Notes under the pieces: model-generated
The model's database searches: none
Told to the model about the DNA's origin: nothing
The model's input: only the letters and a program-made list of their open reading frames with translations
Position numbers and translations under genes: made by a program
In this document: positions 1 through 64,000 of the stretch, piece by piece
Layout: every line of letters starts with the position of its first letter
How positions within the stretch are numbered: the stretch's first letter is position 1
Assembly: GCA_005239895.1 (NCBI GenBank)
Contig: SBBB01000022.1
Coordinates: 4,098 to 68,097, forward strand
Direction of reading: 5' to 3'
Length of the DNA stretch: 64,000 nucleotides
Origin: a bacterium
GTDB lineage: Bacteria; Patescibacteriota; Patescibacteriia; SBBB01

Positions 1-88
1 GTCTTTAGTATCTAATCTGCCCGGTATCACAATTGCTAGTTTGGATGAATTAGGGTAGCCTTTTTCATATACAGCTATTTCAAAAGTT

Positions 89-976
89 TTAAGTTTTATG
101 ATTGTCATATTTTTGAATTTTAATAAGCGTTGAATTAAATAATAAATTTTTCTCTTTTTTTATTTCATCAATAATCAAACTAACCATTTCTGTGTAGGTA
201 TATTTTGGCAAATCAAGCTCTGTTAGTTCCGATAAATCATCTTTAAAAACTTCAGTTGATTCTTTAGCGTCAGTTGGCATGACCTTAACCCCTAAAGGAG
301 TTAATATATCCTTTGCTGTATCGTATCTCGATTTCATTGCAGAGCATGCAACAACAATGGATTGATTACAAATTTTTCTATTTATACAAACCTGAATTAC
401 ATCGCTTATATGCTTGATGTAAGTCGGTTGAAATAACCATGATGTATCATAAATAGCCAATACGTCTTCATCTAAATTTTTTAACAATCTATTAAAAGGT
501 CTGTCGTTGGTCGTGTTTGGGCTATAACCAAGAATAAGTGATGGACGAATGATAATATATCCATTTTTTACGGTTTTTACAATTTCTTCAGATTGTAGTT
601 TTGTTCTTCCATAAAGATTTTGTGGATTAATTGCAGCCATGCTTGATATATAGATCAGTAGAGCGCCTATTTGATTTGCAACGTCAACAATATATTTAGT
701 TGCAGTTTGATTAAGAAGCATGGCTGCTTCAGGATTAACATCGCACCATTTTGAACTAGCATTATTAGCAACATGAATTATTATTTTGGAACTATAATCA
801 TTAACAACTTTTTTAACATCATCTTCGTTTGTAATATTAAGATGCACTAAATTTTTAGAAAGTTGCTTGTTGCAATAAGTACCAACTACACTAAATTTTG
901 ACTGAAGATCAAAATATATTCTAGCACCTAAGTAACCACTTGCGCCTATGATTAAAATTTTAGTTTTATTTTCCAT
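89..976 (-). CDS. NAD(P)-dependent sugar-nucleotide epimerase/reductase (RmlD-like Rossmann fold)
   Basis: 295 aa ORF; N-terminal GxGxxG-like ILIIGASGYLG Rossmann motif; overall RmlD/epimerase-like. Confidence 0.55.
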   Translation of the reverse strand: MENKTKILIIGASGYLGARIYFDLQSKFSVVGTYCNKQLSKNLVHLNITNEDDVKKVVNDYSSKIIIHVANNASSKWCDVNPEAAMLLNQTATKYIVDVANQIGALLIYISSMAAINPQNLYGRTKLQSEEIVKTVKNGYIIIRPSLILGYSPNTTNDRPFNRLLKNLDEDVLAIYDTSWLFQPTYIKHISDVIQVCINRKICNQSIVVACSAMKSRYDTAKDILTPLGVKVMPTDAKESTEVFKDDLSELTELDLPKYTYTEMVSLIIDEIKKEKNLLFNSTLIKIQKYDNHKT

Positions 977-1067
977 AAACTCAAACTAATGAACTCTTTA
1001 ATTTGATCTTTACCAAACATCATTAATAGCCATGCTGTTTAGCGCTAGCTAAATTAAAATATAAACT

Positions 1068-1664
1068 CTATCTATTTTTATGTGTCCAAATATTTTCCCA
1101 CCACTCAGATACTTTTCCTTCTAAAATTTCTTTACCTAATTTTTTTGCGGACTTGGTCTTAAGATTCATATACTGAATATTTTTTTTGTTCTCGGGGCCC
1201 TTGCCCGCAAGCCAAATTTTAGCCTCAGAATTACCTTGATGGCTATACTCCTTTAATAAAAGAATTTGATCTAAAAGATCCGCGTCTTTAGCAATGACAG
1301 CTTCTCTGCTTTTTCTTACTTCAAACTCTGCGCTTATTTGCAACAAATCTTTAAATGGCAAATCTCCAAGCTGATCATTTAAAATTTCATTTTCAAAAAC
1401 TTTTACATATTTTTTATGCACATAATTATGATCACCACTGCGAATTTCATTGATATCATGCAAAAGCGCCATCATTACAGTTTTATAAGGATCAACCTTT
1501 TCTATTTTGGCTAAAAACCAAGCTATAAGAGCAACTCTATACGAATGAGTTGTGATATTGTCAGATAAATCCTGAGAGAGCAACATTTGTTGATGCATTC
1601 TAGGTATTTTTTTCATGGTACCAAGTTCAAACAAAAAATTTACTATTCTTTGATTGTTATTCAT
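1068..1664 (-). CDS. HD-domain phosphohydrolase (YfbR-like 5'-deoxynucleotidase family)
   Basis: 198 aa; H...HD...D metal-binding pattern (HSYRVA...LLHDINE...GD). Confidence 0.6.
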   Translation of the reverse strand: MNNNQRIVNFLFELGTMKKIPRMHQQMLLSQDLSDNITTHSYRVALIAWFLAKIEKVDPYKTVMMALLHDINEIRSGDHNYVHKKYVKVFENEILNDQLGDLPFKDLLQISAEFEVRKSREAVIAKDADLLDQILLLKEYSHQGNSEAKIWLAGKGPENKKNIQYMNLKTKSAKKLGKEILEGKVSEWWENIWTHKNR

Positions 1665-1762
1665 AAAAAAATATTACACTGCGTGTGACTTATACTAAAT
1701 ATTATAGAAGAGTTGACTTCCTGGGTCAATTTTAATTAGTTAAATCAACTGTATCTACCAAA

Positions 1763-1858
1763 ATAACTAAAAAACACTAAAAAAATACATATTACAAAAG
1801 GCCTTCATTGCTTATGAAAGGCCCAGTCCGTCACTCATCTATATTTACGAATGACGGA
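1763..1858 (-). terminator. Conserved 96-nt 3' element, copy 1 (two tandem hairpins and a U-run on the minus strand), downstream of LuxR gene 1
   Basis: Read on the minus strand: hairpin CCGTCATTC..GAATGACGG, then GGGCCTTTCAT-AAGCA-ATGAAGGCC followed by TTTTGTAATATGTATTTTTTT. Identical to 3713-3809. Confidence 0.6.
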
Positions 1859-1888
1859 CAAAAAAATAAAAACTATTATTACTCGTCG

Positions 1889-2293
1889 TTACTTGAGTAA
1901 CATGGCTAGTACCTCTAACCTAGATGTTGCGTCTGTCTTTCTCCTGATATGACGCATGTGCTCTCTAACGGTTTCGGTTGTCACATTAAGCATCTCGCCA
2001 ATATGCTCATCTTGCAAACCCTTAACAAGATACTTCACTATATCTGCTTCGCGATTAGTAAATACACCCATCTCAGGTTTGATCAAAACCAAATCCCCCA
2101 AAGAGATGTGCAAAGCATCCAGGTATCTTAAAATAATAAGAGCAACTTTGGTTTTTACAGTCTTTGCATCAAACCCTGCACCATCGCTGTTTTTCTTGAC
2201 ACCCATAACATGCTGAGCCAGGTCAAGAAGCTCCATAACATCCGTTGTTAAATCTGAAATTATTAAGTCGGGTTTACTGTTATTTGGTTTCAT
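1889..2293 (-). CDS. LuxR/GerE-family HTH transcriptional regulator (small, C-terminal HTH)
   Basis: 134 aa; C-terminal ...NREADIVKYLVKGLQDEHIGEMLNVTTETVREHMRHIRRKTDATSRLEVLAMLL typical GerE/LuxR HTH. Confidence 0.65.
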   Translation of the reverse strand: MKPNNSKPDLIISDLTTDVMELLDLAQHVMGVKKNSDGAGFDAKTVKTKVALIILRYLDALHISLGDLVLIKPEMGVFTNREADIVKYLVKGLQDEHIGEMLNVTTETVREHMRHIRRKTDATSRLEVLAMLLK

Positions 2294-2400
2294 CTGAACT
2301 GTAACACATTGTATTTACACTCCTTTCTTATCGGCTACGATTGTTATACATTGTATTGCAAGCCTTAATTCTAAGCCCAAAATATAAACTATATCATACA

Positions 2401-2429
2401 AGAGTAGCGTATTAACACTGTTTTGTCAA
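2401..2429 (-). promoter_or_regulatory. Putative sigma70-like promoter of LuxR gene 1 (TTGACA-17-TACTCT on minus strand)
   Basis: Minus-strand TTGACA at 2424-2429 and TACTCT at 2401-2406. The same architecture and flanking motif AGTAGCGTAT..TTTTGTCAA recur upstream of LuxR gene 2. Confidence 0.4.
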
Positions 2430-2496
2430 CAAAACTAATTAATAAAAATTTTTAAAAAGAAAATAAATATATCAATAATTATTTTGAAAAAATACT

Positions 2497-2530
2497 GGCA
2501 CACGCAACTAAACTTTCTTTGCGTGTGCCA
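2497..2530 (-). terminator. GC-rich hairpin GGCACACGC-N15-GCGTGTGCC followed by U-rich tract on minus strand (terminator of ORF 2559-3437)
   Basis: Perfect 9-bp inverted repeat. A paralogous hairpin at 4583-4616 carries the compensatory pair A/T to G/C. Confidence 0.5.
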
Positions 2531-2558
2531 TATCGTTAAAGCATATGAATAATATTTA

Positions 2559-3437
2559 TCACTGCTTGACATGATCTCTTTTTTGCATTTCTGACCATGG
2601 TATTTTTCCTGCATTATTATACTTCTCGCGCATTGACCGCGCATATAAACTAGTTAGCAGGTTATGGACGCGATTACTCCCCTTGCGCCACAGCAAGCTT
2701 AACTTGGTCGCAAGGTTTTGTGTATTGCGAGTGGACTGAATAATATATGGAGACTTATGTGTATTTTTTGGACGAACTGATCCACTGGATATTGATACTA
2801 CTTTTTTAACAGGTTGAGGTGTTACGACTTTAAATCTCTGAACCTCCATAAATGTCAAAACTATTAAACGTGTGCAAAAATTGACATAACCATGCTCCTC
2901 AATGAACCCTAATTTAAACAAAATTGAAAAATGGGAATTAATACTTGAGATTTTATGATCGTCCTTTTCAGATAACCATACCAACATCATAAAAGCATTA
3001 ATATCACTACACTTCAGATCGTCAATTGTTCGCACAGCCTGAATAGTTCTATCCATAACGTCCATCTGAGACTGACTTGTTTGACTTGAAATTTTATAAT
3101 CCTGTTTCTGTGCCTTGATTGGACTATAAAAATCTAATATTATAGCCAAAATAATACGCACGGGAAAATCAACGCGACCACGGTTCTCTTCACTGTTACC
3201 TTGACCTACTCCAGCATCTATTGTGATAAGCCCTAAATCATCTAAAATTAAAAACGCTGAGTGGTCAGACAGAATAAACACATCATTATATGACAGTGTT
3301 TTCAACATCTGAAAAGCCGCAATCATGTTTTGGTCTGTGCTCTTTCTTAGTTTATTGATCGCGTTGAGTTTATCACTAATATAATCCGCTATGCTCTTTG
3401 CACCTTGCTTTTGATCCATGTCTCTCCTTTCAATCAA
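2559..3437 (-). CDS. hypothetical protein (island-specific, higher GC)
   Basis: 292 aa ORF with no recognised motif; codon composition is GC-richer than the core genome. Confidence 0.45.
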   Translation of the reverse strand: MIERRDMDQKQGAKSIADYISDKLNAINKLRKSTDQNMIAAFQMLKTLSYNDVFILSDHSAFLILDDLGLITIDAGVGQGNSEENRGRVDFPVRIILAIILDFYSPIKAQKQDYKISSQTSQSQMDVMDRTIQAVRTIDDLKCSDINAFMMLVWLSEKDDHKISSINSHFSILFKLGFIEEHGYVNFCTRLIVLTFMEVQRFKVVTPQPVKKVVSISSGSVRPKNTHKSPYIIQSTRNTQNLATKLSLLWRKGSNRVHNLLTSLYARSMREKYNNAGKIPWSEMQKRDHVKQ

Positions 3438-3607
3438 AAAGTGTTAGAAAACTAATTGTAAGCGTCGGTGTCGGTAATCACAAAATATCACACAATACAC
3501 AAAAATGTCAATTACCAACACTACCAACGCAAGACTAATTTATATGTAAAATTGCATGAAAACTTAACAAATCTACACATAAATGATATTGATAATGACT
3601 GTGCATA

Positions 3608-3745
3608 ATGGTTTTACACGTAACACGTTTTTACGGTTCATGTACGGATAAACAATTGGTATTGTTTTCTAGAAACTTTATTGGCATTCAGCACTTAGAT
3701 AAACCGCTACAAATAACTAAAAAACACTAAAAAAAATACATATTA
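3608..3745 (+). pseudogene. Truncated paralog of ORF 4771-5196 (39-aa remnant MVLHVTRFYGSCTDKQLVLFSRNFIGIQHLDK...)
   Basis: DNA and peptide homology to the N-terminal region of the 141-aa ORF (FYGSCT..QL..FSR..IGIQH.DK). The reading frame terminates inside the 96-nt repeat element. Confidence 0.4.
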
Positions 3746-3809
3746 CAAAAGGCCTTCATTGCTTATGAAAGGCCCAGTCCGTCACTCATCTATATTTACG
3801 AATGACGGA
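3713..3809 (-). terminator. Conserved 96-nt 3' element, copy 2, downstream of LuxR gene 2
   Basis: Identical to 1763-1858 except for one extra A. Confidence 0.6.
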
Positions 3810-3823
3810 TAAAAATTTATAAT

Positions 3824-4282
3824 TCATAATTTCAACATTCTCGCTATCAGTTGTAACCTTGAGGTTACTCCTGTCTTACCGCGAATATGGCGCATATGAT
3901 CTCTTATGGTTTCAACACTAATCTCCAACGCAGTTCCAATGTTTTTATCCGAGAAACCGTTTAGTAAGTACCACACAACATGTTTCTCGCGAGGAGTAAA
4001 TCGAACATCTTCTAATCTAGCTAAAACTAGATCTCTTAATGAAATGTTGAGTATTTGTATGCACTTTAACAAAGAAACAACCACCTCTTTCTTGTGCTCT
4101 TCGATCTGCTGCTTTAATCTAGGGCTCTGTTGCTGAAGTTTTGCAATCTTTTTTTCAAGCTCAGCAATCTGTTTCTTGACTATTATAATACCTGTAATGC
4201 GTTGCCGACTTCTATGATTTAGTCGACTTCTATGGTTTGCTTTTTTAATCAAGGTTGCTTTTTTAATCAAGGCTAATTTCAT
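3824..4282 (-). CDS. LuxR/GerE-family HTH transcriptional regulator (paralog 2, coiled-coil N-terminus)
   Basis: C-terminal HTH ...PREKHVVWYLLNGFSDKNIGTALEISVETIRDHMRHIRGKTGVTSRLQLIARML. Start chosen at MKLALIKK, which follows GGAGG (ATGAGGAGGAATATCATG). The ORF track extends to 4327. Confidence 0.6.
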   Translation of the reverse strand: MKLALIKKATLIKKANHRSRLNHRSRQRITGIIIVKKQIAELEKKIAKLQQQSPRLKQQIEEHKKEVVVSLLKCIQILNISLRDLVLARLEDVRFTPREKHVVWYLLNGFSDKNIGTALEISVETIRDHMRHIRGKTGVTSRLQLIARMLKL

Positions 4283-4361
4283 GATATTCCTCCTCATTTG
4301 CCATCTTACGGTTGCTGTACCTTGCATTACCTGAATTCTAAAAAATATGAACCTTGCTATA

Positions 4362-4390
4362 AAAGTAGCGTATAAGTCTTATTTTGTCAA
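4362..4390 (-). promoter_or_regulatory. Putative promoter of LuxR gene 2 (TTGACA-17-TACTTT on minus strand)
   Basis: Minus-strand TTGACA at 4385-4390; conserved with the 2401-2429 region. Confidence 0.4.
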
Positions 4391-4426
4391 TAGTGAAAAA
4401 GTTTATAAAGTTAAAATTTTAGATCG

Positions 4427-4466
4427 TGACACCCTATCACGATCGTGACGAAGTGTCACGGCAATA
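4427..4466. promoter_or_regulatory. Nested palindrome CGTGACAC-N-TCACGATCGTGA-N-GTGTCACG (operator-like site)
   Basis: 12-bp perfect palindrome TCACGATCGTGA embedded in an 8-bp inverted repeat. It lies in the divergent region between LuxR gene 2 and the 141-aa ORF. Confidence 0.35.
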
Positions 4467-4582
4467 ATATTTAAATCACATTTACTTAATTAAATTTTTC
4501 AAAAATAAATAAAACGAAGACACTTGGTGCGATCGCATCAAATATCACATAATAATATAAAATAAGACCTAAATAAATACGG

Positions 4583-4616
4583 GCACGCGCTATAAAACTT
4601 TCTTTGCGCGTGCCAT
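4583..4616 (-). terminator. GC-rich hairpin GGCACGCGC-N15-GCGCGTGCC (paralog of 2497-2530)
   Basis: Perfect 9-bp inverted repeat, with a conserved loop (aaactttcttt) and flanks. Confidence 0.45.
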
Positions 4617-4770
4617 CAAATTAGAATGGATAATAAACCTCATTGAAAGAGCAATATTACTACCGAAAAATATAAATTTGACAAATCTGCAGCCAAATGA
4701 TATTTATAATAGCTGTACGCAATGGTTTTATGCGTAACTAATGAAACATCAAACCATATAGGAGGATCAA

Positions 4771-5196
4771 ATGGGACAAACAACCCAAACAAAACTGGTA
4801 ACATATTTTTACGGATCATGCACACTTGAACAATTGGCATCATTTTCTAGAGATGTTATTGGCATTCAGCATTCAGACAAACTGCCAAAAAACAATATAG
4901 TAATGCCGATATCTGTAATGCGCCAAAGATTTCACCGGGTTTATTGCGAGCAGGGCCAAATAATTGAACCGCCCCGTGTAATGGGTTTTCGCAATATATT
5001 GGTTGGAATATACGAACACACAAAAATCTCTAAAGCCAAATGGAAATCAAAAAGAAAAAATATCTTAATAGTACAACGAACTAACGACAACGAATTTATT
5101 CTAAAACTCGAGCAAGTAAATCGTAATAGTAATTACCATTACATACTTACCAAGCTTGACATCAAGCTCACACACCTCGAGCTAGACCATAAATAG
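4771..5196 (+). CDS. hypothetical protein (141 aa), full-length member of the family truncated at 3608-3745
   Basis: Strong SD AGGAGG 5 nt upstream of the ATG. A paralogous fragment with mostly synonymous differences supports it being a real coding gene. Confidence 0.5.
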   Translation: MGQTTQTKLVTYFYGSCTLEQLASFSRDVIGIQHSDKLPKNNIVMPISVMRQRFHRVYCEQGQIIEPPRVMGFRNILVGIYEHTKISKAKWKSKRKNILIVQRTNDNEFILKLEQVNRNSNYHYILTKLDIKLTHLELDHK

Positions 5197-5323
5197 TTAA
5201 ACTGCTACACAAAAAACACGCAAGGAGGGAATGTCCGATTACGTTCCCTTCTTGCACAAACAAATATTTAAATAAGCTATAAAAATTTTAAATATTCGTA
5301 CTTTAATTTTTTAAAAAAACAAG

Positions 5324-5354
5324 GTTCGCTATCCCATCTTACGACAGCGAACCT
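5324..5354 (-). terminator. Rho-independent terminator of the PurM-like gene (GGTTCGCT-N15-AGCGAACC plus TTGTTTTTTT on minus)
   Basis: 8-bp perfect stem followed by a U-run on the minus strand. Confidence 0.6.
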
Positions 5355-5396
5355 AAAATTAAAATTTTAAATTTGATAATTGCCTAACACCAAGCA

Positions 5397-6578
5397 TCAT
5401 CTAACTCTAAGTGTGGAGCCTAAATACTCTAAACCTTTCGGTTTAATGATAACTGATTTGCTATTACTCTGTTCAATATGTCCAGCGCGAAACGCTACGA
5501 GCTTATTTGTAGTAGCGATTCTGATAACATGATCTACATCAGCTTCCGAAACATAGAGCGCAAAACCAGCGCCCATATTCCAGTTACCGTACGCCTCCCT
5601 ATCATCCACTGGACCATACCTCTGCATAACATCAAATATCAATTGTTGTTTTGGTAAACGATCGATAATGTAGGCAAATGGTTGTGTTGCTCGCATAAGC
5701 TTGCGCCATCCATGACCCGTAATATTTACCGCGTAATGAATGTCCACTCCGCTACTAATACAGTCTTCAACCAGCCCAACATAAATATGAGTTGGATCAA
5801 GCAATGTTTCTCCGTACGTTCGCCCGTCATCGAGTTTGGTCAAATAACCATCAGATAAAACACGAGGCGGAAACCAATTAGGTATTAAAAAGAAATTTAC
5901 CACTGCTTTCCAGAACCTGTGCTTTCTTTCACCAATCTCTCGCGCCATTGTGAGTCCATTAGCATGAATACCCGAACTCTCAATCATAACAATCGCATCA
6001 CCATGTTTAATGTTTGCTGGATTGATAACATTCTTCTTGGATTTAACTCTACCTACAGCAGCGCCGGCAAGTATAACTGTTTTTGGCATCACCATATCTT
6101 TCACTGTTTGAGTTTCGCCACAACCCCATGTGCAACGCGCTAAATTACAAGCGTTTTTAGTACCTCGACTGAAGTCTCTATAACGCTTCTCATCTGTAAA
6201 CCAACTTGATTTACCTGCTGCGACAAATATCATAAATACATGCGGAAATACGCCAGACGCAACCAGGTCATTTACAACCATAGCCACATTACACTGCGCG
6301 ATATGGTCGTAATAAGACTTGCCAGTGAGACGATACATAGCATCGGCTACTAGATTCTTTGTGCCCAATCCTTCTATAGTACCTCCCCAATAACAATCAT
6401 CCACTTCCATAAGATAAGCGCTCTCACCGCGACTCCACCTGGCTTCTTTAAAATCTCCATTACTGAAGTGATAGATGTTGTTTGAGGTGTCACAACCATC
6501 TATTTGCGATATTCTCTTGGTTAGATCCATCGCATCATAATTTACTCCAACTCCATCATAAGTCATTTTGCCTGCCAT
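5397..6578 (-). CDS. AIR synthase (PurM)-family protein
   Basis: PurM-like motifs GLGTKNLVA, VAMVVNDLVASG, GETLLDPTHIYV, NITGHG, WNMGAGFALYV; carries an N-terminal extension. Confidence 0.65.
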   Translation of the reverse strand: MAGKMTYDGVGVNYDAMDLTKRISQIDGCDTSNNIYHFSNGDFKEARWSRGESAYLMEVDDCYWGGTIEGLGTKNLVADAMYRLTGKSYYDHIAQCNVAMVVNDLVASGVFPHVFMIFVAAGKSSWFTDEKRYRDFSRGTKNACNLARCTWGCGETQTVKDMVMPKTVILAGAAVGRVKSKKNVINPANIKHGDAIVMIESSGIHANGLTMAREIGERKHRFWKAVVNFFLIPNWFPPRVLSDGYLTKLDDGRTYGETLLDPTHIYVGLVEDCISSGVDIHYAVNITGHGWRKLMRATQPFAYIIDRLPKQQLIFDVMQRYGPVDDREAYGNWNMGAGFALYVSEADVDHVIRIATTNKLVAFRAGHIEQSNSKSVIIKPKGLEYLGSTLRVR

Positions 6579-6702
6579 TGATTTTCCTCCTTTGATCTAA
6601 ATTTAAAACACTATCATCCGCGCCAACAAGTATTCTTAATTAAGGAATAGCATATTACAGATCTATGTCAACGATGAGAATAATATACAAACAACTACAT
6701 AA

Positions 6703-7158
6703 TTATTCTATTATATCTGCTATAATTCCATCCCACACTTTTTCTAATTCTTTAGATTTAATTTCAATACCGATTTCTGCTTTTCCGCTTCCAATATTTA
6801 CCACTTCAGTTTTAAAAATACTTTTATCAATAATTTTCTTTATATTTTTTTCAATACCAAAAGGCGTAACTCCGCCAATTGTATAACCAGTTATTTCTTC
6901 AACTTCATTTGGTTTTGCCATTCGTAATTCTTTTTGATTTACAATCTCTTTCAATTTATTTATATTAACCCGTTTGTCTCCTGGTAAAACAATGATAACT
7001 GGTTCAGTTTCACCTATAAAAACAAGTGTTTTTAAAACTTGCTTAAGTTCACACCCATAAATCCTTTCTACGTCTTGAGCTGTTTTTGGAACTTCGTCTA
7101 GTTCTATTATTTTAAATTCTATATTTTTACTTTTAAGATAATCTGTGCTTTTATTCAT
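6703..7158 (-). CDS. YbaK/ProX-type aminoacyl-tRNA deacylase domain protein
   Basis: 151 aa; overall similarity to YbaK/ProX editing domains (..ITGYTIGGVTPFG..). Confidence 0.6.
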   Translation of the reverse strand: MNKSTDYLKSKNIEFKIIELDEVPKTAQDVERIYGCELKQVLKTLVFIGETEPVIIVLPGDKRVNINKLKEIVNQKELRMAKPNEVEEITGYTIGGVTPFGIEKNIKKIIDKSIFKTEVVNIGSGKAEIGIEIKSKELEKVWDGIIADIIE

Positions 7159-7260
7159 AAAATGATTTTAATTAAATCTTAATAATTATTAACTTAGGTG
7201 CCTTGCTCCTAAGTTGTTGCTACGTAAATGTGCTTGCACTACGAAGCCTTGGCGAAGTAG

Positions 7261-7331
7261 TGGACCTGAGGGGAATCGGACCCCTGCCATCCGGATGCAA
7301 ACCGGATACACTACCACTATGCTACAGGCCC
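7261..7331 (-). tRNA. tRNA-Ala (anticodon UGC)
   Basis: Minus-strand cloverleaf: acceptor GGGCCTG/CAGGTCC with a G3:U70 pair, anticodon arm TCCGG-TTTGCAT-CCGGA, discriminator A. The T-loop is atypical (TCCGATT). Confidence 0.55.
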
Positions 7332-7479
7332 TAAATATAAAATTAAAAATTCTAAAACCTAAAATCTAAACAAAGCAAAAACTCAAATGTTTCAAACTAA
7401 AATAGTTTAAAGTTTTGTATTTTAAATATTTAAGTTTGTTTGGGATTTAGGATTTATCTATAATTTTTAATTCTAATCT

Positions 7480-7734
7480 TTATAAAATGCCACCAAATAA
7501 GGGTTTAATTATAGACAATACAATTTCACCCAAAAAACCAGTGAGATATAAAAAGGCTATAACCATTATTAATATACCCAAAAGTTTATAAAATAATCTA
7601 GTGCCACCTTGTAATCCTAGATACTTTTCAGCAAAATCTACGCGACCAAAATTTTCTAATAGCCACTCTGATTTTGATACTATTAAAAAACCTAAAACAA
7701 TCCCCAAGGGACCAAAAATCAAACGTAATATCAT
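7480..7734 (-). CDS. small membrane protein (84 aa)
   Basis: Two to three hydrophobic helices; no other evidence. Confidence 0.35.
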   Translation of the reverse strand: MILRLIFGPLGIVLGFLIVSKSEWLLENFGRVDFAEKYLGLQGGTRLFYKLLGILIMVIAFLYLTGFLGEIVLSIIKPLFGGIL

Positions 7735-7821
7735 ATAATTAATAAATTATTTTAAACTAATTGATAATTTAATAATTTTATTATATCTATTAGTTCTAAA
7801 GAACACAATACTTTTTTTAAG

Positions 7822-8640
7822 CTACCATGCTTCCAGCAATTTAGATTGCCAAATATATATCACTTTACCTAAACCAAATAAATTATAATTTAAAACCGTG
7901 GAACTGCCATAAACTATATAAACTCCACCCAAAAAAATTAAAATTAATCCTGAAAATAATCTTATATTTTTGAAAACGCGAATATTATAATTCGGAAAAA
8001 AGAAAAGCAGTATTAAAAATGGAGTGAATACTCCCAAAACATATAATAGAATCAAAAGCGCTGAATAAATATAATTATCAGAATTAGAAGCCATAAATAA
8101 AATACTAAACAAAACCGGCCCCACGCAAGGATTAAAACCTGCCGCAAAAAATAACCCAAACCATACATTCAGGGTTGGATGATTTTTTAAAAAATTAGAC
8201 CAAGTAACCGGCAATTTAAATCGATCTAATAATAAAATAATTCCCAGCAACAATATCGCGACCCCCGAAAACAATACAATGTAGCTTTTATTAATAATTA
8301 GTAATTGACCAAAAAAAGTAACACTAAAACCTAGTAGTAAAAAAATTATAAAAAATCCTCCAGCGAAAAATAATATATTTTTTAAACGTTCCTTTTTGCT
8401 TTGGGTTTTTAAAGATATTCCTGTCACTGCCAAACCAATGGGAAGCATGCAAGGACTAAAAAACGACAACAAACCGCCCAAAAATGCCACCAACAAAGAA
8501 ATATTGCGTATATTGGCAACACTGTTCTTTACAGCTGAATCTAAAAGCTCTTCACTTACAGGCGGTACAAAATAATAAACACCTATAAATAGTATTACAA
8601 CTAACAAAAAACTTATAATGTTAATAACTCTGGTCAACAT
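7822..8640 (-). CDS. ccdA: CcdA/DsbD-family thiol-disulfide transmembrane electron transporter
   Basis: Polytopic protein; conserved cysteines in TM helices (FSPCMLP, FNPCVGP). Confidence 0.65.
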   Translation of the reverse strand: MLTRVINIISFLLVVILFIGVYYFVPPVSEELLDSAVKNSVANIRNISLLVAFLGGLLSFFSPCMLPIGLAVTGISLKTQSKKERLKNILFFAGGFFIIFLLLGFSVTFFGQLLIINKSYIVLFSGVAILLLGIILLLDRFKLPVTWSNFLKNHPTLNVWFGLFFAAGFNPCVGPVLFSILFMASNSDNYIYSALLILLYVLGVFTPFLILLFFFPNYNIRVFKNIRLFSGLILIFLGGVYIVYGSSTVLNYNLFGLGKVIYIWQSKLLEAW

Positions 8641-8713
8641 AGAAATCTAAAAACAAATATAGTATACTTTGATTATATTAAAAACAATTTAAAATACCAA
8701 ATTATAAATATTA

Positions 8714-9511
8714 ATGAATTCACTTATGCATCTACTAATGAATCGTGTTATTTTAACTGGTTTATTATTATTAAACATATTATTAGTTTTCTTCTCTCCG
8801 CAGGCGGGATTAGAAACCTTATATCAATTTATAATCGTATTGGGAGCAATTTTAATTTGTGAAACTACAATTCATTTTTTAAAAGGCTATCATTTAATAT
8901 TATATAGTAGTAGTAATGGATTTATTTCAGCTATGATAATCAGCTTACTATTGCCACCACGCCAAGTACCTGTACTAGCCTTGATATTAATTGGAGTAAT
9001 CACAAGTTTATCATCCGAATTTATACGTCATCAAAACCGACCGATTTTTAATCCTACAGCCTTGGCTTTAATTATAACTTCTTTTATATATTCATCTTTA
9101 GCCTATATTTGGTCCCCTAACGCTTTTCTTGCCCCAACTGTTTTATTATCTATAATTGTAATCACACTTAGTAATAGGTGGCATTTAGTCGCTGGATTCT
9201 GCGCGCCTCTACTTATTGCAGGACTAGTAAATATATTTCAATCTAATAATTATAGTACTTTTAATTTGTTAGTTGGGGCTATATTTTTTATGGGCATTAT
9301 GTTAATTGAACCTAGGTCATCACCCTTAAATACGCACGGACAAGTTTTTTTTGGTATTATAATCGGACTATCCTATTTATTTTTAAATTCCGAACAATTA
9401 AAAAATCCACTACTACTAGCTTTATTAATAGGTAATATTGCTGTTCCCCTTCTTAATAACCTATTTATTCAACATAATCATCAAAATCCAGTCCCCGACT
9501 TAGTAAAATAA
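8714..9511 (+). CDS. polytopic membrane protein (265 aa), function unknown
   Basis: Hydrophobic throughout. Confidence 0.45.
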   Translation: MNSLMHLLMNRVILTGLLLLNILLVFFSPQAGLETLYQFIIVLGAILICETTIHFLKGYHLILYSSSNGFISAMIISLLLPPRQVPVLALILIGVITSLSSEFIRHQNRPIFNPTALALIITSFIYSSLAYIWSPNAFLAPTVLLSIIVITLSNRWHLVAGFCAPLLIAGLVNIFQSNNYSTFNLLVGAIFFMGIMLIEPRSSPLNTHGQVFFGIIIGLSYLFLNSEQLKNPLLLALLIGNIAVPLLNNLFIQHNHQNPVPDLVK

Positions 9512-9516
9512 ATAAA

Positions 9517-9552
9517 TGTAAGAAACTGGCGCGATCGCGATGGTTTCTTACA
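9517..9552 (+). terminator. Hairpin TGTAAGAAAC-N16-GTTTCTTACA immediately after the stop of 8714-9511
   Basis: 10-bp perfect stem; the loop contains CGCGATCGCG; followed by TTTG. Confidence 0.4.
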
Positions 9553-9579
9553 TTTGTACTATACAATACAGCAATAATT

Positions 9580-9617
9580 AATGTTTAGGAGTTGAACTCC
9601 TAAACATTGGTTTTTTA
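9580..9617 (+). terminator. Rho-independent terminator AATGTTTAGGAGTT-GAACTCCTAAACATT plus GGTTTTTT (member of a palindrome family)
   Basis: 14-bp perfect stem plus a T-run. A near-identical hairpin lies at 51464-51491. Confidence 0.65.
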
Positions 9618-9685
9618 AAAATAAATCCATATATTTCAACATTTATGAAGTATTATGACTTGAATTTAGTATAAAATACCAGTAC

Positions 9686-9817
9686 TTGACCCTGTTAGAA
9701 ATCGCGATCGCTACAAAATATACGCAAAGACCTGTATACTCAACAAAGGAGTCGTTATAAAGAAAATTTAACTCTGTTTAATACCTAGATCGCGACCTGT
9801 TTCTAACGGGGTTGACC
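9686..9817. mobile_element. MITE-like repeat, copy E1 (TTGACC-CTGTTAGAAATCGCGATCGC ... GATCGCGACCTGTTTCTAACGGGG-TTGACC)
   Basis: ~25-bp imperfect terminal inverted repeats with direct TTGAC at both ends; related copies at 20535, 35483, 51517 and 57059. Confidence 0.55.
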
Positions 9818-9841
9818 ATACATATATTTTCATGATAAAAT
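9812..9841 (+). promoter_or_regulatory. Outward promoter formed by the E1 right end: TTGACC-18-TGaTAAAAT
   Basis: The -35 hexamer lies inside the repeat terminus, with an extended -10 downstream; it would drive the MBL hydrolase gene at 9957. Confidence 0.4.
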
Positions 9842-9956
9842 ACATGATGTTAATTTAACATTTTAATCAACAATTTAGGCCATTCTGGATTGCAAATTTT
9901 AGACAAAATCTAGGATTTATAATCTACAATGTTTCACTAATCTAATTATACACATT

Positions 9957-10625
9957 ATGCATATAACCTGGTTTGGACAAGCGTGTTTTAAAATTCAAAC
10001 CACTATTAAAGACCAAGAAGTAACTATAATTACAGACCCCTACTCTAAAGAGCTGGGTTTAAAATTGCCCAGAATCTTATCAGCCGATATTGTAACTGTC
10101 AGTCACCAGCATTATGATCACAATAATGTAGATTTAATAGGAAAAAGTAAACAAGAACCGTTTATTATAAATCATGTCGGAGAATATGAAGTAAAATCTG
10201 TTTATATACAAGGTATATCTACTTATCATGATAAATCTAAAGGAGCAGAAAGAGGAATGAATACAGTTTATAAAATGTATTTGGAGCATAATATAGTACT
10301 AGCGCATTTGGGTGATATTGGTCATGTATTAACGACCGAACAATTAGACGAACTGAATGGTGTTCATATTCTCTTAATACCCGTGGGTGGAGTATATACT
10401 ATAGATAGCGCTGATGCTCAAAAAATAATTTCTGAAATTGAACCTAAAATAGTTATACCCATGCACTACGATCTACCCGGCTTAAAAGTTGACTTGGATC
10501 CCGTAGAAAAATTTTTACACGCCCTAGGAATTAAAGAGCACGAACCCCAAACTAAACTAAAGATTAGTAAGAAAGATTTAGAGAAAGAAGGAACCCAGAC
10601 GATAGTTCTAACCCCGAGTTCTTAA
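9957..10625 (+). CDS. MBL-fold metal-dependent hydrolase (UPF0173 family)
   Basis: HQHYDH metal-binding motif and an MBL-fold pattern. Confidence 0.65.
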   Translation: MHITWFGQACFKIQTTIKDQEVTIITDPYSKELGLKLPRILSADIVTVSHQHYDHNNVDLIGKSKQEPFIINHVGEYEVKSVYIQGISTYHDKSKGAERGMNTVYKMYLEHNIVLAHLGDIGHVLTTEQLDELNGVHILLIPVGGVYTIDSADAQKIISEIEPKIVIPMHYDLPGLKVDLDPVEKFLHALGIKEHEPQTKLKISKKDLEKEGTQTIVLTPSS

Positions 10626-10630
10626 AATTT

Positions 10631-11014
10631 ATGTCCGGTTTTTCAAAAATATTTCGACGCGAAATAGGAAATCTAAAATGGGACTTAAAACGCCTAAGAA
10701 AATATCCTGAAAAAACCAAACGTAAAATAGTAGCTTACGGAGTTGGAATAATTAGTTTACTGTTATTAACAATCTTGATGACCTTATCTAAATATGCAAT
10801 AACCACCACAACACCAGATAAAAACACGAATCCGAGCCCTGAAATGGAGAATCTTCAAACCAAGTTGTTGGACTTACAACAAACCATAGAAAAACATTTT
10901 GACAGTTTAAAAGAAGTCCGAAATCGTTACAAAACTTTAACGCCTGAACAAATAAAAATTATTGAGTCTAAGCTTAAATCAACAACAACTATTGAATATG
11001 ACCGAACAAAATAA
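10631..11014 (+). CDS. hypothetical membrane-anchored coiled-coil protein (127 aa)
   Basis: One TM helix followed by a coiled-coil-like C-terminus. Confidence 0.35.
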
Positions 11015-13466
11015 AAATATATTTGATATAGGAAAAGTAGAAAATAAAAATATCGTTACGGAAATGCAGGAATCCTACTTAGATTACGCCATGTCAGTTA
11101 TCGTTGCCAGGGCTTTACCTGACGTACGCGATGGACTAAAACCCGTTCATCGACGCATACTCTACGCTATGTGGCAATTAGGTTTAAAATCCAATAGCAA
11201 ATATCGCAAATCAGCCATGGTGGTTGGTGAAGTTTTAGGTAAATATCATCCCCATGGAGATGTCGCAGTCTACGATTCCATGGTGCGTATGGCTCAAGAT
11301 TTTTCACTGCGCTACACTTTAATTAATGGACAAGGCAACTTTGGTTCGGTGGATGGAGATAATGCAGCTGCTATGCGTTACACGGAAAGCAAACTGCAAG
11401 CTTTAGCCGAAGAGTTATTATTTGATTTAGATAAAGAAACCGTACGTTTTGTAGATAACTACGACTCCAGCACCACGGAACCATCCGTATTACCAGCTAA
11501 AATACCCAATCTTTTAATAAATGGCGGCATGGGAATCGCGGTTGGTATGGCAACCAATATTCCCCCTCATAATTTAGGAGAAACCATTGATGCAACTCTA
11601 TGCTTAATTGATAATCCGGAAGCAACCATCGAAGATCTAATGTGTTTTATTAAAGGTCCTGATTTACCAACGGGTGGTATTATTTTTGATAAAGCTGAAA
11701 TTCAAAACACTTATACTACGGGACATGGAAGTATTATCACGCGCGGTGTGGCGGAAATCGTGGAAGAAAAAAATGGTCATCAAATAATTATTTCCGAGTT
11801 TCCTTATCAAGTAAATAAATCTGAAGTTATTATAAATATAGCCAACTTGGTTAGAGATAAACAAATTGAGGGTATCAAGGATATCCGAGACGAATCCAAC
11901 AAAGACGGAATACGAGTAGTCATAGAACTCAAAAGAGATTCTTTTCCCAATAAAATTTTAAATCAATTATACAAATTCACAGCTCTTCAAAACACTATTC
12001 ATGTAAACTTACTGGCCCTAGTAGATGGCATCCAGCCTAAAGTTTTAAGCTTAAAAAGTATTCTGGAAGAATATATTAAACACCGCCAAACAGTTGTGAG
12101 AGCTAGAACGCAATTTGAGTTAAAAGAAGCTCAAGCCAGGGTGCATATTTTACTAGGTCTTAAAATCGCTCTGGATAATATAGATGCAATTATTAAACTC
12201 ATTAAATCTTCCGCGGATCGCAATGACGCTCGTGAAAATTTAATGAAAAAGTACAAACTAAGTGAAATTCAATCCAATGCGATTTTAGACATGCGTTTTG
12301 GACAATTAGCCAAACTACAAAGATTTGAAATTGAAAATGAACTAAAAGAAAAACAATTGTTAATCAAGCATCTACAAGAAATACTATCTTCCCCTAAAAA
12401 ATTAATGGGAATTATTAAAGCCGAACTAAATCATATTAAAGAAAAGTACGCAGATGAGCGTCGCACTAAAATTGTGCCCACTAAACTTACAGATTTTAAT
12501 CAAGAAGATATTATCCCTGATGAACCCACGGTAGTTGTCATCACTAAAGATGGTTATATAAAGCGACTATCACCAGACATATTCAAGGCGCAAACTAGGG
12601 GTGGCAAAGGTGTTATTGGCATAGAAACTAAGGCTGAAGATGTGGTGGATCAATTCTTGTCAGCCACTACTCATAATGACTTACTCTGTTTCACAACCCG
12701 CGGACGGGTGTTTAAAATTAAAGTTTACGAAGTATCCCTAACCTCACGCACAGCCAAGGGTCAAGCCTTGGTGAACTTCTTAAACTTACAAGAAAATGAA
12801 AAGGTTAGCGTAACTTTACCCTTAACCAAAACTCATAAGAGTGATGCTCAATATTTAGTCATGATCACCAAACGAGGTGTGATTAAAAAAGTAGCTATTA
12901 AATTTTTTGAAAATGTTCGCAAGTCTGGACTAACAGCTATAAAATTAAAACCTGATGATTGTTTAGAGTGGGTTAAACCATCTAGCGGCAAAGACCAAAT
13001 TATGCTCGTTACTACTTTAGGTAAAAGTATAAGATTTAAAGAAAGCAATGTGCGTGAAATGGGACGTGTAGCTGGTGGTGTGCGCGGCATTAGATTAGCT
13101 CCTAAAGATGAAATTGTAAGCATGGATATTGTGAGTGATGCCGTAAAACAAAAAAAGGAACTGCTAGTAATTACAACCCTGGGTTTTGGAAAAAGAACGG
13201 ATCTAAATCAATATCGCATTCAAGCCCGGGGTGGCTCAGGTATAAAAACCGCAAAAATTACACCGAAAATAGGTAAAATCATAAAAGCTTTTGTGGTTGA
13301 CTCGGAATTAAGTGAGTCTTTGGATTTAATTATTATTTCTCAAAATGGACAGGTTATTCGCTTACACTACAAAGAAGTAAATAAATTAGGACGAACCACC
13401 CAGGGAGTCAGAGTAATGAGATTCAAACAAAATGATGATTTAGTTGCTTCTATAGCGCTAGTTTAG
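10998..13466 (+). CDS. gyrA: DNA gyrase subunit A
   Basis: [29 protein letters not shown] and the rest of the GyrA N-terminal domain, plus a beta-pinwheel C-terminal domain. Start taken at MTEQNK; the ORF track begins at 10962. Confidence 0.85.
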
Positions 13467-13529
13467 ATTATAGATTAGAATTAATTTGTACTATAAATAA
13501 CAACCAATAAATTAAAATAATTTTTAATT

Positions 13530-13640
13530 ATGGAAAAAACTGAACAAGGTAAAAAATTTCAACCAGGTGAAGCATTTATTTACGGTGCGATTATTGGACT
13601 AATCATTGGGGTATTTTTTGGCATGGGTCTTATTCATTAA
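13530..13640 (+). CDS. possible small hydrophobic peptide (36 aa)
   Basis: ATG...TAA ORF encoding one TM helix (GAIIGLIIGVFFGMGLIH). A degenerate second copy follows at ~13672-13731. No clear SD. Confidence 0.2.
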   Translation: MEKTEQGKKFQPGEAFIYGAIIGLIIGVFFGMGLIH

Positions 13641-13840
13641 ATTATTTTATAAAAAAACTCTAGAAAATTTGGCTAGTGGTTTCGTTGGTGGTTTAGTTTT
13701 TGGTTTAATTGTTGGATTTTTAGGGTAGTTTGGTTTTGTTGTAATTGTTTTATATTTTGCATAATTGTTTGTTTTTTAATTCCATTTCTTGTAATAAATC
13801 CTGTTTTATACTTAACCCCATAATCTGGACAGTTTTGGCA

Positions 13841-13893
13841 CTACTTAGTAACACTACTTAGTAACACTACTTAGTAACACTACTTAGTGGCAA
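13841..13893. repeat. 13-mer tandem repeat (CACTACTTAGTAA) x ~4
   Basis: Direct tandem copies visible in the sequence. Confidence 0.8.
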
Positions 13894-13922
13894 GGCGACC
13901 AAGTTTAACAAACTATCCCCTG

Positions 13923-13952
13923 TTGACTTTTATAGCAATAAAATGGTATAAT
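13923..13952 (+). promoter_or_regulatory. Putative promoter TTGACT-18-TATAAT upstream of rplU
   Basis: Near-consensus hexamers ~30 nt upstream of rplU. Confidence 0.45.
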
Positions 13953-13980
13953 TAGTCTATTATTTTTATAACTTATTTAT

Positions 13981-14298
13981 ATGCACATTGCAATCATCAA
14001 AACCGGAGGGAAACAATATATTGTAAAAGAAAAAGATTTGCTTAAAATTGAAAAAATTGATGGTTTGGTTGGCGATCAAACAAAGTTTGATCAAGTATTA
14101 TTTACCGGAGACACTGATGGTAATCAAGCAAACATCGGCTATCCATATCTTCCTAAGTCATCTGTCACAGGCACAATCACCGAGCAAAAAAAAGATAAAA
14201 AAGTATCCATCATTAAATTTAAATCCAAAGTTAGATACAAAAGAAAAACTGGTCACAGACAACCTGTAACCGTAGTTCAAATCACAAACTTAAAATAA
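13981..14298 (+). CDS. rplU: 50S ribosomal protein L21
   Basis: MHIAIIKTGGKQYIVKEKDLLKIEK... typical bL21. Confidence 0.85.
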   Translation: MHIAIIKTGGKQYIVKEKDLLKIEKIDGLVGDQTKFDQVLFTGDTDGNQANIGYPYLPKSSVTGTITEQKKDKKVSIIKFKSKVRYKRKTGHRQPVTVVQITNLK

Positions 14299-14307
14299 AC
14301 AGGAAAT

Positions 14308-14778
14308 ATGCCTGTTCCTAAAAAAATATTAACCTTCTTAGACAAAAATCTAGTTAAATATACTATTTTAGATCATAAACTAGTATATACAGCTTTTGAT
14401 TTATCACAAACTTTAAAAGTTTCACCCCAACAAATCTCTAAAACTATTGTTATAAAAACTGATAAAGAATATATTTTAGCTGTTTTATCAGCCGCGCATT
14501 ATATAAACCTAGCCAAACTTACAAAAATACTAAAAATTAAACGGCTAGCGATTGTAAATGAAAAAACAGTAAGTAAAATCTTTAAAATTAAACCCGGAAC
14601 TATAACACCCTTTGGGAAACTATACAAAATCAAAGTATATTTAGACAAAACCCTATTAAAATCAAAAAATATAATTACTCAATCCGGAAGCCTAAAAAAT
14701 TCTATAAATTTTAAACCAAAAGACTTTCTAAAAATAACCAATGGAGAAATGTGCGATTTTTCATCCAAAAAACGCTAG
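14308..14778 (+). CDS. YbaK/ProX-like deacylase domain protein (second paralog)
   Basis: 156 aa; similarity to YbaK-type editing domains (..PGTITPFG..). Confidence 0.5.
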   Translation: MPVPKKILTFLDKNLVKYTILDHKLVYTAFDLSQTLKVSPQQISKTIVIKTDKEYILAVLSAAHYINLAKLTKILKIKRLAIVNEKTVSKIFKIKPGTITPFGKLYKIKVYLDKTLLKSKNIITQSGSLKNSINFKPKDFLKITNGEMCDFSSKKR

Positions 14779-14836
14779 TATTCAAACAATTTAAAACATT
14801 TGGCATTGAGACCTGAATAATAATTAGGAAATAAAT

Positions 14837-15583
14837 ATGAAAAATCTCTCAACTTTAAACGTAAACACATTGAGTAATACAACCTTTCAAACTAGCCTAC
14901 CAAGTTTCACAGGCCCACTGGATTTACTTTTAAATTTAATTTCTAGTGAAAAACTAGATATTAATACAGTTTCTTTAGCCAAAATCACTGACCAATACTT
15001 AAATTATATCTCTACAACCAATATTTCCCCTGATGAAACTAGTGATTTTCTATTAATCGCTAGCAAACTAATCTTAATTAAAGCTAAAACTTTATTGCCA
15101 ACAATGAATAACGACCTCAACCAAGAAGATGAAATAAATCTAGAACAACAACTTAAAATCTACAAGGAATATTTGAAGGCTATGGATTATATAAAAACCT
15201 TAATATCTAAACAACAAATCGGCTTTGCTAAAGAAAAAATGTATATTCCACTTGAAAATAAAGTTTATCCTGATCCCAATATTTCAAAATCACAATTAAA
15301 AACTATAATGGAAAATATTATAAGTAAAAGAGCTCTAACTATTATTAAACCTCAAGTGCTTGAAAATACTTATATTAGTTTAAGAGAAAGAATAAAACAA
15401 CTTAATGACATAGTGTGCAAAGAAATAAAAGTGTGTTTTTCAGCGCTTACTGTTAGTACGGCCTCTAAAATAGAAATTATTATAAATTTTTTAGCAATTT
15501 TAGAGTTATTTAAACGCAATGTAATAATTATAAATCAAAAAAATACTTTTGATGAAATTGAAATTGAGCACATGCCGAAATAA
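14837..15583 (+). CDS. scpA: segregation and condensation protein A
   Basis: FTGPLDLLLNLISSEKLDINTVSLAKITDQYLNYI matches the ScpA N-terminal signature. Confidence 0.75.
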   Translation: MKNLSTLNVNTLSNTTFQTSLPSFTGPLDLLLNLISSEKLDINTVSLAKITDQYLNYISTTNISPDETSDFLLIASKLILIKAKTLLPTMNNDLNQEDEINLEQQLKIYKEYLKAMDYIKTLISKQQIGFAKEKMYIPLENKVYPDPNISKSQLKTIMENIISKRALTIIKPQVLENTYISLRERIKQLNDIVCKEIKVCFSALTVSTASKIEIIINFLAILELFKRNVIIINQKNTFDEIEIEHMPK

Positions 15584-15621
15584 AAACTCGTACGCATAAT
15601 ATAAAGACAAATTTAAAACTC

Positions 15622-15650
15622 CGACTTGCATCGGAGTTTTAAATTATAGA
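15622..15650. terminator. Bidirectional hairpin AAAACTCCGA-cttgca-TCGGAGTTTT after scpA
   Basis: 10-bp perfect stem with A/T runs on both sides. Confidence 0.6.
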
Positions 15651-15675
15651 CTGAAATTCTATTTCAAGTATTGTT

Positions 15676-15732
15676 TTATCTTTTCTTTTTTGCTGTTTTT
15701 TTTGCTGTTTTTTTTGCTTTTTTGGCTGCCAT
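15676..15732 (-). CDS. candidate 18-aa Lys/Ala-rich peptide (MAAKKAKKTAKKTAKKKR) with strong SD
   Basis: AAGGGGGTGA lies 7 nt upstream of the ATG on the minus strand; in-frame TAA stop. Confidence 0.25.
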   Translation of the reverse strand: MAAKKAKKTAKKTAKKKR

Positions 15733-15905
15733 ATTTATTCACCCCCTTCTCTCGTCGTCCATCATAATAATGGATTCAGAAAATATCAATTAATGATATA
15801 CAAAAATTATTAAAAAATTTCTCTCAACTGTTTCCTAAAAATATTATAACACATAATTGCATTAAAAACTATAATTTAAAAAAAGTTATCCACAATTAAA
15901 ACGTG

Positions 15906-16418
15906 TCAAGATCTGGGAACAGATAAATTAATTTTGTTTTTTGAAAAAATTTTTATTCCTGACGCTCCGCACACTGCTAAGGCTAGAGCATCCGCGGCGT
16001 CGTCTGGCTTGGGAGTCTCTTTAAGTTTCAAAATCATCTTGATCATTTTCTGAATTTGATTTTTACTCGCCAAACCATACCCTGTAATGGATTGTTTGAC
16101 CTGCAATGGAGTAAGTTCTTTTAATAAAATATTATTTTGCTCAATCACAAGTAAAATTACACCAATGGCATGACTAACAATGATAGCGGTTTTCATATTT
16201 TTGAAGAAAAAAATTTTTTCTACGCAAATTAAATCCGGAGAAAATTTAGAAATCAATTCTTGCAGATCAGTATGTATTATTTTTAAACGTTTAGATAGCG
16301 CGAGTTTAGAGTCGGTTTTAATACAACCGTAAGTAATCATTTTTAGCTTAGATTGATCTTGGGATATAACACCATAACCAATTGTTTGGATTCCAGGATC
16401 AATGCCTAATATAATCAT
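15906..16418 (-). CDS. ruvC: Holliday junction resolvase RuvC
   Basis: MIILGIDPGIQTIGYGVI... with the RuvC catalytic Asp. Confidence 0.85.
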   Translation of the reverse strand: MIILGIDPGIQTIGYGVISQDQSKLKMITYGCIKTDSKLALSKRLKIIHTDLQELISKFSPDLICVEKIFFFKNMKTAIIVSHAIGVILLVIEQNNILLKELTPLQVKQSITGYGLASKNQIQKMIKMILKLKETPKPDDAADALALAVCGASGIKIFSKNKINLSVPRS

Positions 16419-17140
16419 AAATCTGTATTGGTATAATATTCTTGAACATCATCTAAAGCATCCAAAGCATTAAAAAATTTAGTAATAGATATTTTAGCAT
16501 CTTCTTTGTCACTGTAAATCACTGTTTCTTTGGGTGTATAAATTATAGACGATTCTTTTATAGTTAAACCTAATTTTACAAGTTTGTTTTGAACCTCAGC
16601 TAAATTATCTGGCAAAACTTGGATGGAAATTTCTTCTCCATCTACATTAAAGTCCTCTGCTCCAGCTTCAAGCAATTGATACTCAAAATCTTCTGATATT
16701 TTATCTGCTGCAATCGAGGCTTTAATTAAACCAACTTTCGTAAAATTCCAGGATACACTGTTGGGACCACCTAAACTGCCGCCATTTTTAGTAAAAACAT
16801 TTTTTATCTCACCAAAAACTCTATTGGGATTATCTACTAAAGCTTCAACCAACACTAAAATACCAAAAGGACCAAATCCTTCGTACATCACTTCTTCATA
16901 ATGCACGCCCTCTGCTCCACCCGAGCCCTTTAGAATTGCTTTTTCAATATTATCTTTAGGCATACTGTAAGATCGCGCCTTGTCTATGGCAAATCGTAAT
17001 TTAAAATTAGTGTCAGGATTAGGGTTGTTATTAACAGCCATAGTAATCTGCCGACTTAACTTAGTAAACAAATTACCACGCTTATTATCAGTAACCGACT
17101 TCTGTCTTTTGGTTGTTGCCCATTTAGAATGACCAGACAT
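16415..17140 (-). CDS. yebC: YebC/PmpR-family transcriptional regulator
   Basis: MSGHSKWATTKRQK... signature N-terminus. Confidence 0.9.
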   Translation of the reverse strand: MSGHSKWATTKRQKSVTDNKRGNLFTKLSRQITMAVNNNPNPDTNFKLRFAIDKARSYSMPKDNIEKAILKGSGGAEGVHYEEVMYEGFGPFGILVLVEALVDNPNRVFGEIKNVFTKNGGSLGGPNSVSWNFTKVGLIKASIAADKISEDFEYQLLEAGAEDFNVDGEEISIQVLPDNLAEVQNKLVKLGLTIKESSIIYTPKETVIYSDKEDAKISITKFFNALDALDDVQEYYTNTDL

Positions 17141-17149
17141 ACATAAGTT

Positions 17150-17215
17150 AGAAAGTTAGAAAGTTAAGAAGCTAAGAAGCTAATAAGCTAATAAGCTAAT
17201 AAGCTATTCAGCTAA
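17150..17215. repeat. Degenerate octamer array (AGTTAGAA/AGCTAAGA/AGCTAATA) x ~9 in the yebC-murD divergent region
   Basis: Direct tandem 8-mers visible in the sequence. Confidence 0.8.
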
Positions 17216-17266
17216 TTTTAGTATATTTTTGGCATCAAAATCAAGACTTGTTTTATATATCACGGT

Positions 17267-18721
17267 TTGATAAGCTTTAAACAAAATATGATCAAAAAAC
17301 AAGACCAAAAATCTAAAATCGCTATACTAGGATTTGGGGGCGAAGGACAAGCTATTTTTAAATTTTTAAGCGCCAATAAAAACAATTTCATTACAATTTG
17401 TGATAAAAAAAGTAAATCTAATCTCATTAAGGATATTCCCGATTTGCAAATGTTAAAAAATCTAAAAAACAGTACAAAAGATAATCCAAGATGGCAGTGC
17501 GGAAAAAACTGGCTTAAAAACTTAAAATCTTTTGATGTAATTTATCGCAGTCCAGGCGTGCCCTACACGACCAAAGAAATTACATTAGCCCAAAAATCAA
17601 AAATAATAGTATCCAGTAGCACAAAACTATTTATGGAGCAATGTCATCAAACTATAATTGGAATAACTGGCACTAAAGGTAAGAGCACCACTGCTTCTAT
17701 TTTATACAACATTCTTAAACAAAATAAACTTTCAGTTAAAATAGGTGGAAACATGGGTGTGCCATTAATTTCTATCCTCCCTGATAAAAACCCTCAAAAA
17801 AATATAATAGTTGCAGAATTGTCCAGTTATCAACTCCAGGATTTAACAACATCCCCCCATATAGCCATAGTTTTAAATATAGAATCGGAGCACCTAAATG
17901 TTCATAAAAATATAAATGAATATTTTCAGGCAAAGGCCAATATCTTGCGTTACCAAACCAAACAAGACTACGCTATTTTAAATGCCGATCATGTGCTTGT
18001 AAAATCCATGTCTAATATAACGCCTGCTAAAATATATTATTTTAGCTCTACCACTCCAGTTGAAAACGGATGTTTTATTAAAAATCAAGAAATTATATGG
18101 AGAAAAAACAATAAAGAACGTAAAATTTTAAATTTAAATCAAATTTCTCTAAGAGGTAAACATAATTTAGAAAACATTTTAGCCGCAATCACAGCTAGTA
18201 TGATTTTGCGTCCAACCATCAAACTAGAGCAAGCTCTAAAAAAATTCAAGGGACTTCCCCATCGCTTAGAATTCATAAAACAAATCAAGGGTGTTAAATA
18301 TTATAATGATTCCGCTGCTACCACACCTATCGCAACTATAGCCGCTATTCAAGAACTTAAACCAAATGTCTTAATTTTGGGTGGATCGTTTAAAAACGCA
18401 AATTATAGAGCAGTGTGCGAAACTATATTAAAAAACCAAACACGCGAAATTATTTTAATAGGAGAAACCGCTCAGATTATTAAACAAATCTTGCAAAAAA
18501 TAGTTAATACACATAAAACCAAATATAAACTGCCGTTAATTCATGCTAAATCCAAAAATATGGCAAACATAATAGCAACTATTAATACTATTAGTCAACC
18601 AAACGATATCGTACTTTTATCACCAGCTTCAGCTAGTTTTGGAATGTTTGTAAATTACGTAGATCGAGGAAACCAGTTCAAAAAAGGAATTTTAGAAGAA
18701 AAACAAAAAGTTAAAAGCTAA
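17267..18721 (+). CDS. murD: UDP-N-acetylmuramoylalanine--D-glutamate ligase
   Basis: Mur ligase P-loop ITGTKGKSTT; N-terminal GFGGEG Rossmann-like motif; C-terminal LGGSFKNANY. Confidence 0.7.
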   Translation: MISFKQNMIKKQDQKSKIAILGFGGEGQAIFKFLSANKNNFITICDKKSKSNLIKDIPDLQMLKNLKNSTKDNPRWQCGKNWLKNLKSFDVIYRSPGVPYTTKEITLAQKSKIIVSSSTKLFMEQCHQTIIGITGTKGKSTTASILYNILKQNKLSVKIGGNMGVPLISILPDKNPQKNIIVAELSSYQLQDLTTSPHIAIVLNIESEHLNVHKNINEYFQAKANILRYQTKQDYAILNADHVLVKSMSNITPAKIYYFSSTTPVENGCFIKNQEIIWRKNNKERKILNLNQISLRGKHNLENILAAITASMILRPTIKLEQALKKFKGLPHRLEFIKQIKGVKYYNDSAATTPIATIAAIQELKPNVLILGGSFKNANYRAVCETILKNQTREIILIGETAQIIKQILQKIVNTHKTKYKLPLIHAKSKNMANIIATINTISQPNDIVLLSPASASFGMFVNYVDRGNQFKKGILEEKQKVKS

Positions 18722-18749
18722 AAGCTAACTCCTAATTCCTATTTCTATT

Positions 18750-19460
18750 ATGTTTAAAAAATATTTTTGGTTAAAATTAATAATAATTGCGATTGTTCTT
18801 ATTGTTATAGCAACTATTTTTACATCTCCTAAAAACAATGTACCTAAAAATGATAAAATAAACTTTACAGCCAACTCGTCAAATAAACAATCCTCAACTA
18901 TTACTAATGATTATTCCTTGGCTTTAAATGATTATAGTCCTCATATTGGAGAAAATAATGCTGATATAATTATAATTGAATTCGCTGATTTTCAATGTTC
19001 GGCATCTAAAGAAGCTTTTCCGATTATTCGGGAACTAATCAGTGAATATGGCAACAAAATAAAATATATTTATAGACACTTTCCCTTAGCTGATCGAGCT
19101 GATGTTTCTGGTAAAATAGCTGAAGCATCTATGTGCGCCAATGATCAAGGTAAATTTTTTAATTTTCATGATAAGGCTTTTCAAAATCAAGATAATTTTT
19201 CTGGGCTTTCCGATATATATTTATACGCTAAACAAATTGGAATCAATACCGAACAGTTTACCAAGTGCTTGGGTAGTGGCAAATATATAAATTTAATTAA
19301 AAAAGATACTAGCGATGGTGCGAAATTAGGCATCAGGGGAACACCTACCTGGTTTTTATTTACGAAAGACCATAAATGGTATAAAATAGAAGGAGCAATT
19401 CCTAAAAATTTATTTAAACAAGCCATAGATGATTTACTAAAAAATTCTCAAATAAAATAA
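18750..19460 (+). CDS. DsbA-family thioredoxin-like thiol:disulfide oxidoreductase (N-terminal TM anchor)
   Basis: FADFQCSAS active-site region and CANDQGKFFNFHD, typical of the DsbA/BdbD family. Confidence 0.65.
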   Translation: MFKKYFWLKLIIIAIVLIVIATIFTSPKNNVPKNDKINFTANSSNKQSSTITNDYSLALNDYSPHIGENNADIIIIEFADFQCSASKEAFPIIRELISEYGNKIKYIYRHFPLADRADVSGKIAEASMCANDQGKFFNFHDKAFQNQDNFSGLSDIYLYAKQIGINTEQFTKCLGSGKYINLIKKDTSDGAKLGIRGTPTWFLFTKDHKWYKIEGAIPKNLFKQAIDDLLKNSQIK

Positions 19461-19464
19461 TTTT

Positions 19465-20301
19465 ATGCCAAATTTAAAATTCAAATCCAAATACACTATA
19501 ATCCTATTTATTGTATTAATTTTATTTACACCAAACGTAAGTCTACTACACGCAGATACTAATACACTAAATTTTCAGTCTCCACTGGACGGACAAAAAA
19601 CAATATCATTATGTGAAGGAGACAAATGTTCAGGTATTGGAATTTACATAATAATGTTATACAAATATGGACTATCTATTGTCGGCGCATTAGTTGTAAT
19701 CGTGATGATGATTGCTGGAGTTATATATTTAACAGCAGGTGGCAACATCACTCAAGTTACAACTGCCAAAACATTTATAAAAAACGCTCTTACGGGTTTA
19801 GTCTTATTATTAACTTCATATTTATTGTTTATAACTATAAATCCAGAGTTGGTTCAATTTAAGCCACTTAGTATTAAACAGGTTAAAAATGTACCGGAGG
19901 TAAAAGAAGCAGAATATAGTTGTTCTCAACATAATAACAATATCACGAACTGCAAAAGCGCTCAAAGCAAGGGCTGTGTCTACGAAGGATATACTTGTAG
20001 AAAAAGGTGTGCAGACAGAAATATTAGTAACTGTAAAACAGATAACAAGTGTACATATATAGACGGGAATTGCAAGGATATAACAACAGCAGTAACAGAA
20101 CATCAGCAGAAGAGTGGGCTTACCGCTGATTGCGATAAATATAATAGTGGTATTAACGACGAAACAGGGTGCAAGGCTGACAGAAATTGCGATTACGCAA
20201 AGAATACCGGATGCGCTTGCTGCATGTACACTCCAGATTTTATAGCTGGGTTGTCTGCTGGTAGTTCCTGTAAAACTACTAATAAACAATTCTGCTATTA
20301 A
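19465..20301 (+). CDS. secreted/membrane Cys-rich protein (278 aa, ~20 Cys in the C-terminal half)
   Basis: Signal/TM segments followed by a Cys-rich domain (CKSAQSKGCVYEGYTCRKRCADRNISNCKTDNKC...). Confidence 0.5.
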   Translation: MPNLKFKSKYTIILFIVLILFTPNVSLLHADTNTLNFQSPLDGQKTISLCEGDKCSGIGIYIIMLYKYGLSIVGALVVIVMMIAGVIYLTAGGNITQVTTAKTFIKNALTGLVLLLTSYLLFITINPELVQFKPLSIKQVKNVPEVKEAEYSCSQHNNNITNCKSAQSKGCVYEGYTCRKRCADRNISNCKTDNKCTYIDGNCKDITTAVTEHQQKSGLTADCDKYNSGINDETGCKADRNCDYAKNTGCACCMYTPDFIAGLSAGSSCKTTNKQFCY

Positions 20302-20375
20302 TAATATCCTTAAATCAGTGGTGCTATAAATAACTACTTGAAATCTCGGCAGCTTGCTGACCCTACAACAAACTA

Positions 20376-20406
20376 ACAATTAACAACGCTACAATATTAA
20401 TAATTT
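20376..20406 (-). pseudogene. Duplicated fragment of the hppA 3' end (encodes ..QIINIVALLI, compare hppA C-terminus [14 protein letters not shown])
   Basis: AACGCTACAATATTAATAA occurs at both 20385 and 20768. Confidence 0.4.
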
Positions 20407-20534
20407 GTAATCTGAATTCCCATTGCTTTTCTTGTCATTTCCGCGACTTGCCCTTCAAAGCCTTGGCGTAGGAGGGTGGGGGAATCCAGGAGCGTGCACG
20501 CTTGCAATTACTGCTCCAACCAATGTTAATATTA

Positions 20535-20643
20535 AACCCCGTTAGAGATTATAAAAACCAGTGTTGTCTATTTTAGATATAATTATTATTACTAGCTTGT
20601 TTAATTATAAGTATCAAGTACATATCTCCAACAGGGATTGACA
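20535..20643. mobile_element. Degenerate MITE-like repeat, copy E5 (homologous to 57059-57172)
   Basis: AACCCCGTTAGAGATTAT ... AGTATCAAGTACATATCTCCAACAGGGATTGACA aligns with copy E4. Confidence 0.45.
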
Positions 20644-20662
20644 TTCGTCTAATAATCGCCTA

Positions 20663-20700
20663 ATAATTGCCTATCATGTTTGGTGATCGGATCACCAAAC
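20663..20700 (+). terminator. Hairpin ATGTTTGGTGATC-GGATCACCAAACAT plus TGGTTTTTT
   Basis: 13-bp perfect stem plus a T-run; a related palindrome lies at 58007-58036. Confidence 0.55.
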
Positions 20701-20742
20701 ATTGGTTTTTTAAAACTCTTGTATAAAACTATTTTAACAACC

Positions 20743-22737
20743 TTACAACAACGACACAACCAATAACGCTACAATATTAATAACTTTCAACATGGGATTA
20801 ATAGCTGGGCCAGCAGTATCTTTGTAAGGATCACCAACTGTATCACCAGTTACAGCTGCAGCATGAGCTTGAGAACCTTTACCGCCGTAATTACCTTTTT
20901 CAATATATTTTTTAGCATTATCCCACGCAGCACCTCCGGTAGTCATAGATATCGCTACAAATAATCCTGTAACCAAACTTCCAATGAGCACTCCCATCAA
21001 AGCTGTTCTTCCTAAAATAAACCCAACTAAAACAGTTACTAATACCGGTAAAATAGCCGGTAAAACCATTTCCTTAAGAGCAGCCTTAGTAACAACATCA
21101 ACACATTTACCGTAATCTGGTTTAGTCTTATACTCCATAATTCCAGGCAACTCTTTAAACTGTCTTCTAACTTCTATTACAACGCTCTGTGCTGTTTTAC
21201 CAACTGCTCGCATAGCCAATGATCCAAAAGCATAAGGCAATAATCCACCCAATAACAGACCAATCAATATTTCAGGTTCAGAAAAATTAATCACTACACT
21301 TTTCTGCAATAAATTCTGAACTTCTTGATTGTACAATGAAAATAAAGTCAAACTAGCTAAAGCCGCAGAGCCAATGGCATAACCCTTGGTTACAGCCTTA
21401 GTTGTATTTCCTACTGCATCCAAAGCATCGGTTGTTTTACGAATATCCTTAGGCATATCTGACATTTCAGCTATACCGCCCGCATTATCTGTAATAGGAC
21501 CATAAGCGTCAATTGCCACAATCATTCCCGCAATAGATAACATGCCTAGGCTTGCCAAAGCTACGCCATAAATACCAACAAAGCTATAACTAACCCAAAT
21601 ACCAGCTAAAATAATAACTGTCGGTAAAATACAAGATTCTAAAGACAAAGCTAATCCTTCAATAATATTAGTACCGTGTCCAGTCGACGAAGCTTTAGCT
21701 AAGTTTTGAACTGGTTTAAAACTACAAGAAGTATAGTAATCAGTTACTAACATTAACAATGAAGATACAAACAAACCTGTTAACAATGCTCCCCAAATTT
21801 TCAAAGGAGAATAAATAGCATTATTAACAAAAAATTTATCAGCAATAAAATAGAACAATACAGCAGCAATAGCAACGCTTGCCCACAAACCCTTATACAA
21901 AGCTGACATGATTTTTTCTCCTTTTAGTTTAATAAACATAACACCAATCAATGAGGCCAAAACACCAGCCCCAGCTATACTCAAAATATATCCTTGATCG
22001 TATCCAGGAAATTGCATTTTAGATAACAAAATAGCAGCCGTGATTGTTACGACATAAGTTTCAAATAAATCAGCTGCCATACCAGCACAGTCCCCTACAT
22101 TATCTCCAACATTATCAGCAATAGTTGCTGGATTGCGTGGATCATCTTCAGGAATGCCAGCTTCTACTTTTCCAACCAAATCAGCTCCAACATCAGCAGC
22201 TTTAGTATAAATACCTCCACCTAATCTAGCAAAAACTGAAATTAAACTTGACCCAAAACTTAATCCTAGCAAAGCATGCACCAATGAATCATTCCCTGCA
22301 AAAGTATAAACTACTAATATACTTAATAACCCTAAACCAACAACCAAAAAACCAGTCACAGCCCCACCCTTAATTGATAAATCAAACGCTCGTTTTAAAC
22401 CATGCTCAGCTGCCTGAGCTACGCGCACATTAGATCGTACCGAAGCAAACATACTTAAAAATCCAACCAAGCCAGACATAAATGCTCCAAATAAAAATCC
22501 CCAAGCCGCAACATCTCCTAAAAATTTCCAAATTGCAATAAGTAAAACCAAAGCAACTATCGCAATAGTTTTATATTGTCTAATTAAAAAAGCTTTAGAG
22601 CCAGCTTGAATAGCAGCTGCTATTTCTTTCATTTTGTGGTTTCCATCTGGTTGCTGCATAATTATATATATTAAATAAAAACTATAACCAACAGACATAA
22701 TACTTATTAACCATGAAAAATATAAAAAATTAAGCAT
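20743..22737 (-). CDS. hppA: membrane-bound proton/sodium-translocating pyrophosphatase
   Basis: Multiple H+-PPase signatures ([51 protein letters not shown]). The true start is probably internal, near [11 protein letters not shown]. Confidence 0.9.
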
Positions 22738-22965
22738 AAAAAATATATTACAAATTAAATGAATTAAATTTTACATTTAGACCTCCAAACAGTATCATAA
22801 AGGGCTAATAATAACAAGACTTTGTAAAGTTCACCCGCCTAAACTTATAATTGCTAGTCACCATACTTATATTGTTTAAATATCTCATCAGACGATAACC
22901 ATACCACAACGGAATAAGTTTTGGCGGGTGAATAAAGTCAATCCAGTTAAAAGTTTATAAAGTAA

Positions 22966-24264
22966 TTATTTTTTAACAGATTCATTCATACAATACGAAC
23001 ACCCTGTAGATGCCACTAAAATCCAAAATAAAATTGCTAAATCATTTTTAAAATACGGAACGTCAACTAAACCGTGGACTAGTAAAGTTAGCATGGCAGC
23101 CATAATAGCTATTACTATTGATCTATGGGAGCTCGACTGAACTATCAAACGCCGACCTAAATAAAAAAAGTAACCTATCAATAATATAAAAATCAACAAT
23201 CCGAACAAACCAATCTCACTCCAAAAATTTAAAATAATATTATGAGGATATAAGTAAACCTCAACGCCTTGAATTTTATGGTACGATCTAAATATATCTG
23301 GATATCCAGCTAAACCAGCTCCAAATATAAAATTATGTTTTAACATTTGAGATGTTTCACCCCACTGACCAAGTCTTACGCTTAAACCTGGATCATGGCA
23401 GACCTTAGAAGTAAAACAATTTAATTTGTCATTTGTATATTTGTTTAGGATAGGTACAAATAAAACCCCAAATAATATAACTGCTAAAATACTATAAAAT
23501 AATTTAGGTTTAATTTTATTATACATTATCCATAGTGTACCCATTATAACCCCTAACCACGCTCCTTCGGTTTTAGAATAAATAATTGCTAACAAAGAAC
23601 ATCCGATCACACTAATATAAAAAAACAATTGCGGGCGCTCAAATATTTCGCATTTTTTAGATTGTAAATAATTCCACAATAAACCAATATACAAAACAAT
23701 TATGGGAGCTAGAAACAAACCAACTGCATTGGGATAACCATAAAAACTAGTTGATCTGCGAATTTCAGAAGCAAACCACGCGTCTGGAATAAAAACACCC
23801 GTAAATTTTTGATAAATTGCCAGGCCTGCAACTATTAAAGCGCTTAACCCTAAAGATTTAAAAATTATATTCAGAGATGCTTCATCTTTAACAATGTTTA
23901 TTAAAACTAGTATCAATAATATGGGTTCTAAAAAATAAGCTTTCCAAATTCCTAAAGCTGAAACAAGGTTTGGTGTATAAAATAAACTTAAAGTCGCGCT
24001 AAATAAAAACAAATAGGCTATAATGTATAGCCATTTTAGTTTTGAATTCCAAAAAATATCTAATAAATGATTACGATTTTTATAACCTACAACCAAAAAC
24101 AAACACCAAAGCATTCCTTCTAATAAAGTAAAAGGAACGAACCCCAGCTTGAAACGGATTAAATAAGTTGGCAGTAAAATAATAATAAGGCCCAACCCCT
24201 GAATAAGATTTTTATGAAGCAACCAAGCAAATAGTGATAAATAAATACAAATTAAAACAAGCAC
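22966..24264 (-). CDS. O-antigen ligase (Wzy_C)-like polytopic membrane protein
   Basis: About 12 TM helices; periplasmic loop with PHNIILNFWSEIGLFG (Wzy_C H-N..E-G motif). Confidence 0.5.
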   Translation of the reverse strand: MLVLICIYLSLFAWLLHKNLIQGLGLIIILLPTYLIRFKLGFVPFTLLEGMLWCLFLVVGYKNRNHLLDIFWNSKLKWLYIIAYLFLFSATLSLFYTPNLVSALGIWKAYFLEPILLILVLINIVKDEASLNIIFKSLGLSALIVAGLAIYQKFTGVFIPDAWFASEIRRSTSFYGYPNAVGLFLAPIIVLYIGLLWNYLQSKKCEIFERPQLFFYISVIGCSLLAIIYSKTEGAWLGVIMGTLWIMYNKIKPKLFYSILAVILFGVLFVPILNKYTNDKLNCFTSKVCHDPGLSVRLGQWGETSQMLKHNFIFGAGLAGYPDIFRSYHKIQGVEVYLYPHNIILNFWSEIGLFGLLIFILLIGYFFYLGRRLIVQSSSHRSIVIAIMAAMLTLLVHGLVDVPYFKNDLAILFWILVASTGCSYCMNESVKK

Positions 24265-24345
24265 ATTGTAAGATTAAAAAATATCTGATCTCCCTTGCTC
24301 TAACTAACCCGGAGGACTAAAAAGCTAAAAAGCTAAGAAGCCATA

Positions 24346-25548
24346 TTACTCTTCTTGATCTGGAACTACAGTTTCAACTTGATTATTTGTTTCAAGTTGA
24401 TCGTTTGTTGTTTGTGCATTGGTGTTTTTAGTTTTAATATCAATATTATAACCTGTAAGTTTAACAGCCAATCTAACGTTTTGACCAGCTTTGCCAATAG
24501 CTAAAGAAACCTGACTGTCGTCAACCTCCACTATAGCTCTTTTTTCAATCTTATTAACCGTAACACTTAAAACTTTGGCAGGCAGTAAAGAATTGGAAAT
24601 ATATTCTTCCACATTATCACTGTAAGCAATAATATCAATTTTTTCTCCACCCACTTCAGAGATAATGGTGTTTATCCTAGCTCCATCCTGACCAATGCAT
24701 GCTCCGACAGGATCAATTTTGGAACTCTTGGTAAAAACAGCAATTTTAGAGCGACTACCAGGCTCGCGACTAATGGATTTTATTTCCACTAAACCATTTT
24801 TAATTTCTATTACTTCATTCGCGCAAATTTGTTTTAATAATTCCGGATGAGTTCGGGACACCACTACATTTGAACCCTTAGTGTTATTACCAACTGAAAC
24901 CACAAAAAATTTCATTCGGCTTCCGGTTTTGTATTGTTCACGCACAACTTGCTCGCTCTGCGGTAAAATAGCTATAGTTTTATCAATCTCAACTAAAATA
25001 TTACGTTGATCATAACGCTGAACCTGACCCACCACAACCTTACCTTCTAATTTGCTTAAAGTATTAAAAACAACTTCGCGCTCTGTCTCGCGCAATTTTT
25101 GTAAAATCACTTGTTTAGCAGTTTGAATCGCAACCCTTCCATATTCTTGAGGAATCGTTAGCGGTAATTTGATTTCTTCACCAACCTGAATATTTGGTTC
25201 AATCTTTTGCGCTTCGGATAAAGTAATATTAAATCTAGGATTAAATCTCTCGATTATATCACTTTCTCCATCTGTGTCAGACGGAACATTAGCATTCTCT
25301 TTAACCGAAGAAATAGTGTTTTGTATAAAATCCTCAAAAAGACTGTCTTCCACCACAGTCTTAAGATCAAAAACTTGATTTTGACCAGTCTCAATATCAA
25401 AATGCGCTTTAATATTTTGATTCCTCTGTCCATAGTCTTTATTGTACGCGGCTGCTAACGCTAATTCAATGGCTTCAATGACAGCTGTCGTAGGAATACC
25501 CTTATCATCGCAAATTTGTTTAATCATGAACGAAATTGTTTGTTGCAT
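24346..25548 (-). CDS. nusA: transcription termination/antitermination factor NusA
   Basis: N-terminal domain, S1 and two KH domains (GACIGQDGARINTI..., AIGKAGQNVRLA). Confidence 0.85.
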   Translation of the reverse strand: MQQTISFMIKQICDDKGIPTTAVIEAIELALAAAYNKDYGQRNQNIKAHFDIETGQNQVFDLKTVVEDSLFEDFIQNTISSVKENANVPSDTDGESDIIERFNPRFNITLSEAQKIEPNIQVGEEIKLPLTIPQEYGRVAIQTAKQVILQKLRETEREVVFNTLSKLEGKVVVGQVQRYDQRNILVEIDKTIAILPQSEQVVREQYKTGSRMKFFVVSVGNNTKGSNVVVSRTHPELLKQICANEVIEIKNGLVEIKSISREPGSRSKIAVFTKSSKIDPVGACIGQDGARINTIISEVGGEKIDIIAYSDNVEEYISNSLLPAKVLSVTVNKIEKRAIVEVDDSQVSLAIGKAGQNVRLAVKLTGYNIDIKTKNTNAQTTNDQLETNNQVETVVPDQEE

Positions 25549-25578
25549 AATAATTTTTTAACTTTTAACTTTTTACTT

Positions 25579-26892
25579 TTATCTAGATTTAAAATAACTC
25601 AAGGGATTAGTTCGCTTACCATTCCTAATAATTTCATAATGTACATGCGGACCAGTAGATCTTCCTGTTGAACCTACTAAACCAATAACCTGATTTCTTT
25701 GAACTATATCTCCGTTTTTGACCAATAATTTACTACTATGAGCATAACGAGTCAAAATATTATTAGGATGTTGAATTAATACTTGATACCCATATCCGCG
25801 TATCCAACCAGCTTTAATTACTTTACCAGGAGCAGACGCAAATATAGGATCGCCCATTCTTCCGTGTAAATCTATACCATTATGTCTCCAAGTAAAATAT
25901 TGATTAATTTTCTTACTAAGCACAGGCCATACCATGTCATAAGCCAATTTTCCGCCAATGTTACCAGCCCAAGATTTATTAGCATAACGTAAAGCTACAT
26001 ACACCTTGCGTTCATTTGCTAATTGAACCCCGGGAATAATTAAAACCTGACCACTTTTAATATCCTTTTCATTAATCAAGCGATTAAAGGCTATAATTTT
26101 TTGATTATCAGTTTGAAACTTGGTAGAAATTCTGGCAAGTGTATCTCCTTCTTTAATTTTATACGATATTCCCGTAATAGGCAAAATTCTCAACTTATCA
26201 CCTGGTTTTAAGTAAGCTCCGGAATATAAACCATTCTCAGTTAAAATCGTATCCACACTAATTTCAAATTGATTGGCAATACTAGATAAAGAATCTCCAA
26301 CTTTTACAATATACTCAGTGATATTGTTAGTGTAATTACGAATGTTTTGACTAGCAATCAAATTGGGCTTTATTAAAACATTGTCATTTAAATTAAACAA
26401 CAAACCTTCCACACCAACGCCTGCATCTAAATCAGAAATATTCGTTACATGACTACGAATACTTAAAAGATTATTTGCATTGCTAACGTCATCTAACACC
26501 ATGCTATTTTGATCACGAATAACAGCATCTTCTGGGTCCATAAAATCCACTAATAAATTAGTGTTTCCTAAACTATATGTCACTGAATTACGCGTAAAAA
26601 AATTATAGCCAATCAAAAATATTGCCAAAAATGTAAATACCAAAACACCAAAATATTGCGTTAAAAAATTTATCACCACCTGACTGCGAAACTGCTTATC
26701 ATCTTCTAATAAAAGTTTTTTTAGCTTAAGCTTACCACGATAAAGAATATAAGTAACAAAAACAACCATTGTTTTTACCCTTTTTACTATAAACAACAAG
26801 ACTTGTTGTAACCCAAACAACAGTTTATGAACTATTGATAATACAAGCTTCAAAAAACCTATAAACAGCTTTAAATACGGCAATTTAGACAT
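25579..26892 (-). CDS. M23-family metallopeptidase with two LysM domains
   Basis: LysM (YIVKVGDSLSSIANQF; YKIKEGDTLARISTKF) and M23 (HNGIDL...GSTGRSTGPHVHYEI). Confidence 0.8.
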   Translation of the reverse strand: MSKLPYLKLFIGFLKLVLSIVHKLLFGLQQVLLFIVKRVKTMVVFVTYILYRGKLKLKKLLLEDDKQFRSQVVINFLTQYFGVLVFTFLAIFLIGYNFFTRNSVTYSLGNTNLLVDFMDPEDAVIRDQNSMVLDDVSNANNLLSIRSHVTNISDLDAGVGVEGLLFNLNDNVLIKPNLIASQNIRNYTNNITEYIVKVGDSLSSIANQFEISVDTILTENGLYSGAYLKPGDKLRILPITGISYKIKEGDTLARISTKFQTDNQKIIAFNRLINEKDIKSGQVLIIPGVQLANERKVYVALRYANKSWAGNIGGKLAYDMVWPVLSKKINQYFTWRHNGIDLHGRMGDPIFASAPGKVIKAGWIRGYGYQVLIQHPNNILTRYAHSSKLLVKNGDIVQRNQVIGLVGSTGRSTGPHVHYEIIRNGKRTNPLSYFKSR

Positions 26893-27099
26893 ATAATACT
26901 AAAATATCCAGGTCGCCCTGGATATATGTATTGTATAACATGGTCTAGTAAATGTCAAGTAGTTGTATCCGTCCATCTCATTCTGGTGGCCTGCAAAGTT
27001 CAGGATATGAATGAGTTTGAGTAATATAATTTTTTGAAAAAATCATATTTTAGAATTCTAAAAAACGTAACATTAGCGATTATTATATAAAATTAATAT

Positions 27100-27130
27100 G
27101 CGAAAGGGGTTTTAGAGCGCCCCTTTCGCA
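27100..27130 (-). terminator. Hairpin GCGAAAGGGG-N9-CCCCTTTCGC downstream of ORF 27205-27741
   Basis: 10-bp perfect GC-rich stem. Confidence 0.4.
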
Positions 27131-27204
27131 AAAATAAATATCATTATGAAGCGTTTTTAGATTTCAACAAAAAGCTCAGCAATAAACTGCCGAGTGACCA
27201 GACT

Positions 27205-27741
27205 TTAATTACGCGACTTTACTGGTTTGTCATTCAAGGCCACTATGTGTATAGCCTTGGGCACCTTACCTACATACCCAGAGCGATACTGGATAAGCAT
27301 CAGACCAGACGAAATATGCATATAGCTGAGTATGCCTGATGGTTGTGACAATCCCACAAGCTTACCACTAAAATTCACAATAAAAAAATCCGCAGGCATA
27401 AAATCTCTAAATAGACCAATACCTGCTTGTGGTTTCAATAAACCCTGAAGATATTTTTTATTGTCTACTCTATCGTCATAGAGCAACACACTTCCGCCGC
27501 TCATTCTTGTCAACTCGGCCTTATGGGGCAACCAGTTTTGTACTGATATTCCAAGCACCTTGTCGGCCTGTAAAAATAAATCCTTACTACTCAAGGCATC
27601 ATCAACAAACCGCGAACAATGCCCAGGTAAAAACTTATCAGACCCCAGATACCCTGTAATAATATTCGGTGCCAATGCCAATACTGTTGTCATTTTTGTA
27701 CCTCCTTTGTTAAGTGCTAGAACCGGAATCACCATGATCAT
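27205..27741 (-). CDS. hypothetical protein (178 aa) in a higher-GC patch
   Basis: ORF with atypical (GC-richer) composition; no recognised motif. Confidence 0.4.
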   Translation of the reverse strand: MIMVIPVLALNKGGTKMTTVLALAPNIITGYLGSDKFLPGHCSRFVDDALSSKDLFLQADKVLGISVQNWLPHKAELTRMSGGSVLLYDDRVDNKKYLQGLLKPQAGIGLFRDFMPADFFIVNFSGKLVGLSQPSGILSYMHISSGLMLIQYRSGYVGKVPKAIHIVALNDKPVKSRN

Positions 27742-27845
27742 TACGTAACTGCCCTAGACAGTTCCAACCGACCCACTGAAAACATTATTAGTTTCAGCTT
27801 ACAATCTAAAATATAATTCTAAACTCTAAGCTAAAACCAAAAATC

Positions 27846-27876
27846 CGCCTAAATTCACAGGGTGAATTTAGGTGGA
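27846..27876 (-). terminator. ileS terminator: CCACCTAAATTCA-cccug-UGAAUUUAGGCGG plus AUUUUUGGUUUU (minus strand)
   Basis: 13-bp stem with a U-run, ~50 nt after the ileS stop. Confidence 0.6.
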
Positions 27877-27926
27877 TAAATTCTCAATTCATCGTTAATG
27901 GTTCTATTTTGGTTGGAATGACAAGG

Positions 27927-30900
27927 TTAAGAACGTTTAATTAATTTAATTTTTAAAACCGCATTGTTTACTAAGATTTCATCACCGAAATCCATTTCTT
28001 TACACGGCATTATTTTACTACAAAGAGTAGCATCTTTCAATTGTTTTGTATAGTCATTAATTACTTTTAACAAATCTTCGTCTTCCGTAAAAAAACTCAT
28101 AACAACTTTATCGTTTATAGTAAGAGATTTATTTTTGCGATAACTATTGATTTGACGAATTAATTCACGCAACAAACCCTCTTGTTTTAATTCAGGTGTT
28201 AAAGTTAAATCTATGGCCACAGTAAGTTTTTTATATTTTTTTGAAATCCAATTGCGTTGTGTCTTAGATTTATCAGCTCCCAGCAACGCAGTTTTGATAT
28301 TCAACTCGTCTTGAATTAACCCTAATAGTTCTTTGTTTAAACTGGATGATAATTTCAGCCCTTGAATTTTTAAACATGACAACGGCTGTCTGATTTTAAT
28401 TCCTGACTCTGAACGCAAGCTGTGCGCTATTTCTACAACTTCTAAAACACTATCCATATTACGATGCAAAGTATTATTAATAAACTTTGCATTATAAACT
28501 GGCCAATTTTCTAAATGCACAGATTCCAGAGTTGGATTTAAAGATTGATACAAAACCTCGGCTTTAAAAGGCATAAATGGAGCAATAACAACTGCTACTT
28601 GCGATAATATAAAGCCTAAAAATTCTGGATTTTGCTTAATTCTATCACGACTCCTTCTTAAATACCATGTAGATAATGAATTAATAAAATCGCCAATTAA
28701 ACGAGTCGCACCAACAATGTCGTGCTTATTTAAAGAGAGTGTCATTTGTTTAATGAGAGCATGCAATTTGCTTAAAATCCATTTATCTAAAATATGTTTT
28801 GGTTTTATAATCTTAACTTTTTTAGATTTAGCTGATTTTTTTACATTATACATTTCATAAAAACTATACACATTCTGCAAGGTAATTAAAATATTTCTTT
28901 GGCTATCAGATATATTTTTCTCGCTTAAATTAAAATCTTCACCAAATTGCACTGCCGTAAGTAAAAAGTAGCGCAAACTATCAACACCGTATTTCTGAAA
29001 CAAAACATCAATATCCGTATAATTTTTTAATTTTTTACTTAATTTTTTACCATCCTCAGCCAAAATCAAACCTGTAACCGATACGTTTTTATAAGCGGGT
29101 TTAAGTTTCCCAAGTTTAGCTCCGTGGGATAGTTTAACTTTAGGAATAGTTAAAGCTGAGGCTAAAACATGTAAAGTATAAAACCAGCCTCGGGTTTGAT
29201 CCAGGGCCTCAACAATAAAATCCGCTGGGAAAATTTTTTCAACCTTTTCTTTATTTTCAAAAGGATAATGCCAAGAAGCATAAGGCATAGAACCAGATTC
29301 AAACCAACAATCCAAAACATCCTCAACTCTACGCATCTCTCCGCCGCAAGAACACTTTAAAACTATATTGTCTATATAGGGCCTATGAAGATCGCGAATA
29401 TTATTATGAAATATATGCTTAGATCCCCAGGGTACTTTTAAACTTACGGCTTGATGTTCGGATTTCATATTAAAATATTTATAAATAGTGCGTATAACCG
29501 CGCCATGAGTCACGATTACAATAGTTTTGTTTTTATAATCCTGATTTAATTTTTCAAATAATTTTGTAACCCTATTTTCAACGTCTTGATAAGATTCGCC
29601 ATTTTCTGGTTTTACTAAATAAGGTTGATCAGAATTATTTCTTAAATCCGTTAACTTGGAATAAAGCTTACCAGTGAAAACCCCGGGATTAATATCGTTC
29701 AAATTAGGATCTATGACTAAAGGAATATTGTGATGGCTATTAATCAGTTTGGCTGTTTCTTGAGTACGTAAAAATTCAGACGCCATTATTAAATCAATGG
29801 TTTGATCTCTTAGTTCCCGGCTAATTTTTTTAGCTTCGGCCACTCCCTTAGCTGTTAAATGAATGGATTTACGAATGTTACAAAAGGTAGGTTCATTTAA
29901 AACCTTATTTACATTATGCTCAGCTTCCGTATGTCTAATAACTATAAATTTATTACCGCTAGGCGTGGCTAAAGCCAGCTCTTCAATACTTCCCATAATT
30001 TTTTTAGTATGACATTTAACGCAAGACCAAGCTGGAATTGGAACTCCCCAAAATCTAGTTCTAGAAATTGCCCAATCCCGAGCTGTATCTAACCATTTGC
30101 CGAACCTTCCATTTTTAATATGTTGAGGACTCCAGTTTATTTTTTTATTATTAGCTAACAGCGCCGCTTTAATTTTTACAACATTCACATACCAAGAGGT
30201 TAAGGGATAATAAATTAAATAATGGTCGCAACGCCAGCAAAATGGATAGGAATGATTAATCACCTCTTCTTTCCATAATAATTTTCTTTGATCTAAATCT
30301 TGAGTAATGGCTATATTAGCGTTTTTAACAAGTTCACCTTCGCCTGGCAAATTTAAACCTTTCATTAATCTACCCGCAGCATCCACAGTTATAAACACTG
30401 GAAGTTTATTTTGTTTGCTCAACGTCATATCATCTTCTCCGAAAGCTGGCGCGATATGCACCACACCCGAACCGTCCGCACTAGACACAAAATCTCCGTG
30501 ATACACTTGATGGATTATATTTTTAAAATTTTTAATGTCTTGGGCTTTAATTAAAGATGAAACATTATAAAAAGCATCATAAGATACACCAATCAATTCA
30601 ACCCCCTTCATTATTTTAATAATCTTATAATCACCTTCGACAAAAACACTCAAACGATCCTTAGTTATAATTAAATATTCGTCTTGTATTTTTATAAGAG
30701 CGTAAAACAAGTTTTTATTAATGGCTAAAGCGACATTACCAGGCAGGGTCCAGGGCGTAGTCGTCCAAACCAAAAAATAACTATTGTTTGGTAAATTATT
30801 ATCTAGTGGTTTTTGAATTTTAAATTTAACATAGATAGATTTGTCATCAACATCGCGATACCCTAAATTTACTTCAAAATTAGATAAACCCGTCTCGCAG

Positions 30901-31454
30901 CGAGGACAATAAGGACACACTCTATAATCTTGATAAATTAATTGATTAGTATGCAACATTTTAAAAACCCACCAAACAGATTCCATGTAAGAATTATCCA
31001 GGGTTGCGTATTGTTGGTGATAATCTGTCCAACGCCCAATTCTGGAAAACGTACCTTTCCAAACATCTAAATATTTAAATACAATATCTTTACAAGCCTG
31101 ATTAAACTTAGCAATGCTAGCTGTTTTATCGCCAGCTAAAGATTCAATAGAAGATTTATTTTTAATACCTAGTTCTTTTTCAACTAAATTTTCAATAGGC
31201 AAACCATGGCAATCCCAGCCTATCCTGCGCTCTACTTTATAACCCTTCATAGTCCAATAACGAGTCACAACATCTTTAATAATACTAATAAACACATGAC
31301 CTACGTGAGGTGGACCAGAAGCAAATGGAGGACCATCGTAAAAATTATAAAGTGGACATTTATCATTTTTGATTAAAGTCTTCTCAAAAATTTTATGTTC
31401 ATCCCAAAATTTTAATACATCCTCTTCTTTAGAAGAAGAATTTATTTGTAGCAT
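27927..31454 (-). CDS. ileS: isoleucyl-tRNA synthetase with an inserted histidine-phosphatase (PGM-like) domain
   Basis: HIGH (PHVGHV), WDCHGLP, KMSKS-like KLSKK and the anticodon-binding region are present. A ~190-aa insert (FIVIRHTEAEHN...VTHGAVIR) lies between the two Zn-knuckle Cys pairs. Confidence 0.85.
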   Translation of the reverse strand: MLQINSSSKEEDVLKFWDEHKIFEKTLIKNDKCPLYNFYDGPPFASGPPHVGHVFISIIKDVVTRYWTMKGYKVERRIGWDCHGLPIENLVEKELGIKNKSSIESLAGDKTASIAKFNQACKDIVFKYLDVWKGTFSRIGRWTDYHQQYATLDNSYMESVWWVFKMLHTNQLIYQDYRVCPYCPRCETGLSNFEVNLGYRDVDDKSIYVKFKIQKPLDNNLPNNSYFLVWTTTPWTLPGNVALAINKNLFYALIKIQDEYLIITKDRLSVFVEGDYKIIKIMKGVELIGVSYDAFYNVSSLIKAQDIKNFKNIIHQVYHGDFVSSADGSGVVHIAPAFGEDDMTLSKQNKLPVFITVDAAGRLMKGLNLPGEGELVKNANIAITQDLDQRKLLWKEEVINHSYPFCWRCDHYLIYYPLTSWYVNVVKIKAALLANNKKINWSPQHIKNGRFGKWLDTARDWAISRTRFWGVPIPAWSCVKCHTKKIMGSIEELALATPSGNKFIVIRHTEAEHNVNKVLNEPTFCNIRKSIHLTAKGVAEAKKISRELRDQTIDLIMASEFLRTQETAKLINSHHNIPLVIDPNLNDINPGVFTGKLYSKLTDLRNNSDQPYLVKPENGESYQDVENRVTKLFEKLNQDYKNKTIVIVTHGAVIRTIYKYFNMKSEHQAVSLKVPWGSKHIFHNNIRDLHRPYIDNIVLKCSCGGEMRRVEDVLDCWFESGSMPYASWHYPFENKEKVEKIFPADFIVEALDQTRGWFYTLHVLASALTIPKVKLSHGAKLGKLKPAYKNVSVTGLILAEDGKKLSKKLKNYTDIDVLFQKYGVDSLRYFLLTAVQFGEDFNLSEKNISDSQRNILITLQNVYSFYEMYNVKKSAKSKKVKIIKPKHILDKWILSKLHALIKQMTLSLNKHDIVGATRLIGDFINSLSTWYLRRSRDRIKQNPEFLGFILSQVAVVIAPFMPFKAEVLYQSLNPTLESVHLENWPVYNAKFINNTLHRNMDSVLEVVEIAHSLRSESGIKIRQPLSCLKIQGLKLSSSLNKELLGLIQDELNIKTALLGADKSKTQRNWISKKYKKLTVAIDLTLTPELKQEGLLRELIRQINSYRKNKSLTINDKVVMSFFTEDEDLLKVINDYTKQLKDATLCSKIMPCKEMDFGDEILVNNAVLKIKLIKRS

Positions 31455-31470
31455 AAAAAATCACTTTAGT

Positions 31471-32457
31471 TTAGAGAACCTGAGTAATTGGATTCTTGCC
31501 ATCCAGCACGGCTATAATATTGTCTACAGCCAGTTGGGCCATACCAGCGCGAGTTTCAATGGTGGCTGAGGCTATATGAGGAGTAATAACTAAATTTTTT
31601 AATTTTGACATTCCGGGGCTTAAACGGGGTTCAAATTCAAAAACATCTAAAGCTGCGCCAGCGATACGCTTAGATTGCAAGGCTTTAACCAATTCTACTT
31701 CATTAATAATTGGTCCTCTAGAAGTATTAATAATATAAGCTGTTTTTTTAATTAATTTTAACTGTTTTTTATCTATTAAATGACGGGTAGTTGGTAGTAA
31801 AGGAACATGAATAGATATAAAATCAGAATTTTTTAATAAATCACTTAAACTAACTGCGGAACAACCCAAGCTTTGATCTAATTCCGCGTGAATCTTACCA
31901 TTATCAAAATATACAACTTTCATCTGATAACCCCGAGAAGCAATCTTAGCCACTATGGAACCAATTCTTCCCATGCCAATAATACCAATGGTTTTGTCTT
32001 TTAACTCCGATCCTAAAAACAAATCTGGTCTCCAGCCTTTAAATTTATTTTTCCGTAAAAATTCATCCGACTCTGGAATTCTTCGAGCCAAACTCATTAT
32101 TAAAGCAAATGTGTGCTCAGCCACGGCTTGAGTGAGAACATTAGGAGTGTTGGTAACAATAATATTTCTTTCTTTGGCTTCTTGAATATCAATATTATCA
32201 TACCCCACGGCATAATTAGCAATAACCTTTAATTGTTTGCCAGCGCTATCCATAATTTCTTTAGATATTTTATCAGTTAATAAACATAGAATAGCATCTT
32301 TACCCACTACAGCTTTTTTTAACTCATTAGGTTGTAAAGTATTGGCAGACTTATTAATTGTAACCGCGTATTTTGACCTTAATTGTTTAACAGCTTCTCC
32401 GGGTAATTGTTTGGTAACTAAAATTTTAAATTTAGACATAATTAATAATTTACCCAC
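31471..32457 (-). CDS. D-isomer-specific 2-hydroxyacid dehydrogenase (glycerate/D-lactate dehydrogenase family)
   Basis: NAD-binding GIIGMGRIGSIVA; catalytic R..E..H arrangement. Confidence 0.8.
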   Translation of the reverse strand: MGKLLIMSKFKILVTKQLPGEAVKQLRSKYAVTINKSANTLQPNELKKAVVGKDAILCLLTDKISKEIMDSAGKQLKVIANYAVGYDNIDIQEAKERNIIVTNTPNVLTQAVAEHTFALIMSLARRIPESDEFLRKNKFKGWRPDLFLGSELKDKTIGIIGMGRIGSIVAKIASRGYQMKVVYFDNGKIHAELDQSLGCSAVSLSDLLKNSDFISIHVPLLPTTRHLIDKKQLKLIKKTAYIINTSRGPIINEVELVKALQSKRIAGAALDVFEFEPRLSPGMSKLKNLVITPHIASATIETRAGMAQLAVDNIIAVLDGKNPITQVL

Positions 32458-32593
32458 CTAAATTTATACTTTCTAGCCACTGTATTTACAGATTATTAAA
32501 TAAAAAGGGGATAATCAACTTGGTGAAAAACGATAAATTTGGAAGGATTAATAACAGTATATATACAAAAAAATGGAAAGTCAAAACTTTCCA

Positions 32594-32992
<399 letters not shown>

Positions 32993-33196
32993 CTCAAAAA
33001 CATTAAAAATTAGTGTAATACATAATACCACAAAACTATAAACAAATAAAATAATTTGTCAATAGCCCGCTAAACCTTCCTTAAAATCGTGAAACGAAAA
33101 ACATTTCAATGGATTAAAATGTTTATTATAAATTTCAACAAATAAGTTTAGGCGGATAAATTTTCTAACTTGACCTCTAAATATTAATTTTTCAAA

Positions 33197-35179
33197 CTAT
33201 TTTTCTGTCCCTACTGGCAAACGTTCTACAAAATTACCACGCCCATCTTGCTTAAAATAATATGAAGCAGCTTGTCTTAAATCAAATGGAAATTCTCGTA
33301 AATCTAAACTTGCCACATCTCCAACTTTTAATTTTTTATCTTTTGAGCCTAGTATTCCTGTTTCAGATAATTTAACAATCTTCCATTTATTACCCATTCT
33401 CTCCAAGAGAACCATTACAGGCTTAGCGCCAACTCTATTAAAAATAGTCTTTCCACCTCTAGCTTCATGTTCATATATACCCACTGACACTGCAAAGGCG
33501 TGAGGCTCTTGCAAGGCTTGAGGTTGTTTTTTATAATCTTCTATATGAACACGCTCCAAAAAAGCATCATAAAATTCTTTAAAAATTCTAGCGAGTTTGT
33601 CGGGTTCCTCGCCTGTAGATGCTTGACCTTTAATATATTGACTACGAACCAAAGTAGCAAAAAACTCTTTCTGCTTTATAATTCCCAATATTTCACGTAA
33701 TAATTCCATGGTTTTAGTGTCGCTAGCTTTTAATTTTTGACGAATTAATTCTATGTTCTTGGAACTTATTCTACTATTAATATTCTTTTCGTTCCTTTTT
33801 TCTACAGGTTTTAATAATTCAAATAAAGATAATAAAGTATTTATATCTGTATTATACTGACTCGATTCTTTTTGTCCTTCTCTCCAGACATCTGGGTTTA
33901 AAGTTGCTAATTTAAACTCATTCGGAGGAAAAAACGGAGAAAACTTATGTGGACTAAAAATCCTATCCGCTCCAGACGCATACACAATATGACTTCTTAA
34001 TCTTTTTCTTACACCTCCAAGATAATCTATAGTTTTACCATGTTCATCTCTTTTATTGCTCATAACAGCTAATTCAAGTAATTTGTCTTTAGTGAGCTTT
34101 AAATCTGAACAAATCCTTAAAATAGTATTAAATTTTTCATCATGAACAGCAGACACAGATTCAGAATGCTCTTTAAACCTAGCTACAATATCTTCTTCTT
34201 TCTTTTCTTTTCTAGTAGCTTCTTCGGCTAGTATAGTATCAATCCAAATAGAAAATTCCGGATCTTCTTTCCGCATAGCATCCATCCTTTCCTGTAATGG
34301 TTTAATAGCTTCAACATAAGCTGTTTCAATCCCAGCTTTAACATTTGTAATTTCCGCTTGCTTAGGTGTGTATAATGCTTCTATTTTTGGAAATATTTCC
34401 AAATTTTTCTTTTTTAACCCTTGCTTTATACGTTCATAACGCGAATTATAAGCGTGTTTATCATTTGGTGACCGTGATTGATTGTTATTTAAATCCCCTA
34501 GTAACTTAAATGCTGTTTTAAATGAGTCGCCTGTTGTGGCAGGAATAATATTTAAACTTACCAAAAGGTCATAGTCAACATTGTTTAATAGTTCTTTTTT
34601 AGATATTGCAATATCATGGGCTTGTTGCCAGACTTTTTCGTCTTGATTGGATTGTTCTAGAGCGCTATTTTTATTTTGCGCGGCTTTATCTAAATCTAAT
34701 TTTAGAATCTTGAACTCACGCTCCTTTTTTCTAAATCTTTCTAATTTTTTTTGTTCGGCTAATTGAGATGCTTTTAATTCATCTTGTTCTTGTAGAGTAG
34801 TGGCAATAAGATCTTCAAATGACATTTCTTCCTCTGCAGGCTTATCTGATGACGACTGCTCAGTCTCAACTCCATCCGTGTCTGTTGTATCTGTTAATGG
34901 TGCTGGTGTTTCTTCTGGAGTTGTTTCTGTTTGGTCATCTTCTGCTGCTGGTGTTGGCACTACATCTGCATTAGGAACATCGTCGCCCTCCACTGACAAA
35001 TCAGCTGGCGCTGTTTTTGTATCAGCGTCATCTGTTGGAGCTGGTTTTGAAGTTGATTTTTTTGGAGGCGTTTTTCTTGAAGCTTTTTTTGCCGGTGTTT
35101 TTGATTGTTCCAAATCAGGATTGTTGCCTTCTGGTATAGGTCCACCTTTTGCACCTTTTGGTAATTCTTTGTCAGGCAT
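33197..35179 (-). CDS. large hypothetical protein (660 aa) with an acidic, Pro/Thr/Glu-rich disordered N-terminus
   Basis: Long ORF with a low-complexity N-terminal 130 aa and no recognised catalytic motif. Confidence 0.5.
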   Translation of the reverse strand: MPDKELPKGAKGGPIPEGNNPDLEQSKTPAKKASRKTPPKKSTSKPAPTDDADTKTAPADLSVEGDDVPNADVVPTPAAEDDQTETTPEETPAPLTDTTDTDGVETEQSSSDKPAEEEMSFEDLIATTLQEQDELKASQLAEQKKLERFRKKEREFKILKLDLDKAAQNKNSALEQSNQDEKVWQQAHDIAISKKELLNNVDYDLLVSLNIIPATTGDSFKTAFKLLGDLNNNQSRSPNDKHAYNSRYERIKQGLKKKNLEIFPKIEALYTPKQAEITNVKAGIETAYVEAIKPLQERMDAMRKEDPEFSIWIDTILAEEATRKEKKEEDIVARFKEHSESVSAVHDEKFNTILRICSDLKLTKDKLLELAVMSNKRDEHGKTIDYLGGVRKRLRSHIVYASGADRIFSPHKFSPFFPPNEFKLATLNPDVWREGQKESSQYNTDINTLLSLFELLKPVEKRNEKNINSRISSKNIELIRQKLKASDTKTMELLREILGIIKQKEFFATLVRSQYIKGQASTGEEPDKLARIFKEFYDAFLERVHIEDYKKQPQALQEPHAFAVSVGIYEHEARGGKTIFNRVGAKPVMVLLERMGNKWKIVKLSETGILGSKDKKLKVGDVASLDLREFPFDLRQAASYYFKQDGRGNFVERLPVGTEK

Positions 35180-35321
35180 ATATAAAAAAATTTATTAAAA
35201 ACTTAACTTTATAATTTTTAACTTTTATAATCTATATTATACCATAATATTATGGCATGATCAAACATGTGCATAAGTCAAGCAGATTTAAGATTTTCAG
35301 TTTATGGTTTATGGCTTATGG

Positions 35322-35470
35322 ATTACGAGTTACGAGTTACGAGTTACGGATTACGAGTTACGATTTATGATTTTTGATTTAAAAACTTTACATTTGACAA
35401 TTGACATTTAACAACTGACAAAAATAAATTATTCTTGATTCTTGCCTAATGCCTAATGCCTAATGCCTAA
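35322..35470. repeat. Heptamer arrays: (GTTACGA)n, TTGACA-like x3, (CTAATGC)n
   Basis: Direct tandem 7-mers. Confidence 0.8.
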
Positions 35471-35482
35471 ATCTACGGCTGG

Positions 35483-35611
35483 GTTGACCCCGTTAGAAGC
35501 CGCGATCGCCACAAAAAAATATATTATATATTAAAAATAAACATAGTAATTTAATAAATACTTAACTCAACTTAATATTCAAATCGCGATCTGCTTCTAA
35601 CGGGGTTGACA
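35483..35611. mobile_element. MITE-like repeat, copy E2 (GTTGACCCCGTTAGAAGCCGCGATCGCC ... AAATCGCGATCTGCTTCTAACGGGGTTGACA)
   Basis: ~25-bp terminal inverted repeats with an AT-rich interior; same family as 9686-9817. Confidence 0.6.
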
Positions 35612-35634
35612 AATCCCTCAAACTAGTGTATAAT
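35606..35634 (+). promoter_or_regulatory. Perfect consensus promoter TTGACA-17-TATAAT created by the E2 terminus
   Basis: TTGACA at 35606-35611 (inside the repeat end) and TATAAT at 35629-35634. Confidence 0.55.
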
Positions 35635-35795
35635 GTATTCCAATAAATAATTGCATCCTGGTTCAAAATTGCTTTTATTAATAGATAGTGTATGGAATAA
35701 AGGTTTTTTTGAGAAAGGATGCAATCTAGGAGGACTGCCCTTTTTCAACCACTGTTGTATAACAGTGGAAAAATTAACTCAGGAGGAAAAGCCAA

Positions 35796-36025
35796 TGACT
35801 AAAATGACCAGCATCTCATTTTTCAACATGTCAAGCAGAGCGTATCACATGACGTTTAACAGGTGGCTCAGAGAGCAACATGCCCATGGTCAGGGCATGC
35901 CAACAACTAACACGCAAACACAGCAATTATCAACCCCAGTGAAAGAAACCAGGCAGTTCATTCTTTTCAAAAAAGATGGCACGGTTGTTTCACACGTCGC
36001 GCCAACCGTAAGCGCAACCGCTTAA
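35796..36025 (+). CDS. small hypothetical protein (76 aa) in a GC-rich patch
   Basis: AGGAGG lies 8 nt upstream of ATGACTAAAATG. Composition is GC-richer than the genome. The ORF track gives a longer 35651 start. Confidence 0.35.
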
Positions 36026-36039
36026 CCACCCCGCATCAA

Positions 36040-36112
36040 CAAAAAAGCTGCGCCTTACCGCCTAAGGCGCACGCAGACAAAATCAAAGGGTCAAAGCTAA
36101 CTACTTTGACCC
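36040..36112 (-). terminator. Two hairpins (GCGCCTTA-N5-TAAGGCGC and AAGGGTCAAAG-N8-CTTTGACCCTT) terminating ORF 36123-38648
   Basis: Perfect stems; the first is followed by a U-run on the minus strand. Confidence 0.5.
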
Positions 36113-36122
36113 TTCCTGCCCT

Positions 36123-38648
36123 TCACACTTTTTTATGCTGGTTATAAACCACAAAACCAGAAATAAATATCAAGGCTATTAAAGTTACATAAAAATATAT
36201 TTTATACTGATTATCATCATGACTATTATCGTTTGAAATGTTTAATTTAATTTCTTTTTCAATAGGATTATACTGAAGCTCATTTTTAATTTCTGAAGTA
36301 TTTCCAGTTTTAACACTCTGAATTTTTAGATCATTTAAATTTCGTGGCAATATTCGTGTTAAATTTTTATTTCTATCAATATATCCAGCTACAAAAATTG
36401 AATCGCCTTTTAAAATTTTGGGCATTTCTTTAAAATTATTTTTTTGAAAATATACTCTAACTTCTGAATCGTCATCTTCAACATACACGCCCCTACCATT
36501 AACGCGATTTACAAGACCCTTAATACTGACTAATTGTTTTTTGGGTTCTTTTTCAATATCCGAAATACTCACAGGCTTAGGTTCGGATGTTTTTGATTCT
36601 TCTAAAATATTTAATTTTTTCAAATCTTGCTGGCCATCGAAATTATTTAAAACAATATTTACAGGAGGGACTAAATTTTTATCAACTTCTTTATTAATCT
36701 CAGAATCAATAATAGAAACCAATAAAGTTTCAGTATCTGAACCACCATTTGTGTCTTTCATTAATAATTTCACATTATAATTACCACCTTTAAGATATTT
36801 GTGTTTTTCTACACTATTATTACTAATAGTTCCATCACCAAAATCTAAAAAATATTCTAAATCATCCCCATCAGGATCGTAAGAACCAGAACCATCAAAT
36901 AAAACACTGTGCGAATCTTTTAAATCTATATGTTTAGTCAAAATTGCTTTAGGCGATTGGTTTGCAAAAATTAAAACATTGTCTTGATTGGGAGTAATTC
37001 CCAAAGTCCACGATCTGGTGTTACTATTTATGCGACTATAAGATTGATTGGTTGACGCAACTTGAGAATACGCTAAAACATCTACTAAAACACGACCATT
37101 GGTATTTATTTCATTGGCGTACAGCTTTACTGTATCGCTTTTGTTATTTAATTGTAATTTGGTGATTTTAGAATAAACAACCAAAAATCCTTGAGACTTA
37201 ATAATAGTATCCTTAAAATCTAAATTATTAATTTTATATTCTCCCGTAGTGTTGGCAAGTATCCAACCATTTAAATTTATTTCATTAGAGCCTAAATTTT
37301 TTAACTCCACAAACTCTTGTTCACTATCTGAACCAAGAGGATTGGGCAAAACTTCGTTAATTACAACCTGATAATCAGTTGCACGAACTGAACGCGATTC
37401 ATTAATATTATTATCAACCAAAATAATATTTCCAGCATTAGGTGTTTTTGCGAAAGTCAATTTAAAATCTCTACGATTATGATTGGAATTTAATCCATCT
37501 TTTATTCTAGCCATAGATAAATCTTTGGGTTGCGCGTCCGCATTATCATTTATATTTCCATCGTCAAAATCACCATAAGCAACTTTATCTATAATGACTC
37601 CGTTTTTATTTTTTAAAACTATTGAATCTCCATCATTGTTTAAATAACCAGATTTAATATATATGGTTAAAAATTTATTATGACCACCGGGTTCTAAAAA
37701 GTCATATAATTGAATTTTTTCACCTGAACCGTCTTCTAAATATGACCCATTCAAACCAATTCTCTTGTCTGTAGTATTGTAAAGTTCTATCCACTCGTCC
37801 TGAGCATTGCTAGTATTGGCCATAAATTCATTAATAACAACATCTCCAACCAGGGGTTCAGCTGAAACAAGTTTGGCATTATTCTCATTAATCGAATCAG
37901 ATGGTTTGACAGTAGTTGAAGTCTCGTTTTTTGCAAGCGTTGAAGATTCTGAGGTTGTACTCGGTTTATTAAAACTTAAACCACCATCCAAGTCACTAGT
38001 ATTTTGCGGATTAGGTTTGTTTTGTATAAAAAAATCCAGGGAATTATTATCTGTGTCTTGAATATTATTACTAAAATATCTTTCTAAACTTTGGTGTTTT
38101 TCGGGATTGACAGCAGCTACTAGTTCTTTATCTTGCGCTGTACCAAAACCAATTTTATCAACTAAGGTTTTGCCATCATCGCTGTACAATAAAATAGTAT
38201 TATCTTCAGCCACAGATGCAGTTGAAACTGAATAAAAAATATCTGGACTTTTACCAGATTTATAATTTTTATGAGCAATCAATAAATAACCCCTGGATTT
38301 AATAACCAAAGCAGCTGGAAAACTAGTAACTAAATTAGATTGTGAACCCGTTGCTGTCTTTTTAGACAGTCTCCACTGATTTAAACTAATATCCGTTCCA
38401 GTTGGATTATACAATTCTATAAATTCGTCTAAAGTGGTTTCACCATTAATTTTAATTTCAGATATTACAACCTGGCTAGGATTAGCTATAGCAACTCTAT
38501 AAAACGAAAGACCCAAAACAATTAAAAATAAACCCTTTAAACCAATTGCCAAACCAATCGAACGAACATACAATTGCATACGCAGCTTTCCAGCTTTAAA
38601 AAAATTTTTAAAACCTTCTAGGTCACGATTGTTGCTTTTTAATAACAT
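36123..38648 (-). CDS. cell-surface protein with three lamin-tail (LTD) domains, a PKD domain and a C-terminal TM anchor
   Basis: LTD motifs VVISEIKINGE..EFIELYNPT, VVINEFMAN..EWIELYNTT and VVINEVLPNP..EFVELKNLG; PKD FDGSGSYDPDGDDLEYFLDFGDG. Confidence 0.65.
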   Translation of the reverse strand: MLLKSNNRDLEGFKNFFKAGKLRMQLYVRSIGLAIGLKGLFLIVLGLSFYRVAIANPSQVVISEIKINGETTLDEFIELYNPTGTDISLNQWRLSKKTATGSQSNLVTSFPAALVIKSRGYLLIAHKNYKSGKSPDIFYSVSTASVAEDNTILLYSDDGKTLVDKIGFGTAQDKELVAAVNPEKHQSLERYFSNNIQDTDNNSLDFFIQNKPNPQNTSDLDGGLSFNKPSTTSESSTLAKNETSTTVKPSDSINENNAKLVSAEPLVGDVVINEFMANTSNAQDEWIELYNTTDKRIGLNGSYLEDGSGEKIQLYDFLEPGGHNKFLTIYIKSGYLNNDGDSIVLKNKNGVIIDKVAYGDFDDGNINDNADAQPKDLSMARIKDGLNSNHNRRDFKLTFAKTPNAGNIILVDNNINESRSVRATDYQVVINEVLPNPLGSDSEQEFVELKNLGSNEINLNGWILANTTGEYKINNLDFKDTIIKSQGFLVVYSKITKLQLNNKSDTVKLYANEINTNGRVLVDVLAYSQVASTNQSYSRINSNTRSWTLGITPNQDNVLIFANQSPKAILTKHIDLKDSHSVLFDGSGSYDPDGDDLEYFLDFGDGTISNNSVEKHKYLKGGNYNVKLLMKDTNGGSDTETLLVSIIDSEINKEVDKNLVPPVNIVLNNFDGQQDLKKLNILEESKTSEPKPVSISDIEKEPKKQLVSIKGLVNRVNGRGVYVEDDDSEVRVYFQKNNFKEMPKILKGDSIFVAGYIDRNKNLTRILPRNLNDLKIQSVKTGNTSEIKNELQYNPIEKEIKLNISNDNSHDDNQYKIYFYVTLIALIFISGFVVYNQHKKV

Positions 38649-38673
38649 TTGATATAATTCCTTATATTAATTT

Positions 38674-39930
38674 ATGTTTGATATTCAAAAAATACGCGCT
38701 AATTTCCCGATTTTAAACCGATCAGTTAATAATAAACAACTGATCTATTTTGATAATGCAGCCACGTCTCAACTCCCTCGCGTGGTTATAGATACTATTT
38801 CTAATTATTATACCACTTATAATTCTAATATTCATCGAGGAATTCACACTCTTAGCTCAGAATCTACAATTCAATACGAATTAGCGCGTCAAAAAGTGGC
38901 TAATTTTATTCATGCTAAATCAGCGGATGAAATAATTTTTACCCGCAATGCTACCGAAGGAATTAATTTGATTGCTCAATCTTGGCTCGCGCCCAATATA
39001 AAACCAAAAGATGAAATTATATTAACTATAATGGAGCACCATAGTAATATTGTGCCCTGGGTATTATTAAATAAAAAATACAACAAATCTTCAGGGGTTT
39101 ATTTGGGAGATAAAATTAAAATTAATTTTCTTCCCCTTACTACAGACCGCGCTTTAGATATTAACAAACTTGATAAATTATTAACTAAACACCCCAAATT
39201 AGTAAGCCTTACGCATTTATCTAATGTTTTAGGAACCATAAATCCCATTCAAGAAATTATAAAAAAATGTCACGAAGCTAGCGCTCTGGTTTGTGTGGAT
39301 GCCAGCCAAAGCATTGCGCATTTACCTATAAATGTACAAGATCTTGATTGTGATTTTTTAGTATTATCTGGACATAAAATGTTTGGCCCCTCGGGTATCG
39401 GAGCTATTTATGTTAAAAAACGTATTTTAGAAAAAATGATACCGTTTTTAGGAGGTGGAGAAATGGTTAAAGATGTTTCTTTAGATTATATTATGTTTAA
39501 TGAACTGCCTTATAGATTTGAAGCTGGAACTCCAAATATTGCTGGCGCGATTGGATTAGGGGCGGCTATTGATTTTTTAAATAGTTTAGATCGTACAGAA
39601 ATCATAAAATACGAAAACAAATTAAATAAATATTTACTAAAAAAATCTAGTGCTATAGATGCAGTTCATATTTATAGCCCTTTAAATCCTAATCTAAATG
39701 CTCCGATAATGGCTTTTAACGTCGGAGATATACATTCTCACGATTTAGCTAGTATTTTAGACAAAGAAGGTATAGCTATCCGTTCTGGACATCATTGCGC
39801 CAAACCCTTAATAACAACTTTTAAAACTAGTTCTGTGGCTCGCGCTAGTTTAACATTTTATAATACCTTCGATGAAATTGATAAATTTATTCTGGCTATT
39901 CAAAAAGCTAAACGCTTATTTCGAATCTAG
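38674..39930 (+). CDS. sufS: cysteine desulfurase SufS
   Basis: PLP-dependent class V fold; SGHKMFGPSGIGAIY and RSGHHCAKPL. Confidence 0.8.
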   Translation: MFDIQKIRANFPILNRSVNNKQLIYFDNAATSQLPRVVIDTISNYYTTYNSNIHRGIHTLSSESTIQYELARQKVANFIHAKSADEIIFTRNATEGINLIAQSWLAPNIKPKDEIILTIMEHHSNIVPWVLLNKKYNKSSGVYLGDKIKINFLPLTTDRALDINKLDKLLTKHPKLVSLTHLSNVLGTINPIQEIIKKCHEASALVCVDASQSIAHLPINVQDLDCDFLVLSGHKMFGPSGIGAIYVKKRILEKMIPFLGGGEMVKDVSLDYIMFNELPYRFEAGTPNIAGAIGLGAAIDFLNSLDRTEIIKYENKLNKYLLKKSSAIDAVHIYSPLNPNLNAPIMAFNVGDIHSHDLASILDKEGIAIRSGHHCAKPLITTFKTSSVARASLTFYNTFDEIDKFILAIQKAKRLFRI

Positions 39931-39948
39931 TAGTTTATAAATGAAAAT

Positions 39949-40302
39949 ATGAATATTTATCGAGAAATAATTTTAGATTTATATCGGAACCCTTTAAATT
40001 TTGGAAGCATTGCTAACGCGGATGTAGTTTTATCCGAAACTAACCAATTATGCGGCGATACTTTAAATTTATTTTTTAAATTCAAAAATAATAAAATTGA
40101 TTTAATTAAATTTAACGGTGAAGGTTGCGCTATTTCTATAGCCAGCGCGTCTATTCTCACTGAAATGCTAAAAAACAAATTTAAAAATGAATTATCTACT
40201 ATTACGAGCCAAAATATTTTAGATGAACTTGGTATTAATCCAGGACCAACTCGTTTTAGGTGCGCAACTTTAGGACTAGAAGCTCTTAAAAAAATTATTT
40301 AA
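39949..40302 (+). CDS. sufU: SUF Fe-S cluster scaffold SufU/IscU-like
   Basis: NPLNFG...CGD...GEGCAIS conserved Cys/Asp ligands. Confidence 0.75.
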   Translation: MNIYREIILDLYRNPLNFGSIANADVVLSETNQLCGDTLNLFFKFKNNKIDLIKFNGEGCAISIASASILTEMLKNKFKNELSTITSQNILDELGINPGPTRFRCATLGLEALKKII

Positions 40303-40306
40303 TAAA

Positions 40307-41194
40307 ATGCTCATCACTTTGAAGCCCTATCAAGTTAAATTATTCGTCTTGAGTGTCTTGCTATTACTCGTAGGGTTTATATGGCAGTTTACAAGCTCAT
40401 CAAATACTAAAAATTTAAAAGTGATTTTCTTGAATGTTGAACAAGGTGATGCCACCCTTATCCAAACTCCTAAAGAAAAAACTATTTTAATAGATGGCGG
40501 GCCAAATGCTGCGATCTTAGAAAAACTTGGGCAATATTTACCGTTTCATCAAAAGAAAATTGATTTAATAATCTTAACTCACCCCCATTCTGATCATGTA
40601 ACTGGCTTAATATCTGTGTTACAAAACTACCAAATAAATTTAATTTTAATGAATGGGGTTAATCATACCACGCCTGAATATATCACTTTCTTAAAATTAA
40701 TTAAAAATAAAAAAATCCCGGTTAATATTGTAGAAAACGCATCTTTTATTGATCTAGAAGACAATATTAGAATGGAAATTCTATATCCTGATCGTAATTT
40801 GGCTAATTTAGACGTAAAAGACTTGAACGATGGCTCTATAGTAACCTACTTAATTGCAAAAAATATTAAATTTTTATTTATGGGCGATGCTGGCTTTGGC
40901 GTGGAAAACAGACTGATGGCATCAAACCTACTTTTACAAACCAATGTATTAAAAATTGGGCACCACGGATCTAGAGAATCTTCGTCCTCTGAATTTTTAA
41001 ATTATGTTCGTCCTGAATTCGCCATTATTTCATCGGGAGCTAACAATCTATTCGGGCATCCCAGTAAAGAACTGTTAAAACGCTTAAACAATCAAAATAT
41101 AAAAACCTATCGTACTGACAAACATGGAGATATTATATTCACTACCAATGGTATAAATTTACAACTTCAACTTGGAAGTCCGACTTCCAAGTAA
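40307..41194 (+). CDS. ComEC/Rec2-related MBL-fold hydrolase (TM anchor plus beta-lactamase domain)
   Basis: HPHSDH...GDAG...GHHGS metal-binding pattern of the ComEC C-terminal domain. Confidence 0.6.
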   Translation: MLITLKPYQVKLFVLSVLLLLVGFIWQFTSSSNTKNLKVIFLNVEQGDATLIQTPKEKTILIDGGPNAAILEKLGQYLPFHQKKIDLIILTHPHSDHVTGLISVLQNYQINLILMNGVNHTTPEYITFLKLIKNKKIPVNIVENASFIDLEDNIRMEILYPDRNLANLDVKDLNDGSIVTYLIAKNIKFLFMGDAGFGVENRLMASNLLLQTNVLKIGHHGSRESSSSEFLNYVRPEFAIISSGANNLFGHPSKELLKRLNNQNIKTYRTDKHGDIIFTTNGINLQLQLGSPTSK

Positions 41195-41197
41195 CTT
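41168..41197. repeat. 30-nt palindromic repeat CAACTTGGAAGTCCGACTTCCAAGTAACTT (copy 1, overlaps the ComEC-like stop)
   Basis: Identical copy at 43869-43898; degenerate copy at 48798-48820. Confidence 0.7.
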
Positions 41198-41299
41198 ACA
41201 AGTAATATTGTGTGGCTTGCAAATAAAAGCAAAAAAGATATACTATAAATTATAGTTAAAAGTAGAAAGCTAAAAGCTAGCTTTATAAGCTTAAATCAT

Positions 41300-41632
41300 A
41301 TGTCTAAATATATTGAACAATTCAATGCGTCAATTGAAAAAATATTAGGTAATCTAATTAATAAATATATAGAATTACCCAATGGATGCTTAGCAAGTAT
41401 TACCGACGTGCAAGTGATCTATCCAAACAATCTTGTGAAAATAGGTTTATCTATATTCCCCAAAGAATACGAACAAACAATCTATCAAATCTTCACTAGC
41501 AAAGCGATGTTTTTAAGAAAAAAACTCAGCCAACAAATTACTCAAAAAAAATGCCCGGAAATAAAATTCTATCTAGATAAAACTGAAGAAAATATGGAAA
41601 AATTAATGTCTACTTTTGATAGGCTTACTTAA
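41300..41632 (+). CDS. rbfA: ribosome-binding factor A
   Basis: Size (110 aa) and an rbfA-like central region; placed between ribosomal/translation genes. Confidence 0.5.
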   Translation: MSKYIEQFNASIEKILGNLINKYIELPNGCLASITDVQVIYPNNLVKIGLSIFPKEYEQTIYQIFTSKAMFLRKKLSQQITQKKCPEIKFYLDKTEENMEKLMSTFDRLT

Positions 41633-42022
41633 AAAAGAAAATATGATTAAAGAATTTTTCAAAATTAAAATATCGGCCAAATTAAATACTAAACTACTTA
41701 AACCCACAGATATTTTAAAAACATCTATAACTCCACCATAATACGCGCGATCAAATAAATTACTGAGGCTAGCTAATATCAATAAGGTTCCAAAAATTGC
41801 GACTTTCGTATTTTTTTTTAATAAAAACCACGCCACACCCGCCAACAATCCCACTATTATTAAAAAATTTAAAATAAAAAATGTGGTAGATGATAAACCA
41901 AAGGCATTATCGGCATTGAGTTCTAAAACAAAAAAACTACTAAAACCAAAATTAAAACCTAGAAATTTAATTAAACGATCTAGAATTAATATCCCTAAAT
42001 CCAAACTAATGACCTTCCACAT
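41603..42022 (-). CDS. lspA: lipoprotein signal peptidase II
   Basis: NADNAFG, SNLFDRAYYGGVIDVF and VFNLAD motifs in four TM helices. Confidence 0.7.
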   Translation of the reverse strand: MWKVISLDLGILILDRLIKFLGFNFGFSSFFVLELNADNAFGLSSTTFFILNFLIIVGLLAGVAWFLLKKNTKVAIFGTLLILASLSNLFDRAYYGGVIDVFKISVGLSSLVFNLADILILKNSLIIFSFLSKPIKSRH

Positions 42023-42032
42023 TTTTAAAAAT

Positions 42033-42401
42033 TTAAAGCATTTTTAACTTGGTTTTGCAATCAATGCAAGAGCTGGAAACTGGTCGAGCTAAAAGTCTGT
42101 TAATATCAATTGGTTTATGGCAATATTTACAAACCCCATAAGACCCTGTTTCAATACTTTTCAAGGCATTGCAAACATCGTCATAAGATGATTTTAACAC
42201 TTGTTCTACAGACAGATTAATATCATAAGTTTCTATTTCCGTAACAGATTCGTTTTCAACGTTGCCCAAATCTGGGTACGCAACATTATAAGTATTAGCG
42301 CCCTGAGGGTCTTTTACTGTAATTCTATCTAATTCTGCTTGAATACTATCCCTTTTAGACACTAATTTTTGTTGAATGATAGCTAAAGTCTGTTTATCCA
42401 T
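42033..42401 (-). CDS. DksA/TraR-family C4 zinc-finger protein
   Basis: C-terminal CKYC..N...CIDC zinc finger with a coiled-coil N-terminus. Start taken at MDKQTL; the upstream Arg-rich extension is encoded by GC-rich, atypical codons. Confidence 0.65.
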   Translation of the reverse strand: MDKQTLAIIQQKLVSKRDSIQAELDRITVKDPQGANTYNVAYPDLGNVENESVTEIETYDINLSVEQVLKSSYDDVCNALKSIETGSYGVCKYCHKPIDINRLLARPVSSSCIDCKTKLKML

Positions 42402-43297
42402 ATAATTATAAATTCTACTTGTCCTCCGGCTTGTCCACCAAAGCCTTGCCTGCCCGTCTAAGTCTTGACGAAGTTGGGGCGTCGGTGGAAGCTCCGCTCG
42501 CCGTTGCGCTCGCCGTCGCATAGCTATGGCGTAGCACGGTAGCCGCTATGGCGAAGCACGGTTAGGAGCGAAGGAGGAAATCGTAAATTAATAATACTCT
42601 ATTATTCAAATTTAAGCAAGTCAAGCAACTCCTTAAATAATCAATAGGCCTTGGTTAAGCGCTGAGTCAATAAATCTATTGTTTCTTACTTTTTAAAAAA
42701 CTCCATAATTTTATATCGAAGCGTTAATCCATTTTTTGAATATTATAAAAGGCATACCGCCTAGTTCTTTTATAAAATAATAATAGCATTTATATGCTGT
42801 GAACAGGCTTATATGCCTTTGTATGTGCTCTTACAATTTCTAGCATGGGTTTTGCAATATGTGCAAAGCACATACTAAAATAAGAGACTTTTGTAATCCT
42901 CTCCATCCCGATTTTTTGACAGAGAAGAAATAACCATTTTTTATTCGCTTTAATTAACAAATAACAACCATAAGCAATATTAAAGCAAATAGTGTCTCAT
43001 CGGTAAGACACCGACCATAAGTCAAAAACAGTAAGATATAATAATAAATATCCTCCTTAAATAAGAATATTTGTTGTTTTTCTAATTAAAGAAAAATAAC
43101 ATACTTATATTATACACTAAAATAATAATATTGTCAATAGGTTTATCTAGTGGTTGTCCACAAGTTATACACAGTTTGCTTATTTTACACATAAATTTAA
43201 GTGTTGTATACTTTAAACGAAATTTATTACATTAAACAATTATTACAATAATAGTGAATTAAATGTTTAATTTACTTAAGAAAGGGGGTAAACAACA

Positions 43298-43510
43298 ATG
43301 TACGAATTAAATGAAGAGTGTCCATGTGGATCAGGACAAAAATATGGAGCATGCTGTGGAACTGAAGAATACTGCAATTGTGGTTCAGGTGAAACAGCTG
43401 GTAAATGTTGCTTTGGCACTAGTGAAGATGAAGACACTTTTAATAAAAACTCGGACGATTCCGATGATTATAATAATAGTAATTATAATGATTCAGATGA
43501 AAATTATTAA
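43298..43510 (+). CDS. small SEC-C-motif metal-binding protein with an acidic D/N/E-rich tail (70 aa)
   Basis: CPCGSGQKYGACCG is a SEC-C motif; a second degenerate copy CNCGSGETAGKCC follows. Strong SD AAAGGGGGT. Confidence 0.55.
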   Translation: MYELNEECPCGSGQKYGACCGTEEYCNCGSGETAGKCCFGTSEDEDTFNKNSDDSDDYNNSNYNDSDENY

Positions 43511-43568
43511 AAAACCATTATTTATCAATAATTTTTGATTATTATTTAAACTTAATAATTCCTATAAT

Positions 43569-43859
43569 ATGCCTAATTTAGCCTCGGCTATAAAAGAAGT
43601 TCGCAAAATCAAAACTAAAACAGCTAGAAATAAGGCTTTAAAAACCAAAGCTAAAAACTTAGCTAAACAAACCTTAAAATATGTTCAATCTACACTGAGT
43701 GAGCAGAAAGAATTGGCTAAAACTACCCTCAAATCAGCTATTCAAAGCATAGATAAAGCTGCGAAACACGGTATTTTAAAGAAAAATACTGCTAATCGCA
43801 AAAAATCAGCCCTAATGCACAAGTTTAACAAATTTATCTCTGGTAAAACAGGGAAATAG
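43569..43859 (+). CDS. rpsT: 30S ribosomal protein S20
   Basis: MPNLASAIKEVRKIKTKTARNKALKTKAKN... typical bS20. Confidence 0.85.
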   Translation: MPNLASAIKEVRKIKTKTARNKALKTKAKNLAKQTLKYVQSTLSEQKELAKTTLKSAIQSIDKAAKHGILKKNTANRKKSALMHKFNKFISGKTGK

Positions 43860-43868
43860 ACGATTTGT

Positions 43869-43898
43869 CAACTTGGAAGTCCGACTTCCAAGTAACTT
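43869..43898. repeat. 30-nt palindromic repeat copy 2 (between the convergent rpsT and holA)
   Basis: Identical to 41168-41197; 10-bp stem ACTTGGAAGT/ACTTCCAAGT. Confidence 0.7.
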
Positions 43899-43903
43899 CC
43901 ACG

Positions 43904-44902
43904 CTAAATAATCTCTAATTTAGCTATAAACAAAGATAACCAAGATCTAAAATCAACACTTCCTTTTTTATAATCTCGATCTAATTGCAATAACTGATTA
44001 TGAATAGATTCTAGCTGCGCTTTAGTAAAATTATGGCTAAATTTTAAAGCTTTTAGCATTATAAACCTAGGACGATCTATTTTTTGATAAACAATGCTTT
44101 CATCGGCTTTTATTTCTAGTAAAAGTTTAATTTGTTTACTAAATTCTGATAAAAATAAAGCATAACTGGATTTGACCTGCTGCTCTTCAACCAATTTAAG
44201 CGCCAAAACATGGTCTTTTCCTAAAATAGCATCAATTAGTTGCCAAATATTATGCTCTACAGCCTCAATATTAATTAAATTTTGGGCTTCGTCTTTGTCA
44301 AAACTGGGATTATTGTGATGATAAGCAATCAATTGATCAATTATAGTGCTTATTTTCCATAAATTATGTGAACCGCAAGCCAATAATATATCTATAAAAT
44401 GATCTCCTAAAAACTTAGCCACCCCACTATCCGAACGAACTTTAAGTTCATTCTTAATCCACTGTTTCAATTCTGGCTTTTTAAAAAATGTAAATTCTTG
44501 AGTATAATCGCTTTTTTGAAGCAATAATTCAGAAATAGAATTAGTTTTAGCCTTTACTGCTGAGGTTCTTTTTTTAGAATTTTTACCATTTTCAGATTCA
44601 TAAAAAATAAGCAAGGGTTCTTCAGGTGTATTAGTCGCGCGATTTAAATAATGTGTAATTTCATTTTCTAATTCAGGTTTCAGTTTTTGATTTAATAATC
44701 CTGAAATCACAACCATTCGCCTTCTAGTCATAAATGGAGCGGATAAAACGCTCTGCCTAAAAATATCTAGAGTTATTTCACCTCCCTCGAGAATCGCTAA
44801 ATTAAAACCCGTGCTATCTACTTCTCGTAAAAATTTTTCCTTTAATTCATTTAATTTTTGTTTGGAACGAAAGTTGTCTTCACCCCAAAGATAAAAAATC
44901 AT
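43904..44902 (-). CDS. holA: DNA polymerase III delta subunit
   Basis: Size, an AAA+-like clamp-loader delta fold pattern, and conserved placement. Confidence 0.6.
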   Translation of the reverse strand: MIFYLWGEDNFRSKQKLNELKEKFLREVDSTGFNLAILEGGEITLDIFRQSVLSAPFMTRRRMVVISGLLNQKLKPELENEITHYLNRATNTPEEPLLIFYESENGKNSKKRTSAVKAKTNSISELLLQKSDYTQEFTFFKKPELKQWIKNELKVRSDSGVAKFLGDHFIDILLACGSHNLWKISTIIDQLIAYHHNNPSFDKDEAQNLINIEAVEHNIWQLIDAILGKDHVLALKLVEEQQVKSSYALFLSEFSKQIKLLLEIKADESIVYQKIDRPRFIMLKALKFSHNFTKAQLESIHNQLLQLDRDYKKGSVDFRSWLSLFIAKLEII

Positions 44903-44915
44903 AAATTAAAAAATT

Positions 44916-47060
44916 TTACTTTTTAATTTCTGAAGGTTTGGCTTGTTTGTAAGATAAATTAATTCTACCTAAATCATCAATATTAATAACCTTAACTAAA
45001 ACAGTGTCACCAATATTTAAAACATCGGTAACTTTAGCTACTCTTTTTGTATCTAATTCTGAAATATGAATTAATCCTTCTTGCTTAGGACCAATCTCAG
45101 CAAAAGCGCCAAAATCAACAATGCGCGTAATTTTTGCCATTAATAGTTCACCAACTTCAGTAACGTGCGTTAAACTTTTTACCCACTGCACAGCTTTTTC
45201 AACCATTTCTTTATTGTTAGAGCAAATAACAACTGTGCCATCGTTTTCAATATCAATCTTAACTCCAGTTTTATCAATAATTTCATTGATCATTTTTCCA
45301 CCCGGACCAATTACATTACGAATAGTATCTGTATGAATTTGCAAAGTAACAATTAACGGAGCGTAAATTGATAATTCCTTGCGGGGTTCAGGGATTATAT
45401 TGTACATACGCTCTAAAATTGTTAAACGAGCCTGTTTAGACTGTTGTAAGGTTTGACTAATAATTTCATCGGTTAATCCTGTGGTTTTAGTATCCATTTG
45501 AATGGAGGTAATACCATCTCTAGTTCCAATAATTTTAAAATCCATGCCGCCGGTTCCATCTTCTAAATCCTGCAAATCTGTAATTATTTTATATTCTCCG
45601 TTGGGGCCCGAAGCTAATCCCATAGCAATACCAGCTACATGTTTTTTAATGGGCACGCCCGCGTCCATCAAAGCCATAGAAGCGCAACACGCCGAACCCA
45701 TAGAAGAAGATCCATTGGAACTCATTACTTCGGACACTACCCTAATAGTGTAAGGAAAAACCTTTTGGTCTGGTAACACAGCCGATAATCCTTTTTCAGC
45801 TAATTCACCATGTCCAATTTCTCTGCGACCTGGTCCACGCAAAGGCTTAGCTTCTCCAACTGAATAGGGTGGAAAATTATAGTGATGCATAAAGCGTTTT
45901 TTGCCCTGCTCTTCTATACCATCCAAAGTCTGCTCTTCTTGAGGCGAACCCAAGGTAACCACGGAAAGAATTTCAGTGTCACCACGACTAAACACAGCTG
46001 AACCGTGCGTGCGCGGTAAAATGCTCACATCCATACTTAAAGGGCGAATATCAGTCAATCCCCTATTATCTACACGCTTGGAATTGGCAAGAATATTATT
46101 ACTAACTTCGTTTTCTACGATAGAGTCAAAAATTCCCGACCCATATTTTTTCAAAGCGTCCTTACAGGATTGATCTTCATCCTGCAAAACCTGTTCAAAT
46201 AATTCACTTTTTAAATTACTTAAAATCTCTTGTCTAGCTACTTTATTTTTATGGGGAGTATTAAATAATTGCTCTTGCAGTTTAGGCTTCACCCAATCAT
46301 AAATTTTACTTTTTATTTTTTCTTTTTCGGTTAATATGTCGGCGCTAATAGCATAATTTTTTTTAGGATACCCAATTTCTTTAGTAATAGTATTAATTAA
46401 AACCATGATTTCGGATAGATATTGTTTACCGGCTTGTAGGGCTTCCATAACAGTTTGTTCGTCAACTTCTTTAGCGCAGGCTTCTAAAGCCACCACTTTA
46501 TCGGGTGTACCAGCGATAGTTATATCCAAAACGGATTTTTCTCTTTCGGTATAAACTGGATTAAAAACAAAACTTTCATCAATCTTGGCAACGCGCACTG
46601 CTCCAATTGGTCCGGTCCAGGGTATTTCGGATAGAGATAAAACCGTAAAAGCTCCAATTAAAGATGGAATATCAGGGTCATTTTCACCATCTACAGATAA
46701 AATTGTTAAAATAACCTGAATTTCAGGCGAAACCTTATTAACAAATAAAGGGCGAATAGCCCTATCAACTAAACGCGCTGATAAAATAGCTTCATCTGAT
46801 GCGCGCCCTTCGCGCTTAATAAACCTAGATCCTTTAATTTTACCAGCCGCGTACAAACGTTCCTCATACTCTACTAATAAAGGTAAAAAGTTTATATTTT
46901 CTCGTATTTCTTTACTCATCACTAAAGTTGCCAAAACTACAGTATCTCCGTATTGAACTGTAGCAGACACATCCGCTTGTCGGGCAAACTGTCCAATTTC
47001 AATTGTTAATGGTTTGTTAGCAAAATTAAGGCTATATTTTTTAGAATTACTAGATTGCAT
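44916..47060 (-). CDS. pnp: polyribonucleotide nucleotidyltransferase (PNPase)
   Basis: Two RNase PH domains, KH (GPGGKMINEI) and S1 domains. Confidence 0.9.
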   Translation of the reverse strand: MQSSNSKKYSLNFANKPLTIEIGQFARQADVSATVQYGDTVVLATLVMSKEIRENINFLPLLVEYEERLYAAGKIKGSRFIKREGRASDEAILSARLVDRAIRPLFVNKVSPEIQVILTILSVDGENDPDIPSLIGAFTVLSLSEIPWTGPIGAVRVAKIDESFVFNPVYTEREKSVLDITIAGTPDKVVALEACAKEVDEQTVMEALQAGKQYLSEIMVLINTITKEIGYPKKNYAISADILTEKEKIKSKIYDWVKPKLQEQLFNTPHKNKVARQEILSNLKSELFEQVLQDEDQSCKDALKKYGSGIFDSIVENEVSNNILANSKRVDNRGLTDIRPLSMDVSILPRTHGSAVFSRGDTEILSVVTLGSPQEEQTLDGIEEQGKKRFMHHYNFPPYSVGEAKPLRGPGRREIGHGELAEKGLSAVLPDQKVFPYTIRVVSEVMSSNGSSSMGSACCASMALMDAGVPIKKHVAGIAMGLASGPNGEYKIITDLQDLEDGTGGMDFKIIGTRDGITSIQMDTKTTGLTDEIISQTLQQSKQARLTILERMYNIIPEPRKELSIYAPLIVTLQIHTDTIRNVIGPGGKMINEIIDKTGVKIDIENDGTVVICSNNKEMVEKAVQWVKSLTHVTEVGELLMAKITRIVDFGAFAEIGPKQEGLIHISELDTKRVAKVTDVLNIGDTVLVKVINIDDLGRINLSYKQAKPSEIKK

Positions 47061-47083
47061 AAACTATGGAATAATTGTTCGAA

Positions 47084-47584
47084 TTACTTGCGAATTAAAA
47101 ACAGTTTCTTATTTTTGCTTAAGTCTGTAAAATCATCGCAATAAAGTTTTAAATTAGCGGAGGTTGTTTCTCCAAAAGCAATAATTTCCGTAAGGTGACC
47201 ATGATATTTCAAATACTCAATTAAGGGAATGTAATCTCCATCGCCGGTTACTAATACGACTACATCCAGATTAGATGTTAAAGTAATAACATCAATACAA
47301 ATTCCAACATCCCAGTCGGCCTTTTTAACTCCACCTGGAAAAATTTGCAAATCTTTCATTTTAACTTCAAAACCCTGGTTACTTAAGGCCTCAAAAAATG
47401 TCTCCTCTTCTTTATTATTAGACTTAATAACATAAGCAATAGCCCTAACTAATCTGCGACCAGCCACGGCAACTTTTAAAATTTCTCCAAAATTTACCCG
47501 ACTACCATATAAATTTTTTGCGGAATGATACATGTTGGCAACGTCAATAAACACACCAACTCTTTGCTCTTTGTGTTTTATCAT
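47084..47584 (-). CDS. NYN-domain (LabA/PIN-like) protein
   Basis: RVGVFIDVANMY...VVLVTGDGDY, typical of the NYN/LabA fold; overlaps the rpsO stop (ATGA). Confidence 0.55.
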   Translation of the reverse strand: MIKHKEQRVGVFIDVANMYHSAKNLYGSRVNFGEILKVAVAGRRLVRAIAYVIKSNNKEEETFFEALSNQGFEVKMKDLQIFPGGVKKADWDVGICIDVITLTSNLDVVVLVTGDGDYIPLIEYLKYHGHLTEIIAFGETTSANLKLYCDDFTDLSKNKKLFLIRK

Positions 47585-47928
47585 ACAATTTTAACGCTTT
47601 CTTCATCTAGATTTTTCAAAATATTTTTAGTTTTTACGGAATGTTCTTTAACGGGGTGATTAGCAATTTTAAGTTTTAGTTTTTTGCTAATATCTAAAAA
47701 ACTAGTATTGTTTGTGCGTTCTAAATATTTTAAAAACCTTCTTCTTTCCCCAACTTTTTTCAATAGACCGTAACGAGAAGAAAAATCTTTTTTATGATCC
47801 TTAAGATGTTTAATTAATTCTTGAATCTCAAATGTTAAAATGGCTATTTGAACTTCCATAGAACCTGTGTCGTGCGCATGTATTCCAAACTTTTTTAAAA
47901 TCTTCTCTTTTGTTTTTTTATCTAACAT
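47581..47928 (-). CDS. rpsO: 30S ribosomal protein S15 (with C-terminal extension)
   Basis: HAHDTGSMEVQIAILTFEIQELIKHLKDHKKDFSSRYGLLKKVGERRRFLKYL, typical of uS15. Confidence 0.8.
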   Translation of the reverse strand: MLDKKTKEKILKKFGIHAHDTGSMEVQIAILTFEIQELIKHLKDHKKDFSSRYGLLKKVGERRRFLKYLERTNNTSFLDISKKLKLKIANHPVKEHSVKTKNILKNLDEESVKIV

Positions 47929-48678
47929 ATTTTATTATCTTAATACTAAAAATTACTCTATAATTCAGCACTTTCTAAGTGTATCATATATTTCAATTAA
48001 AAGCAAGCCCCTGTTTGATACAACAAAATTCAAGTTTTTAACGCACTACTTTATTAATGATTTTATAGTTTGTGGCATAAAAATTTTACGATCTAATTCA
48101 CCCGCCAAAACTTACGGCACTTTATCGAATTATATTACTACGCATTGTAGCAACTAATAAATATAATGATTAGAAATTATAAGTTTAGGTGGGTAAACCG
48201 CAATAAAAAACTAAAACAGGGTAATATTATATTTATTACTGTTTACTTTAATTCGTTTAACCTAATTTTTAATAATTACAGAAACTTAACTTGAAATATG
48301 TTTTTTAATTGCCCTTTGGGTTAATACTATCCATCTATGAAATATAATTCTGATGGAATTTATTATTATAGTAAAACCACTTGTGGGTAAAAAATAAAAC
48401 ACAAAAGCCAGTGATTCTTTGGTTATAACAACGAGGCTTAACAAACCTTGGCATTCAATAATAAAAAATAAATATACTCCCTGTTTCAGTATTAAAGATG
48501 CACCTGTTCGCTATCAAGTTGCGAATATTTAAACAAAGCTAGCATACCCTCAACATTGCTAACGAACACGTAAATCATACCTCGATAAAAGCACAATGTC
48601 AAACAACTTTGCAAGACCACGTAGCGCTTGTAATTCTATTAATAACAAAGCTATAATAGGACTTAGGAATTAGCTTGT

Positions 48679-48845
48679 AGCTTGTAGCTGGTAGGGCGTA
48701 ATTGACAGTGTTTAATACCTAGTATTTATAGTTTAGGATTTAGGATTTAAGAATTCCTCCTTGAATTTTGAATTTTGAAAAAATTTATTCAACTAGGACT
48801 TGGAAGTTGAACCTCCAAGTCGTAAAAAGCTACCAGCTACAAGCT
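48679..48845. mobile_element. MITE-like element with perfect 16-bp terminal inverted repeats (AGCTTGTAGCTGGTAG ... CTACCAGCTACAAGCT), immediately upstream of murE
   Basis: Perfect inverted repeats 48679-48694 and 48830-48845. The interior contains a degenerate copy of the 30-nt palindrome (48798-48820). Confidence 0.5.
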
Positions 48846-48852
48846 AAAAGCT

Positions 48853-50091
48853 ATGTATTATATGTCTATTAAAAAACAAATTCGCAAATTTATCCCCGAG
48901 TGCGTTATTAATAATCTTTGGCATTTACCCAAAGCGGTTTTAATTGCTATACTTTTTAGCTTCCCCGGTCGTAAATTAACAGTTATTGGCGTTTGCGGTA
49001 CAAAAGGTAAAACTAGCACAGCTTATTTAATAACAAAAATCCTAAATTACGCTAAATATAAAACAGCCTTATTTTCAACTGCGGCTATATATTTGGATAA
49101 TAAAGAAACACCCAATCATTTAAAACTTACAACCGCGTCCGCATTGTTTTTACATAAATTTATTACTAAGGCTATTAAAACGAATACCAAATATTTAGTA
49201 CTAGAAGTGTCGTCGCACGCTTTAAAACAATATCGCACGTGGGGAATTCCAATCTCTTATGTAGTTCTAACTAATCTTATGTCCGATCACTTAGAATATC
49301 ATCACACCACAGCTGACTATCAAGACACCCATTTAGTTTTATTAAATAATGTCAATTTAAAACAGGCAATTTTAAATGGAGATGATCCAAATCTAGATCG
49401 GTATACAAAACTAAATTTTCCTAAAACTATATATCATAAAAATGATTCCTTGGATCAAAAATTACGAACGATTAATTTACCGCTTTTGGGTGAATTCAAT
49501 TTTTATAATGCTTTAGCTGCCAGCCACTTGGCTCTAAAATTAAATATTAATTTTGAAACCATTACAAAAGCCCTAGAAAACATCAATAATATTCCCGGGC
49601 GCTTAGAATTTGTTCAAAATCAACCTTTTAAAGTAATAGTTGATTATGCTCACTCAGTTGAATCTCTAAAAACTGTGCTACCAGTTGTGAAAAAAGTAGC
49701 CGAACGTAAAATTATTGTTGTTTTTGGAGCTTGCGGAGATCGCGATCCAAATCAACGACCTAAAATGGGAGAAGTTTTATCTGCATACGCAGATATTATT
49801 ATTATTACTAATGATGATCCTTTTACGGAAAACCCTGAAAATATAGCAAATATGGTTTTAAAAGGTATTAGCACTTCTAATAAATCTAACTTAGTGCAAG
49901 TTTTTAAAATTTTAGATCGTCAAGTCGCTATTGAAAAAGCCCTGTCTCTAGCTGAACCAAATGATATAGTTTTAATTTTGGGTAAAGGAGCTGAACAATG
50001 GCAGGTTTTTAAAGATAAAAAAATACCTTGGGATGACCGACAAATAACCAGGCAATTATTGCAAAAACTGAAAGTTGAAAGTAGTCAGTAA
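48853..50091 (+). CDS. murE: Mur ligase, MurE-like (UDP-N-acetylmuramoyl-tripeptide synthetase), short N-terminus
   Basis: GVCGTKGKTSTAYLI P-loop, LEVSSHAL..DHLEYH and DYAHSVESL (MurE-type motifs). Confidence 0.65.
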   Translation: MYYMSIKKQIRKFIPECVINNLWHLPKAVLIAILFSFPGRKLTVIGVCGTKGKTSTAYLITKILNYAKYKTALFSTAAIYLDNKETPNHLKLTTASALFLHKFITKAIKTNTKYLVLEVSSHALKQYRTWGIPISYVVLTNLMSDHLEYHHTTADYQDTHLVLLNNVNLKQAILNGDDPNLDRYTKLNFPKTIYHKNDSLDQKLRTINLPLLGEFNFYNALAASHLALKLNINFETITKALENINNIPGRLEFVQNQPFKVIVDYAHSVESLKTVLPVVKKVAERKIIVVFGACGDRDPNQRPKMGEVLSAYADIIIITNDDPFTENPENIANMVLKGISTSNKSNLVQVFKILDRQVAIEKALSLAEPNDIVLILGKGAEQWQVFKDKKIPWDDRQITRQLLQKLKVESSQ

Positions 50092-50137
50092 TTAATAATC
50101 AGTAACAAGTAATCAACTACAAGCTACAAGCTAATTC

Positions 50138-50947
50138 CTAACTCCTATACCTTTGATGCTCCGGACAAAAATAAGTTGAACGTTGACTAACCTTGATGCG
50201 CTGAATAATAGCTCCATCTTTAAAACATTTTTCACCAGTCCTCTGATACACTTTCCGTATACTATAATAGTCTCCACGTGTTCCATCTGGCAATCTATAA
50301 TCTTTGAAGCTTGTTCCGCGTTTTTTAATTGCTAATCGCAATACTGATTTTATAGCTCGGTGTAAATCCTGAATTTTATCCGAACTCAAATCACTACTTA
50401 AAGTTAAAGGATGGATATTAGCTGCCCACAAAATTTCATCCACGTAAATATTGCCTATTCCACTTATTAAACCTTGATCTAAAAGCAATATTTTAATAAT
50501 CTTGCGGCGCTGACCAATAATATTCTCAAAATCTGAATAAGAAACTGTCAAAGCGTCTGCACCTAATTCACCATCTTTTGATTGATTCGATTTTAAACGT
50601 ATTTTAGAAAATTTTCGAACATCGTGTAACCACAAATCACAGCCATCTTTAAAAAAAATTTTAAACCTAATATAAGATGAATCATTGGATTTAGGACTTA
50701 GTAATAATTTACCGCTCATTCCTAAATGAATCAAAATTGTATGCTTAGATAAAAATAAAACCACGTTCTTGCCCCAACGATCTACATTTTGCACACAACC
50801 ACCTTTAGCAATTAAGGCAATTTTTTTAAAATTTCTATGATCACTAAAAATACGATCTGTATTCGTCCAAATTCTATCAATAGTTTTGGAAACAATTCTG
50901 GATTTTAAAAACCTAACAATAGTTTCAATTTCTGGCAATTCAGGCAT
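50138..50947 (-). CDS. fpg: formamidopyrimidine-DNA glycosylase
   Basis: N-terminal MPELPEIE catalytic Pro/Glu, H2TH domain and C-terminal Cys4 zinc finger. Start at MPELPE; the ORF track begins at 50956. Confidence 0.85.
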   Translation of the reverse strand: MPELPEIETIVRFLKSRIVSKTIDRIWTNTDRIFSDHRNFKKIALIAKGGCVQNVDRWGKNVVLFLSKHTILIHLGMSGKLLLSPKSNDSSYIRFKIFFKDGCDLWLHDVRKFSKIRLKSNQSKDGELGADALTVSYSDFENIIGQRRKIIKILLLDQGLISGIGNIYVDEILWAANIHPLTLSSDLSSDKIQDLHRAIKSVLRLAIKKRGTSFKDYRLPDGTRGDYYSIRKVYQRTGEKCFKDGAIIQRIKVSQRSTYFCPEHQRYRS

Positions 50948-50973
50948 AAAAAACACGAGCTTTTTAGCTTTTT

Positions 50974-51306
50974 TTACGAAGATAATCGGCAGCGACGACC
51001 AGAACTCACTTCGGTTTTTACGCTATTCGGCGTAAATGGCACATTGTACAAACTGGATTTAGGTAAAGTACCATTGTTTCTTTCTTTTAGTTCCCTAGAT
51101 TTTCTAGTGGCTTCTAAATCATCTAAAATCATAAATTTACCCTGGTTTTCTCCAATCTCCGAACCAGCGCTTAGCCCAAACAACACACCAATTACAATAC
51201 CAAAGGTTATACCAATCGTAATAATGGACATACTATAAAACACCCGATTAAAATTTAAACATGGTTTTAACACTTCTAAATGTTTCTTAATATGATGAAT
51301 AGCCAT
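50974..51306 (-). CDS. small membrane protein (110 aa), hypothetical
   Basis: One TM helix; no motif. Confidence 0.35.
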   Translation of the reverse strand: MAIHHIKKHLEVLKPCLNFNRVFYSMSIITIGITFGIVIGVLFGLSAGSEIGENQGKFMILDDLEATRKSRELKERNNGTLPKSSLYNVPFTPNSVKTEVSSGRRCRLSS

Positions 51307-51463
51307 ATATTTTGGTAAATTAAATATATTAATAGTATATATTATACACTAATCTGGTAATGAAGACAATATTAATTGTCAATAAATCAGTATTTAGTTA
51401 TCACCAGGTTATATTACTTGATAGTTACTTAGTAGTTTCGCTACTAAATTGTTTCAAAAAAAC

Positions 51464-51491
51464 TAATGTTTAGGAGTTCAACTCCTAAACA
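51464..51491 (+). terminator. Hairpin TGTTTAGGAGTT-CAACTCCTAAACA (paralog of the 9580 terminator)
   Basis: 12-bp stem followed by GCCTTTTTA. Confidence 0.5.
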
Positions 51492-51516
51492 GCCTTTTTA
51501 ATCAAATGTAGTATTC

Positions 51517-51546
51517 AAATCTGGATTTACTTCTAACGGGGTTGAC
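51517..51546. mobile_element. Solo MITE terminus, copy E3 (TTCTAACGGGGTTGACAA)
   Basis: Matches the right ends of E1 and E2; as at 9580-9817 it lies downstream of the palindromic hairpin. Confidence 0.45.
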
Positions 51547-51615
51547 AATAACTACTATTTTATATACTATTTTTATACTATTTATATAGTATTTAAATAA
51601 CTAAAAACCTTTTCT

Positions 51616-52692
51616 ATGAAAGCTGTTATAACTGCGGGAGGCCGATCAACTCGCCTTAGACCCATTACAAATAATTTAAACAAACATTTAATTCCTATTG
51701 CTAATCAACCCATGATTTACTACGCCATAGAGAAAATAATACAGGCGGGCATAACAGATATTGGTATTATAGTTAACCCGGACCACAAAGATTTGTTTAA
51801 TATTTTAGGTTCAGGCTCTCGATGGAGTGCTAATTTTACTTATATAGTTCAGTCTGCTCCCCTGGGATTAGCTCATGCTTTAAAAATAACTAAACAATTT
51901 ACAAACAATGAACCTTTTATATTTTATTTAGGAGATAATTTAACCTCCATTGATTTAAAACCTCTAATCACTAAATTTCAAACCAACAAACTGAACAGCT
52001 TATTGGCTTTAACTAAGATTAAAGATCCTACGCGTTTTGGAGTTCCTGAAATTCATAATGATCGTATTATAAAAGTTGAAGAAAAACCACGAACTCCTAA
52101 AAGCGAATACGCTGTAACCGGAATTTATCTTTATGATAAAAATGTCTACGAAGCTTGCGATAACATTAAGCCATCTAGTCGCAATGAATTTGAAATTAGC
52201 GATATTCACACCTATTTAGCCGAACATGGCTATCAAGTTGGCTTTGAAATTATACAAGATTGGTGGAAAGATACAGGCACGTCCCATGATTTATTAGAGG
52301 GTAATCAATTCATCTTAGATAAATTTTTAGAAAATCATACTGACACGCAAATGTTAAATCTAAGTCCTAATACTATTATTCAGGGACGCGTAAAAATCTT
52401 AAGTGGCGCGCGCATGGACGGTAATGTTATTATTCGTGGACCAGTTGTGATTGGATATAACTGCAATATTTCTAATAGTTATATTGGTCCCTATACTTCC
52501 ATAGGTAATTCCAGCACCATAAATAATGCTGAAATTGAAAACTCTATTCTTTTTGATCAAGTATCTATAGGTGGTCCTATAAAAATTGTAAATAGTATTA
52601 TAGGCTACAATGCTCAAATTCTATCGTCCCAACACAACCTGCCATCGGGACATAAATTTATTATTGGAGAAAACAGTATTGTAGATTTTTAA
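51616..52692 (+). CDS. glucose-1-phosphate thymidylyltransferase-like sugar nucleotidyltransferase (long form with C-terminal left-handed beta-helix)
   Basis: MKAVITAGGRSTRLRPIT..NKHL N-terminus; hexapeptide repeats at the C-terminus. Confidence 0.75.
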   Translation: MKAVITAGGRSTRLRPITNNLNKHLIPIANQPMIYYAIEKIIQAGITDIGIIVNPDHKDLFNILGSGSRWSANFTYIVQSAPLGLAHALKITKQFTNNEPFIFYLGDNLTSIDLKPLITKFQTNKLNSLLALTKIKDPTRFGVPEIHNDRIIKVEEKPRTPKSEYAVTGIYLYDKNVYEACDNIKPSSRNEFEISDIHTYLAEHGYQVGFEIIQDWWKDTGTSHDLLEGNQFILDKFLENHTDTQMLNLSPNTIIQGRVKILSGARMDGNVIIRGPVVIGYNCNISNSYIGPYTSIGNSSTINNAEIENSILFDQVSIGGPIKIVNSIIGYNAQILSSQHNLPSGHKFIIGENSIVDF

Positions 52693-52702
52693 ATTCCGTA
52701 TT

Positions 52703-54589
52703 TTAAACTTGAATTAATACGGGCAATACCATGGGTCGGCGTTCAGTCTGAGTAAATAACCATTTACTAATATCCAAACGAATTTGATTTTTCATATCGT
52801 TTTCAAAGGTGGGTGAAGAAAGATTACAATCTTTGAACATCCTCTTAACGCGCATACGTGTTTTTTCAATAAGCTCTTTATTTTCTTTCAAAAAAATAAA
52901 TCCGCGAGATATAATATCGGGATTACCCAATAATTTCCCTGTACGAGTATCAAGTGTAACTATAATTACGAACATGCCATCTTCGGATAGCACGATCCTA
53001 TCTCTTAAAACTATACTACTAACATCTCCAACTCCAATTCCATCTACCATCACATAATCCGTTGGAACCTTAAGATGACTCATAGTCATATTTTGATTAG
53101 TATCAACCGCTACAATTTGACCATTATCAGGGATAAAAATATTCTCAGGTTTAACACCGGCTGTACTGGCTAATTCAGCGTGGGCTTGCAATAAAAAACG
53201 ATTGCCGTGAATGGGTATAAAATATTTAGGCTGCACTAATCTTAACATTAATTTAAGATCTTCTTGTTTAGCATGACCACCCGCGTGAACATCCATATTA
53301 GCGTAATGAATAATATGAGCTCCGTCTCTACAAAAACGATCTTTAATGGATTGAATAGAACGTTCATTTCCAGCAATTACGGAAGAAGAAAAAATAACTG
53401 TATCGCCTTTTTTAATGAATAAAAATCTATGTTCACCCATAGCCATTCGCATAAAAACAGCATATTTTTCGCCTTGAGCGCCAGTGCACACTACAATCAA
53501 TCGATTGTCTGGTAAATGCTTAAATTCTTCTTCTTCTATTAAAGTTCCGGGTTTAAATTTTAAATAGCCTAATTGATGACAAATCTCAACGGTTTTAATT
53601 AAACTTCTACCTTCTAATAAAATCTTACGATTATATTTTTCAGCAATATGTATAACTTGTTGAATACGGCTTAATAAAGATGAAAAAGTTGCCACAATTA
53701 CCCTGCCTTCGGCTTTGGAAATAATAGAATCCAATTCTTCTCCTACTCTTAATTCCGAGATTTGATTACCTGGTTTATCAGCCGAGGTGCTATCTGACAT
53801 TAATAATAAAACCTCACTACCTCCCCATAAGGCTATTTGTCTCAAATCAGCGGGGGTATCATTAACAGGAGTAAAATCAAACTTAAAATCTCCAGTGTGC
53901 AATATAGTTCCGCAAGGTGTGGTTAAAGCCACACCAAAACTGTCCGAGATATTATGATTAACATGAAAAGTTTGAAATATAAATGATCTGCCCAACGGTA
54001 ACCTAGCATCATTTTTATCTACTAATATAATATTCAATTTATCATTGCTGTTTAATGCAAATTCTTCATGTCTTTTTTGAATCAACGCCGCACTTAAAGG
54101 CGCAGTATAAATCGGAGGATTTCCTAATTTACCGATCAAATGTGGAATAGCTCCCATGTGATCATTGTGTCCATGAGTGATAATCACTCCTCTAATATTT
54201 TTTTCTTTTCCCTGTAAATATTTAATATTGGGAATAATATAATTAATACCAGGCGTGTTTTCTTCGGGAAATTGAAAACCCATATCAATTATAACAATGT
54301 CATCTTCATATTCTATAACCATCATATTTCTTCCAACTTCTTCTAAACCACCCAAGGGTATAATTTTTAATTTGTCATTAAATTCCGGTGGTAAAATAAT
54401 ATTTTGAAAACCGTTTTCTAAATTGGACGCTCCTTGCGAAATGTTCACGTTTCTTGGTCTACGCCCCCTAGAAGGTATATAACGGCTACTCTTTTTGTTC
54501 GACTCTGGTCTATAACCATCCGTTCTCTGCGCTGAATAATTTTCAACGTTTTTGTTACTTGATTTGTAACTTGTAATAAGATTACCCAT
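52703..54589 (-). CDS. rnj: ribonuclease J (MBL / beta-CASP), with an Arg/Ser-rich N-terminal extension
   Basis: VIITHGHNDHMG, beta-CASP motifs and the C-terminal domain. Start set at MGNLIT because the track ORF (to 54778) overlaps tRNA-Leu. Confidence 0.75.
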   Translation of the reverse strand: MGNLITSYKSSNKNVENYSAQRTDGYRPESNKKSSRYIPSRGRRPRNVNISQGASNLENGFQNIILPPEFNDKLKIIPLGGLEEVGRNMMVIEYEDDIVIIDMGFQFPEENTPGINYIIPNIKYLQGKEKNIRGVIITHGHNDHMGAIPHLIGKLGNPPIYTAPLSAALIQKRHEEFALNSNDKLNIILVDKNDARLPLGRSFIFQTFHVNHNISDSFGVALTTPCGTILHTGDFKFDFTPVNDTPADLRQIALWGGSEVLLLMSDSTSADKPGNQISELRVGEELDSIISKAEGRVIVATFSSLLSRIQQVIHIAEKYNRKILLEGRSLIKTVEICHQLGYLKFKPGTLIEEEEFKHLPDNRLIVVCTGAQGEKYAVFMRMAMGEHRFLFIKKGDTVIFSSSVIAGNERSIQSIKDRFCRDGAHIIHYANMDVHAGGHAKQEDLKLMLRLVQPKYFIPIHGNRFLLQAHAELASTAGVKPENIFIPDNGQIVAVDTNQNMTMSHLKVPTDYVMVDGIGVGDVSSIVLRDRIVLSEDGMFVIIVTLDTRTGKLLGNPDIISRGFIFLKENKELIEKTRMRVKRMFKDCNLSSPTFENDMKNQIRLDISKWLFTQTERRPMVLPVLIQV

Positions 54590-54748
54590 ATAAAAATAAA
54601 TTAACATCCTATCGAATGACAGGAAAAAATAAATTAAATGTAAATTAAAAAAAATTATATTTGTAGGGTTTTGGTTTTGTGAACTACGTATAGGATTCAT
54701 GGTGGCAAGTGTAAGACTACACTTGCCAACCAGATACAGTCCTGTATC

Positions 54749-54835
54749 TGGTGCCCTTGAGAGGACTCGAACCTCCACGAGATTGCTCTCATAGGCACCT
54801 GAAGCCTACGTGTCTGCCAATTTCACCACAAGGGC
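54749..54835 (-). tRNA. tRNA-Leu (anticodon CAG), long variable arm
   Basis: Minus strand: acceptor GCCCTTG/CAAGGGC, anticodon arm TAGGC-TTCAGGT-GCCTA, T-arm GGAGGTTCGAGTCCTCT, discriminator A, CCA encoded. Confidence 0.75.
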
Positions 54836-54844
54836 CTTTAATAA

Positions 54845-56614
54845 TTACTTTAACACACGCTTAACTTTAATATACCAATTTTCTATTTCTTCCAAACGTC
54901 CAGCTAAATTAACGACATTCTTTGTTTGTATATTCTGAACCTGCGAATTCACAATATATTGGCTGAAAGAATTATATAAAAAAACAGCTGGATATTCTTT
55001 GAACAACAATTCTTGAAACGCTAAATATTTCTTTCTTTGAATTTCAAAGTTATGTTCTCCACGAGCTTCTTCTAATAATTTATCAGCTTCGGGATTATTA
55101 AATAATGCTAAATTTAAACCTGGACTCTTGCGCTCTAAGGAATGCCAATAAGGGTAGGGATCAGGATCAGCCCCCAGTTGCTCAGCATACAATAAAGCAT
55201 CGTATTTGCGTGGCTCAATAACCTTATAATATATATCCTCAGTTGAATAAATATCTAATTTCACCTTTACTCCCAATTTTTCCCAATCTTCTTTTACAAA
55301 CATGGCAGCTTTAACATTTTCAGGATGATCAATCGTGACCAGAGTTAATTGCAGGGACTCAACAGCATTGTTAGAATTTTTTTTCTTAAAATAACCATCT
55401 TCTTTATACCATTTATTACTTACTAATATTTCCTCTGCTTTTTGAAAATTATACAAGTCTTTACCGTCTGTATTGGTTTGCACAAGCGTGCTATCTATTT
55501 TCTCTGGTATTACGATAGGGCCTCTAGATACAACCCCGTGATTATTTAAAACCATTTTAATAATTTTATTTCTATCCACGCTTAAAGACAAACTTTGACG
55601 TACCGCCAAATTATTCAAAAGCTGATTATTTAATCCATTGAAAAAAATGGCAGTATATTTGGGTATAACTAAATCATAAGTATTAAATTTTTTAAGATTC
55701 ACGTTAATAGCCTCATGTGGAGCTAGGGTTAAACTATCAATAACTCTACTACGCAAATTACCAACAGCTTCTTCGTGATTATCATAAAAAGAAAAAATAA
55801 TATTTTCTAACCAAGGAGCCTTATCAAAATATTTATCATTCTTCATAAGCGTGTAAGACTTAATCATTCCGGCTTTATCTTTATCCATAGATTTAAACTG
55901 AAATGGTCCCAAACCAACAGGTTTTAAATTAAACTCTGACAAGGGATTGATAGCAGTAGAAACATCTTTTAATAAATGTTTGGGAAGAATACCAATAGTT
56001 AAATTTTCTAAAAATGGTGTAAAAGATCTAGCAATTGTTAATTCTACTGTAAAATCATCTATGGTCTTCACTTGAACATCTTTCCAGGTATTATATAACA
56101 TGGGATTTAACTTTCTTAAATCTGGGTGTTGCATACTTTGGATAGTAAACAAAACATCTTCTGAACTAAACGATTTGCCATCTGGCCACACAACATCTTT
56201 TTTTAAAGATATTCTATAAACCTTACCATCTCCACTAATACTATGTTTATCAACCAAATCCGGCACAACTTTTAAATCTGAATTATACTTATATAAACCA
56301 CTGAAAATTAAAGCTACTAAATCTTGATCAACTGGATTCGAATGAGAAAACAAGGGATTAATATATTGAGGAGAACCAATTACGCCTTCTTTTAAAGTGC
56401 CACCTTCTGTGCCAGCCAACACTGTACGACTGTTATTGTCCTGCCACCTATGAACCATGATAAATACCAACGAAAAAAACATAACCACACCCAAAAAGCC
56501 AATTATTCTTTTTTCTTTCTGGGATAATACATCTAACAAAAATTTAGATTGTTTCAGGGTGGGAACTTTGGGGGTACGCAAAGAACGAATCAATTTTTGA
56601 TCTAAATGGTTCAT
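54845..56614 (-). CDS. ABC-transporter substrate-binding protein, family 5 (peptide/nickel, OppA/DppA-like), N-terminal TM anchor
   Basis: SBP_bac_5-like pattern across the length. Start taken at MNHLDQK; the ORF track extends to 56716. Confidence 0.6.
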   Translation of the reverse strand: MNHLDQKLIRSLRTPKVPTLKQSKFLLDVLSQKEKRIIGFLGVVMFFSLVFIMVHRWQDNNSRTVLAGTEGGTLKEGVIGSPQYINPLFSHSNPVDQDLVALIFSGLYKYNSDLKVVPDLVDKHSISGDGKVYRISLKKDVVWPDGKSFSSEDVLFTIQSMQHPDLRKLNPMLYNTWKDVQVKTIDDFTVELTIARSFTPFLENLTIGILPKHLLKDVSTAINPLSEFNLKPVGLGPFQFKSMDKDKAGMIKSYTLMKNDKYFDKAPWLENIIFSFYDNHEEAVGNLRSRVIDSLTLAPHEAINVNLKKFNTYDLVIPKYTAIFFNGLNNQLLNNLAVRQSLSLSVDRNKIIKMVLNNHGVVSRGPIVIPEKIDSTLVQTNTDGKDLYNFQKAEEILVSNKWYKEDGYFKKKNSNNAVESLQLTLVTIDHPENVKAAMFVKEDWEKLGVKVKLDIYSTEDIYYKVIEPRKYDALLYAEQLGADPDPYPYWHSLERKSPGLNLALFNNPEADKLLEEARGEHNFEIQRKKYLAFQELLFKEYPAVFLYNSFSQYIVNSQVQNIQTKNVVNLAGRLEEIENWYIKVKRVLK

Positions 56615-56799
56615 TTTATTATTTTGATATTTATATTTAATTTGATGATAATTCGTTAGGTCCTGGACCTTGTGAACTACATGTTTGAATAACTCAAACA
56701 ATTTGGAGAATAACACAAAAAATATTTATAAATGAAAATTTTGTAAATCGAATTATATTCCTAAAAAAGCGCGATGCATGCTTTGAAAAACTGCAAATG

Positions 56800-57018
56800 T
56801 TATTTTATTAGCACTAGAGACAAAGATAATCCTAAAAATATAATAGAAAATATAATGGTTAAAAAATGTAAAATTTTTTCAACTCCTCTTTTAGCACTAT
56901 AAAAATTAAATGACGAGCCAAAAGCGCTCCCTAAGCCACTTCCGCGGTTTTGTAACAAAACCATTGTAATTAATAGTATAGAAACAATAATTAAAGTATA
57001 CTGTATATATATTTTCAT
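56800..57018 (-). CDS. secG: preprotein translocase subunit SecG
   Basis: 72 aa; LLQNRGSGLGSAFGSS motif between two TM helices. Confidence 0.7.
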   Translation of the reverse strand: MKIYIQYTLIIVSILLITMVLLQNRGSGLGSAFGSSFNFYSAKRGVEKILHFLTIIFSIIFLGLSLSLVLIK

Positions 57019-57036
57019 AGAAAAACAACAATATAT

Positions 57037-57065
57037 ATCATACCATATATACTAAAATCTGTCAA
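57037..57065 (-). promoter_or_regulatory. Outward promoter TTGACA-17-TATGAT (minus strand) formed by the E4 terminus, upstream of secG
   Basis: The -35 TTGACA is the terminal hexamer of the repeat; spacing is 17. Confidence 0.5.
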
Positions 57066-57172
57066 CCCCGTTAGAGGTTATTGAGAGGTATTTTGCTTAT
57101 TTTAAATTGAATTATGACTATTTCCTTGTTTATTTATTAGTATCAAGTATGAACCTCTAAACGGGGTCAACC
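57059..57172. mobile_element. MITE-like repeat, copy E4 (TGTCAACCCCGTTAGAGG ... CCTCTAAACGGGGTCAACCCCG), inverted orientation
   Basis: ~18-bp terminal inverted repeats; the interior is homologous to 20535-20643. Confidence 0.55.
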
Positions 57173-57305
57173 CCGCTGTAGATTTGCAAGAGTCTAATCA
57201 TAATGCACAACTATAATGACAGGCGGTGCTTTAAATTCTTGAATTTAGATGATACTAATAATTTCACTGAATATACGTTTTCCAGGCTAGAAAACACTCA
57301 ACCTA

Positions 57306-57605
57306 TTAACGATAGGTTTCTTCTCTTCTTAAACCGCAATACTTAAGAATAAGAATTACTTTTTTCTCATCAATATCATAGCGAAAACGAAACCTGCCCA
57401 TACGTAAACGCCATTGCCCTTCATCCGATAGATCCACTTCCTTTAATTTCTTAATTGAATATTGACGAGTTATATTGTATGAATCTTGAGCAAGAATTTC
57501 CATCGCTTGAGAGTAGTAATCAACAAAAATCGCAGATTGTTTTTGGAGCTTGCGGGCAAGGCGATCAAAATAAGAAGTGGTAAAAACAGAAAAATCGGAT
57601 ATCAT
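57306..57605 (-). CDS. type II toxin, RelE/ParE family
   Basis: 99 aa; C-terminal WRLRMGRFRFRYDIDEKKVILILKYCGLRRE matches the RelE/ParE core. Confidence 0.65.
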   Translation of the reverse strand: MISDFSVFTTSYFDRLARKLQKQSAIFVDYYSQAMEILAQDSYNITRQYSIKKLKEVDLSDEGQWRLRMGRFRFRYDIDEKKVILILKYCGLRREETYR

Positions 57606-57629
57606 ATTTTAAGGTGTAGCATTACTTTT

Positions 57630-57905
57630 TTACTTTTTTACTTTTTTAAGTTCGGACCGTAACGCCTGAGCTGGACGAATTTTACCAGCCAAATATTCTT
57701 TAGTGCTTTGTTTAATATATTTGCTAACTTCTGGATTTTGTAACTCCAAATAATCTTCAAGCTCGTCAATATCTATCAGGCCAGCTATAGGAATACCGTC
57801 TTTTTCTAAAATAAAACACTCCTTCCCAAGATGAACCCTTTTAACCAACGCCCCTAAATTAATTCTAGCCTTAGTAATGGGAATGGATTGAATTTGATAA
57901 CTCAT
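57630..57905 (-). CDS. type II antitoxin, Phd/YefM family
   Basis: 91 aa; Phd/YefM-like N-terminus (..PITKARINLGALVKRV...ILEKDGIPIAGLIDIDELE); lies upstream of and is co-oriented with the toxin. Confidence 0.65.
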   Translation of the reverse strand: MSYQIQSIPITKARINLGALVKRVHLGKECFILEKDGIPIAGLIDIDELEDYLELQNPEVSKYIKQSTKEYLAGKIRPAQALRSELKKVKK

Positions 57906-58006
57906 ATTTTTAATTGATTAACATTAAGTAATATTAATTAATCTTAACCTAATAAATAAAATCTGTCAATGTTTCCTGTCATTCATATACAAATTATTAA
58001 CCTAAT

Positions 58007-58036
58007 CAATGCTTGGTGATCGGAGTACAAAACATT
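58007..58036. repeat. Palindrome AATGCTTGGTGATCGGAGTACAAAACATT (relative of 20663-20690)
   Basis: Shares ATGyTTGGTGATCGGA...AAACAT with the 20663 hairpin. Confidence 0.5.
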
Positions 58037-58168
58037 GAAAATATTTTAACAAAACGTGATGCGTTACGACTTGAATTCAGCATGACATGCACATCCTTGA
58101 CATTTAGTATAAATTTGATTATGGTAATAAAGTCATATAGTCATTAAACAATTTTATAGGAGAACAAG

Positions 58169-58378
58169 ATGGAGTTAAAGAATGTTATTAAAAAGCTAAA
58201 AAGTAGCAAACTCGACGTTCGAAGACGTGCTATTGGAAGTATTATTCTGCTAGGAAAAGAAGAAATGACACTATTAATGCCTATATTGCTAGCTACAGCG
58301 GGAAATAACAGAAGAATTAATATTATCACAATCATGCATATCTGTATTAGCGTAGGCATCATTAGATTCCACAATTAA
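58169..58378 (+). CDS. small protein (69 aa) with a HEAT-like repeat
   Basis: AGGAG SD 7 nt upstream of the ATG. A TTGACA-17-TATGGT promoter lies at ~58095-58123, and a hairpin GTAAAGCC..GGCTTTAC follows the stop. Confidence 0.35.
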   Translation: MELKNVIKKLKSSKLDVRRRAIGSIILLGKEEMTLLMPILLATAGNNRRINIITIMHICISVGIIRFHN

Positions 58379-58502
58379 GTGTCAAATGCGTGTGCACAGT
58401 TCAGCTTTAGCAATCTTGTCCGCACAGTAAAGCCCCGAAAGGTCATACGACATCTCGAGGCTTTACTTATAAGTGACTTAGCCACTCATGATACTAATCT
58501 TT

Positions 58503-58691
58503 TTATTGTGTTGGTTCAGTAGAAGTGGCAGTAGAAGTGGCAGTAGAAGTGGCAGTAGAAGTGGCAGTAGAATCAACCCCTACAGGTGCAGTCATTGAGT
58601 CTTTAGCACCCTTATTCATCATAGAATAACCTGCAAATATAATTACAACAACTACGATTACTCCTATAACCCATTTTGCGGTTTGGCTCAT
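58503..58691 (-). CDS. small membrane protein (62 aa) with a (TATS)n tail encoded by a 12-bp tandem repeat
   Basis: TM helix; GTAGAAGTGGCA x4.5 at 58512-58568. Confidence 0.35.
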   Translation of the reverse strand: MSQTAKWVIGVIVVVVIIFAGYSMMNKGAKDSMTAPVGVDSTATSTATSTATSTATSTEPTQ

Positions 58692-58798
58692 ATATTATAT
58701 TTATTAAAAATAAAATTAAAAATGTCATTCGACTTAAGTTGACACTTATGTGAAGTATACCACTCCTGACTTTGCCAGTCTAGATCGCTGAGCATATT

Positions 58799-60445
58799 TT
58801 ATGTTTGTTCAGCATTCTCCAACTTTTTATATAAAGGATGCAAATCTCCAACTTTCATAGTTTGAAATTTTGGATATTCCCATTTTAGTTGCGAACTATC
58901 TATATTTAAAAAACCTAAAATACGATCCGAAGTAACTGGCAAAAACGGACGAACTAAAATAGCCAAGCAAATAATAACGTGACTAGCCACAGATAAATCA
59001 GCACTGGCTTGAGATGGATCGGTTTTAACCGTAAACCACGGAGCAGCTTTGTCAATATAACGATTGCCAGCCGCAGCTAAATCCAAAATTAAACGCAAAC
59101 CATCGCGATAATGGCTACTTTTTATAGCTTCGCCAATTTTAATAAAACTCGCTTCAGCTAATTTTAAAAATTCCAACTGAGAAAAACTTAAGGACTGAGA
59201 AATTTCTACCCCATTTACAAAATTATTTTTTACTAAAGCTAAAACCCGATTAACATAGTTTCCAAATATGCCAATTAACTCGGTATTAGTTTTGTCATAA
59301 TAATTATCCCAAGAAAAATCAGCGTCTGATGTTTCCGGGCCATTAATAACTAAATAATATCGCAAAGTTTCCGCTTCGTAATCTTTCAAAAAATCATTCA
59401 CCAAAATCATGGTGTTGCGACTCTTGGAAAATTTTAGACTATTAATCGTTAAAAACTCCGAAGAAATAATATGATCGGGTAAGTGCATTTTCTCAACCCC
59501 CAAAAGCATAGCGGGCCAAATAATAGTATGAAACAAAATATTATCCTTGGCATGAACATAATAATGTTGTACAGATTCATCAGCTACCCAAAACTTTTGC
59601 CATAAATCAGGTTGACCTTGATTGAGTGACCACTCTTTACTAGCAGACAAGTAACCACATACAGCTTCAAACCAAACATAAATACGCTTATTTTCATAGC
59701 CTGGCAAAGGAATAGGTACTCCAAATTCTGTGTCGCGCGTAATGGCGCGATCACAAAGACCATTTTCTAACAAACCAATTGTAAAATTTTTAGCATTGAT
59801 TCTCCAATCTTTGCTTTTATTTTTTACCAAATCTTTTAATTGATCCTGAAATGACGATAATCTTAAATAAAAATGTTTTGACAAACGCCAATTAGATTGA
59901 TGGGAACAGATCTTGCAAGATGGGTTTATTAATTGTTTGGCATCTAATATATGACCACATTCATCGCACTGATCTCCTCTAGCTTTCGCAAAATGACATA
60001 AGGGACACTCACCCTCAACATAACGATCGGGTAAAAAACGTTTACACGAAGTGCAATAAGCAGACTCTTCGCTTTTAATATAAATTAAATCTTTTTTATA
60101 AAGTTCTAGAAAAATATCGCTCACAACTCGCGAATGATTATCAGTAGTGGTTGTAGTATAAATATCGTATGAAAAATAAAGCCTGTCAATTAAGGTTTTT
60201 TTAAATTCAATATGATATTTATTGGCAATTTCTATAGGACTAATGCCTTGTTTTTCAGCCTCAATCGTAATCGGTGTGCCATGACAATCACTACCGGATA
60301 CAAATAGCACCTCCTGACCATTTAAACGAAAAAAACGAGCCGTAATATCCGAACCAATCAATCCCGCCACATGACCTAAATGTAAATAACCATTAGCATA
60401 CGGCCAAGCAGCTGCCACAAAAATTCTAGGCAACATATAAATCAA
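58799..60445 (-). CDS. metG: methionyl-tRNA synthetase
   Basis: AWPYANGYLHLGHV (HIGH), Zn knuckle CPLC..CDEC, KFSKS. Confidence 0.9.
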   Translation of the reverse strand: MIYMLPRIFVAAAWPYANGYLHLGHVAGLIGSDITARFFRLNGQEVLFVSGSDCHGTPITIEAEKQGISPIEIANKYHIEFKKTLIDRLYFSYDIYTTTTTDNHSRVVSDIFLELYKKDLIYIKSEESAYCTSCKRFLPDRYVEGECPLCHFAKARGDQCDECGHILDAKQLINPSCKICSHQSNWRLSKHFYLRLSSFQDQLKDLVKNKSKDWRINAKNFTIGLLENGLCDRAITRDTEFGVPIPLPGYENKRIYVWFEAVCGYLSASKEWSLNQGQPDLWQKFWVADESVQHYYVHAKDNILFHTIIWPAMLLGVEKMHLPDHIISSEFLTINSLKFSKSRNTMILVNDFLKDYEAETLRYYLVINGPETSDADFSWDNYYDKTNTELIGIFGNYVNRVLALVKNNFVNGVEISQSLSFSQLEFLKLAEASFIKIGEAIKSSHYRDGLRLILDLAAAGNRYIDKAAPWFTVKTDPSQASADLSVASHVIICLAILVRPFLPVTSDRILGFLNIDSSQLKWEYPKFQTMKVGDLHPLYKKLENAEQT

Positions 60446-60996
60446 ATACGAGTTATTTCTTTTTCTTTATCTAAACCCATATTGTCTAAAGTGGTTGTAT
60501 ATTTATTAATGTAATCATCCAGGTGTTTTTGAATGGCATATTTTTCGTCTTCAGTAATTTCTTTACTTTTAACCGCAGCTAAAATAGAATCTTTAATGGT
60601 ATTTCTAATTTGACGTAAGGCAATTTTAGAATTTTCAACTTTTTGATGCACGGTTTTAACTAATTCCTTGCGAGTTTCTTCAGTTAACAAAGGTACAATT
60701 ACGCGTATATTTTTTCCATCATTAACAACCGATAAACCCAGATTAGCCGCCTGTAAAGATTTCTCAATATCTTTTAAAATACTTTTATCCCACACATCAA
60801 TTAGTAGAGTGCGCGGATCTTGCAAATTTACGCTCGCTACTTCTTTAAGAGACAATTTAGAATCATAAACATTTACCACTAAGTTGTCTATTAAACCAAT
60901 ACTAGCTCTGCCTGTTCGTATAGACCGTAGTTTATCTTGTAAATCATCGACTAAATGATTAATTTTAGAATCGTGCTGAGTAATTAATACATGCAT
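60442..60996 (-). CDS. frr: ribosome recycling factor
   Basis: LRSIRTGRAS...VVNVYD... typical RRF. Confidence 0.9.
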   Translation of the reverse strand: MHVLITQHDSKINHLVDDLQDKLRSIRTGRASIGLIDNLVVNVYDSKLSLKEVASVNLQDPRTLLIDVWDKSILKDIEKSLQAANLGLSVVNDGKNIRVIVPLLTEETRKELVKTVHQKVENSKIALRQIRNTIKDSILAAVKSKEITEDEKYAIQKHLDDYINKYTTTLDNMGLDKEKEITRI

Positions 60997-61032
60997 AGAT
61001 ATTATGAATAATTTAAATATATTATAATCTCT

Positions 61033-62103
61033 TTATTGTTCTTCTAAAAATCTTTGTACAGCCATGTATACTGTTTTGGGTTGATCAAAATTAACCCGAA
61101 GTGTTACTTTGGCGCGAGACGCAAGCAGTTTCTGAGCAAACCAATTCTCTCCACCATCCACAGATCTATTAAAGGTCGTGGCAGTTGTATAATATAATTC
61201 TTCAGGATTGTTCGGATTAACAGCAAAACTTAACAAATAATCGTTTGTTGTTTTAGATGTTAAAGTTTTTATTTCCGACCAAGTTGTGCCACCATCTTCT
61301 GAAACTACAATTCCACTTTTTAATAAAGCATAAATTTGATTAGCAGTGTTAGGGTGCAAAAACATATCTACAACCACAGGCGATTTAGATATACTACTCA
61401 CATAGGGATTAAGATCAATCCAATTAACTCCCCGGTCTATGGTTTTATAAATACCGTGACCACTTACCATAACATACATCACATTGGGATCAGCGCTTGA
61501 AATCAAAATTTTGAAAATCGCGCCGTTAAATTGTTTGAAACTAGACCAACTTGCTCCACTGTCTGAGCTTATTAAAATTTCTCCCCGCCTTAGCCCCATA
61601 TAAACAACAGTTGATTTCTTGGGGTCAACAGCCGTAAATAAAATTTCTTCTCCCAATTTAGAATCAAAATAAATTTGCTCCCAGCTTCGAGAACAATCTG
61701 TAGATTTAAATAATCTATTTAAAGATCCAACATAAATCACGCATTTCGCCAAAGGATCAACCGCTACAGAATTAATTGTGCCAGTTTTTAATTTTTCAAC
61801 ATAATTCCAACTTTGTCCCGAATCATAAGAATAATACAAGCCTTTATGGGCCGTACCTAAATACAAGGCCGAAGAATCTTGCGGATCTAAAACCATAACA
61901 TTTATATTTACACTGGATAATGATTTCTTTTCGGCTGCCACACTGGAAACTAAGGCTTTTTGTTGCCAGGTTTTACCACTATCGCTAGATAAATAAAAAC
62001 CACCCTTGCGTTGTCCGGCTGTGTTTGATTTTAACGTAATCGAACATCCCGATAAAATAAAGGTTGTAATAAATAATAAACTGAATAATTTTAAAATTTT
62101 CAT
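61033..62103 (-). CDS. secreted lipoprotein with BNR/Asp-box repeats (Ycf48/sialidase-like beta-propeller)
   Basis: Lipobox LSGCS; eight S-x-D-x-G-x-(T/S)-W repeats (SSDSGKTW, SYDSGQSW, STDCSRSW, ...). Confidence 0.7.
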   Translation of the reverse strand: MKILKLFSLLFITTFILSGCSITLKSNTAGQRKGGFYLSSDSGKTWQQKALVSSVAAEKKSLSSVNINVMVLDPQDSSALYLGTAHKGLYYSYDSGQSWNYVEKLKTGTINSVAVDPLAKCVIYVGSLNRLFKSTDCSRSWEQIYFDSKLGEEILFTAVDPKKSTVVYMGLRRGEILISSDSGASWSSFKQFNGAIFKILISSADPNVMYVMVSGHGIYKTIDRGVNWIDLNPYVSSISKSPVVVDMFLHPNTANQIYALLKSGIVVSEDGGTTWSEIKTLTSKTTNDYLLSFAVNPNNPEELYYTTATTFNRSVDGGENWFAQKLLASRAKVTLRVNFDQPKTVYMAVQRFLEEQ

Positions 62104-62137
62104 ACCCTCTTAATTAAAAATTTTCATACCCTCTTAA

Positions 62138-63154
62138 TTAAAAACTAATTAAAATATTTTCTACAACCAAAGATGGCAATACATTTGAGTACAAGTCGCG
62201 TTTGGCTTGTTCAATTTTACGTATCAAAATACCGACTTTAAACATTGGAAAAACCTTAGCAACCCGTTCAAGTTGCTCTAGCATAAATCTATGACTAACA
62301 GCTTGATGATTATGGTTTTGTAATAATATTACATCTCTTAAAATTAATAGTAAAGTATCTAAAAATAGTTGAGTATTACTCAGGGCTTCATTAAAACCCA
62401 GACCTTTAAAACCTAACAATGAATCGCTTATTTGAAAACGATCGCTAAGCGAGGCTGTCAAGATACCAAGCATTTTAAATGAATTGTCTTTATACTGATC
62501 AAATTTTGAAGGATCACCTATATAGGGCATTATTTTAGATGGTGAACCCAGGGATAAACTAGCTATATTCAGAGCATCATCAGGTGAAAAATTGTTCTTA
62601 ATTAAAAATCCATAAATTTTATCAATCGATACAGGATAAAAATTAATAACTTGAGCTCTAGAAATAACAGTCGAAGGTAAAAAGCGCAATTTAGATGTTA
62701 ATAAAATAATAATTATGTAAGGATATGGCTCCTCCAAGGTTTTAAGAAAAGCATTCGAAGCTTCTAGACTTAAACTGTCCGCGTCATCTATAATTGCTAC
62801 CTTATATTGACCCAAAACAGGCTTAGTTACTAAACTTAAACTTAATTCACGAATTTCATTGATAGAAATATTTTTCTTATCCTCAGCTTTAGTAAGAATC
62901 ATAGTATCTAAGTTCACCCCCACCATAATTGATTCGCACAATTGACAATCATTGGCCGATCTTTGCACTGGAGGATAAACAAATATATTTTGATTTTTAC
63001 AAATTAACTTCGTAGCAAAATATTTAGCAATGGTCATTTTCCCTAAGCCCCTCTGTCCATTAAAAATGTAAGTGTGGGACAATCTATCGGTTTTTAAAGA
63101 AGTATCTAAAAAGTTAAGAATTGTATCGTGTCCTATAATATGGGATTGTAACAT
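62138..63154 (-). CDS. holB: DNA polymerase III delta' subunit
   Basis: AAA+ Walker A GQRGLGKMTIAKYFA, DDAD (Walker B-like), SRAQV sensor. Confidence 0.65.
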   Translation of the reverse strand: MLQSHIIGHDTILNFLDTSLKTDRLSHTYIFNGQRGLGKMTIAKYFATKLICKNQNIFVYPPVQRSANDCQLCESIMVGVNLDTMILTKAEDKKNISINEIRELSLSLVTKPVLGQYKVAIIDDADSLSLEASNAFLKTLEEPYPYIIIILLTSKLRFLPSTVISRAQVINFYPVSIDKIYGFLIKNNFSPDDALNIASLSLGSPSKIMPYIGDPSKFDQYKDNSFKMLGILTASLSDRFQISDSLLGFKGLGFNEALSNTQLFLDTLLLILRDVILLQNHNHQAVSHRFMLEQLERVAKVFPMFKVGILIRKIEQAKRDLYSNVLPSLVVENILISF

Positions 63155-63178
63155 ATTTTTATGGACTTAACGATCTAA

Positions 63179-63943
63179 CTAGGACTGCGTAATTATCTTT
63201 TTAATTAAACGTTTAGTGTGTTGAAAATCTAATACGGGTATAGTATCTATACCGGTTTTAAACACTGCAAAATCATTTCCACCCTCCCTTAAATCATCTC
63301 CAATATACACCATTTCTTTTACAGGAACAGACAAAAATTTTTCAAGTTGCTTTAGACCATAAGCTTTGTCAATGCCTTTTTTATTTATATCTATAGATGT
63401 TGTACCTCCAAACCGCACTTCAAAATCTGATAGATATTTTTCTAAAGCTGGTTTTAAAATGGGGCGAATATCAAAATTTTTTCTCCATTCCAATTTTAGA
63501 TTTAGGGGGGCTTTCTGACCTAAAAGAGAAAATGTAACTTGGCTTTCACGATCTTCCATTACTTTTCCATAGGTTTTACTAGGGGCAATATAATTTATAT
63601 CTTGACAAGCTTTTTTAAAGGCCTCTGAAATTCTTTTTTTTTCTTGCGTTGTTAAATCATTTTTATAAACCAACTGCCATTTATCTTTATTATATTTATA
63701 CATGGTACTACCACAAACTGGAAGAATGAACATTTGGTTTAAATATTTTTTAGGACATTTAAAACAATCCAGTAATTGTTTTTTAAATTGCTGATAAGAA
63801 CCACCGCCCATAACAGCTATAGTCTTTTTTTGTAACAACTCGCAAAGTAATGCACTCATTTCTTGATCTAGATTGGTTTTGCTAGCAGTTAGGGTGCTAT
63901 CCAAATCAAACACTATAACTTTTTTAGAAGCAAAACCATTCAT
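63179..63943 (-). CDS. HAD-IIB hydrolase, eukaryotic-type phosphomannomutase-like
   Basis: FDLDSTLT (DxDxT), IAVMGGGSYQQF and YIGDDLREGGND align with PMM motifs. Confidence 0.55.
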   Translation of the reverse strand: MNGFASKKVIVFDLDSTLTASKTNLDQEMSALLCELLQKKTIAVMGGGSYQQFKKQLLDCFKCPKKYLNQMFILPVCGSTMYKYNKDKWQLVYKNDLTTQEKKRISEAFKKACQDINYIAPSKTYGKVMEDRESQVTFSLLGQKAPLNLKLEWRKNFDIRPILKPALEKYLSDFEVRFGGTTSIDINKKGIDKAYGLKQLEKFLSVPVKEMVYIGDDLREGGNDFAVFKTGIDTIPVLDFQHTKRLIKKIITQS

Positions 63944-64000
63944 CTTACTATTAATCTGATTTATTGTATAATTATTTAATAACCAAGAGCTGGATTGAAT

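Follow-up and report, generated by a model that had tools for sequence, protein, structure and literature searches.

The 64,000-nt stretch of DNA analysed here, which we call the window, carries near its left end five compositionally atypical genes (1889-6578) between an HD hydrolase gene (1068-1664) and a minus-strand gene for a YbaK/EbsC-type deacylase (6703-7158; tRNA_edit, E 2e-31). Beyond the latter lies a minus-strand tRNA-Ala(TGC) gene (7260/7261-7331; ARAGORN and Rfam, 64.9 bits), whose 3' end, with no CCA encoded, faces YbaK and the atypical block. The first-pass annotation had counted all of the protein genes as cargo of an island abutting the tRNA gene. Its domain calls (HD_3, the two GerE proteins, the N- and C-terminal AIRS domains and tRNA_edit/YbaK) were upheld, as was its placement of the tRNA gene at 7261-7331, while its gene list holds only for the five atypical genes, as the HD gene (codon z -1.0) and YbaK (GC3 0.138, codon z +0.7) are native in composition and are flanks, not island cargo. 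Because the codons of both flanking genes are native, the atypical block spans about 1761 to 6650, with its right end at about 6.65 kb and YbaK outside it. The left boundary is the outer edge of the first copy of a repeat, R1; the -35 box of a promoter-like site of the HD gene (TTGACC-17-TATAAT at 1729-1701) lies some 30 nt away. Both boundaries, the left one as far as R1, recur at 100% identity in a Logan assembly made independently from the same sample.

The stretch from 1700 to 6600 has 36.16% GC, against 32.6% for 8-64 kb, and ranks second among 591 sliding 4.9-kb windows, about 3 SD over the mean (0.3277, sd 0.0111). The GC-richer stretch seen at first pass is therefore present, although the core lies at about 32.6% and not at about 30%. 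Tetranucleotide and dinucleotide-signature distances also peak at 1700-6600, where they are the highest within the 64-kb window, and the composition and codon statistics together give sharp, gene-level block boundaries. The GC maximum is the purM-like gene (42.6% for 5501-6500, 0.419 for the gene alone); without it, the segment 1700-5396 has only 34.4% GC, which 68 of 603 windows exceed, so the signal there is codon usage and not bulk GC. In a codon-usage test conditioned on the amino-acid sequence, LuxR1, h292, LuxR2, h141 and purM depart from the usage of the window with z values of -5.1, -5.3, -3.7, -5.8 and -6.1, and their GC3 values (0.407, 0.345, 0.357, 0.352 and 0.348, respectively) compare with 0.250 ± 0.047 in other genes. 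Coding density in the block is 0.67, the lowest in the window, against 0.853 ± 0.072 in 5-kb windows (minimum 0.696). These observations support a block that is compositionally foreign and accessory.

In the left part of the block (Part A, 1.76-5.26 kb), a small cassette made up of a GerE/LuxR-type regulator and orphan genes has been duplicated in tandem, and the duplicates have diverged. Each copy consists of an HTH-only GerE/LuxR-type regulator, an R1 double-hairpin terminator and one or two orphan genes, and the copies are colinear and 64-81% identical at the DNA level. The R1 modules lie on the minus strand downstream of LuxR1 (copy 1, 1761-1864) and LuxR2 (copy 2, 3711-3815) and match at 98% over 105 nt, differing by one homopolymer indel and one mismatch at the end of the alignment; their near identity indicates that they recombined recently. 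On the minus strand, copy 1 folds into a pair of neighbouring hairpins, with U-runs after them (-36.1 kcal/mol, z -4.45). Just downstream of h292, an internal palindrome forms an intrinsic-terminator-like hairpin with a T-run (D4, 2487-2531, minus strand), and an 84% identical hairpin at 4572-4616 (D4', minus strand) has no gene upstream. The sequence at 4561-4641 matches (67%, 81 nt, E 4e-5) what immediately follows the h292 homolog in L008, the one related genome that we found, and D4' is probably, judging from these alignments, the scar of a lost h292 paralog. A plus-strand remnant of h141 (h141', 3560-3713; 78-79% identical to 4674-4738 and 4798-4891) retains the promoter region and about codons 10-40, lacks the 59 nt that carry the RBS and ATG, and is cut off by R1 copy 2; its substitutions are spread evenly over codon positions (6, 7 and 7), which points to neutral decay. 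Colinear blocks, a neutral truncated copy and a short, near-identical homogenised segment are what tandem segmental duplication with pseudogenisation and gene conversion leaves behind. Unlike in a plain segmental duplication, the coding LuxR parts (39% identical in amino acids) have diverged beyond several non-coding parts (76-84% in DNA), which points to regulators under relaxed or diversifying selection, or else to mosaic origins. Long residence should erase a GC3 excess, yet both diverged duplicates retain it.

The two regulators, LuxR1 (1889-2293, minus strand, 134 aa; Pfam GerE E 4.7e-11, residues 77-131) and LuxR2 (3824-4327, minus strand; Pfam GerE E 1.5e-11), are related to each other at E 4e-25. 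LuxR2 has a longest ORF of 167 aa; its likely start is at 4282, with GGAGG ahead of it, which gives the 152 aa of the public gene call. Both resemble HTH-only GerE/LuxR regulators (GerE-like 'solos') in carrying a C-terminal GerE HTH of about 57 aa after a short helical segment; the N-terminus of LuxR2 is coiled-coil-like, that of LuxR1 has no Pfam match, and neither GerE domain is accompanied by a sensor domain. The nearest small-protein model, NCBIfam LIC13292, scores 34 against a 200-bit cut-off, and the recognition helices are distinctive in carrying the motif ET[IV]R[DE]HMRHIR. Closest among the relatives found are 213-aa proteins on metagenome contigs of 45-46% GC, 46-56% identical in the HTH. 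Between LuxR2 and h141, at 4425-4460, lies a nested palindrome, CGTGACAC...TCACGATCGTGA...GTGTCACG, which is confined to duplicate S2 and whose 12-mer is unique in the window (chance expectation 0.03 matches), making it a candidate operator to which LuxR2 may bind.

The proteins that we looked up are all singletons at 90% identity, among them the product of h141 (4771-5196, plus strand, 141 aa), a gene that is preceded by a GGAGG ribosome-binding site and followed by a terminator hairpin of its own (5220-5255). The h141 protein matched nothing in Pfam, NCBIfam or PDB, nor in phage, plasmid and viral collections, and its AF2 model (pLDDT 41.8) is unusable. The protein encoded by h292 (2559-3437, minus strand, 292 aa; 286 aa from start 3419 in the public gene call) has one relative among 1.84 billion (1.84e9) representative proteins, P0122 of L008 (35% identical, E 3.5e-17), in keeping with its earlier description as island specific. 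It contains an internal two-fold repeat (halves 29% identical, E 7e-5) and has no match among Pfam, NCBIfam, PHROG and PDB sequences; its AF2 model (pLDDT 61.7) gave no Foldseek match at E < 0.1 and a viral fold library gave none, the fold searches yielding only weak ArsR/MarR-like matches (probability ≤0.57).

The right part of the block (Part B, 5.3-6.65 kb) is a long-form purM-family gene (5397-6578, minus strand, 393 aa); a terminator hairpin follows it at 5323-5353, and promoter-like sequence lies within 6579-6702. Its product resembles PurM, the phosphoribosylformylglycinamidine cyclo-ligase (TIGR00878; PDB 1CLI and 3M84; long forms 3MDO and 3KIZ), in having both AIRS domains, and its best solved-structure matches are PurM chains. 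It scores 166 bits against TIGR00878, under the 236-bit equivalog cut-off, exceeds the length of E. coli PurM by about 45 aa and carries the subfamily-specific motif variants EGLGTK and TGHGW. About 8000 homologs were found, those in Parcubacteria-labelled MAGs being 58-65% identical; one, in L003, lies beside purN and purL, and no other pur genes occur in the 64-kb window. Signs that this lineage moves laterally and lands downstream of tRNA genes come from other Parcubacteria: a locus of 42% GC (L006) and one of 33.5% GC (L042) show 85-96% DNA identity over purM and its flanks, with 87-nt inverted repeats around purM in L042 and a serine recombinase abutting it in L006, and in four of six loci an Rfam-confirmed tRNA precedes purM by 0.06-1.5 kb on its strand. 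At the purM gene of the window itself, neither inverted repeats nor a recombinase were found. No donor was found and the best purM match is only 65% identical, so any transfer was old or its donor is unsampled.

Our findings suggest, with a probability of about one half, that the block is a composite accessory patch of about 4.9 kb (about 1761-6650) and not one integrated element, on the chromosome of an ultra-small bacterium of the Patescibacteria/Parcubacteria type, Part A being the duplicated cassette and Part B a purM gene whose lineage is widespread in Parcubacteria. For Patescibacteria, small genomic islands and the exchange of genes between members are on record (PMC12455944). Like those compositional islands in Patescibacteria MAGs (IslandViewer-type; PMC12455944), the patch is a short atypical stretch in a streamlined, AT-rich CPR genome that holds regulators, hypothetical proteins and a metabolic gene, and the exchange there is apparently mostly among Patescibacteria. 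Unlike them, it has been dissected by hand, is composite (purM added to a duplicated regulator cassette), lacks mobility genes, and shares part of its gene content, h292, with a related genome, where that gene lies close to this anchor as well.

The last of these differences bears on a less probable, though still credible, alternative in which the locus is native, vertically inherited and fast evolving. The cassette would have lain by the HD gene before the split from L008, and purM would be an old resident whose GC richness is family-wide and reflects constraint or biased conversion and not transfer. In L008, whose HD ortholog is 87% identical, P0122 lies within about 1.3 kb of that ortholog and is followed by D4-like sequence; after the window is flipped, h292 and HD come in the same order, and such proximity suggests that the h292 family has long resided by HD and did not arrive recently. 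The duplicates are also only 64-81% identical and hence old, purM exceeds its neighbours in GC at each of the six Parcubacteria loci that we examined and is itself least GC-rich in this window (in the five other loci its GC3 exceeds that of neighbouring genes by +1.1 to +17 SD), and its identities are flat at 58-65%, without a close donor. Against vertical inheritance, however, HD is inverted relative to h292 in L008, where LuxR, h141 and purM are absent; none of 20 other HD loci carries block genes; and purM has moved laterally elsewhere. No synteny was shared with the relatives reachable via HD or YbaK. The strong codon departure, being conditioned on amino-acid sequence, cannot be attributed to protein composition.

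Integration of a single island at the 3' end of tRNA-Ala, reaching to about 1.7 kb and driven by an integrase outside the window, is improbable. The block shares with classical tRNA-integrated genomic and pathogenicity islands and integrative elements an atypical composition, accessory cargo and a tRNA 3' end that faces the block, and tRNA genes precede purM elsewhere, as described above. Unlike in such islands, about 0.6 kb of native YbaK sequence separates tRNA and block, which therefore do not abut, and the gene adjoining the tRNA 3' end is this YbaK and no integrase. Neither the window nor the 667 nt beyond position 1 repeats 12 nt or more of the tRNA or its 3' flank, so that the proposed search for a direct repeat of the tRNA 3' end came back empty; the block junctions share no att-like motif above chance. 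As had been stated at first pass, the window holds no integrase, and no recombinase or transposase domain either (50 ORFs of at least 100 aa), and an integrase upstream of position 1, as then envisaged, would sit behind the native HD and RmlD-like genes and an alpha/beta-hydrolase gene located beyond position 1. Classic integration at this tRNA gene is thus not borne out, and tRNA integration as a reading is only partly supported.

An assembly artefact at R1 is likewise improbable; in that case the 1.95-kb segment R1-LuxR1-h292-h141' would belong to a variant strain or to a molecule of its own, perhaps a circle, and would owe its tandem placement to the assembler, by way of the common 79-105-nt repeat. 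Only one assembly shows the order of genes across both R1 copies, both Logan contigs end within R1 (L002 at 1808 in copy 1, L001 at 3780 in copy 2), the R1 copies are essentially identical while all else has diverged, and the repeat graph permits an HD-R1-LuxR2 path plus a 1.95-kb circle. However, the h141'/R1 junction is as a real tandem duplication predicts, the R1 copies are set apart by the length of a homopolymer and by their different flanks, typical reads are longer than the repeat, and the independent Logan assembly joins the atypical LuxR2, h141 and purM to native genes on a single contig. A prophage or integrated-plasmid remnant of a Patescibacterium is very improbable, since the block has no structural, replication, partition or recombinase genes, no protein or DNA match in IMG/VR, INPHARED or PLSDB and none in the viral fold library, even though its coding density is low, it holds decayed genes, the LuxR proteins weakly match PHROG HTH and sigma-like families, PurM matches phrog_1207 (a phage auxiliary purM family), and the two-fold repeat of h292 is reminiscent of double winged-helix initiator proteins.

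Our results lead us to favour the composite patch, an ordinary small accessory region that was probably acquired laterally. Both parts would have entered from GC-richer Patescibacteria by general or illegitimate recombination; within Part A, one h141 copy would then have decayed to a fragment and one h292 copy seemingly been deleted with its terminator left behind, and both parts would now be fixed and no longer self-mobile. The two small GerE-type proteins may act as DNA-binding dimers that control their own genes and the adjoining orphan genes, and the PurM homolog would convert FGAM to AIR in purine synthesis if the rest of the pathway is encoded elsewhere in the genome.

The segment at about 1761-6650 is best read as a composite accessory patch, made up of a duplicated regulator cassette (part A, 1.76-5.26 kb) and a purM-family gene (part B, 5.3-6.65 kb). 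Lateral transfer from GC-richer Patescibacteria is its probable source; it would then have been reshaped by duplication, decay, and recombination, and would now be fixed between native genes. The window is filled with housekeeping genes (GyrA, ScpA, YebC, RuvC, Mur ligases, H+-pyrophosphatase, NusA, IleRS, PNPase, S15, RNase J, MetRS, and RRF) and is 32.7% GC overall. The GC-richer stretch at 1.7-6.6 kb that the first-pass annotation had pointed out is real, as 1700-6600 has 36.16% GC versus 32.6% for 8-64 kb and ranks second by GC among 591 sliding 4.9-kb windows (mean, 0.3277; SD, 0.0111), and it is the stretch that differs most from the window as a whole in both its tetranucleotide usage and its dinucleotide signature. 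Much of this bulk GC signal is supplied by the purM-like gene, which has a GC content of 0.419 (42.6% over 5501-6500); without it, 1700-5396 is 34.4% GC and 68 of 603 windows are higher.

The codon-level evidence is stronger than bulk GC. Five genes, encoding two small GerE/LuxR-type proteins (LuxR1, 1889-2293; LuxR2, 3824-4327), two orphan proteins of 292 and 141 aa (h292, 2559-3437; h141, 4771-5196), and PurM (5397-6578), have a GC3 of 0.345 to 0.407 versus 0.250 +/- 0.047 in the other genes, that is, 2 to 3 SD higher. When synonymous codons were resampled from background usage with the amino acid sequence of each protein held fixed, the z scores were -5.1 for LuxR1, -5.3 for h292, -3.7 for LuxR2, -5.8 for h141, and -6.1 for purM. 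In their choice of synonymous codons, the four small genes and purM deviate in the same direction (r = 0.50), compared with a correlation of 0.02 +/- 0.22 and a maximum of 0.46 for background genes. In the same test the HD_3 hydrolase gene on the left (HD, 1068-1664) scored -1.0 and the YbaK deacylase gene on the right (6703-7158) scored +0.7, with the lowest GC3 of the window (0.138), and both genes, which had been counted as island cargo, are thus native flanks. It is these gene-level results that place the borders of the block at about 1761 and 6650. Coding density is 0.67 in 1665-6702, while it is 0.853 +/- 0.072 across other 5-kb windows, none of which falls under 0.696.

Two further open reading frames (ORFs) of the window have unusual composition. 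A lone 178-aa ORF at 27205-27741, flanked by the genes for the M23 peptidase and IleRS and with no Pfam match, departs in codon usage as far as the block does (GC3, 0.397; z, -5.7) and may be a second, single-gene insertion. The other, a 124-aa ORF at 35651-36025 between two large genes (41.9% GC; GC3, 0.432; no Pfam match), may not be a real gene.

The main rival to lateral acquisition is a vertically inherited, fast-evolving locus in which the GC3 excess has another cause. The best evidence that h292 at least may be a long-time neighbor of HD comes from a locus in GCA_964395945.1 (L008), since the relative of h292 found there (P0122) and an ortholog of HD, 87% identical to the window gene, are 1.3 kb apart. 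Compared with the flipped window, this locus has the same order of h292 and HD, with HD inverted, and the LuxR, h141, and purM genes are absent. The proteins of the window are found on a single NCBI contig (81,187 bp) and in a Logan assembly of run SRR6943130. The collections contain no close relative of this genome; nine of the ten window proteins looked up are present, all as singletons at 90% identity. No neighbor in common with the window was found at 21 HD loci (56 to 77% identical, one at 37%). There was likewise no synteny with the window at six YbaK loci, and a YbaK scan of representative genomes found nothing.

Both flanking genes have wide relationships of their own. The HD_3/YfbR-like hydrolase is unusually conserved (87% in L008 and 56 to 77% in 20 metagenome-assembled genomes [MAGs]), and the MAGs carrying its homologs are labeled Paceibacterota, Magasanikbacteria, Nomurabacteria, "Saccharibacteria," and even "Woesearchaeota" and "Gammaproteobacteria." The closest YbaK homologs, 74 to 81% identical, lie in unrelated contexts (L030 to L035). 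These closest homologs include some in MAGs labeled Nanoarchaeota, Aenigmarchaeota, and Diapherotrites (DPANN archaea), and some have archaeal-type neighbors (GatD and MJ1316); either CPR bacteria and DPANN archaea exchange YbaK or there are mis-binned genomes among these MAGs. A second protein with a YbaK/tRNA_edit domain (156 aa) is encoded at 14308-14778, 7 kb from the first. In L008, about 950 nt without a credible ORF (7651-8594) separate the h292 homolog from a Cys-rich 118-aa membrane protein; this stretch has many GC-rich hairpins, 38.6% GC (locally up to 44%) in a 34% GC locus, and no Rfam match.

The first-pass annotation had the segment abutting the tRNA-Ala gene as an inserted island, and a composition and codon usage unlike those of the host chromosome would fit such an origin; however, we found no evidence for site-specific integration there. 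The tRNA-Ala(TGC) gene (7260-7331, minus strand) has its 3' end towards the block, but the gene adjoining that end, where an island would have been inserted directly, is the native YbaK gene, and the atypical block begins about 0.6 kb away. Nor did we find att repeats copying the tRNA 3' end: no stretch of at least 12 nt from the tRNA and its 3' flank (7230-7331) recurs anywhere in the window or in the 667 nt past position 1 that a second assembly provides (contig L002), and the best 30-nt ungapped match to the tRNA region in 1-7200 (16/30) equals the shuffled expectation. The four junction regions have in common only A/T-rich 9- to 10-mers, at chance level, and no att-like motif. That the window lacks an integrase had been noted correctly, as no Phage_integrase, Resolvase, Recombinase, or transposase match was obtained among its 50 ORFs of at least 100 aa, and an integrase upstream of position 1 would lie behind the native HD and RmlD-like genes and the hydrolase gene; the 667 nt past position 1 encode the remainder of an alpha/beta hydrolase. 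Since the neighbor of the tRNA is native here and neither an integrase nor an att repeat was found, tRNA proximity together with higher GC is insufficient, in curation, to call an integrated island.

Neither boundary of the block is likely to be a chimeric join, because in the Logan assembly of run SRR6943130, built on the same reads as the NCBI assembly, contig L001 matches 3780-9609 at 100% identity and crosses the right boundary through purM, YbaK, the tRNA, and a DsbD-like gene, and contig L002 covers 1-1808 and runs from HD into R1, a 105-nt terminator module. Both contigs stop inside R1, so that only the NCBI assembly gives the tandem order through both copies of R1 (1761-1864 and 3711-3815).

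Self-comparison revealed part A to be a colinear, diverged tandem duplication with segments S1 (1740-3713) and S2 (3695-4891). The paired stretches are, in S1 and S2, respectively, 1740-2109 and 3695-4047 (69% DNA identity; R1 and the HTH-coding end of the LuxR genes), 2307-2446 and 4280-4409 (64%; LuxR 5' end and intergenic sequence), 2436-2467 and 4483-4513 (81%; intergenic), 2454-2554 and 4540-4635 (68%; containing the D4 hairpin, 2487-2531, which by itself is 84% identical), 3560-3624 and 4674-4738 (78%; h141 promoter region), and 3620-3713 and 4798-4891 (79%; h141 codons about 10 to 40). The genes of the block have no other copies elsewhere in the window. The h292 gene region (2555-3559) is without a counterpart in S2, where a second D4 terminator hairpin remains at 4572-4616 with no gene upstream of it. 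The region of this orphan hairpin resembles the sequence directly downstream of the h292 homolog in L008 (67% over 81 nt; E value, 4e-5), and on the two observations together S2 has probably lost an h292 paralog. Conversely, the S1 copy of h141 is a remnant from which 59 nt with the ribosome-binding site and start codon are missing and which R1 truncates after about codon 40; its substitutions are spread evenly over the three codon positions (6, 7, and 7), as expected of a pseudogene.

The two R1 copies, one downstream of each LuxR gene, differ by only one homopolymer length and an end-of-alignment mismatch. With the remainder of the duplication diverged by about 30%, an uninterrupted stretch of about 79 identical nt could not have lasted, and R1 has therefore been recently homogenized or used for recombination. 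On its transcribed strand, R1 folds (-36.1 kcal/mol; z, -4.45) into two strong hairpins with U-runs behind them, and it is predicted to act as a double terminator shielding the promoter of HD (TTGACC-17-TATAAT, 1729-1701). A nested palindrome at 4425-4460, unique and located in the LuxR2/h141 intergenic region, is by inference only a candidate operator. Two other explanations of these repeats were rejected. A diversity-generating retroelement does not account for the 79% repeat pair, in which mismatches are not adenine specific, and a Pfam search of the 50 ORFs gave no reverse transcriptase; R1 is not an integron cassette or attC site, as it consists of two separate terminator hairpins with U-runs and no integron integrase was found.

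The proteins of part A offer few links to known families. Both LuxR proteins carry a C-terminal GerE-type HTH domain (PF00196; E values of 4.7e-11 for LuxR1 and 1.5e-11 for LuxR2, both above the gathering score) and are 39% identical to each other. In contrast to quorum-sensing LuxR and NarL-type proteins, which have an N-terminal sensor or receiver domain, neither has an N-terminal sensor (autoinducer-binding) or receiver domain in Pfam or NCBIfam, which makes them HTH-only "solos"; their NCBIfam matches cover the HTH part only and are far under the cut-offs. The closest LuxR relatives found are 213-aa proteins on metagenome contigs of 45 to 46% GC. The h292 protein, an internal 2-fold repeat, has no family, PDB, or PHROG match, and when 1.84 billion representative proteins were scanned exhaustively with HMMER, P0122, 35% identical, was its single relative. 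Its structural model (pLDDT, 61.7) gave no significant fold match, with ArsR/MarR-like matches at a probability of at most 0.57. As for h141, it is a singleton at 90% identity with no match in Pfam, NCBIfam, PDB, IMG/VR, INPHARED, or PLSDB, and its fold model was unusable.

No prophage or plasmid hallmark (capsid, terminase, Rep, partition, or relaxase) was found in the block, whose PHROG matches are limited to generic HTH and an auxiliary purM family. IMG/VR gave no match for h292, h141, LuxR, PurM, or the R1 hairpin, and INPHARED and PLSDB gave none for the block by protein or DNA. PADLOC returned no defense-system match, only the HTH part of CARF-HTH models (E values of 1e-6 to 2e-3) and, for h292, a borderline match to HEC-07 over 66 aa (E value, 0.003). 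A search for noncoding RNAs and riboswitches in 1.5-7.5 kb, including the region upstream of purM, gave nothing but the tRNA with E values of up to 1 allowed. Elsewhere in the window, two adjacent minus-strand ORFs of 99 and 91 aa (57306-57905) look, by sequence, like a RelE/ParE and Phd/YefM type toxin-antitoxin pair. A 1,175-aa isoleucyl-tRNA synthetase-like protein (27927-31454) contains a histidine-phosphatase (His_Phos_1) domain at residues 504 to 673, with the class I synthetase core on one side of it and the anticodon-binding domain on the other.

The PurM protein (393 aa) has the AIRS N- and C-terminal domains (PF00586, 37.6 bits; PF02769, 33.8 bits; both above gathering), and its top PDB matches are PurM chains. 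It scores 166.2 bits on TIGR00878, under the equivalog cut-off of 236.35, and belongs to a divergent long-form subfamily. No other pur gene occurs among the 50 ORFs scanned in the 64-kb window. There are about 8,000 homologs, the best 120 of which are 58 to 65% identical and come mostly from Parcubacteria-labeled MAGs; the closest are labeled Nealsonbacteria, Nomurabacteria, Paceibacterota, Parcubacteria group, and similar, and these labels point to a host of the Patescibacteria/Parcubacteria type. Genomic context differs among these loci: purN and purL follow the 63% identical homolog in L003, pentose-phosphate genes adjoin purM in L007 and a large serine recombinase adjoins it in L006, and the L041 and L042 copies lie elsewhere. 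The GC3 of purM versus that of its neighbors is 0.417 versus 0.359 +/- 0.054 in L003, 0.607 versus 0.382 +/- 0.058 in L006, 0.553 versus 0.416 +/- 0.063 in L007, 0.639 versus 0.450 +/- 0.070 in L041, and 0.645 versus 0.234 +/- 0.024 in L042. Parcubacteria purM is GC-richer than its neighbors in all six loci inspected, which makes the GC peak of the window typical of the family, and for the same reason a purM GC anomaly in a single genome says little about recent transfer. The peak indicates lateral mobility of the family but need not reflect any recent transfer into this genome.

In L042 (33.5% GC; Nomurabacteria labeled), purM stands alone in a sharp-edged block of 54 to 57% GC at about 9950-11350, flanked by 87-nt inverted repeats that are 94% complementary, the left of which begins 58 nt past a tRNA-Gly. 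Between L006 (42% GC) and L042, the DNA of purM and of its flanks (about 180 nt on the upstream side and 70 nt on the downstream side) is 85 to 96% identical, and L042:9690-11329 (also L043, L044, and L045) and L006:9823-11340 look like a mobile purM cassette. In the window, L003, L041, and L042, purM has an Rfam-confirmed tRNA on its own strand 0.06 to 1.5 kb upstream, a post hoc tally over six loci; a tRNA-Tyr called by ARAGORN in L006 was dropped, being without Rfam confirmation. The window copy is the least GC-rich and most diverged (67 to 72% DNA identity) and has no inverted repeats and no recombinase, and it has the terminator stem GGTTCGCT/AGCGAACC in common with L006 and L042.

Small islands of this kind are documented in Patescibacteria (PMC12455944), and for the window itself our finding carries little weight, as it adds one more small accessory patch to a class already reported in hundreds. 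The part most worth following up is the pattern of purM cassettes in related loci. These observations lead us to speculate, at a chance of about one in four and so as an unlikely reading, that the window purM is a copy, old and partly ameliorated, of a GC-rich cassette that carries this single gene and moves among Parcubacteria, with the tRNA-Ala flank serving as an accretion hotspot and the LuxR cassette rearranged via R1. If this is true, purine-synthesis capacity would be traded as a mobile module in the reduced genomes of Parcubacteria. The cassette pattern itself, seen over six loci, may be relevant to the gain and loss of nucleotide biosynthesis in ultra-small symbionts.

Follow-up and report, generated by a model that had tools for sequence, protein, structure and literature searches.

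The almost identical blocks that follow the two diverged LuxR-family genes, LuxR1 and LuxR2, most likely reflect local sequence homogenisation, in which one tail was copied over the other, and not a new regulatory or mobile element. Each block is probably an ordinary 3′UTR hairpin plus intrinsic terminator, and the two copies would have been homogenised by a recent non-reciprocal copy event. The blocks lie within the window, the whole 64-kb stretch of DNA analysed here (Table 1).

Anatomy of the block and its gene context

The two copies of the block, of 98 nt and 99 nt, contain no substitutions. Their sole difference is in a homopolymer, which is A7 (1779-1785) in copy 1 and A8 in copy 2. The near-identity with one extra A described in the initial annotation was thus confirmed, with a slightly longer tract that starts at 1761 and 3711. 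The 59-nt core of the block has two exact matches in the window, with none expected from 100 shuffles. The identity includes the loops, the spacer and the A/U-rich tail of ~35 nt, and thus extends over the non-structural parts as well.

Folding of the block on the - strand, which is the strand of the LuxR genes, gave an energy of -34.4 kcal/mol (z = -4.0) and showed two hairpins. The first (hp1) is UCCGUCAUUCGU...AUGAGUGACGGA, with 12 pairs including G.U and an energy of -16.5 kcal/mol, and has no U-tract. The second (hp2) is GGCCUUUCAU-AAGCA-AUGAAGGCC, a GC-clamped hairpin of 9-10 bp with a one-base bulge (-10.8 kcal/mol), followed by UUUUG. Both hairpins had been noticed before, but the second arm of hp1 is GAGUGACGG rather than GAAUGACGG, so that the stem contains a G.U wobble that becomes a C-A mismatch on the + strand. 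Accordingly, hp1 is weaker on the + strand (-9.6 kcal/mol), and the U-run lies 3′ of hp2 on the - strand only. The folding bears out the reading of a terminator with an extra upstream hairpin on the LuxR strand.

The position of hp2 is that of an intrinsic terminator, a G+C-rich stem-loop on the transcribed strand, 65 nt past the stop codon of LuxR1 and 49 nt past that of LuxR2. The stem is followed by UUUUGUAAU, a short U-run with four consecutive U and five U in eight positions. Owing to the bulge in its stem, hp2 was missed by a simple consensus terminator scan, which accepts only ungapped stems and loops of 3-8 nt. The same layout of a hairpin followed by a terminator is found after unrelated genes at 9512-9625 (+) and 36010-36122 (-), and this 3′ design is thus used by at least two unrelated genes within the window. 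Other short hairpin repeats also recur at unrelated loci of this genome.

The LuxR transcript from the - strand would therefore carry hp1, a 3-nt spacer, and then hp2 with the short U-run. Together, the two hairpins would end the mRNA. They probably also shield its 3′ end from exonucleases, and they would insulate the downstream gene, which is the HD gene in the case of copy 1 and ORF292 in that of copy 2 and which has a separate promoter. This arrangement resembles known intrinsic terminators with a 3′UTR stabiliser hairpin, in which a GC-clamped stem-loop with a U-run lies on the gene strand 50-70 nt past the stop codon, a second hairpin of greater stability and with no U-tract immediately precedes it, and the next gene has its own promoter. 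It differs from them in the short U-run (4 U) and the bulged stem, and the identity of the two copies is not a property of terminators.

In searches of the locus against Pfam, PHROGs, NCBIfam and PADLOC, the LuxR HTH was the only domain recognised, and the NCBIfam matches of LuxR1 are likewise restricted to it; nothing credible was obtained for ORF292 and ORF141. The structure predicted for ORF292 by AlphaFold from its sequence alone was of too low confidence to be used (pLDDT 35).

Table 1. Coordinates of the two block copies and of the surrounding features in the window
Feature	Coordinates	Strand	Remarks
Block copy 1, LuxR1 3′UTR	1761..1858	-	hp1 1827-1858, 3-nt spacer, hp2 1800-1823, U-run (complement of 1796-1799), U-rich tail to 1761
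Block copy 2, LuxR2 3′UTR	3711..3809	-	hp1 3778-3809, hp2 3751-3774, U-run (complement of 3747-3750), tail to 3711, one extra A in A-run
LuxR1, 134 aa, C-terminal GerE/LuxR HTH	1889..2293	-	Pfam GerE E = 4.7e-11; stop codon 30 nt before hp1
LuxR2, 152 aa, GerE/LuxR HTH	3824..4282	-	Coiled-coil-like N-terminus; stop codon 14 nt before hp1; 39% identical to LuxR1
LuxR1 promoter block	2397..2429	-	-35 TTGACA at 2429-2424; homologous to 4358-4390 (76%)
LuxR2 promoter block	4358..4390	-	-35 TTGACA at 4390-4385
ORF292 intrinsic terminator, left unit	2487..2531	-	Hairpin + U6; 84% identical to right-unit copy, compensated stem change
ORF292-type terminator hairpin, right unit	4572..4616	-	Kept although the right unit has no ORF292
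ORF292, 286-292 aa	2559..3437	-	Left unit only; orphan, single distant homologue P0123
ORF141 pseudo-copy (promoter + first ~40 codons)	3560..3713	+	78-79% identical to 4674-4891; ends at left edge of block copy 2
Intact ORF141 promoter + gene, 141 aa	4674..5196	+	No known family; duplicated unit stops inside, ~4891
HD-domain gene promoter-like site	1701..1729	-	TTGACC-17-TATAAT; outside and downstream of block copy 1

The tandem duplication and its unchanged patch

The initial annotation treated the block as an element in its own right. The sequence is real, but it is not free-standing and forms the left end of an older tandem duplication of ~2 kb. The duplicated unit comprises the block, LuxR, its promoter, the ORF292 terminator, ORF292 (where retained) and the 5′ part of ORF141. 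The two units are collinear, with five homologous segments that keep their order and orientation from one unit to the other. The left edge of the block coincides with the duplication junction and the end of homology, and the ORF141 pseudo-copy, which also lacks the 64 nt bearing the RBS and the ATG, is truncated there. The left flanks (1700-1760 and 3650-3710) are unrelated and have only the microhomology CTAC/AAATAAC in common. The left boundary of the block is the duplication junction and not a functional boundary. The point at which the ORF141 fragment meets the block also seemed similar to the 3′ flank of the intact ORF141, but this similarity was disregarded because its score of 24 is within the range of shuffled sequences (20.4 ± 3.1).

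Comparison of the two units showed that the block differs sharply from the rest of the duplication. Right of 1858 and 3809, the identity falls abruptly to about 64%. The LuxR genes have ~60-70% nucleotide identity in their best-aligned HTH half, and the proteins are 39% identical, in agreement with the earlier remark that the adjacent genes are diverged. The block is 99% identical, in comparison with 76%, 84%, 78% and 79% for the other non-coding segments of the duplication. At the 20% background divergence of the same duplication, the probability of 98 unchanged bases is P = 3e-10. The ORF292 terminator hairpin provides an internal control. It has accumulated seven changes in 45 nt between the units, including a compensated stem pair, with further covariation in the relative L032, and this divergence is the product expected of selection on a terminator over such a time span. 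At the rate of the ORF292 terminator itself, the probability of no change in the 98 nt of the block is P = 6e-8.

The recent gene conversion proposed in the initial annotation is supported by these values. As expected for gene conversion, the near-identical tract (98/98) has sharp borders and lies in an older, more diverged homologous region. However, homology flanks the tract on the right only, with none on the left. Since a classical conversion event depends on flanking homology at either end, an illegitimate or microhomology-based, template-switch or one-ended event is assumed. Concerted evolution or gene conversion of tandem paralogs such as the duplicated tuf genes and rRNA operons similarly leaves a short tract of near-100% identity with an abrupt step in an older, diverged duplication. 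Unlike those cases, the tract here is non-coding, only ~98 nt long, and located at the very edge of the homologous segment, so one of its ends would have been resolved without homology, e.g. by microhomology or template switching.

The history of the locus may be envisaged as follows. An ancient tandem duplication of a ~2-kb segment, comprising the block, LuxR, the promoter, the ORF292 terminator, ORF292 and the 5′ part of ORF141, was followed by divergence of the copies by ~20% at unconstrained sites. ORF292 was lost from the right copy, and the ORF141 fragment decayed in the left copy. One copy of the block would then have been overwritten recently in a short event without reciprocal exchange, by gene conversion or by template switching during replication. 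The right end of this event probably lies within the homologous LuxR 3′ region, and its left end at the microhomology (CTAC/AAATAAC) of the ORF141-fragment junction.

Constraint, recombination and assembly as alternative explanations

Selection could instead have been the main force keeping the block identical, as a cis or trans module that co-regulates both paralogs through a 3′UTR hairpin, a 3′UTR-derived sRNA or a DNA operator. This explanation is unlikely, including its version in which the 10-bp arms and 12-bp spacer of hp1 form a site bound by a regulator dimer, for instance of the LuxR proteins. In its favour, the terminator is preceded by hp1, a very stable hairpin that is dispensable for termination and whose G.U pairs suit a role as RNA of the gene strand. 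A common binding site is also conceivable, as LuxR1 and LuxR2 are best conserved in their HTH halves. However, the identity also spans the loops, the spacer and the low-complexity tail and stops at the duplication junction, whereas 16% of positions, with compensation, have changed in the equally old and truly constrained ORF292 terminator. The hp1 half-site was not found elsewhere in the 64 kb, including the LuxR promoters.

The special regulatory RNA suggested by the initial annotation fared no better. Searches with Rfam 15 found only two tRNAs across the window at gathering scores and no match to the block at E ≤ 5. The predicted RNA duplexes of the block with local start regions (-12 to -19 kcal/mol) do not exceed the background of -13.7 ± 3.2 kcal/mol, and the hairpin-then-terminator design recurs at unrelated genes. 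Like the 3′UTR-derived sRNAs CpxQ, DapZ and SroC, the hairpin together with the mRNA terminator could be freed as a stable 3′ fragment, but no conserved seed, no target complementarity above the background in local start regions and no Hfq or ProQ context were found for the block.

The locus of one relative also speaks against a constrained module. The nearest relative with a syntenic HD/ORF292 locus (L032) has 84% nucleotide identity in the HD gene and has kept an ORF292 homologue and its terminator, but its locus contains neither a LuxR gene nor the block. Word-index searches with LuxR1 and ORF292 returned no homologues except themselves, and no relatives of LuxR, ORF292 or ORF141 were found in viral contigs. 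The PurM-like neighbours are at most 65% identical, and three of their loci (L028, L030 and L031) showed no synteny and no LuxR module. No close relatives carrying the locus were found. As judged from the comparison of the two units, constraint is probably not the cause of the identity of the block.

A role of the blocks as att-like sites or recombination substrates is distinctly unlikely. They would then be direct repeats around a 1.85-kb cassette, made up of LuxR1, ORF292 and the fragment of ORF141, that entered the locus by recombination at the block or could be excised or amplified through it, and the block would belong to a dispersed mobile terminator or repeat family. A discrete segment is indeed bracketed by two identical 98-nt direct repeats, and RecA can mediate deletion between repeats with 98 bp of identity. 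The genome also uses other short hairpin repeats at more than one unrelated locus, and the assembly graph of the independent Logan contigs is fitted equally well by a one-block chromosome with a 1951-bp circle. However, no recombinase, transposase or Rep-like gene was found in or near the unit, and the bracketed segment is collinearly homologous to its neighbour, as for an in-situ duplication. The right end of the second unit has no third copy of the block, and the ORF292 homologue of L032 is chromosomal beside the HD gene, which argues against a free circle.

The mobility raised in the initial annotation also found no support in the searches for further copies. Within the 64-kb window, the 59-mer, both half-sites and a sensitive blastn search with the block recovered the two known copies alone and no diverged copies, and the genome, metagenome and viral contigs and the phage and plasmid records gave nothing real. 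A 20-mer across both hairpins had no match in viral contigs and one in genome contigs, in a Terracidiphilus contig of 61% GC without extension, which is attributed to chance. The hp1 arms with a free loop had 24 matches in metagenome contigs, none of which extends past the pattern and most of which are in high-GC contigs. Blastn of 1700-5300 against phage and plasmid records returned nothing.

The block shares with REP/BIME, Correia and RUP/BOX repeats and MITEs a hairpin-forming intergenic sequence that is identical at more than one place, in a genome that re-uses other short hairpins. In contrast to these families, which have many dispersed copies by unrelated genes, it occurs as two copies in the 64 kb, both in one tandem duplication, and was absent elsewhere from the collections searched. 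It has no terminal inverted repeats or target-site duplication; its ends, AAATAACT... and ...GAATGACGGA, are not inverted repeats, and no short direct repeats flank it. Integron cassette arrays likewise have near-identical structured repeats of ~100 nt after dissimilar ORFs. The block, however, consists of two separate hairpins and not of one long imperfect palindrome with R′′/L′′-L′/R′ cores, and no attC cores of the RYYYAAC...GTTRRRY type were found in it. Neither an integrase nor an attI site was found, and no ORF in the unit or next to it encodes a recognised recombinase. Unlike integron cassettes, the units here are homologous over their whole length and have their own promoters.

An assembly artefact, with the identity produced by consensus or bubble collapsing or the tandem order by strain variants joined through a shared repeat, is highly improbable, even though the source is a metagenome-assembled contig, every short-read contig breaks in the repeat, and the order depends on pairing information. 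In the independent assembly used for comparison (Logan contigs L033, L002 and L003 from SRR6943130), all three contigs end 30 nt inside the 80-nt exact repeat. Ends at exactly k-1 bases within the repeat match the k=31 graph of a true two-copy repeat. Contig L002 contains the unique junction at which the ORF141 fragment adjoins the block, and it also bears LuxR1 and the other repeat end, so a single molecule carries two copies or is a circle. The one-base difference in the A-run survived between the copies, and the linkage of ORF292 and HD is also present in L032. Bubble-popping by the assembler could have removed a few real differences between the copies.

Significance of the probably homogenised tail

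The probably homogenised tail matters little beyond this locus. On a small scale, the locus clearly exemplifies mosaic divergence in a tandem duplication, in which a 100% identical patch adjoins neutral sequence that has diverged by 20% and genes whose proteins are 39% identical. It illustrates that the sharp boundary of an apparent element may be a duplication junction instead of a functional edge. As direct repeats with 98 bp of identity, the two copies also render the LuxR1-ORF292 segment susceptible to deletion. It is very unlikely that the block serves as a shared 3′UTR module that co-regulates the LuxR paralogs, or as a recombination substrate through which the LuxR1-ORF292 cassette is reversibly lost or amplified. 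If true, these readings would make co-regulation of paralogs, or the switching of a regulator on and off by recombination, accessible to study in an uncultured lineage with reduced genomes. The recurrence of the hairpin-then-terminator arrangement adds an observation on 3′-end architecture in this Patescibacteria genome.

The edge of an older tandem duplication

The repeated block of ~98 nt beside the two minus-strand LuxR/GerE paralogs forms one end of a bigger and older tandem duplication, whose five recurring blocks keep their order and orientation in both units. Both paralogs, LuxR1 and LuxR2, match Pfam GerE (E ~1e-11), and their N-terminal halves are scarcely alignable. The right unit has lost the orphan ORF292 and kept its terminator. 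In the left copy of ORF141, a plus-strand ORF of the right unit, 64 nt with the RBS and ATG are deleted between GTAAC repeats. This loss (3560-3730 vs. 4674-4891) brings an upstream ATG (3608) into frame, opening a reading frame of 40 codons that extends into block copy 2. From the left copy's weakened ORF141-type promoter, plus-strand transcription would cross the block in antisense to LuxR2. The left ORF141 copy ends at 3710-3713, exactly at the start of block copy 2, and the junctions carry microhomology (CTAC(CA)AAATAAC at 1755-1767, CTACAAATAAC at 3707-3717 and CAAAAAAC at 4886-4893), indicating that the left boundary of the block is a rearrangement junction rather than a functional edge.

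Features of the duplicated units and of comparable loci (window positions; positions in L033, L002 and L003 are contig limits)
Feature	Left unit or single position	Right unit	Strand	Identity or remark
98-nt block	1761-1858	3711-3809		99%
LuxR gene	1889-2293 (LuxR1, 134 aa)	3824-4282 (LuxR2, 152 aa)	-	39% (protein, 114 residues); small HTH proteins, right of block copies 1 and 2
LuxR promoter	2397-2429	4358-4390		76%
Terminator hairpin	2487-2531	4572-4616		84%
ORF141 promoter	3560-3624	4674-4738		78%
ORF141, first ~40 codons	3620-3713	4798-4891		79%
ORF292	2559-3437		-	terminator is the 84% hairpin
HD promoter-like site	1729-1701		-	TTGACC-17-TATAAT
ORF292 promoter-like site	3511		-	TTGACA-16/18
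Hairpin-then-terminator	9512-9625		+	-43 kcal/mol; hairpin 1 without U-run, hairpin 2 then U6
Hairpin-then-terminator	36010-36122		-	-46.6 kcal/mol; hairpin 1 without U-run, hairpin 2 then U6
Logan contig L033	begins 1808
Logan contig L002	1829-3759
Logan contig L003	begins 3780

Several further features accompany these genes. ORF141 has no terminator of its own and converges on two tandem minus-strand terminators (5219-5250 and 5322-5352, each with a U-run) located downstream of the PurM-like gene (5397-6578). LuxR2 carries a perfect 18-nt tandem duplication in its 5' end (4237-4272, TTGCTTTTTTAATCAAGG twice), which encodes a LIKKA(T/N) motif twice. On the gene strand, the LuxR1 5' UTR holds two direct copies of ACAYATTGTATT (2303-2315 and 2345-2357) with the palindrome ATACAATGTAT within, a candidate autoregulatory operator; the motif count (4 vs. 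1.4 expected) is not significant by itself, and LuxR2 has no conserved copy of the motif upstream. In the right unit, an extra ~110-180 nt (4391-4570) separate the LuxR2 promoter from the terminator hairpin. The left unit lacks this stretch, which is rich in CGTGAC/GTCACG palindromes (4425-4460), includes GCGATCGC at 4529 and could represent either a small insertion or a cluster of operators.

RNA anatomy of the block

Folding confirmed the two hairpins followed by a U-run that the initial annotation had placed on the gene strand. On the minus strand the block reads as a U-rich leader, hairpin 1 (UCCGUCAUUCGU-(8-nt loop)-AUGAGUGACGGA; 12 pairs, -16.5 kcal/mol), a CUG spacer, hairpin 2 (GGCCUUUCAU-AAGCA-AUGAAGGCC; one bulge, -10.8 kcal/mol), UUUUG and a ~35-nt U-rich tail; for the 138-nt region as a whole the folding energy is -34.4 kcal/mol (z = -4.0). 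On the plus strand hairpin 1 reaches only -9.6 kcal/mol, because its G.U pairs turn into C-A mismatches, and a U-run follows neither hairpin. Thus, the sensible orientation is that of a LuxR 3' UTR, in which hairpin 2 would act as an intrinsic terminator and hairpin 1 is an extra hairpin. The U-run of hairpin 2 is short, and a consensus terminator scan did not list hairpin 2, since the scan accepts no bulges and only short loops. Downstream of each copy on the LuxR strand, the following gene (the HD-domain gene or ORF292) has a promoter-like site of its own. The same hairpin-then-terminator layout also follows unrelated genes in the window.

Other repeats were observed in the window. Near-identical bidirectional terminator-like hairpins (TGTTTAGGAGTTSAACTCCTAAACA with a U-run) occur at unrelated loci (9581-9620, 20676-20715 and 51449-51505), the stem being fully compensated in one copy (TTTGGTGATCGGATCACCAAA). 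A second hairpin repeat, AACTTGGAAGTCCGACTTCCAAGT, is present at 41167-41200 and 43868-43901 (97% identical) and as two tandem variants (9608-9665) upstream of the HD gene of L032, a relative's contig; its appearance suggests a REP-like repeat spread across the lineage. Four copies of the HIP1-like palindrome GCGATCGC (4529, 9531, 9704 and 35502; 0.09 expected), apparently intergenic, lie in the window, and another at ~9703 in L032. One 59-nt upstream motif, with AATCGCGAyCTGyTTCTAACGGGGTTGAC as its last bases, recurs in three intergenic regions (9758-9816, 35552-35610 and 51488-51546) and could be a promoter or UP-type element shared by them.

Origin of the identity between copies

The near-identity first noted beside the diverged LuxR genes holds: the copies (98 and 99 nt) show no substitutions and differ solely in a run of 7 A vs. 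8 A. The identity extends over both loops, the spacer and the low-complexity tail, and falls to ~64% in the flank just right of 1858/3809. The background estimated from the pseudogene and promoter blocks is 20% (41 of 204 nt substituted), at which 98 unchanged positions have P = 3e-10. The ORF292 terminator, an internal control of equal age, differs at 7 of 45 nt, with a compensated A-U to G-C stem pair among the differences; at its rate P = 6e-8. These comparisons indicate that the common ancestor of the block copies is far more recent than that of their surroundings, supporting recent copying between the paralog tails and arguing against functional constraint, another cause initially proposed. 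The ORF292 terminator hairpin is conserved in both units and in the relative (2487-2531, 4572-4616 and L032 7654-7700), its stem carrying compensated changes, further ones of which appear in L032 (GGCACACGC/GCGTGTGCC, GGCACGCGC/GCGCGTGCC and GGCGCGCACAG/CTGTGTGCGCC).

A constrained regulatory RNA or operator, which would likewise keep the copies alike, is unlikely: the block has no Rfam match, the hairpin 1 half-site occurs nowhere else in the 64 kb, LuxR promoters included, and the block RNA pairs with local start regions no better than background.

No homology exists left of the block, which makes classical two-sided conversion awkward. A one-ended copy event fits both borders, and we infer such a mechanism. 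A replication template switch, for example, could start within the homologous LuxR 3' region, copy the tail of the other paralog and rejoin at the CTAC/AAATAAC microhomology, which would also account for the truncated ORF141 fragment.

Mobility, relatives and consequences

The 59-nt core of the block occurs exactly twice in the window (none expected by chance). That the copies are att-like or recombination-substrate repeats, or members of a repeat family, is distinctly improbable. No recombinase, transposase or Rep-like protein lies in or beside the duplicated unit, and the block lacks both terminal inverted repeats and cores of the attC type. The mobility suggested by the initial annotation was not supported, as the window holds no further or diverged copy and scans of species-representative genomes, JGI metagenomes, viral contigs, and phage and plasmid records gave no match above chance. 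An assembly artefact is very improbable, since three short-read contigs of the independent Logan assembly of SRR6943130 stop exactly 30 nt inside an 80-nt exact repeat, the pattern of a k=31 graph at a genuine two-copy repeat.

The host is a Patescibacteria/Parcubacteria-type bacterium (GC ~32%) whose housekeeping genes have best non-self matches of ~64% identity; the loci of three such relatives showed no synteny. ORF292 belongs to no Pfam, PHROG, NCBIfam or PADLOC family, and its single-sequence structure model was unusable. An exhaustive HMMER search with ORF292 found the only informative relative, L032 (GCA_964395945.1), carrying P0123 (6763-7650; 36% identity), the one distant homologue that 1.8 billion representatives yielded, with a homologous terminator, 1.3 kb from an HD-domain (YfbR-like) gene with 84% DNA identity to that of the window. 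This shared neighbourhood supports a chromosomal tandem arrangement over a free 1.95-kb circle. L032 has neither a LuxR gene nor the block; thus, the LuxR/block module is not conserved. P0123 ends in a C-terminal GERRE x4 repeat. Between it and a 118-aa Cys-rich membrane ORF lies a GC-rich, apparently structured non-coding stretch of ~0.5 kb (7770-8260) in the AT-rich genome, with no Rfam match at gathering scores.

On balance, the block is probably an ordinary LuxR 3' UTR hairpin plus intrinsic terminator, located where an old tandem duplication ends and homogenised by recent short non-reciprocal copying. With two identical 98-bp direct repeats around it, the LuxR1-ORF292 segment is prone to RecA-mediated loss.

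What the first reader, a model, noticed from the sequence alone, without database searches (positions are those of the whole stretch)
9580..9841. MITE-like repeat family (5 copies) whose termini supply -35 TTGACA elements for neighbouring genes
Copies lie at 9686-9817, 35483-35611 and 57059-57172 (full), 20535-20643 (degenerate) and 51517-51546 (solo end). Each is ~110-130 bp. They carry ~20-25-bp imperfect terminal inverted repeats (CCCCGTTAGAAgcCGCGATCGC / GCGATC..TTCTAACGGGG) capped at both ends by a directly oriented GTTGAC(A/C), with an AT-rich interior. In three copies the terminal TTGACA/TTGACC sits at near-ideal distance from a downstream -10, pointing at the next gene. Two copies (9580 and 51464) are preceded by the same palindromic terminator hairpin. 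The family is either a small mobile element that donates promoters or a conserved terminator-promoter cassette.
Basis: seen in the sequence. Interest (0 to 1): 0.7.

Follow-up and report, generated by a model that had tools for sequence, protein, structure and literature searches.

The report
Hairpin mini-transposon lodged in promoter -35 boxes
The five repeats are real copies of a tiny, non-coding mobile hairpin element found in many uncultured bacterial phyla, and in this genome it sits exactly inside the -35 box of working-looking promoters, duplicating the box's first four bases rather than bringing a promoter with it.

Summary
There are three full copies, one decayed copy and one solo end, each with a terminal TTGAC followed by a -10 hexamer 17-18 bp away.

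The window is from a Patescibacteria (CPR) bacterium, not a cyanobacterium.

The family is very large. The same ends, CCCCGTTAGArr...yyTCTAACGGGG, occur in more than 240 fetched loci from Patescibacteria, Planctomycetota, Omnitrophota and other phyla.

In those loci the 4 bp flanking the inverted ends are identical on both sides but vary in sequence (TTTA, TTCA, TTGA, TCCA, CCAG and others). That is a target-site duplication, so this is a MITE-like transposable element with target TTNA|C.

The GTTGAC "caps" in the window are therefore the duplicated first four bases of a host -35 hexamer. Orthologous rpsL promoters in related lineages carry the same TTGACA with no element, with a solo arm, or with two unrelated full elements.

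TTGAC at an element's right end has a -10 in 79% of cases, against 33% for other intergenic TTGAC.

The "MITE" reading is supported. "Donates promoters" is probably reversed: the element lands in, or survives at, existing -35 boxes. The "conserved terminator-promoter cassette" reading is rejected.

No transposase was found. No Rfam family or paper matched. It appears to be an undescribed variant of a known kind.

The parts
9686..9815 (+). Copy c1, full element. Left TSD TTGA 9686-9689, left arm CCCTGTTAGA 9690-9699, right arm TCTAACGGGG 9802-9811, right TSD TTGA 9812-9815. The extended stem contains GCGATCGC.
9812..9841 (+). Promoter match at the right end of c1: TTGACC-18-TAAAAT with an upstream TG. 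It faces the MBL-fold hydrolase gene (9957) and the gyrA operon.
35484..35609 (+). Copy c2, full element. Left TSD TTGA 35484-35487, arms 35488-35497 and 35596-35605, right TSD 35606-35609.
35606..35634 (+). Promoter match at the right end of c2: TTGACA-17-TATAAT (12 of 12). It faces the ORF at 35651-36025.
35466..35483 (+). Decayed right arm of an older tandem copy (AAATCTACGGCTGGG) abutting the left TSD of c2. It is homologous to the remnant next to c3.
57062..57170 (-). Copy c3, full element of sub-family B. On the + strand: TCAA 57062-57065, arm CCCCGTTAGA 57066-57075, arm CCTCTAAACGGGG 57154-57166, TCAA 57167-57170. A decayed arm of an older copy lies at 57171-57185.
57037..57065 (-). Promoter match at the promoter-proximal end of c3: TTGACA-17-TATGAT with an upstream TG. 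It faces secG (56800-57018, - strand).
20537..20643 (+). Copy c4, decayed sub-family B element. Left arm CCCCGTTAGA 20537-20546, degenerate right arm CTCCAACAGGGA ending at 20637, then TTGACA 20638-20643. The flanking 4-mers do not match (TAAA versus TTGA). The TTGACA-18-AATAAT match runs straight into a terminator and has no gene downstream.
   Evidence: (D3)
51488..51547 (+). Copy c5, the right half only. Solo arm TCTAACGGGG 51532-51541 followed by TTGACA 51542-51547.
   Evidence: (D2)
51542..51570 (+). Promoter match at c5: TTGACA-17-TACTAT. It faces rmlA (51616).
9581..9620 (+). Separate repeat, not part of the element: an intrinsic-terminator hairpin ATGTTTAGGAGTTGAACTCCTAAACAT followed by a T-run. 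Other copies are at 51467-51491 (bidirectional) and 20676-20715 (inner stem fully compensated).
   Evidence: (D6, I1)

Best explanation
The repeats are non-autonomous hairpin transposable elements (MITE-like, 28-135 bp).

Shown:
- The family is defined by terminal inverted repeats CCCCGTTAGA(r)(r)...(y)(y)TCTAACGGGG.
- It is flanked by a 4-bp duplication of the target.
- The reconstructed target is the asymmetric motif TT(T/C/G)A followed by C.

Inferred:
- In this Patescibacteria genome the target used is TTGA|C, that is, the start of a sigma-70-type -35 hexamer.
- Insertion splits the promoter from everything upstream of it. Because TTGA is duplicated, it rebuilds GGGG|TTGACA-N17-TAnnnT on the gene-proximal side, so the host promoter stays intact.
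- The insertion is therefore tolerated, which may make the -35 box a 'safe haven'.
- The left copy of TTGA plus the first C of the element forms a second, usually orphan, TTGACC.
- Repeated hits at the same TTGA leave tandem copies and decayed arms upstream. Internal deletion leaves solo arms such as c5.
- An unknown enzyme acting in trans moves the element. It is most simply a DDE transposase making 4-bp staggered cuts.
- The element does not bring the -35 hexamer, and nothing shows that it is needed for promoter activity.
For: (1) Family and ends. Single metagenome-assembled genomes held several copies. In those hits, bases not required by the pattern are conserved: TT before GAC in 99-100%, AGA after GTT in about 96%, and C after the right TTGA in 92%.

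(2) True duplications. Besides the TTGA-flanked copies, the genome loci hold 13 arm pairs with perfect 4-bp direct repeats of other sequence (TATG, CGAG, TTCA, CGTG, TTAA, TCCA, TTTG, TAAA, CCAG, CTTG, TGTA). They also hold nested insertions.

A metagenome scan that put no constraint on the flanks gave 75 of 125 elements with identical flanking 4-mers. Seven shifted-register controls gave 0-3 matches and permuted partners gave 17. The duplication spectrum was TTTA 41, TTCA 17, TTGA 9. The base after it was C in 73%.

(3) Promoter coincidence. A -10 (TAnnnT at 16-18 bp) follows 87 of 110 right-end TTGAC. The figures for comparison are 63 of 191 other intergenic TTGAC, 105 of 1623 coding TTGAC and 12 of 113 left-end TTGAC. 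In the unbiased set, by eye all 9 TTGA-class copies are followed by a -10-like hexamer about 15-17 bp on; under the strict TAnnnT test, 7 of 11 right-end TTGAC sites in that set passed. The sequence logo shows T/A/a/a/n/T exactly 17 bp after TTGACA, with no conservation in the spacer. A co-oriented ORF starts a median 80 nt downstream, and 93 of 112 start within 200 nt. By their N-terminal sequences these look like housekeeping genes: rpsL five times, plus tuf, nusA, greA, HU and others (read by eye, not searched against a family library).

(4) The -35 pre-exists. At the orthologous rpsL promoter, L291-L297 and L299 are empty, L271-L290 carry a solo arm, L300 carries a decayed arm, and L058 and L083 carry full elements with unrelated interiors. 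L058 and L299 are homologous on both sides of the intergenic region, which is 251 bp in one and 56 bp in the other.

(5) DNA-level symmetry. Stem pairs 1-13 are at least 88% Watson-Crick and covary at positions 11-14. Neither strand is favoured in folding energy or in G-T versus A-C counts.

(6) In the window, all five copies carry the TTGAC plus -10 arrangement. Four of the 17 intergenic TTGAC promoter matches carry the element.
Against: - No autonomous copy or transposase was found. There is none among 30 window proteins scanned against family libraries, which include 23 of the 25 ORFs of 250 aa or more. No enriched transposase cluster appears in 240 loci. No long arm pair with a duplication encloses an ORF.
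- No base-pair-precise filled/empty pair was obtained. The rpsL comparison spans lineages with 86-95% protein identity and diverged spacers.
- Two interior families are always in one orientation relative to the TTNA strand (21:0 and 9:0). A symmetric cut-and-paste element would not be expected to do this.
- The genome-collection sample was selected by a pattern that required TTGA, so its promoter statistics apply to that class only.
- Targeting of promoters cannot be separated from survival of neutral insertions in very compact genomes.
- Promoters are consensus matches only. No transcription data were available.
Confidence: 0.7

Rival explanations
1. Promoter-donating MITE. GTTGAC belongs to the element, and each insertion creates a new promoter whenever a -10-like hexamer lies about 17 bp beyond the insertion point.
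For: The terminal TTGAC is present in every window copy. AT-rich genomes offer many -10-like hexamers. Some Planctomycetota copies carry an internal TATAAT exactly 17 bp after the left TTGACC, so the element plus its left TTGA forms a complete inward-reading promoter.
Against: In related copies the flanking 4-mer varies and is duplicated, so it comes from the target. Empty orthologous rpsL promoters already have TTGACA at the same register, with a homologous spacer and -10. Only 10% of left-end TTGAC have a -10, against 79% of right ends.
Confidence: 0.1
2. Cis-regulatory module. The arms are half-sites of a palindromic operator (TCTAACGGGG-TTGA-CCCCGTTAGA) for a widely conserved regulator, or they form an insulator or terminator hairpin placed upstream of housekeeping promoters. 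This could also be a domesticated MITE.
For: A 10-13 bp sequence is conserved across phyla. It abuts the -35 of what look like rpsL, tuf, nusA, greA, HU and lexA promoters. About a quarter of the TTGAC-type promoters in the window carry it. The same promoter is occupied repeatedly by different copies.
Against: In the unbiased sample most copies sit at TTTA or TTCA sites with no -10. Variable duplications, nested copies and mini-hairpins are hallmarks of insertion. Arms decay in c1, c3 and c4, and solo arms persist at promoters. Closely related lineages manage without it at the same promoter. There is no T-run after the hairpin. Separate canonical terminators lie next to c1, c4 and c5.
Confidence: 0.12
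3. Single-strand (HUH/Y1, IS200/IS605-like) element. It inserts 3' of a TTNAC target in a fixed orientation, and its right end carries a copy of the target motif, so the 'duplication' is only apparent.
For: The target is asymmetric (TTNA|C) and resembles IS200/IS605 targets such as TTAC and TTGAT (my own knowledge of that family). Two interior families show strict orientation coupling, 21:0 and 9:0. The whole element folds as a hairpin. Many interiors carry a GCGAAGC-type mini-hairpin.
Against: Both flanks are identical for many unrelated 4-mers, including CCAG, CGTG and CTTG. A guide-based mechanism would need matched changes in the element each time. The Patescibacteria GCGAAGC family is in random orientation, 12:10. 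The ends are true inverted repeats rather than two same-strand sub-terminal hairpins. No tnpA or tnpB was found nearby.
Confidence: 0.08
4. A family of small structured RNA genes closed by a conserved terminal stem.
For: The folds are strong. Some metagenome sub-families have conserved multi-hairpin interiors.
Against: No Rfam family matched at gathering score in the window or in 14 loci. Neither strand is favoured in folding energy or in G-U versus A-C counts. Interiors are unrelated between copies at the same locus. The left TTGACC lies too close for a transcript from it to include the 5' arm.
Confidence: 0.03

Closest known systems
Correia elements (CREE/NEMIS) of Neisseria
   Same: Both are roughly 100-150 bp non-coding elements with terminal inverted repeats and a target duplication. 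Both fold as hairpins, lie between genes, and have termini that coincide with promoter hexamers. The relevant paper, Siddique et al. 2011, was seen only as a cited reference; the details given here are from my own knowledge.
   Different: Correia elements have 26-bp inverted repeats of unrelated sequence and a TA duplication. Their promoter hexamers lie inside the element. They are confined to one genus. The present family has 10-13 bp conserved ends and a 4-bp TTNA duplication, the -35 comes from the target, and it spans several phyla.
IS elements with an outward -35 in the inverted repeat (hybrid promoters) and 'putative mobile promoters' (Matus-Garcia et al. 2012; my own knowledge)
   Same: A repeated mobile sequence ends in a -35-like hexamer that pairs with a resident -10.
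   Different: In those cases the -35 is carried by the element and activates neighbouring genes. Here the empty orthologous promoter already has the -35.
piggyBac / IS1380-type DDE elements (a lead from memory: ends starting CC, 4-5 bp duplications, TTAA-like targets)
   Same: The ends start with CCC, the duplication is a short T..A 4-mer, and the site preference is strong.
   Different: No transposase was found and no inverted-repeat identity was tested. The target is asymmetric (TTNA|C) rather than palindromic. This is a resemblance only.
IS200/IS605 family and its derived small elements (PATEs); REP/REPIN-RAYT
   Same: These are hairpin-forming small elements. IS200/IS605 has short TT-rich asymmetric targets and orientation-specific insertion.
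   Different: Those families make no target duplication and have no terminal inverted repeats. REPs carry a GTAG-type 5' tetranucleotide and are linked to a RAYT gene.

Membership tests
MITE (generic non-autonomous TIR element) | Terminal inverted repeats | tested here: met
   Arm positions 1-13 pair in at least 88% of 122 copies. The window copies fold as hairpins.
MITE (generic non-autonomous TIR element) | Target-site duplication of fixed length and variable sequence | tested here: met
   75 of 125 unbiased copies have identical flanking 4-mers, against 0-3 in shifted-register controls. There are 13 non-TTGA duplications in the genome loci. c1, c2 and c3 have TTGA on both sides.
MITE (generic non-autonomous TIR element) | Small, non-coding and multi-copy | tested here: met
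   Elements are 28-135 bp. There are 5 copies in 64 kb and several copies in single metagenome-assembled genomes.
MITE (generic non-autonomous TIR element) | Insertion polymorphism between related genomes | tested here: met
   The rpsL promoter is empty, solo-armed or full in related lineages. The junctions are not base-pair precise because the lineages have diverged.
MITE (generic non-autonomous TIR element) | An autonomous partner with the same inverted repeats that encodes a transposase | tested here: inconclusive
   None was found in the window proteins tested or in 1.7 Mb of loci. The public collections could not be scanned for arm pairs more than 600 bp apart.
Correia elements | TA target duplication and promoter hexamers inside the element | tested here: not met
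   The duplication is 4 bp, TTNA. The -10 and the spacer lie outside the repeat.
IS200/IS605-derived small elements | No target duplication and no terminal inverted repeats; insertion 3' of a fixed target in one orientation | tested here: not met
   Duplications and inverted repeats are both present. Orientation is fixed in two sub-families but random in a third.
REP / REPIN | No duplication, a conserved 5' GTAG-type tetranucleotide, and a linked RAYT gene | tested here: not met
   Duplications are present. No conserved tetranucleotide lies outside the arms. No recurrent neighbouring gene was found.
Integron attC site | 5'-RYYYAAC...GTTRRRY-3' boxes, with arrays of ORF cassettes | tested here: not met
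   The order is the reverse (GTTAGA...TCTAAC), and the outer GTTGAC is a direct repeat, not inverted. The elements enclose no ORF.
Any Rfam RNA family | A match at the family's gathering score | tested here: not met
   Only tRNAs matched, plus an unrelated int-alpA hit elsewhere in L155.
IS1380/piggyBac-related element | A DDE transposase of that family and matching inverted repeats | not tested
   The resemblance is recalled from memory only: CC ends and a 4-5 bp duplication.

The most novel reading that the evidence does not exclude
A promoter-homing transposon. An as yet unidentified transposase recognises the -35 hexamer itself (TTGAC), perhaps through a sigma-like DNA-binding domain or by tethering to RNA polymerase. 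It inserts so that the hexamer is regenerated. This would let a parasitic hairpin colonise about a quarter of the promoters of extremely streamlined CPR genomes without cost. Its hairpins may since have been co-opted to insulate promoters from upstream read-through. The same superfamily uses TTTA|C or TTCA|Y in other phyla, which would imply a reprogrammable, orientation-specific way of reading the target.
Probability: 0.3. Interest if true: 0.8.

Novelty: new variant of a known kind. Interest (0 to 1): 0.62.

Why it matters
CPR/Patescibacteria genomes are about 1 Mb and are usually regarded as poor in mobile DNA. Here a single hairpin element appears at roughly one in four recognisable promoters in the window, and it recurs at what look like rpsL, tuf, nusA and HU promoters in many lineages.

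Its 10-13 bp ends are conserved from Patescibacteria to Planctomycetota and Omnitrophota. That implies either a very widespread mobilising enzyme that has not been identified, or frequent transfer between phyla.

A transposon that lands precisely in the -35 box and rebuilds it would be a clean example of a "safe-haven" insertion strategy. The elements mark promoters in organisms that cannot be cultured. They also break short-read assemblies: both Logan contigs of this strain end close to a copy. In addition, they may drive rearrangements at promoter junctions, as in L058 versus L083.

If the hairpins have been co-opted, they would be a shared regulatory part of CPR promoters.

Tried and rejected
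- Cyanobacterial origin, suggested by GCGATCGC. Rejected: the proteins are Patescibacteria-like.
- Rfam at gathering score, on the window and on 14 loci. No family matched.
- Viral contigs. The end pattern gave only chance hits in coding sequence, and the full-element pattern gave nothing.
- Literature searches by sequence strings and by topic. No description was found. One apparent hit was an engineered oligonucleotide.
- One-strand RNA structure. Rejected because neither strand is favoured.
- attC, REP and IS200/IS605 membership. Each failed a defining feature.
- Guide-like covariation between the flanking 4-mer and the element. One suggestive A/G change at arm position 14 was contradicted by other members.
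- Empty sites among the 240 fetched loci, by BLAST of joined flanks. Only self-hits were found.
- Strain variants of a Parcubacteria relative (P0014, 10 contigs). No polymorphism was seen, and that lineage has almost no copies.
- Exact-protein look-ups for window genes. Only short Logan contigs of the same strain were returned.
- Long arm pairs with a duplication enclosing an ORF, and clustering of 1288 ORFs from the loci. Neither pointed to a transposase.
- Family scans of 30 window proteins (NCBIfam for 10, Pfam for 20). No transposase or integrase was found.

Full report
**1. The observation**

The repeat family is real. ACGGGGTTGAC occurs five times in the window against 0.24 expected, and no shuffle reached five. 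TCTAACGGGG with up to one mismatch occurs eight times against 1.7 expected.

Reading the five places and aligning them (A1) gives three full copies, one decayed copy and one solo end:
- c1: 9686-9815
- c2: 35484-35609
- c3: 57062-57170 (reverse orientation)
- c4: 20537-20643 (decayed)
- c5: solo right end, arm 51532-51541

There are two sub-families, c1/c2/c5 and c3/c4. The ends pair. As single-stranded DNA the fold z-scores are -3.3, -5.4, -3.0 and -0.75 for c1 to c4.

Every copy ends in TTGAC(A/C) followed by a -10-like hexamer at 17-18 bp. The consensus scores are 10 to 12 out of 12. Four of these face a gene: the MBL-hydrolase/gyrA operon, a 124-aa ORF, secG and rmlA.

It lies at 9581-9608 and 51467-51491, and a third, fully compensated variant lies at 20676-20702.

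**2. The organism**

GCGATCGC first suggested a cyanobacterium, but it occurs only four times. The proteins say otherwise. The closest relatives of the MBL hydrolase are Patescibacteria/Parcubacteria proteins at 57% identity or less. Other window proteins match family models for housekeeping functions such as NusA, Mur ligases, polynucleotide phosphorylase (PNPase), MetRS and SecG. The strain has no close relative in the collections.

**3. The family is very large and crosses phyla**

A strict two-ended pattern, GACCCCGTT-N78-108-CTAACGGGGTTGA, has a chance expectation of about 0.1 by my own estimate. The hosts were many Patescibacteria classes, Saccharibacteria, several Planctomycetota genomes with up to five contigs each, Omnitrophota, WOR-3 and others.

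Bases the pattern did not require are conserved:
- TT before GAC: 99-100%
- AGA after GTT: about 96%
- C after the right TTGA: 92%

Interiors are shared within one metagenome-assembled genome but are unrelated between genomes. This is the usual picture for families of non-autonomous elements.

Nothing comparable turned up in viral contigs, in Rfam, or in the papers I could search.

**4. The "caps" are target-site duplications**

I listed every arm pair in the fetched loci, whatever its flanks. This showed copies whose flanking 4-mers are identical on both sides but are not TTGA: TATG, CGAG, TTCA, CGTG, TTAA, TCCA, TTTG, TAAA, CCAG, CTTG and TGTA. It also showed nested insertions and 28-42 bp mini-hairpins.

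Because the first scan required TTGA, I ran a second, unbiased scan of metagenomes using only the 10-bp arms. Results:
- 75 of 125 elements have identical flanking 4-mers.
- Seven shifted-register controls gave 0-3 matches; random partners gave 17.
- The spectrum is TTTA 41, TTCA 17, TTGA 9, TCCA 3, plus a few others.
- The reconstructed empty site is TT(T/C/G)A followed by C in 73%, with nothing conserved to its left.

So the element ends at CCCC and GGGG, and the GTTGAC of the window copies is G (the last base of the arm) plus duplicated target.

Arm positions 11-14 vary between copies, even within this window (GAAA, GAAG, GAGG), yet stay complementary. Neither strand is favoured in folding energy or in G-T versus A-C counts. 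The symmetry is therefore a property of the DNA, not of an RNA made from one strand.

**5. The TTGA class sits in real promoters**

The logo downstream of the right end shows TTGAC(A), an unconserved 17-bp spacer, then T/A/a/a/n/T with a weak upstream TG.

| TTGAC location | With TAnnnT at 16-18 bp |
|---|---|
| Element right ends | 87 of 110 (79%) |
| Other intergenic TTGAC | 63 of 191 (33%) |
| Coding TTGAC | 105 of 1623 (6.5%) |
| Element left ends | 12 of 113 (about 10%) |

In the unbiased set, by eye all nine TTGA-class copies are followed by a -10-like hexamer about 15-17 bp on, whereas the TTTA and TTCA classes show none. Under the strict TAnnnT test, 7 of 11 right-end TTGAC sites in that set passed.

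A co-oriented ORF starts a median 80 nt downstream. By their N-terminal sequences these look like housekeeping genes: rpsL five times, tuf, nusA twice, greA twice, HU three times, lexA twice, infA, several ribosomal proteins and several aminoacyl-tRNA synthetases. I read these by eye and did not search them against a family library.

In the window, four of the 17 intergenic TTGAC-N16-18-TAnnnT matches carry the element.

**6. The -35 was there first**

Homologues of the rpsL gene downstream of the L058 element gave the orthologous promoter in related Moranbacteria-like lineages. The promoter core is conserved throughout: TTGACAA, then TAnTATAG, then GAAAAGC...GGCTTTTT (A3). Directly upstream of TTGA there are four states:
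- Nothing: L291-L297 and L299. The rpsL protein of L299 is 95% identical to that of L058.
- A solo arm, tttCTCACGGGG|TTGACA: L271-L290.
- A decayed remnant: L300 and L301.
- A full element: L058 (identical to L298) and L083. These two have unrelated interiors and unrelated upstream flanks.

L058 and L299 are homologous on both sides. The M50 peptidase gene is 75% identical, and the stretch from the -10 into rpsL is 81% identical. The intergenic regions are 251 bp and 56 bp.

This shows gain, loss and turnover of the element at one fixed -35 box. It argues against the element bringing the hexamer.

The left flanks of c2 and c3 (AAATCTACrGCkGGG) are decayed right arms. About 40% of copies elsewhere have G-rich left flanks, ranging from a full TTCTAACGGGG down to GGG. 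This fits repeated insertion at the same TTGA.

**7. Mechanism**

Shown: terminal inverted repeats, a 4-bp duplication, an asymmetric target preference, a position exactly at the -35, and turnover at an orthologous promoter.

Inferred:
- An enzyme acting in trans makes 4-bp staggered cuts at TTNA|C.
- In these lineages the site used is TTGA|C.
- Duplication rebuilds the -35 on the gene side, so the promoter survives.
- Insertions elsewhere in such compact genomes are lost.

I cannot separate true targeting of promoters from survival of harmless insertions. Enrichment over other intergenic TTGAC (79% against 33%) is compatible with either.

**8. What does not fit**

No transposase was found.

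Two interior families in the metagenome sample always lie in one orientation relative to the TTNA strand, 21:0 and 9:0, with independent flanks. The Patescibacteria family carrying AAGGCGAAGCCGCCT is random, 12:10. Fixed orientation points to strand-specific or asymmetric reading of the target, as in IS200/IS605. That family, however, makes no duplication and has no terminal inverted repeats. I leave this unexplained.

**9. Comparison with known systems**

It works like a MITE and meets the generic definition. It resembles Correia elements in size, hairpin form and link to promoters, but differs in end sequence, duplication, host range and, most importantly, the origin of the promoter hexamer.

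It fails defining features of IS200/IS605 derivatives, REP/REPIN elements and attC sites, and matches no Rfam family.

The CC-starting ends and the short T..A duplication recall IS1380/piggyBac-type elements. That is a lead from memory and was not tested.

**10. Verdict**

The "promoter donor" reading is probably reversed, and the "cassette" reading is rejected.

I found no prior description, so I rate it a new variant of a known kind. Its interest lies in the precise occupation of -35 boxes in streamlined CPR genomes and in the conservation of its ends across phyla.

Caveats:
- Promoters are predictions only.
- The genome sample was selected for TTGA.
- Phylum labels of metagenome-assembled genomes can be wrong. 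L058 is labelled Bdellovibrionales yet shares its rpsL locus with a Moraniibacteriota genome.
- No base-pair-precise empty site was obtained.

Noticed in passing
window 9581-9620, 51449-51505, 20676-20715: A repeated intrinsic-terminator hairpin, ATGTTTAGGAGTT(G/C)AACTCCTAAACAT. The third copy keeps the outer ATGTTT..AAACAT and the TGGTTTTTT tail but has a fully compensated inner stem (GGTGATC/GATCACC). Each copy lies next to an element copy (c1, c5, c4).
   Followed up: partly
window 20360-20406 and 20740-20786: A 47-bp direct repeat (81% identical) brackets c4 and its terminator. The second copy overlaps the 3' end of the pyrophosphatase gene (20743-22737, - strand). It looks like a duplicated gene end left by an old insertion of about 330 bp.
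   Followed up: no
window 20447-20474 versus 7233-7260; L047 left flank: A GAAGCCTTGGCGAAGT-like stretch lies just 3' of tRNA-Ala(TGC) (7260-7331, - strand). It recurs near c4 and also next to an element in a Komeilibacteria genome. It may be a tRNA-linked attachment-site remnant.
   Followed up: no
window 35448-35472 and 20650-20672: Short GCCTAAT-type repeats (TGCCTAAT three times) lie directly beside c2, and a similar GCCTAATAAT run lies beside c4.
   Followed up: no
window 1760-5000: Duplicated non-coding modules (1779-1880 with 3730-3831, 2487-2531 with 4572-4616, 3560-3713 with 4674-4891) surround small ORFs of unknown function. This suggests tandemly duplicated gene cassettes that kept their promoters and terminators.
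   Followed up: no
window 13839-13888 and 58517-58576: Perfect tandem repeats: a 13-nt unit (CACTACTTAGTAA, about four copies) and a 12-nt unit (CAGTAGAAGTGG, about five copies).
   Followed up: no
L076 216-257, 2773-2815, 3386-3428, 5440-5481, 7883-7924: Five 41-42 bp mini-hairpins with the family's arms sit inside a larger repeat with constant flanks. The loop occurs in both orientations, which suggests inversion across the arms or insertion in either direction.
   Followed up: no
metagenome loci such as L141, L173, L194, L216, L227; also L155, L159, L241: Two interior sub-families are highly conserved across many contigs and have multi-hairpin interiors (...AATGCCCCGCTGC...GGGGTTTAATGCCCCG...; ...AAAGCCCCGGCATTTATGCCGGGG...). 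They always lie in one orientation relative to the TTTA target strand.
   Followed up: partly
Planctomycetota loci L021, L044, L046, L053, L095, L111, L128: The left TTGACC is followed 17 bp later by an internal TATAAT-like box, and the interior ends in a GC hairpin. In this sub-family the element plus the target TTGA forms a complete inward-reading promoter, possibly for a small transcript.
   Followed up: no
L052, L059, L072, L100, L118 (element flanks or interiors): DnaA-box-like TTATCCACA motifs occur next to or inside several element copies.
   Followed up: no
L261-L270, gene at about 7264-11217: In a Parcubacteria relative the gyrA homologue downstream of the MBL hydrolase carries an intein with a LAGLIDADG domain (1317 aa). 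The window's gyrA (about 834 aa) has none.
   Followed up: no
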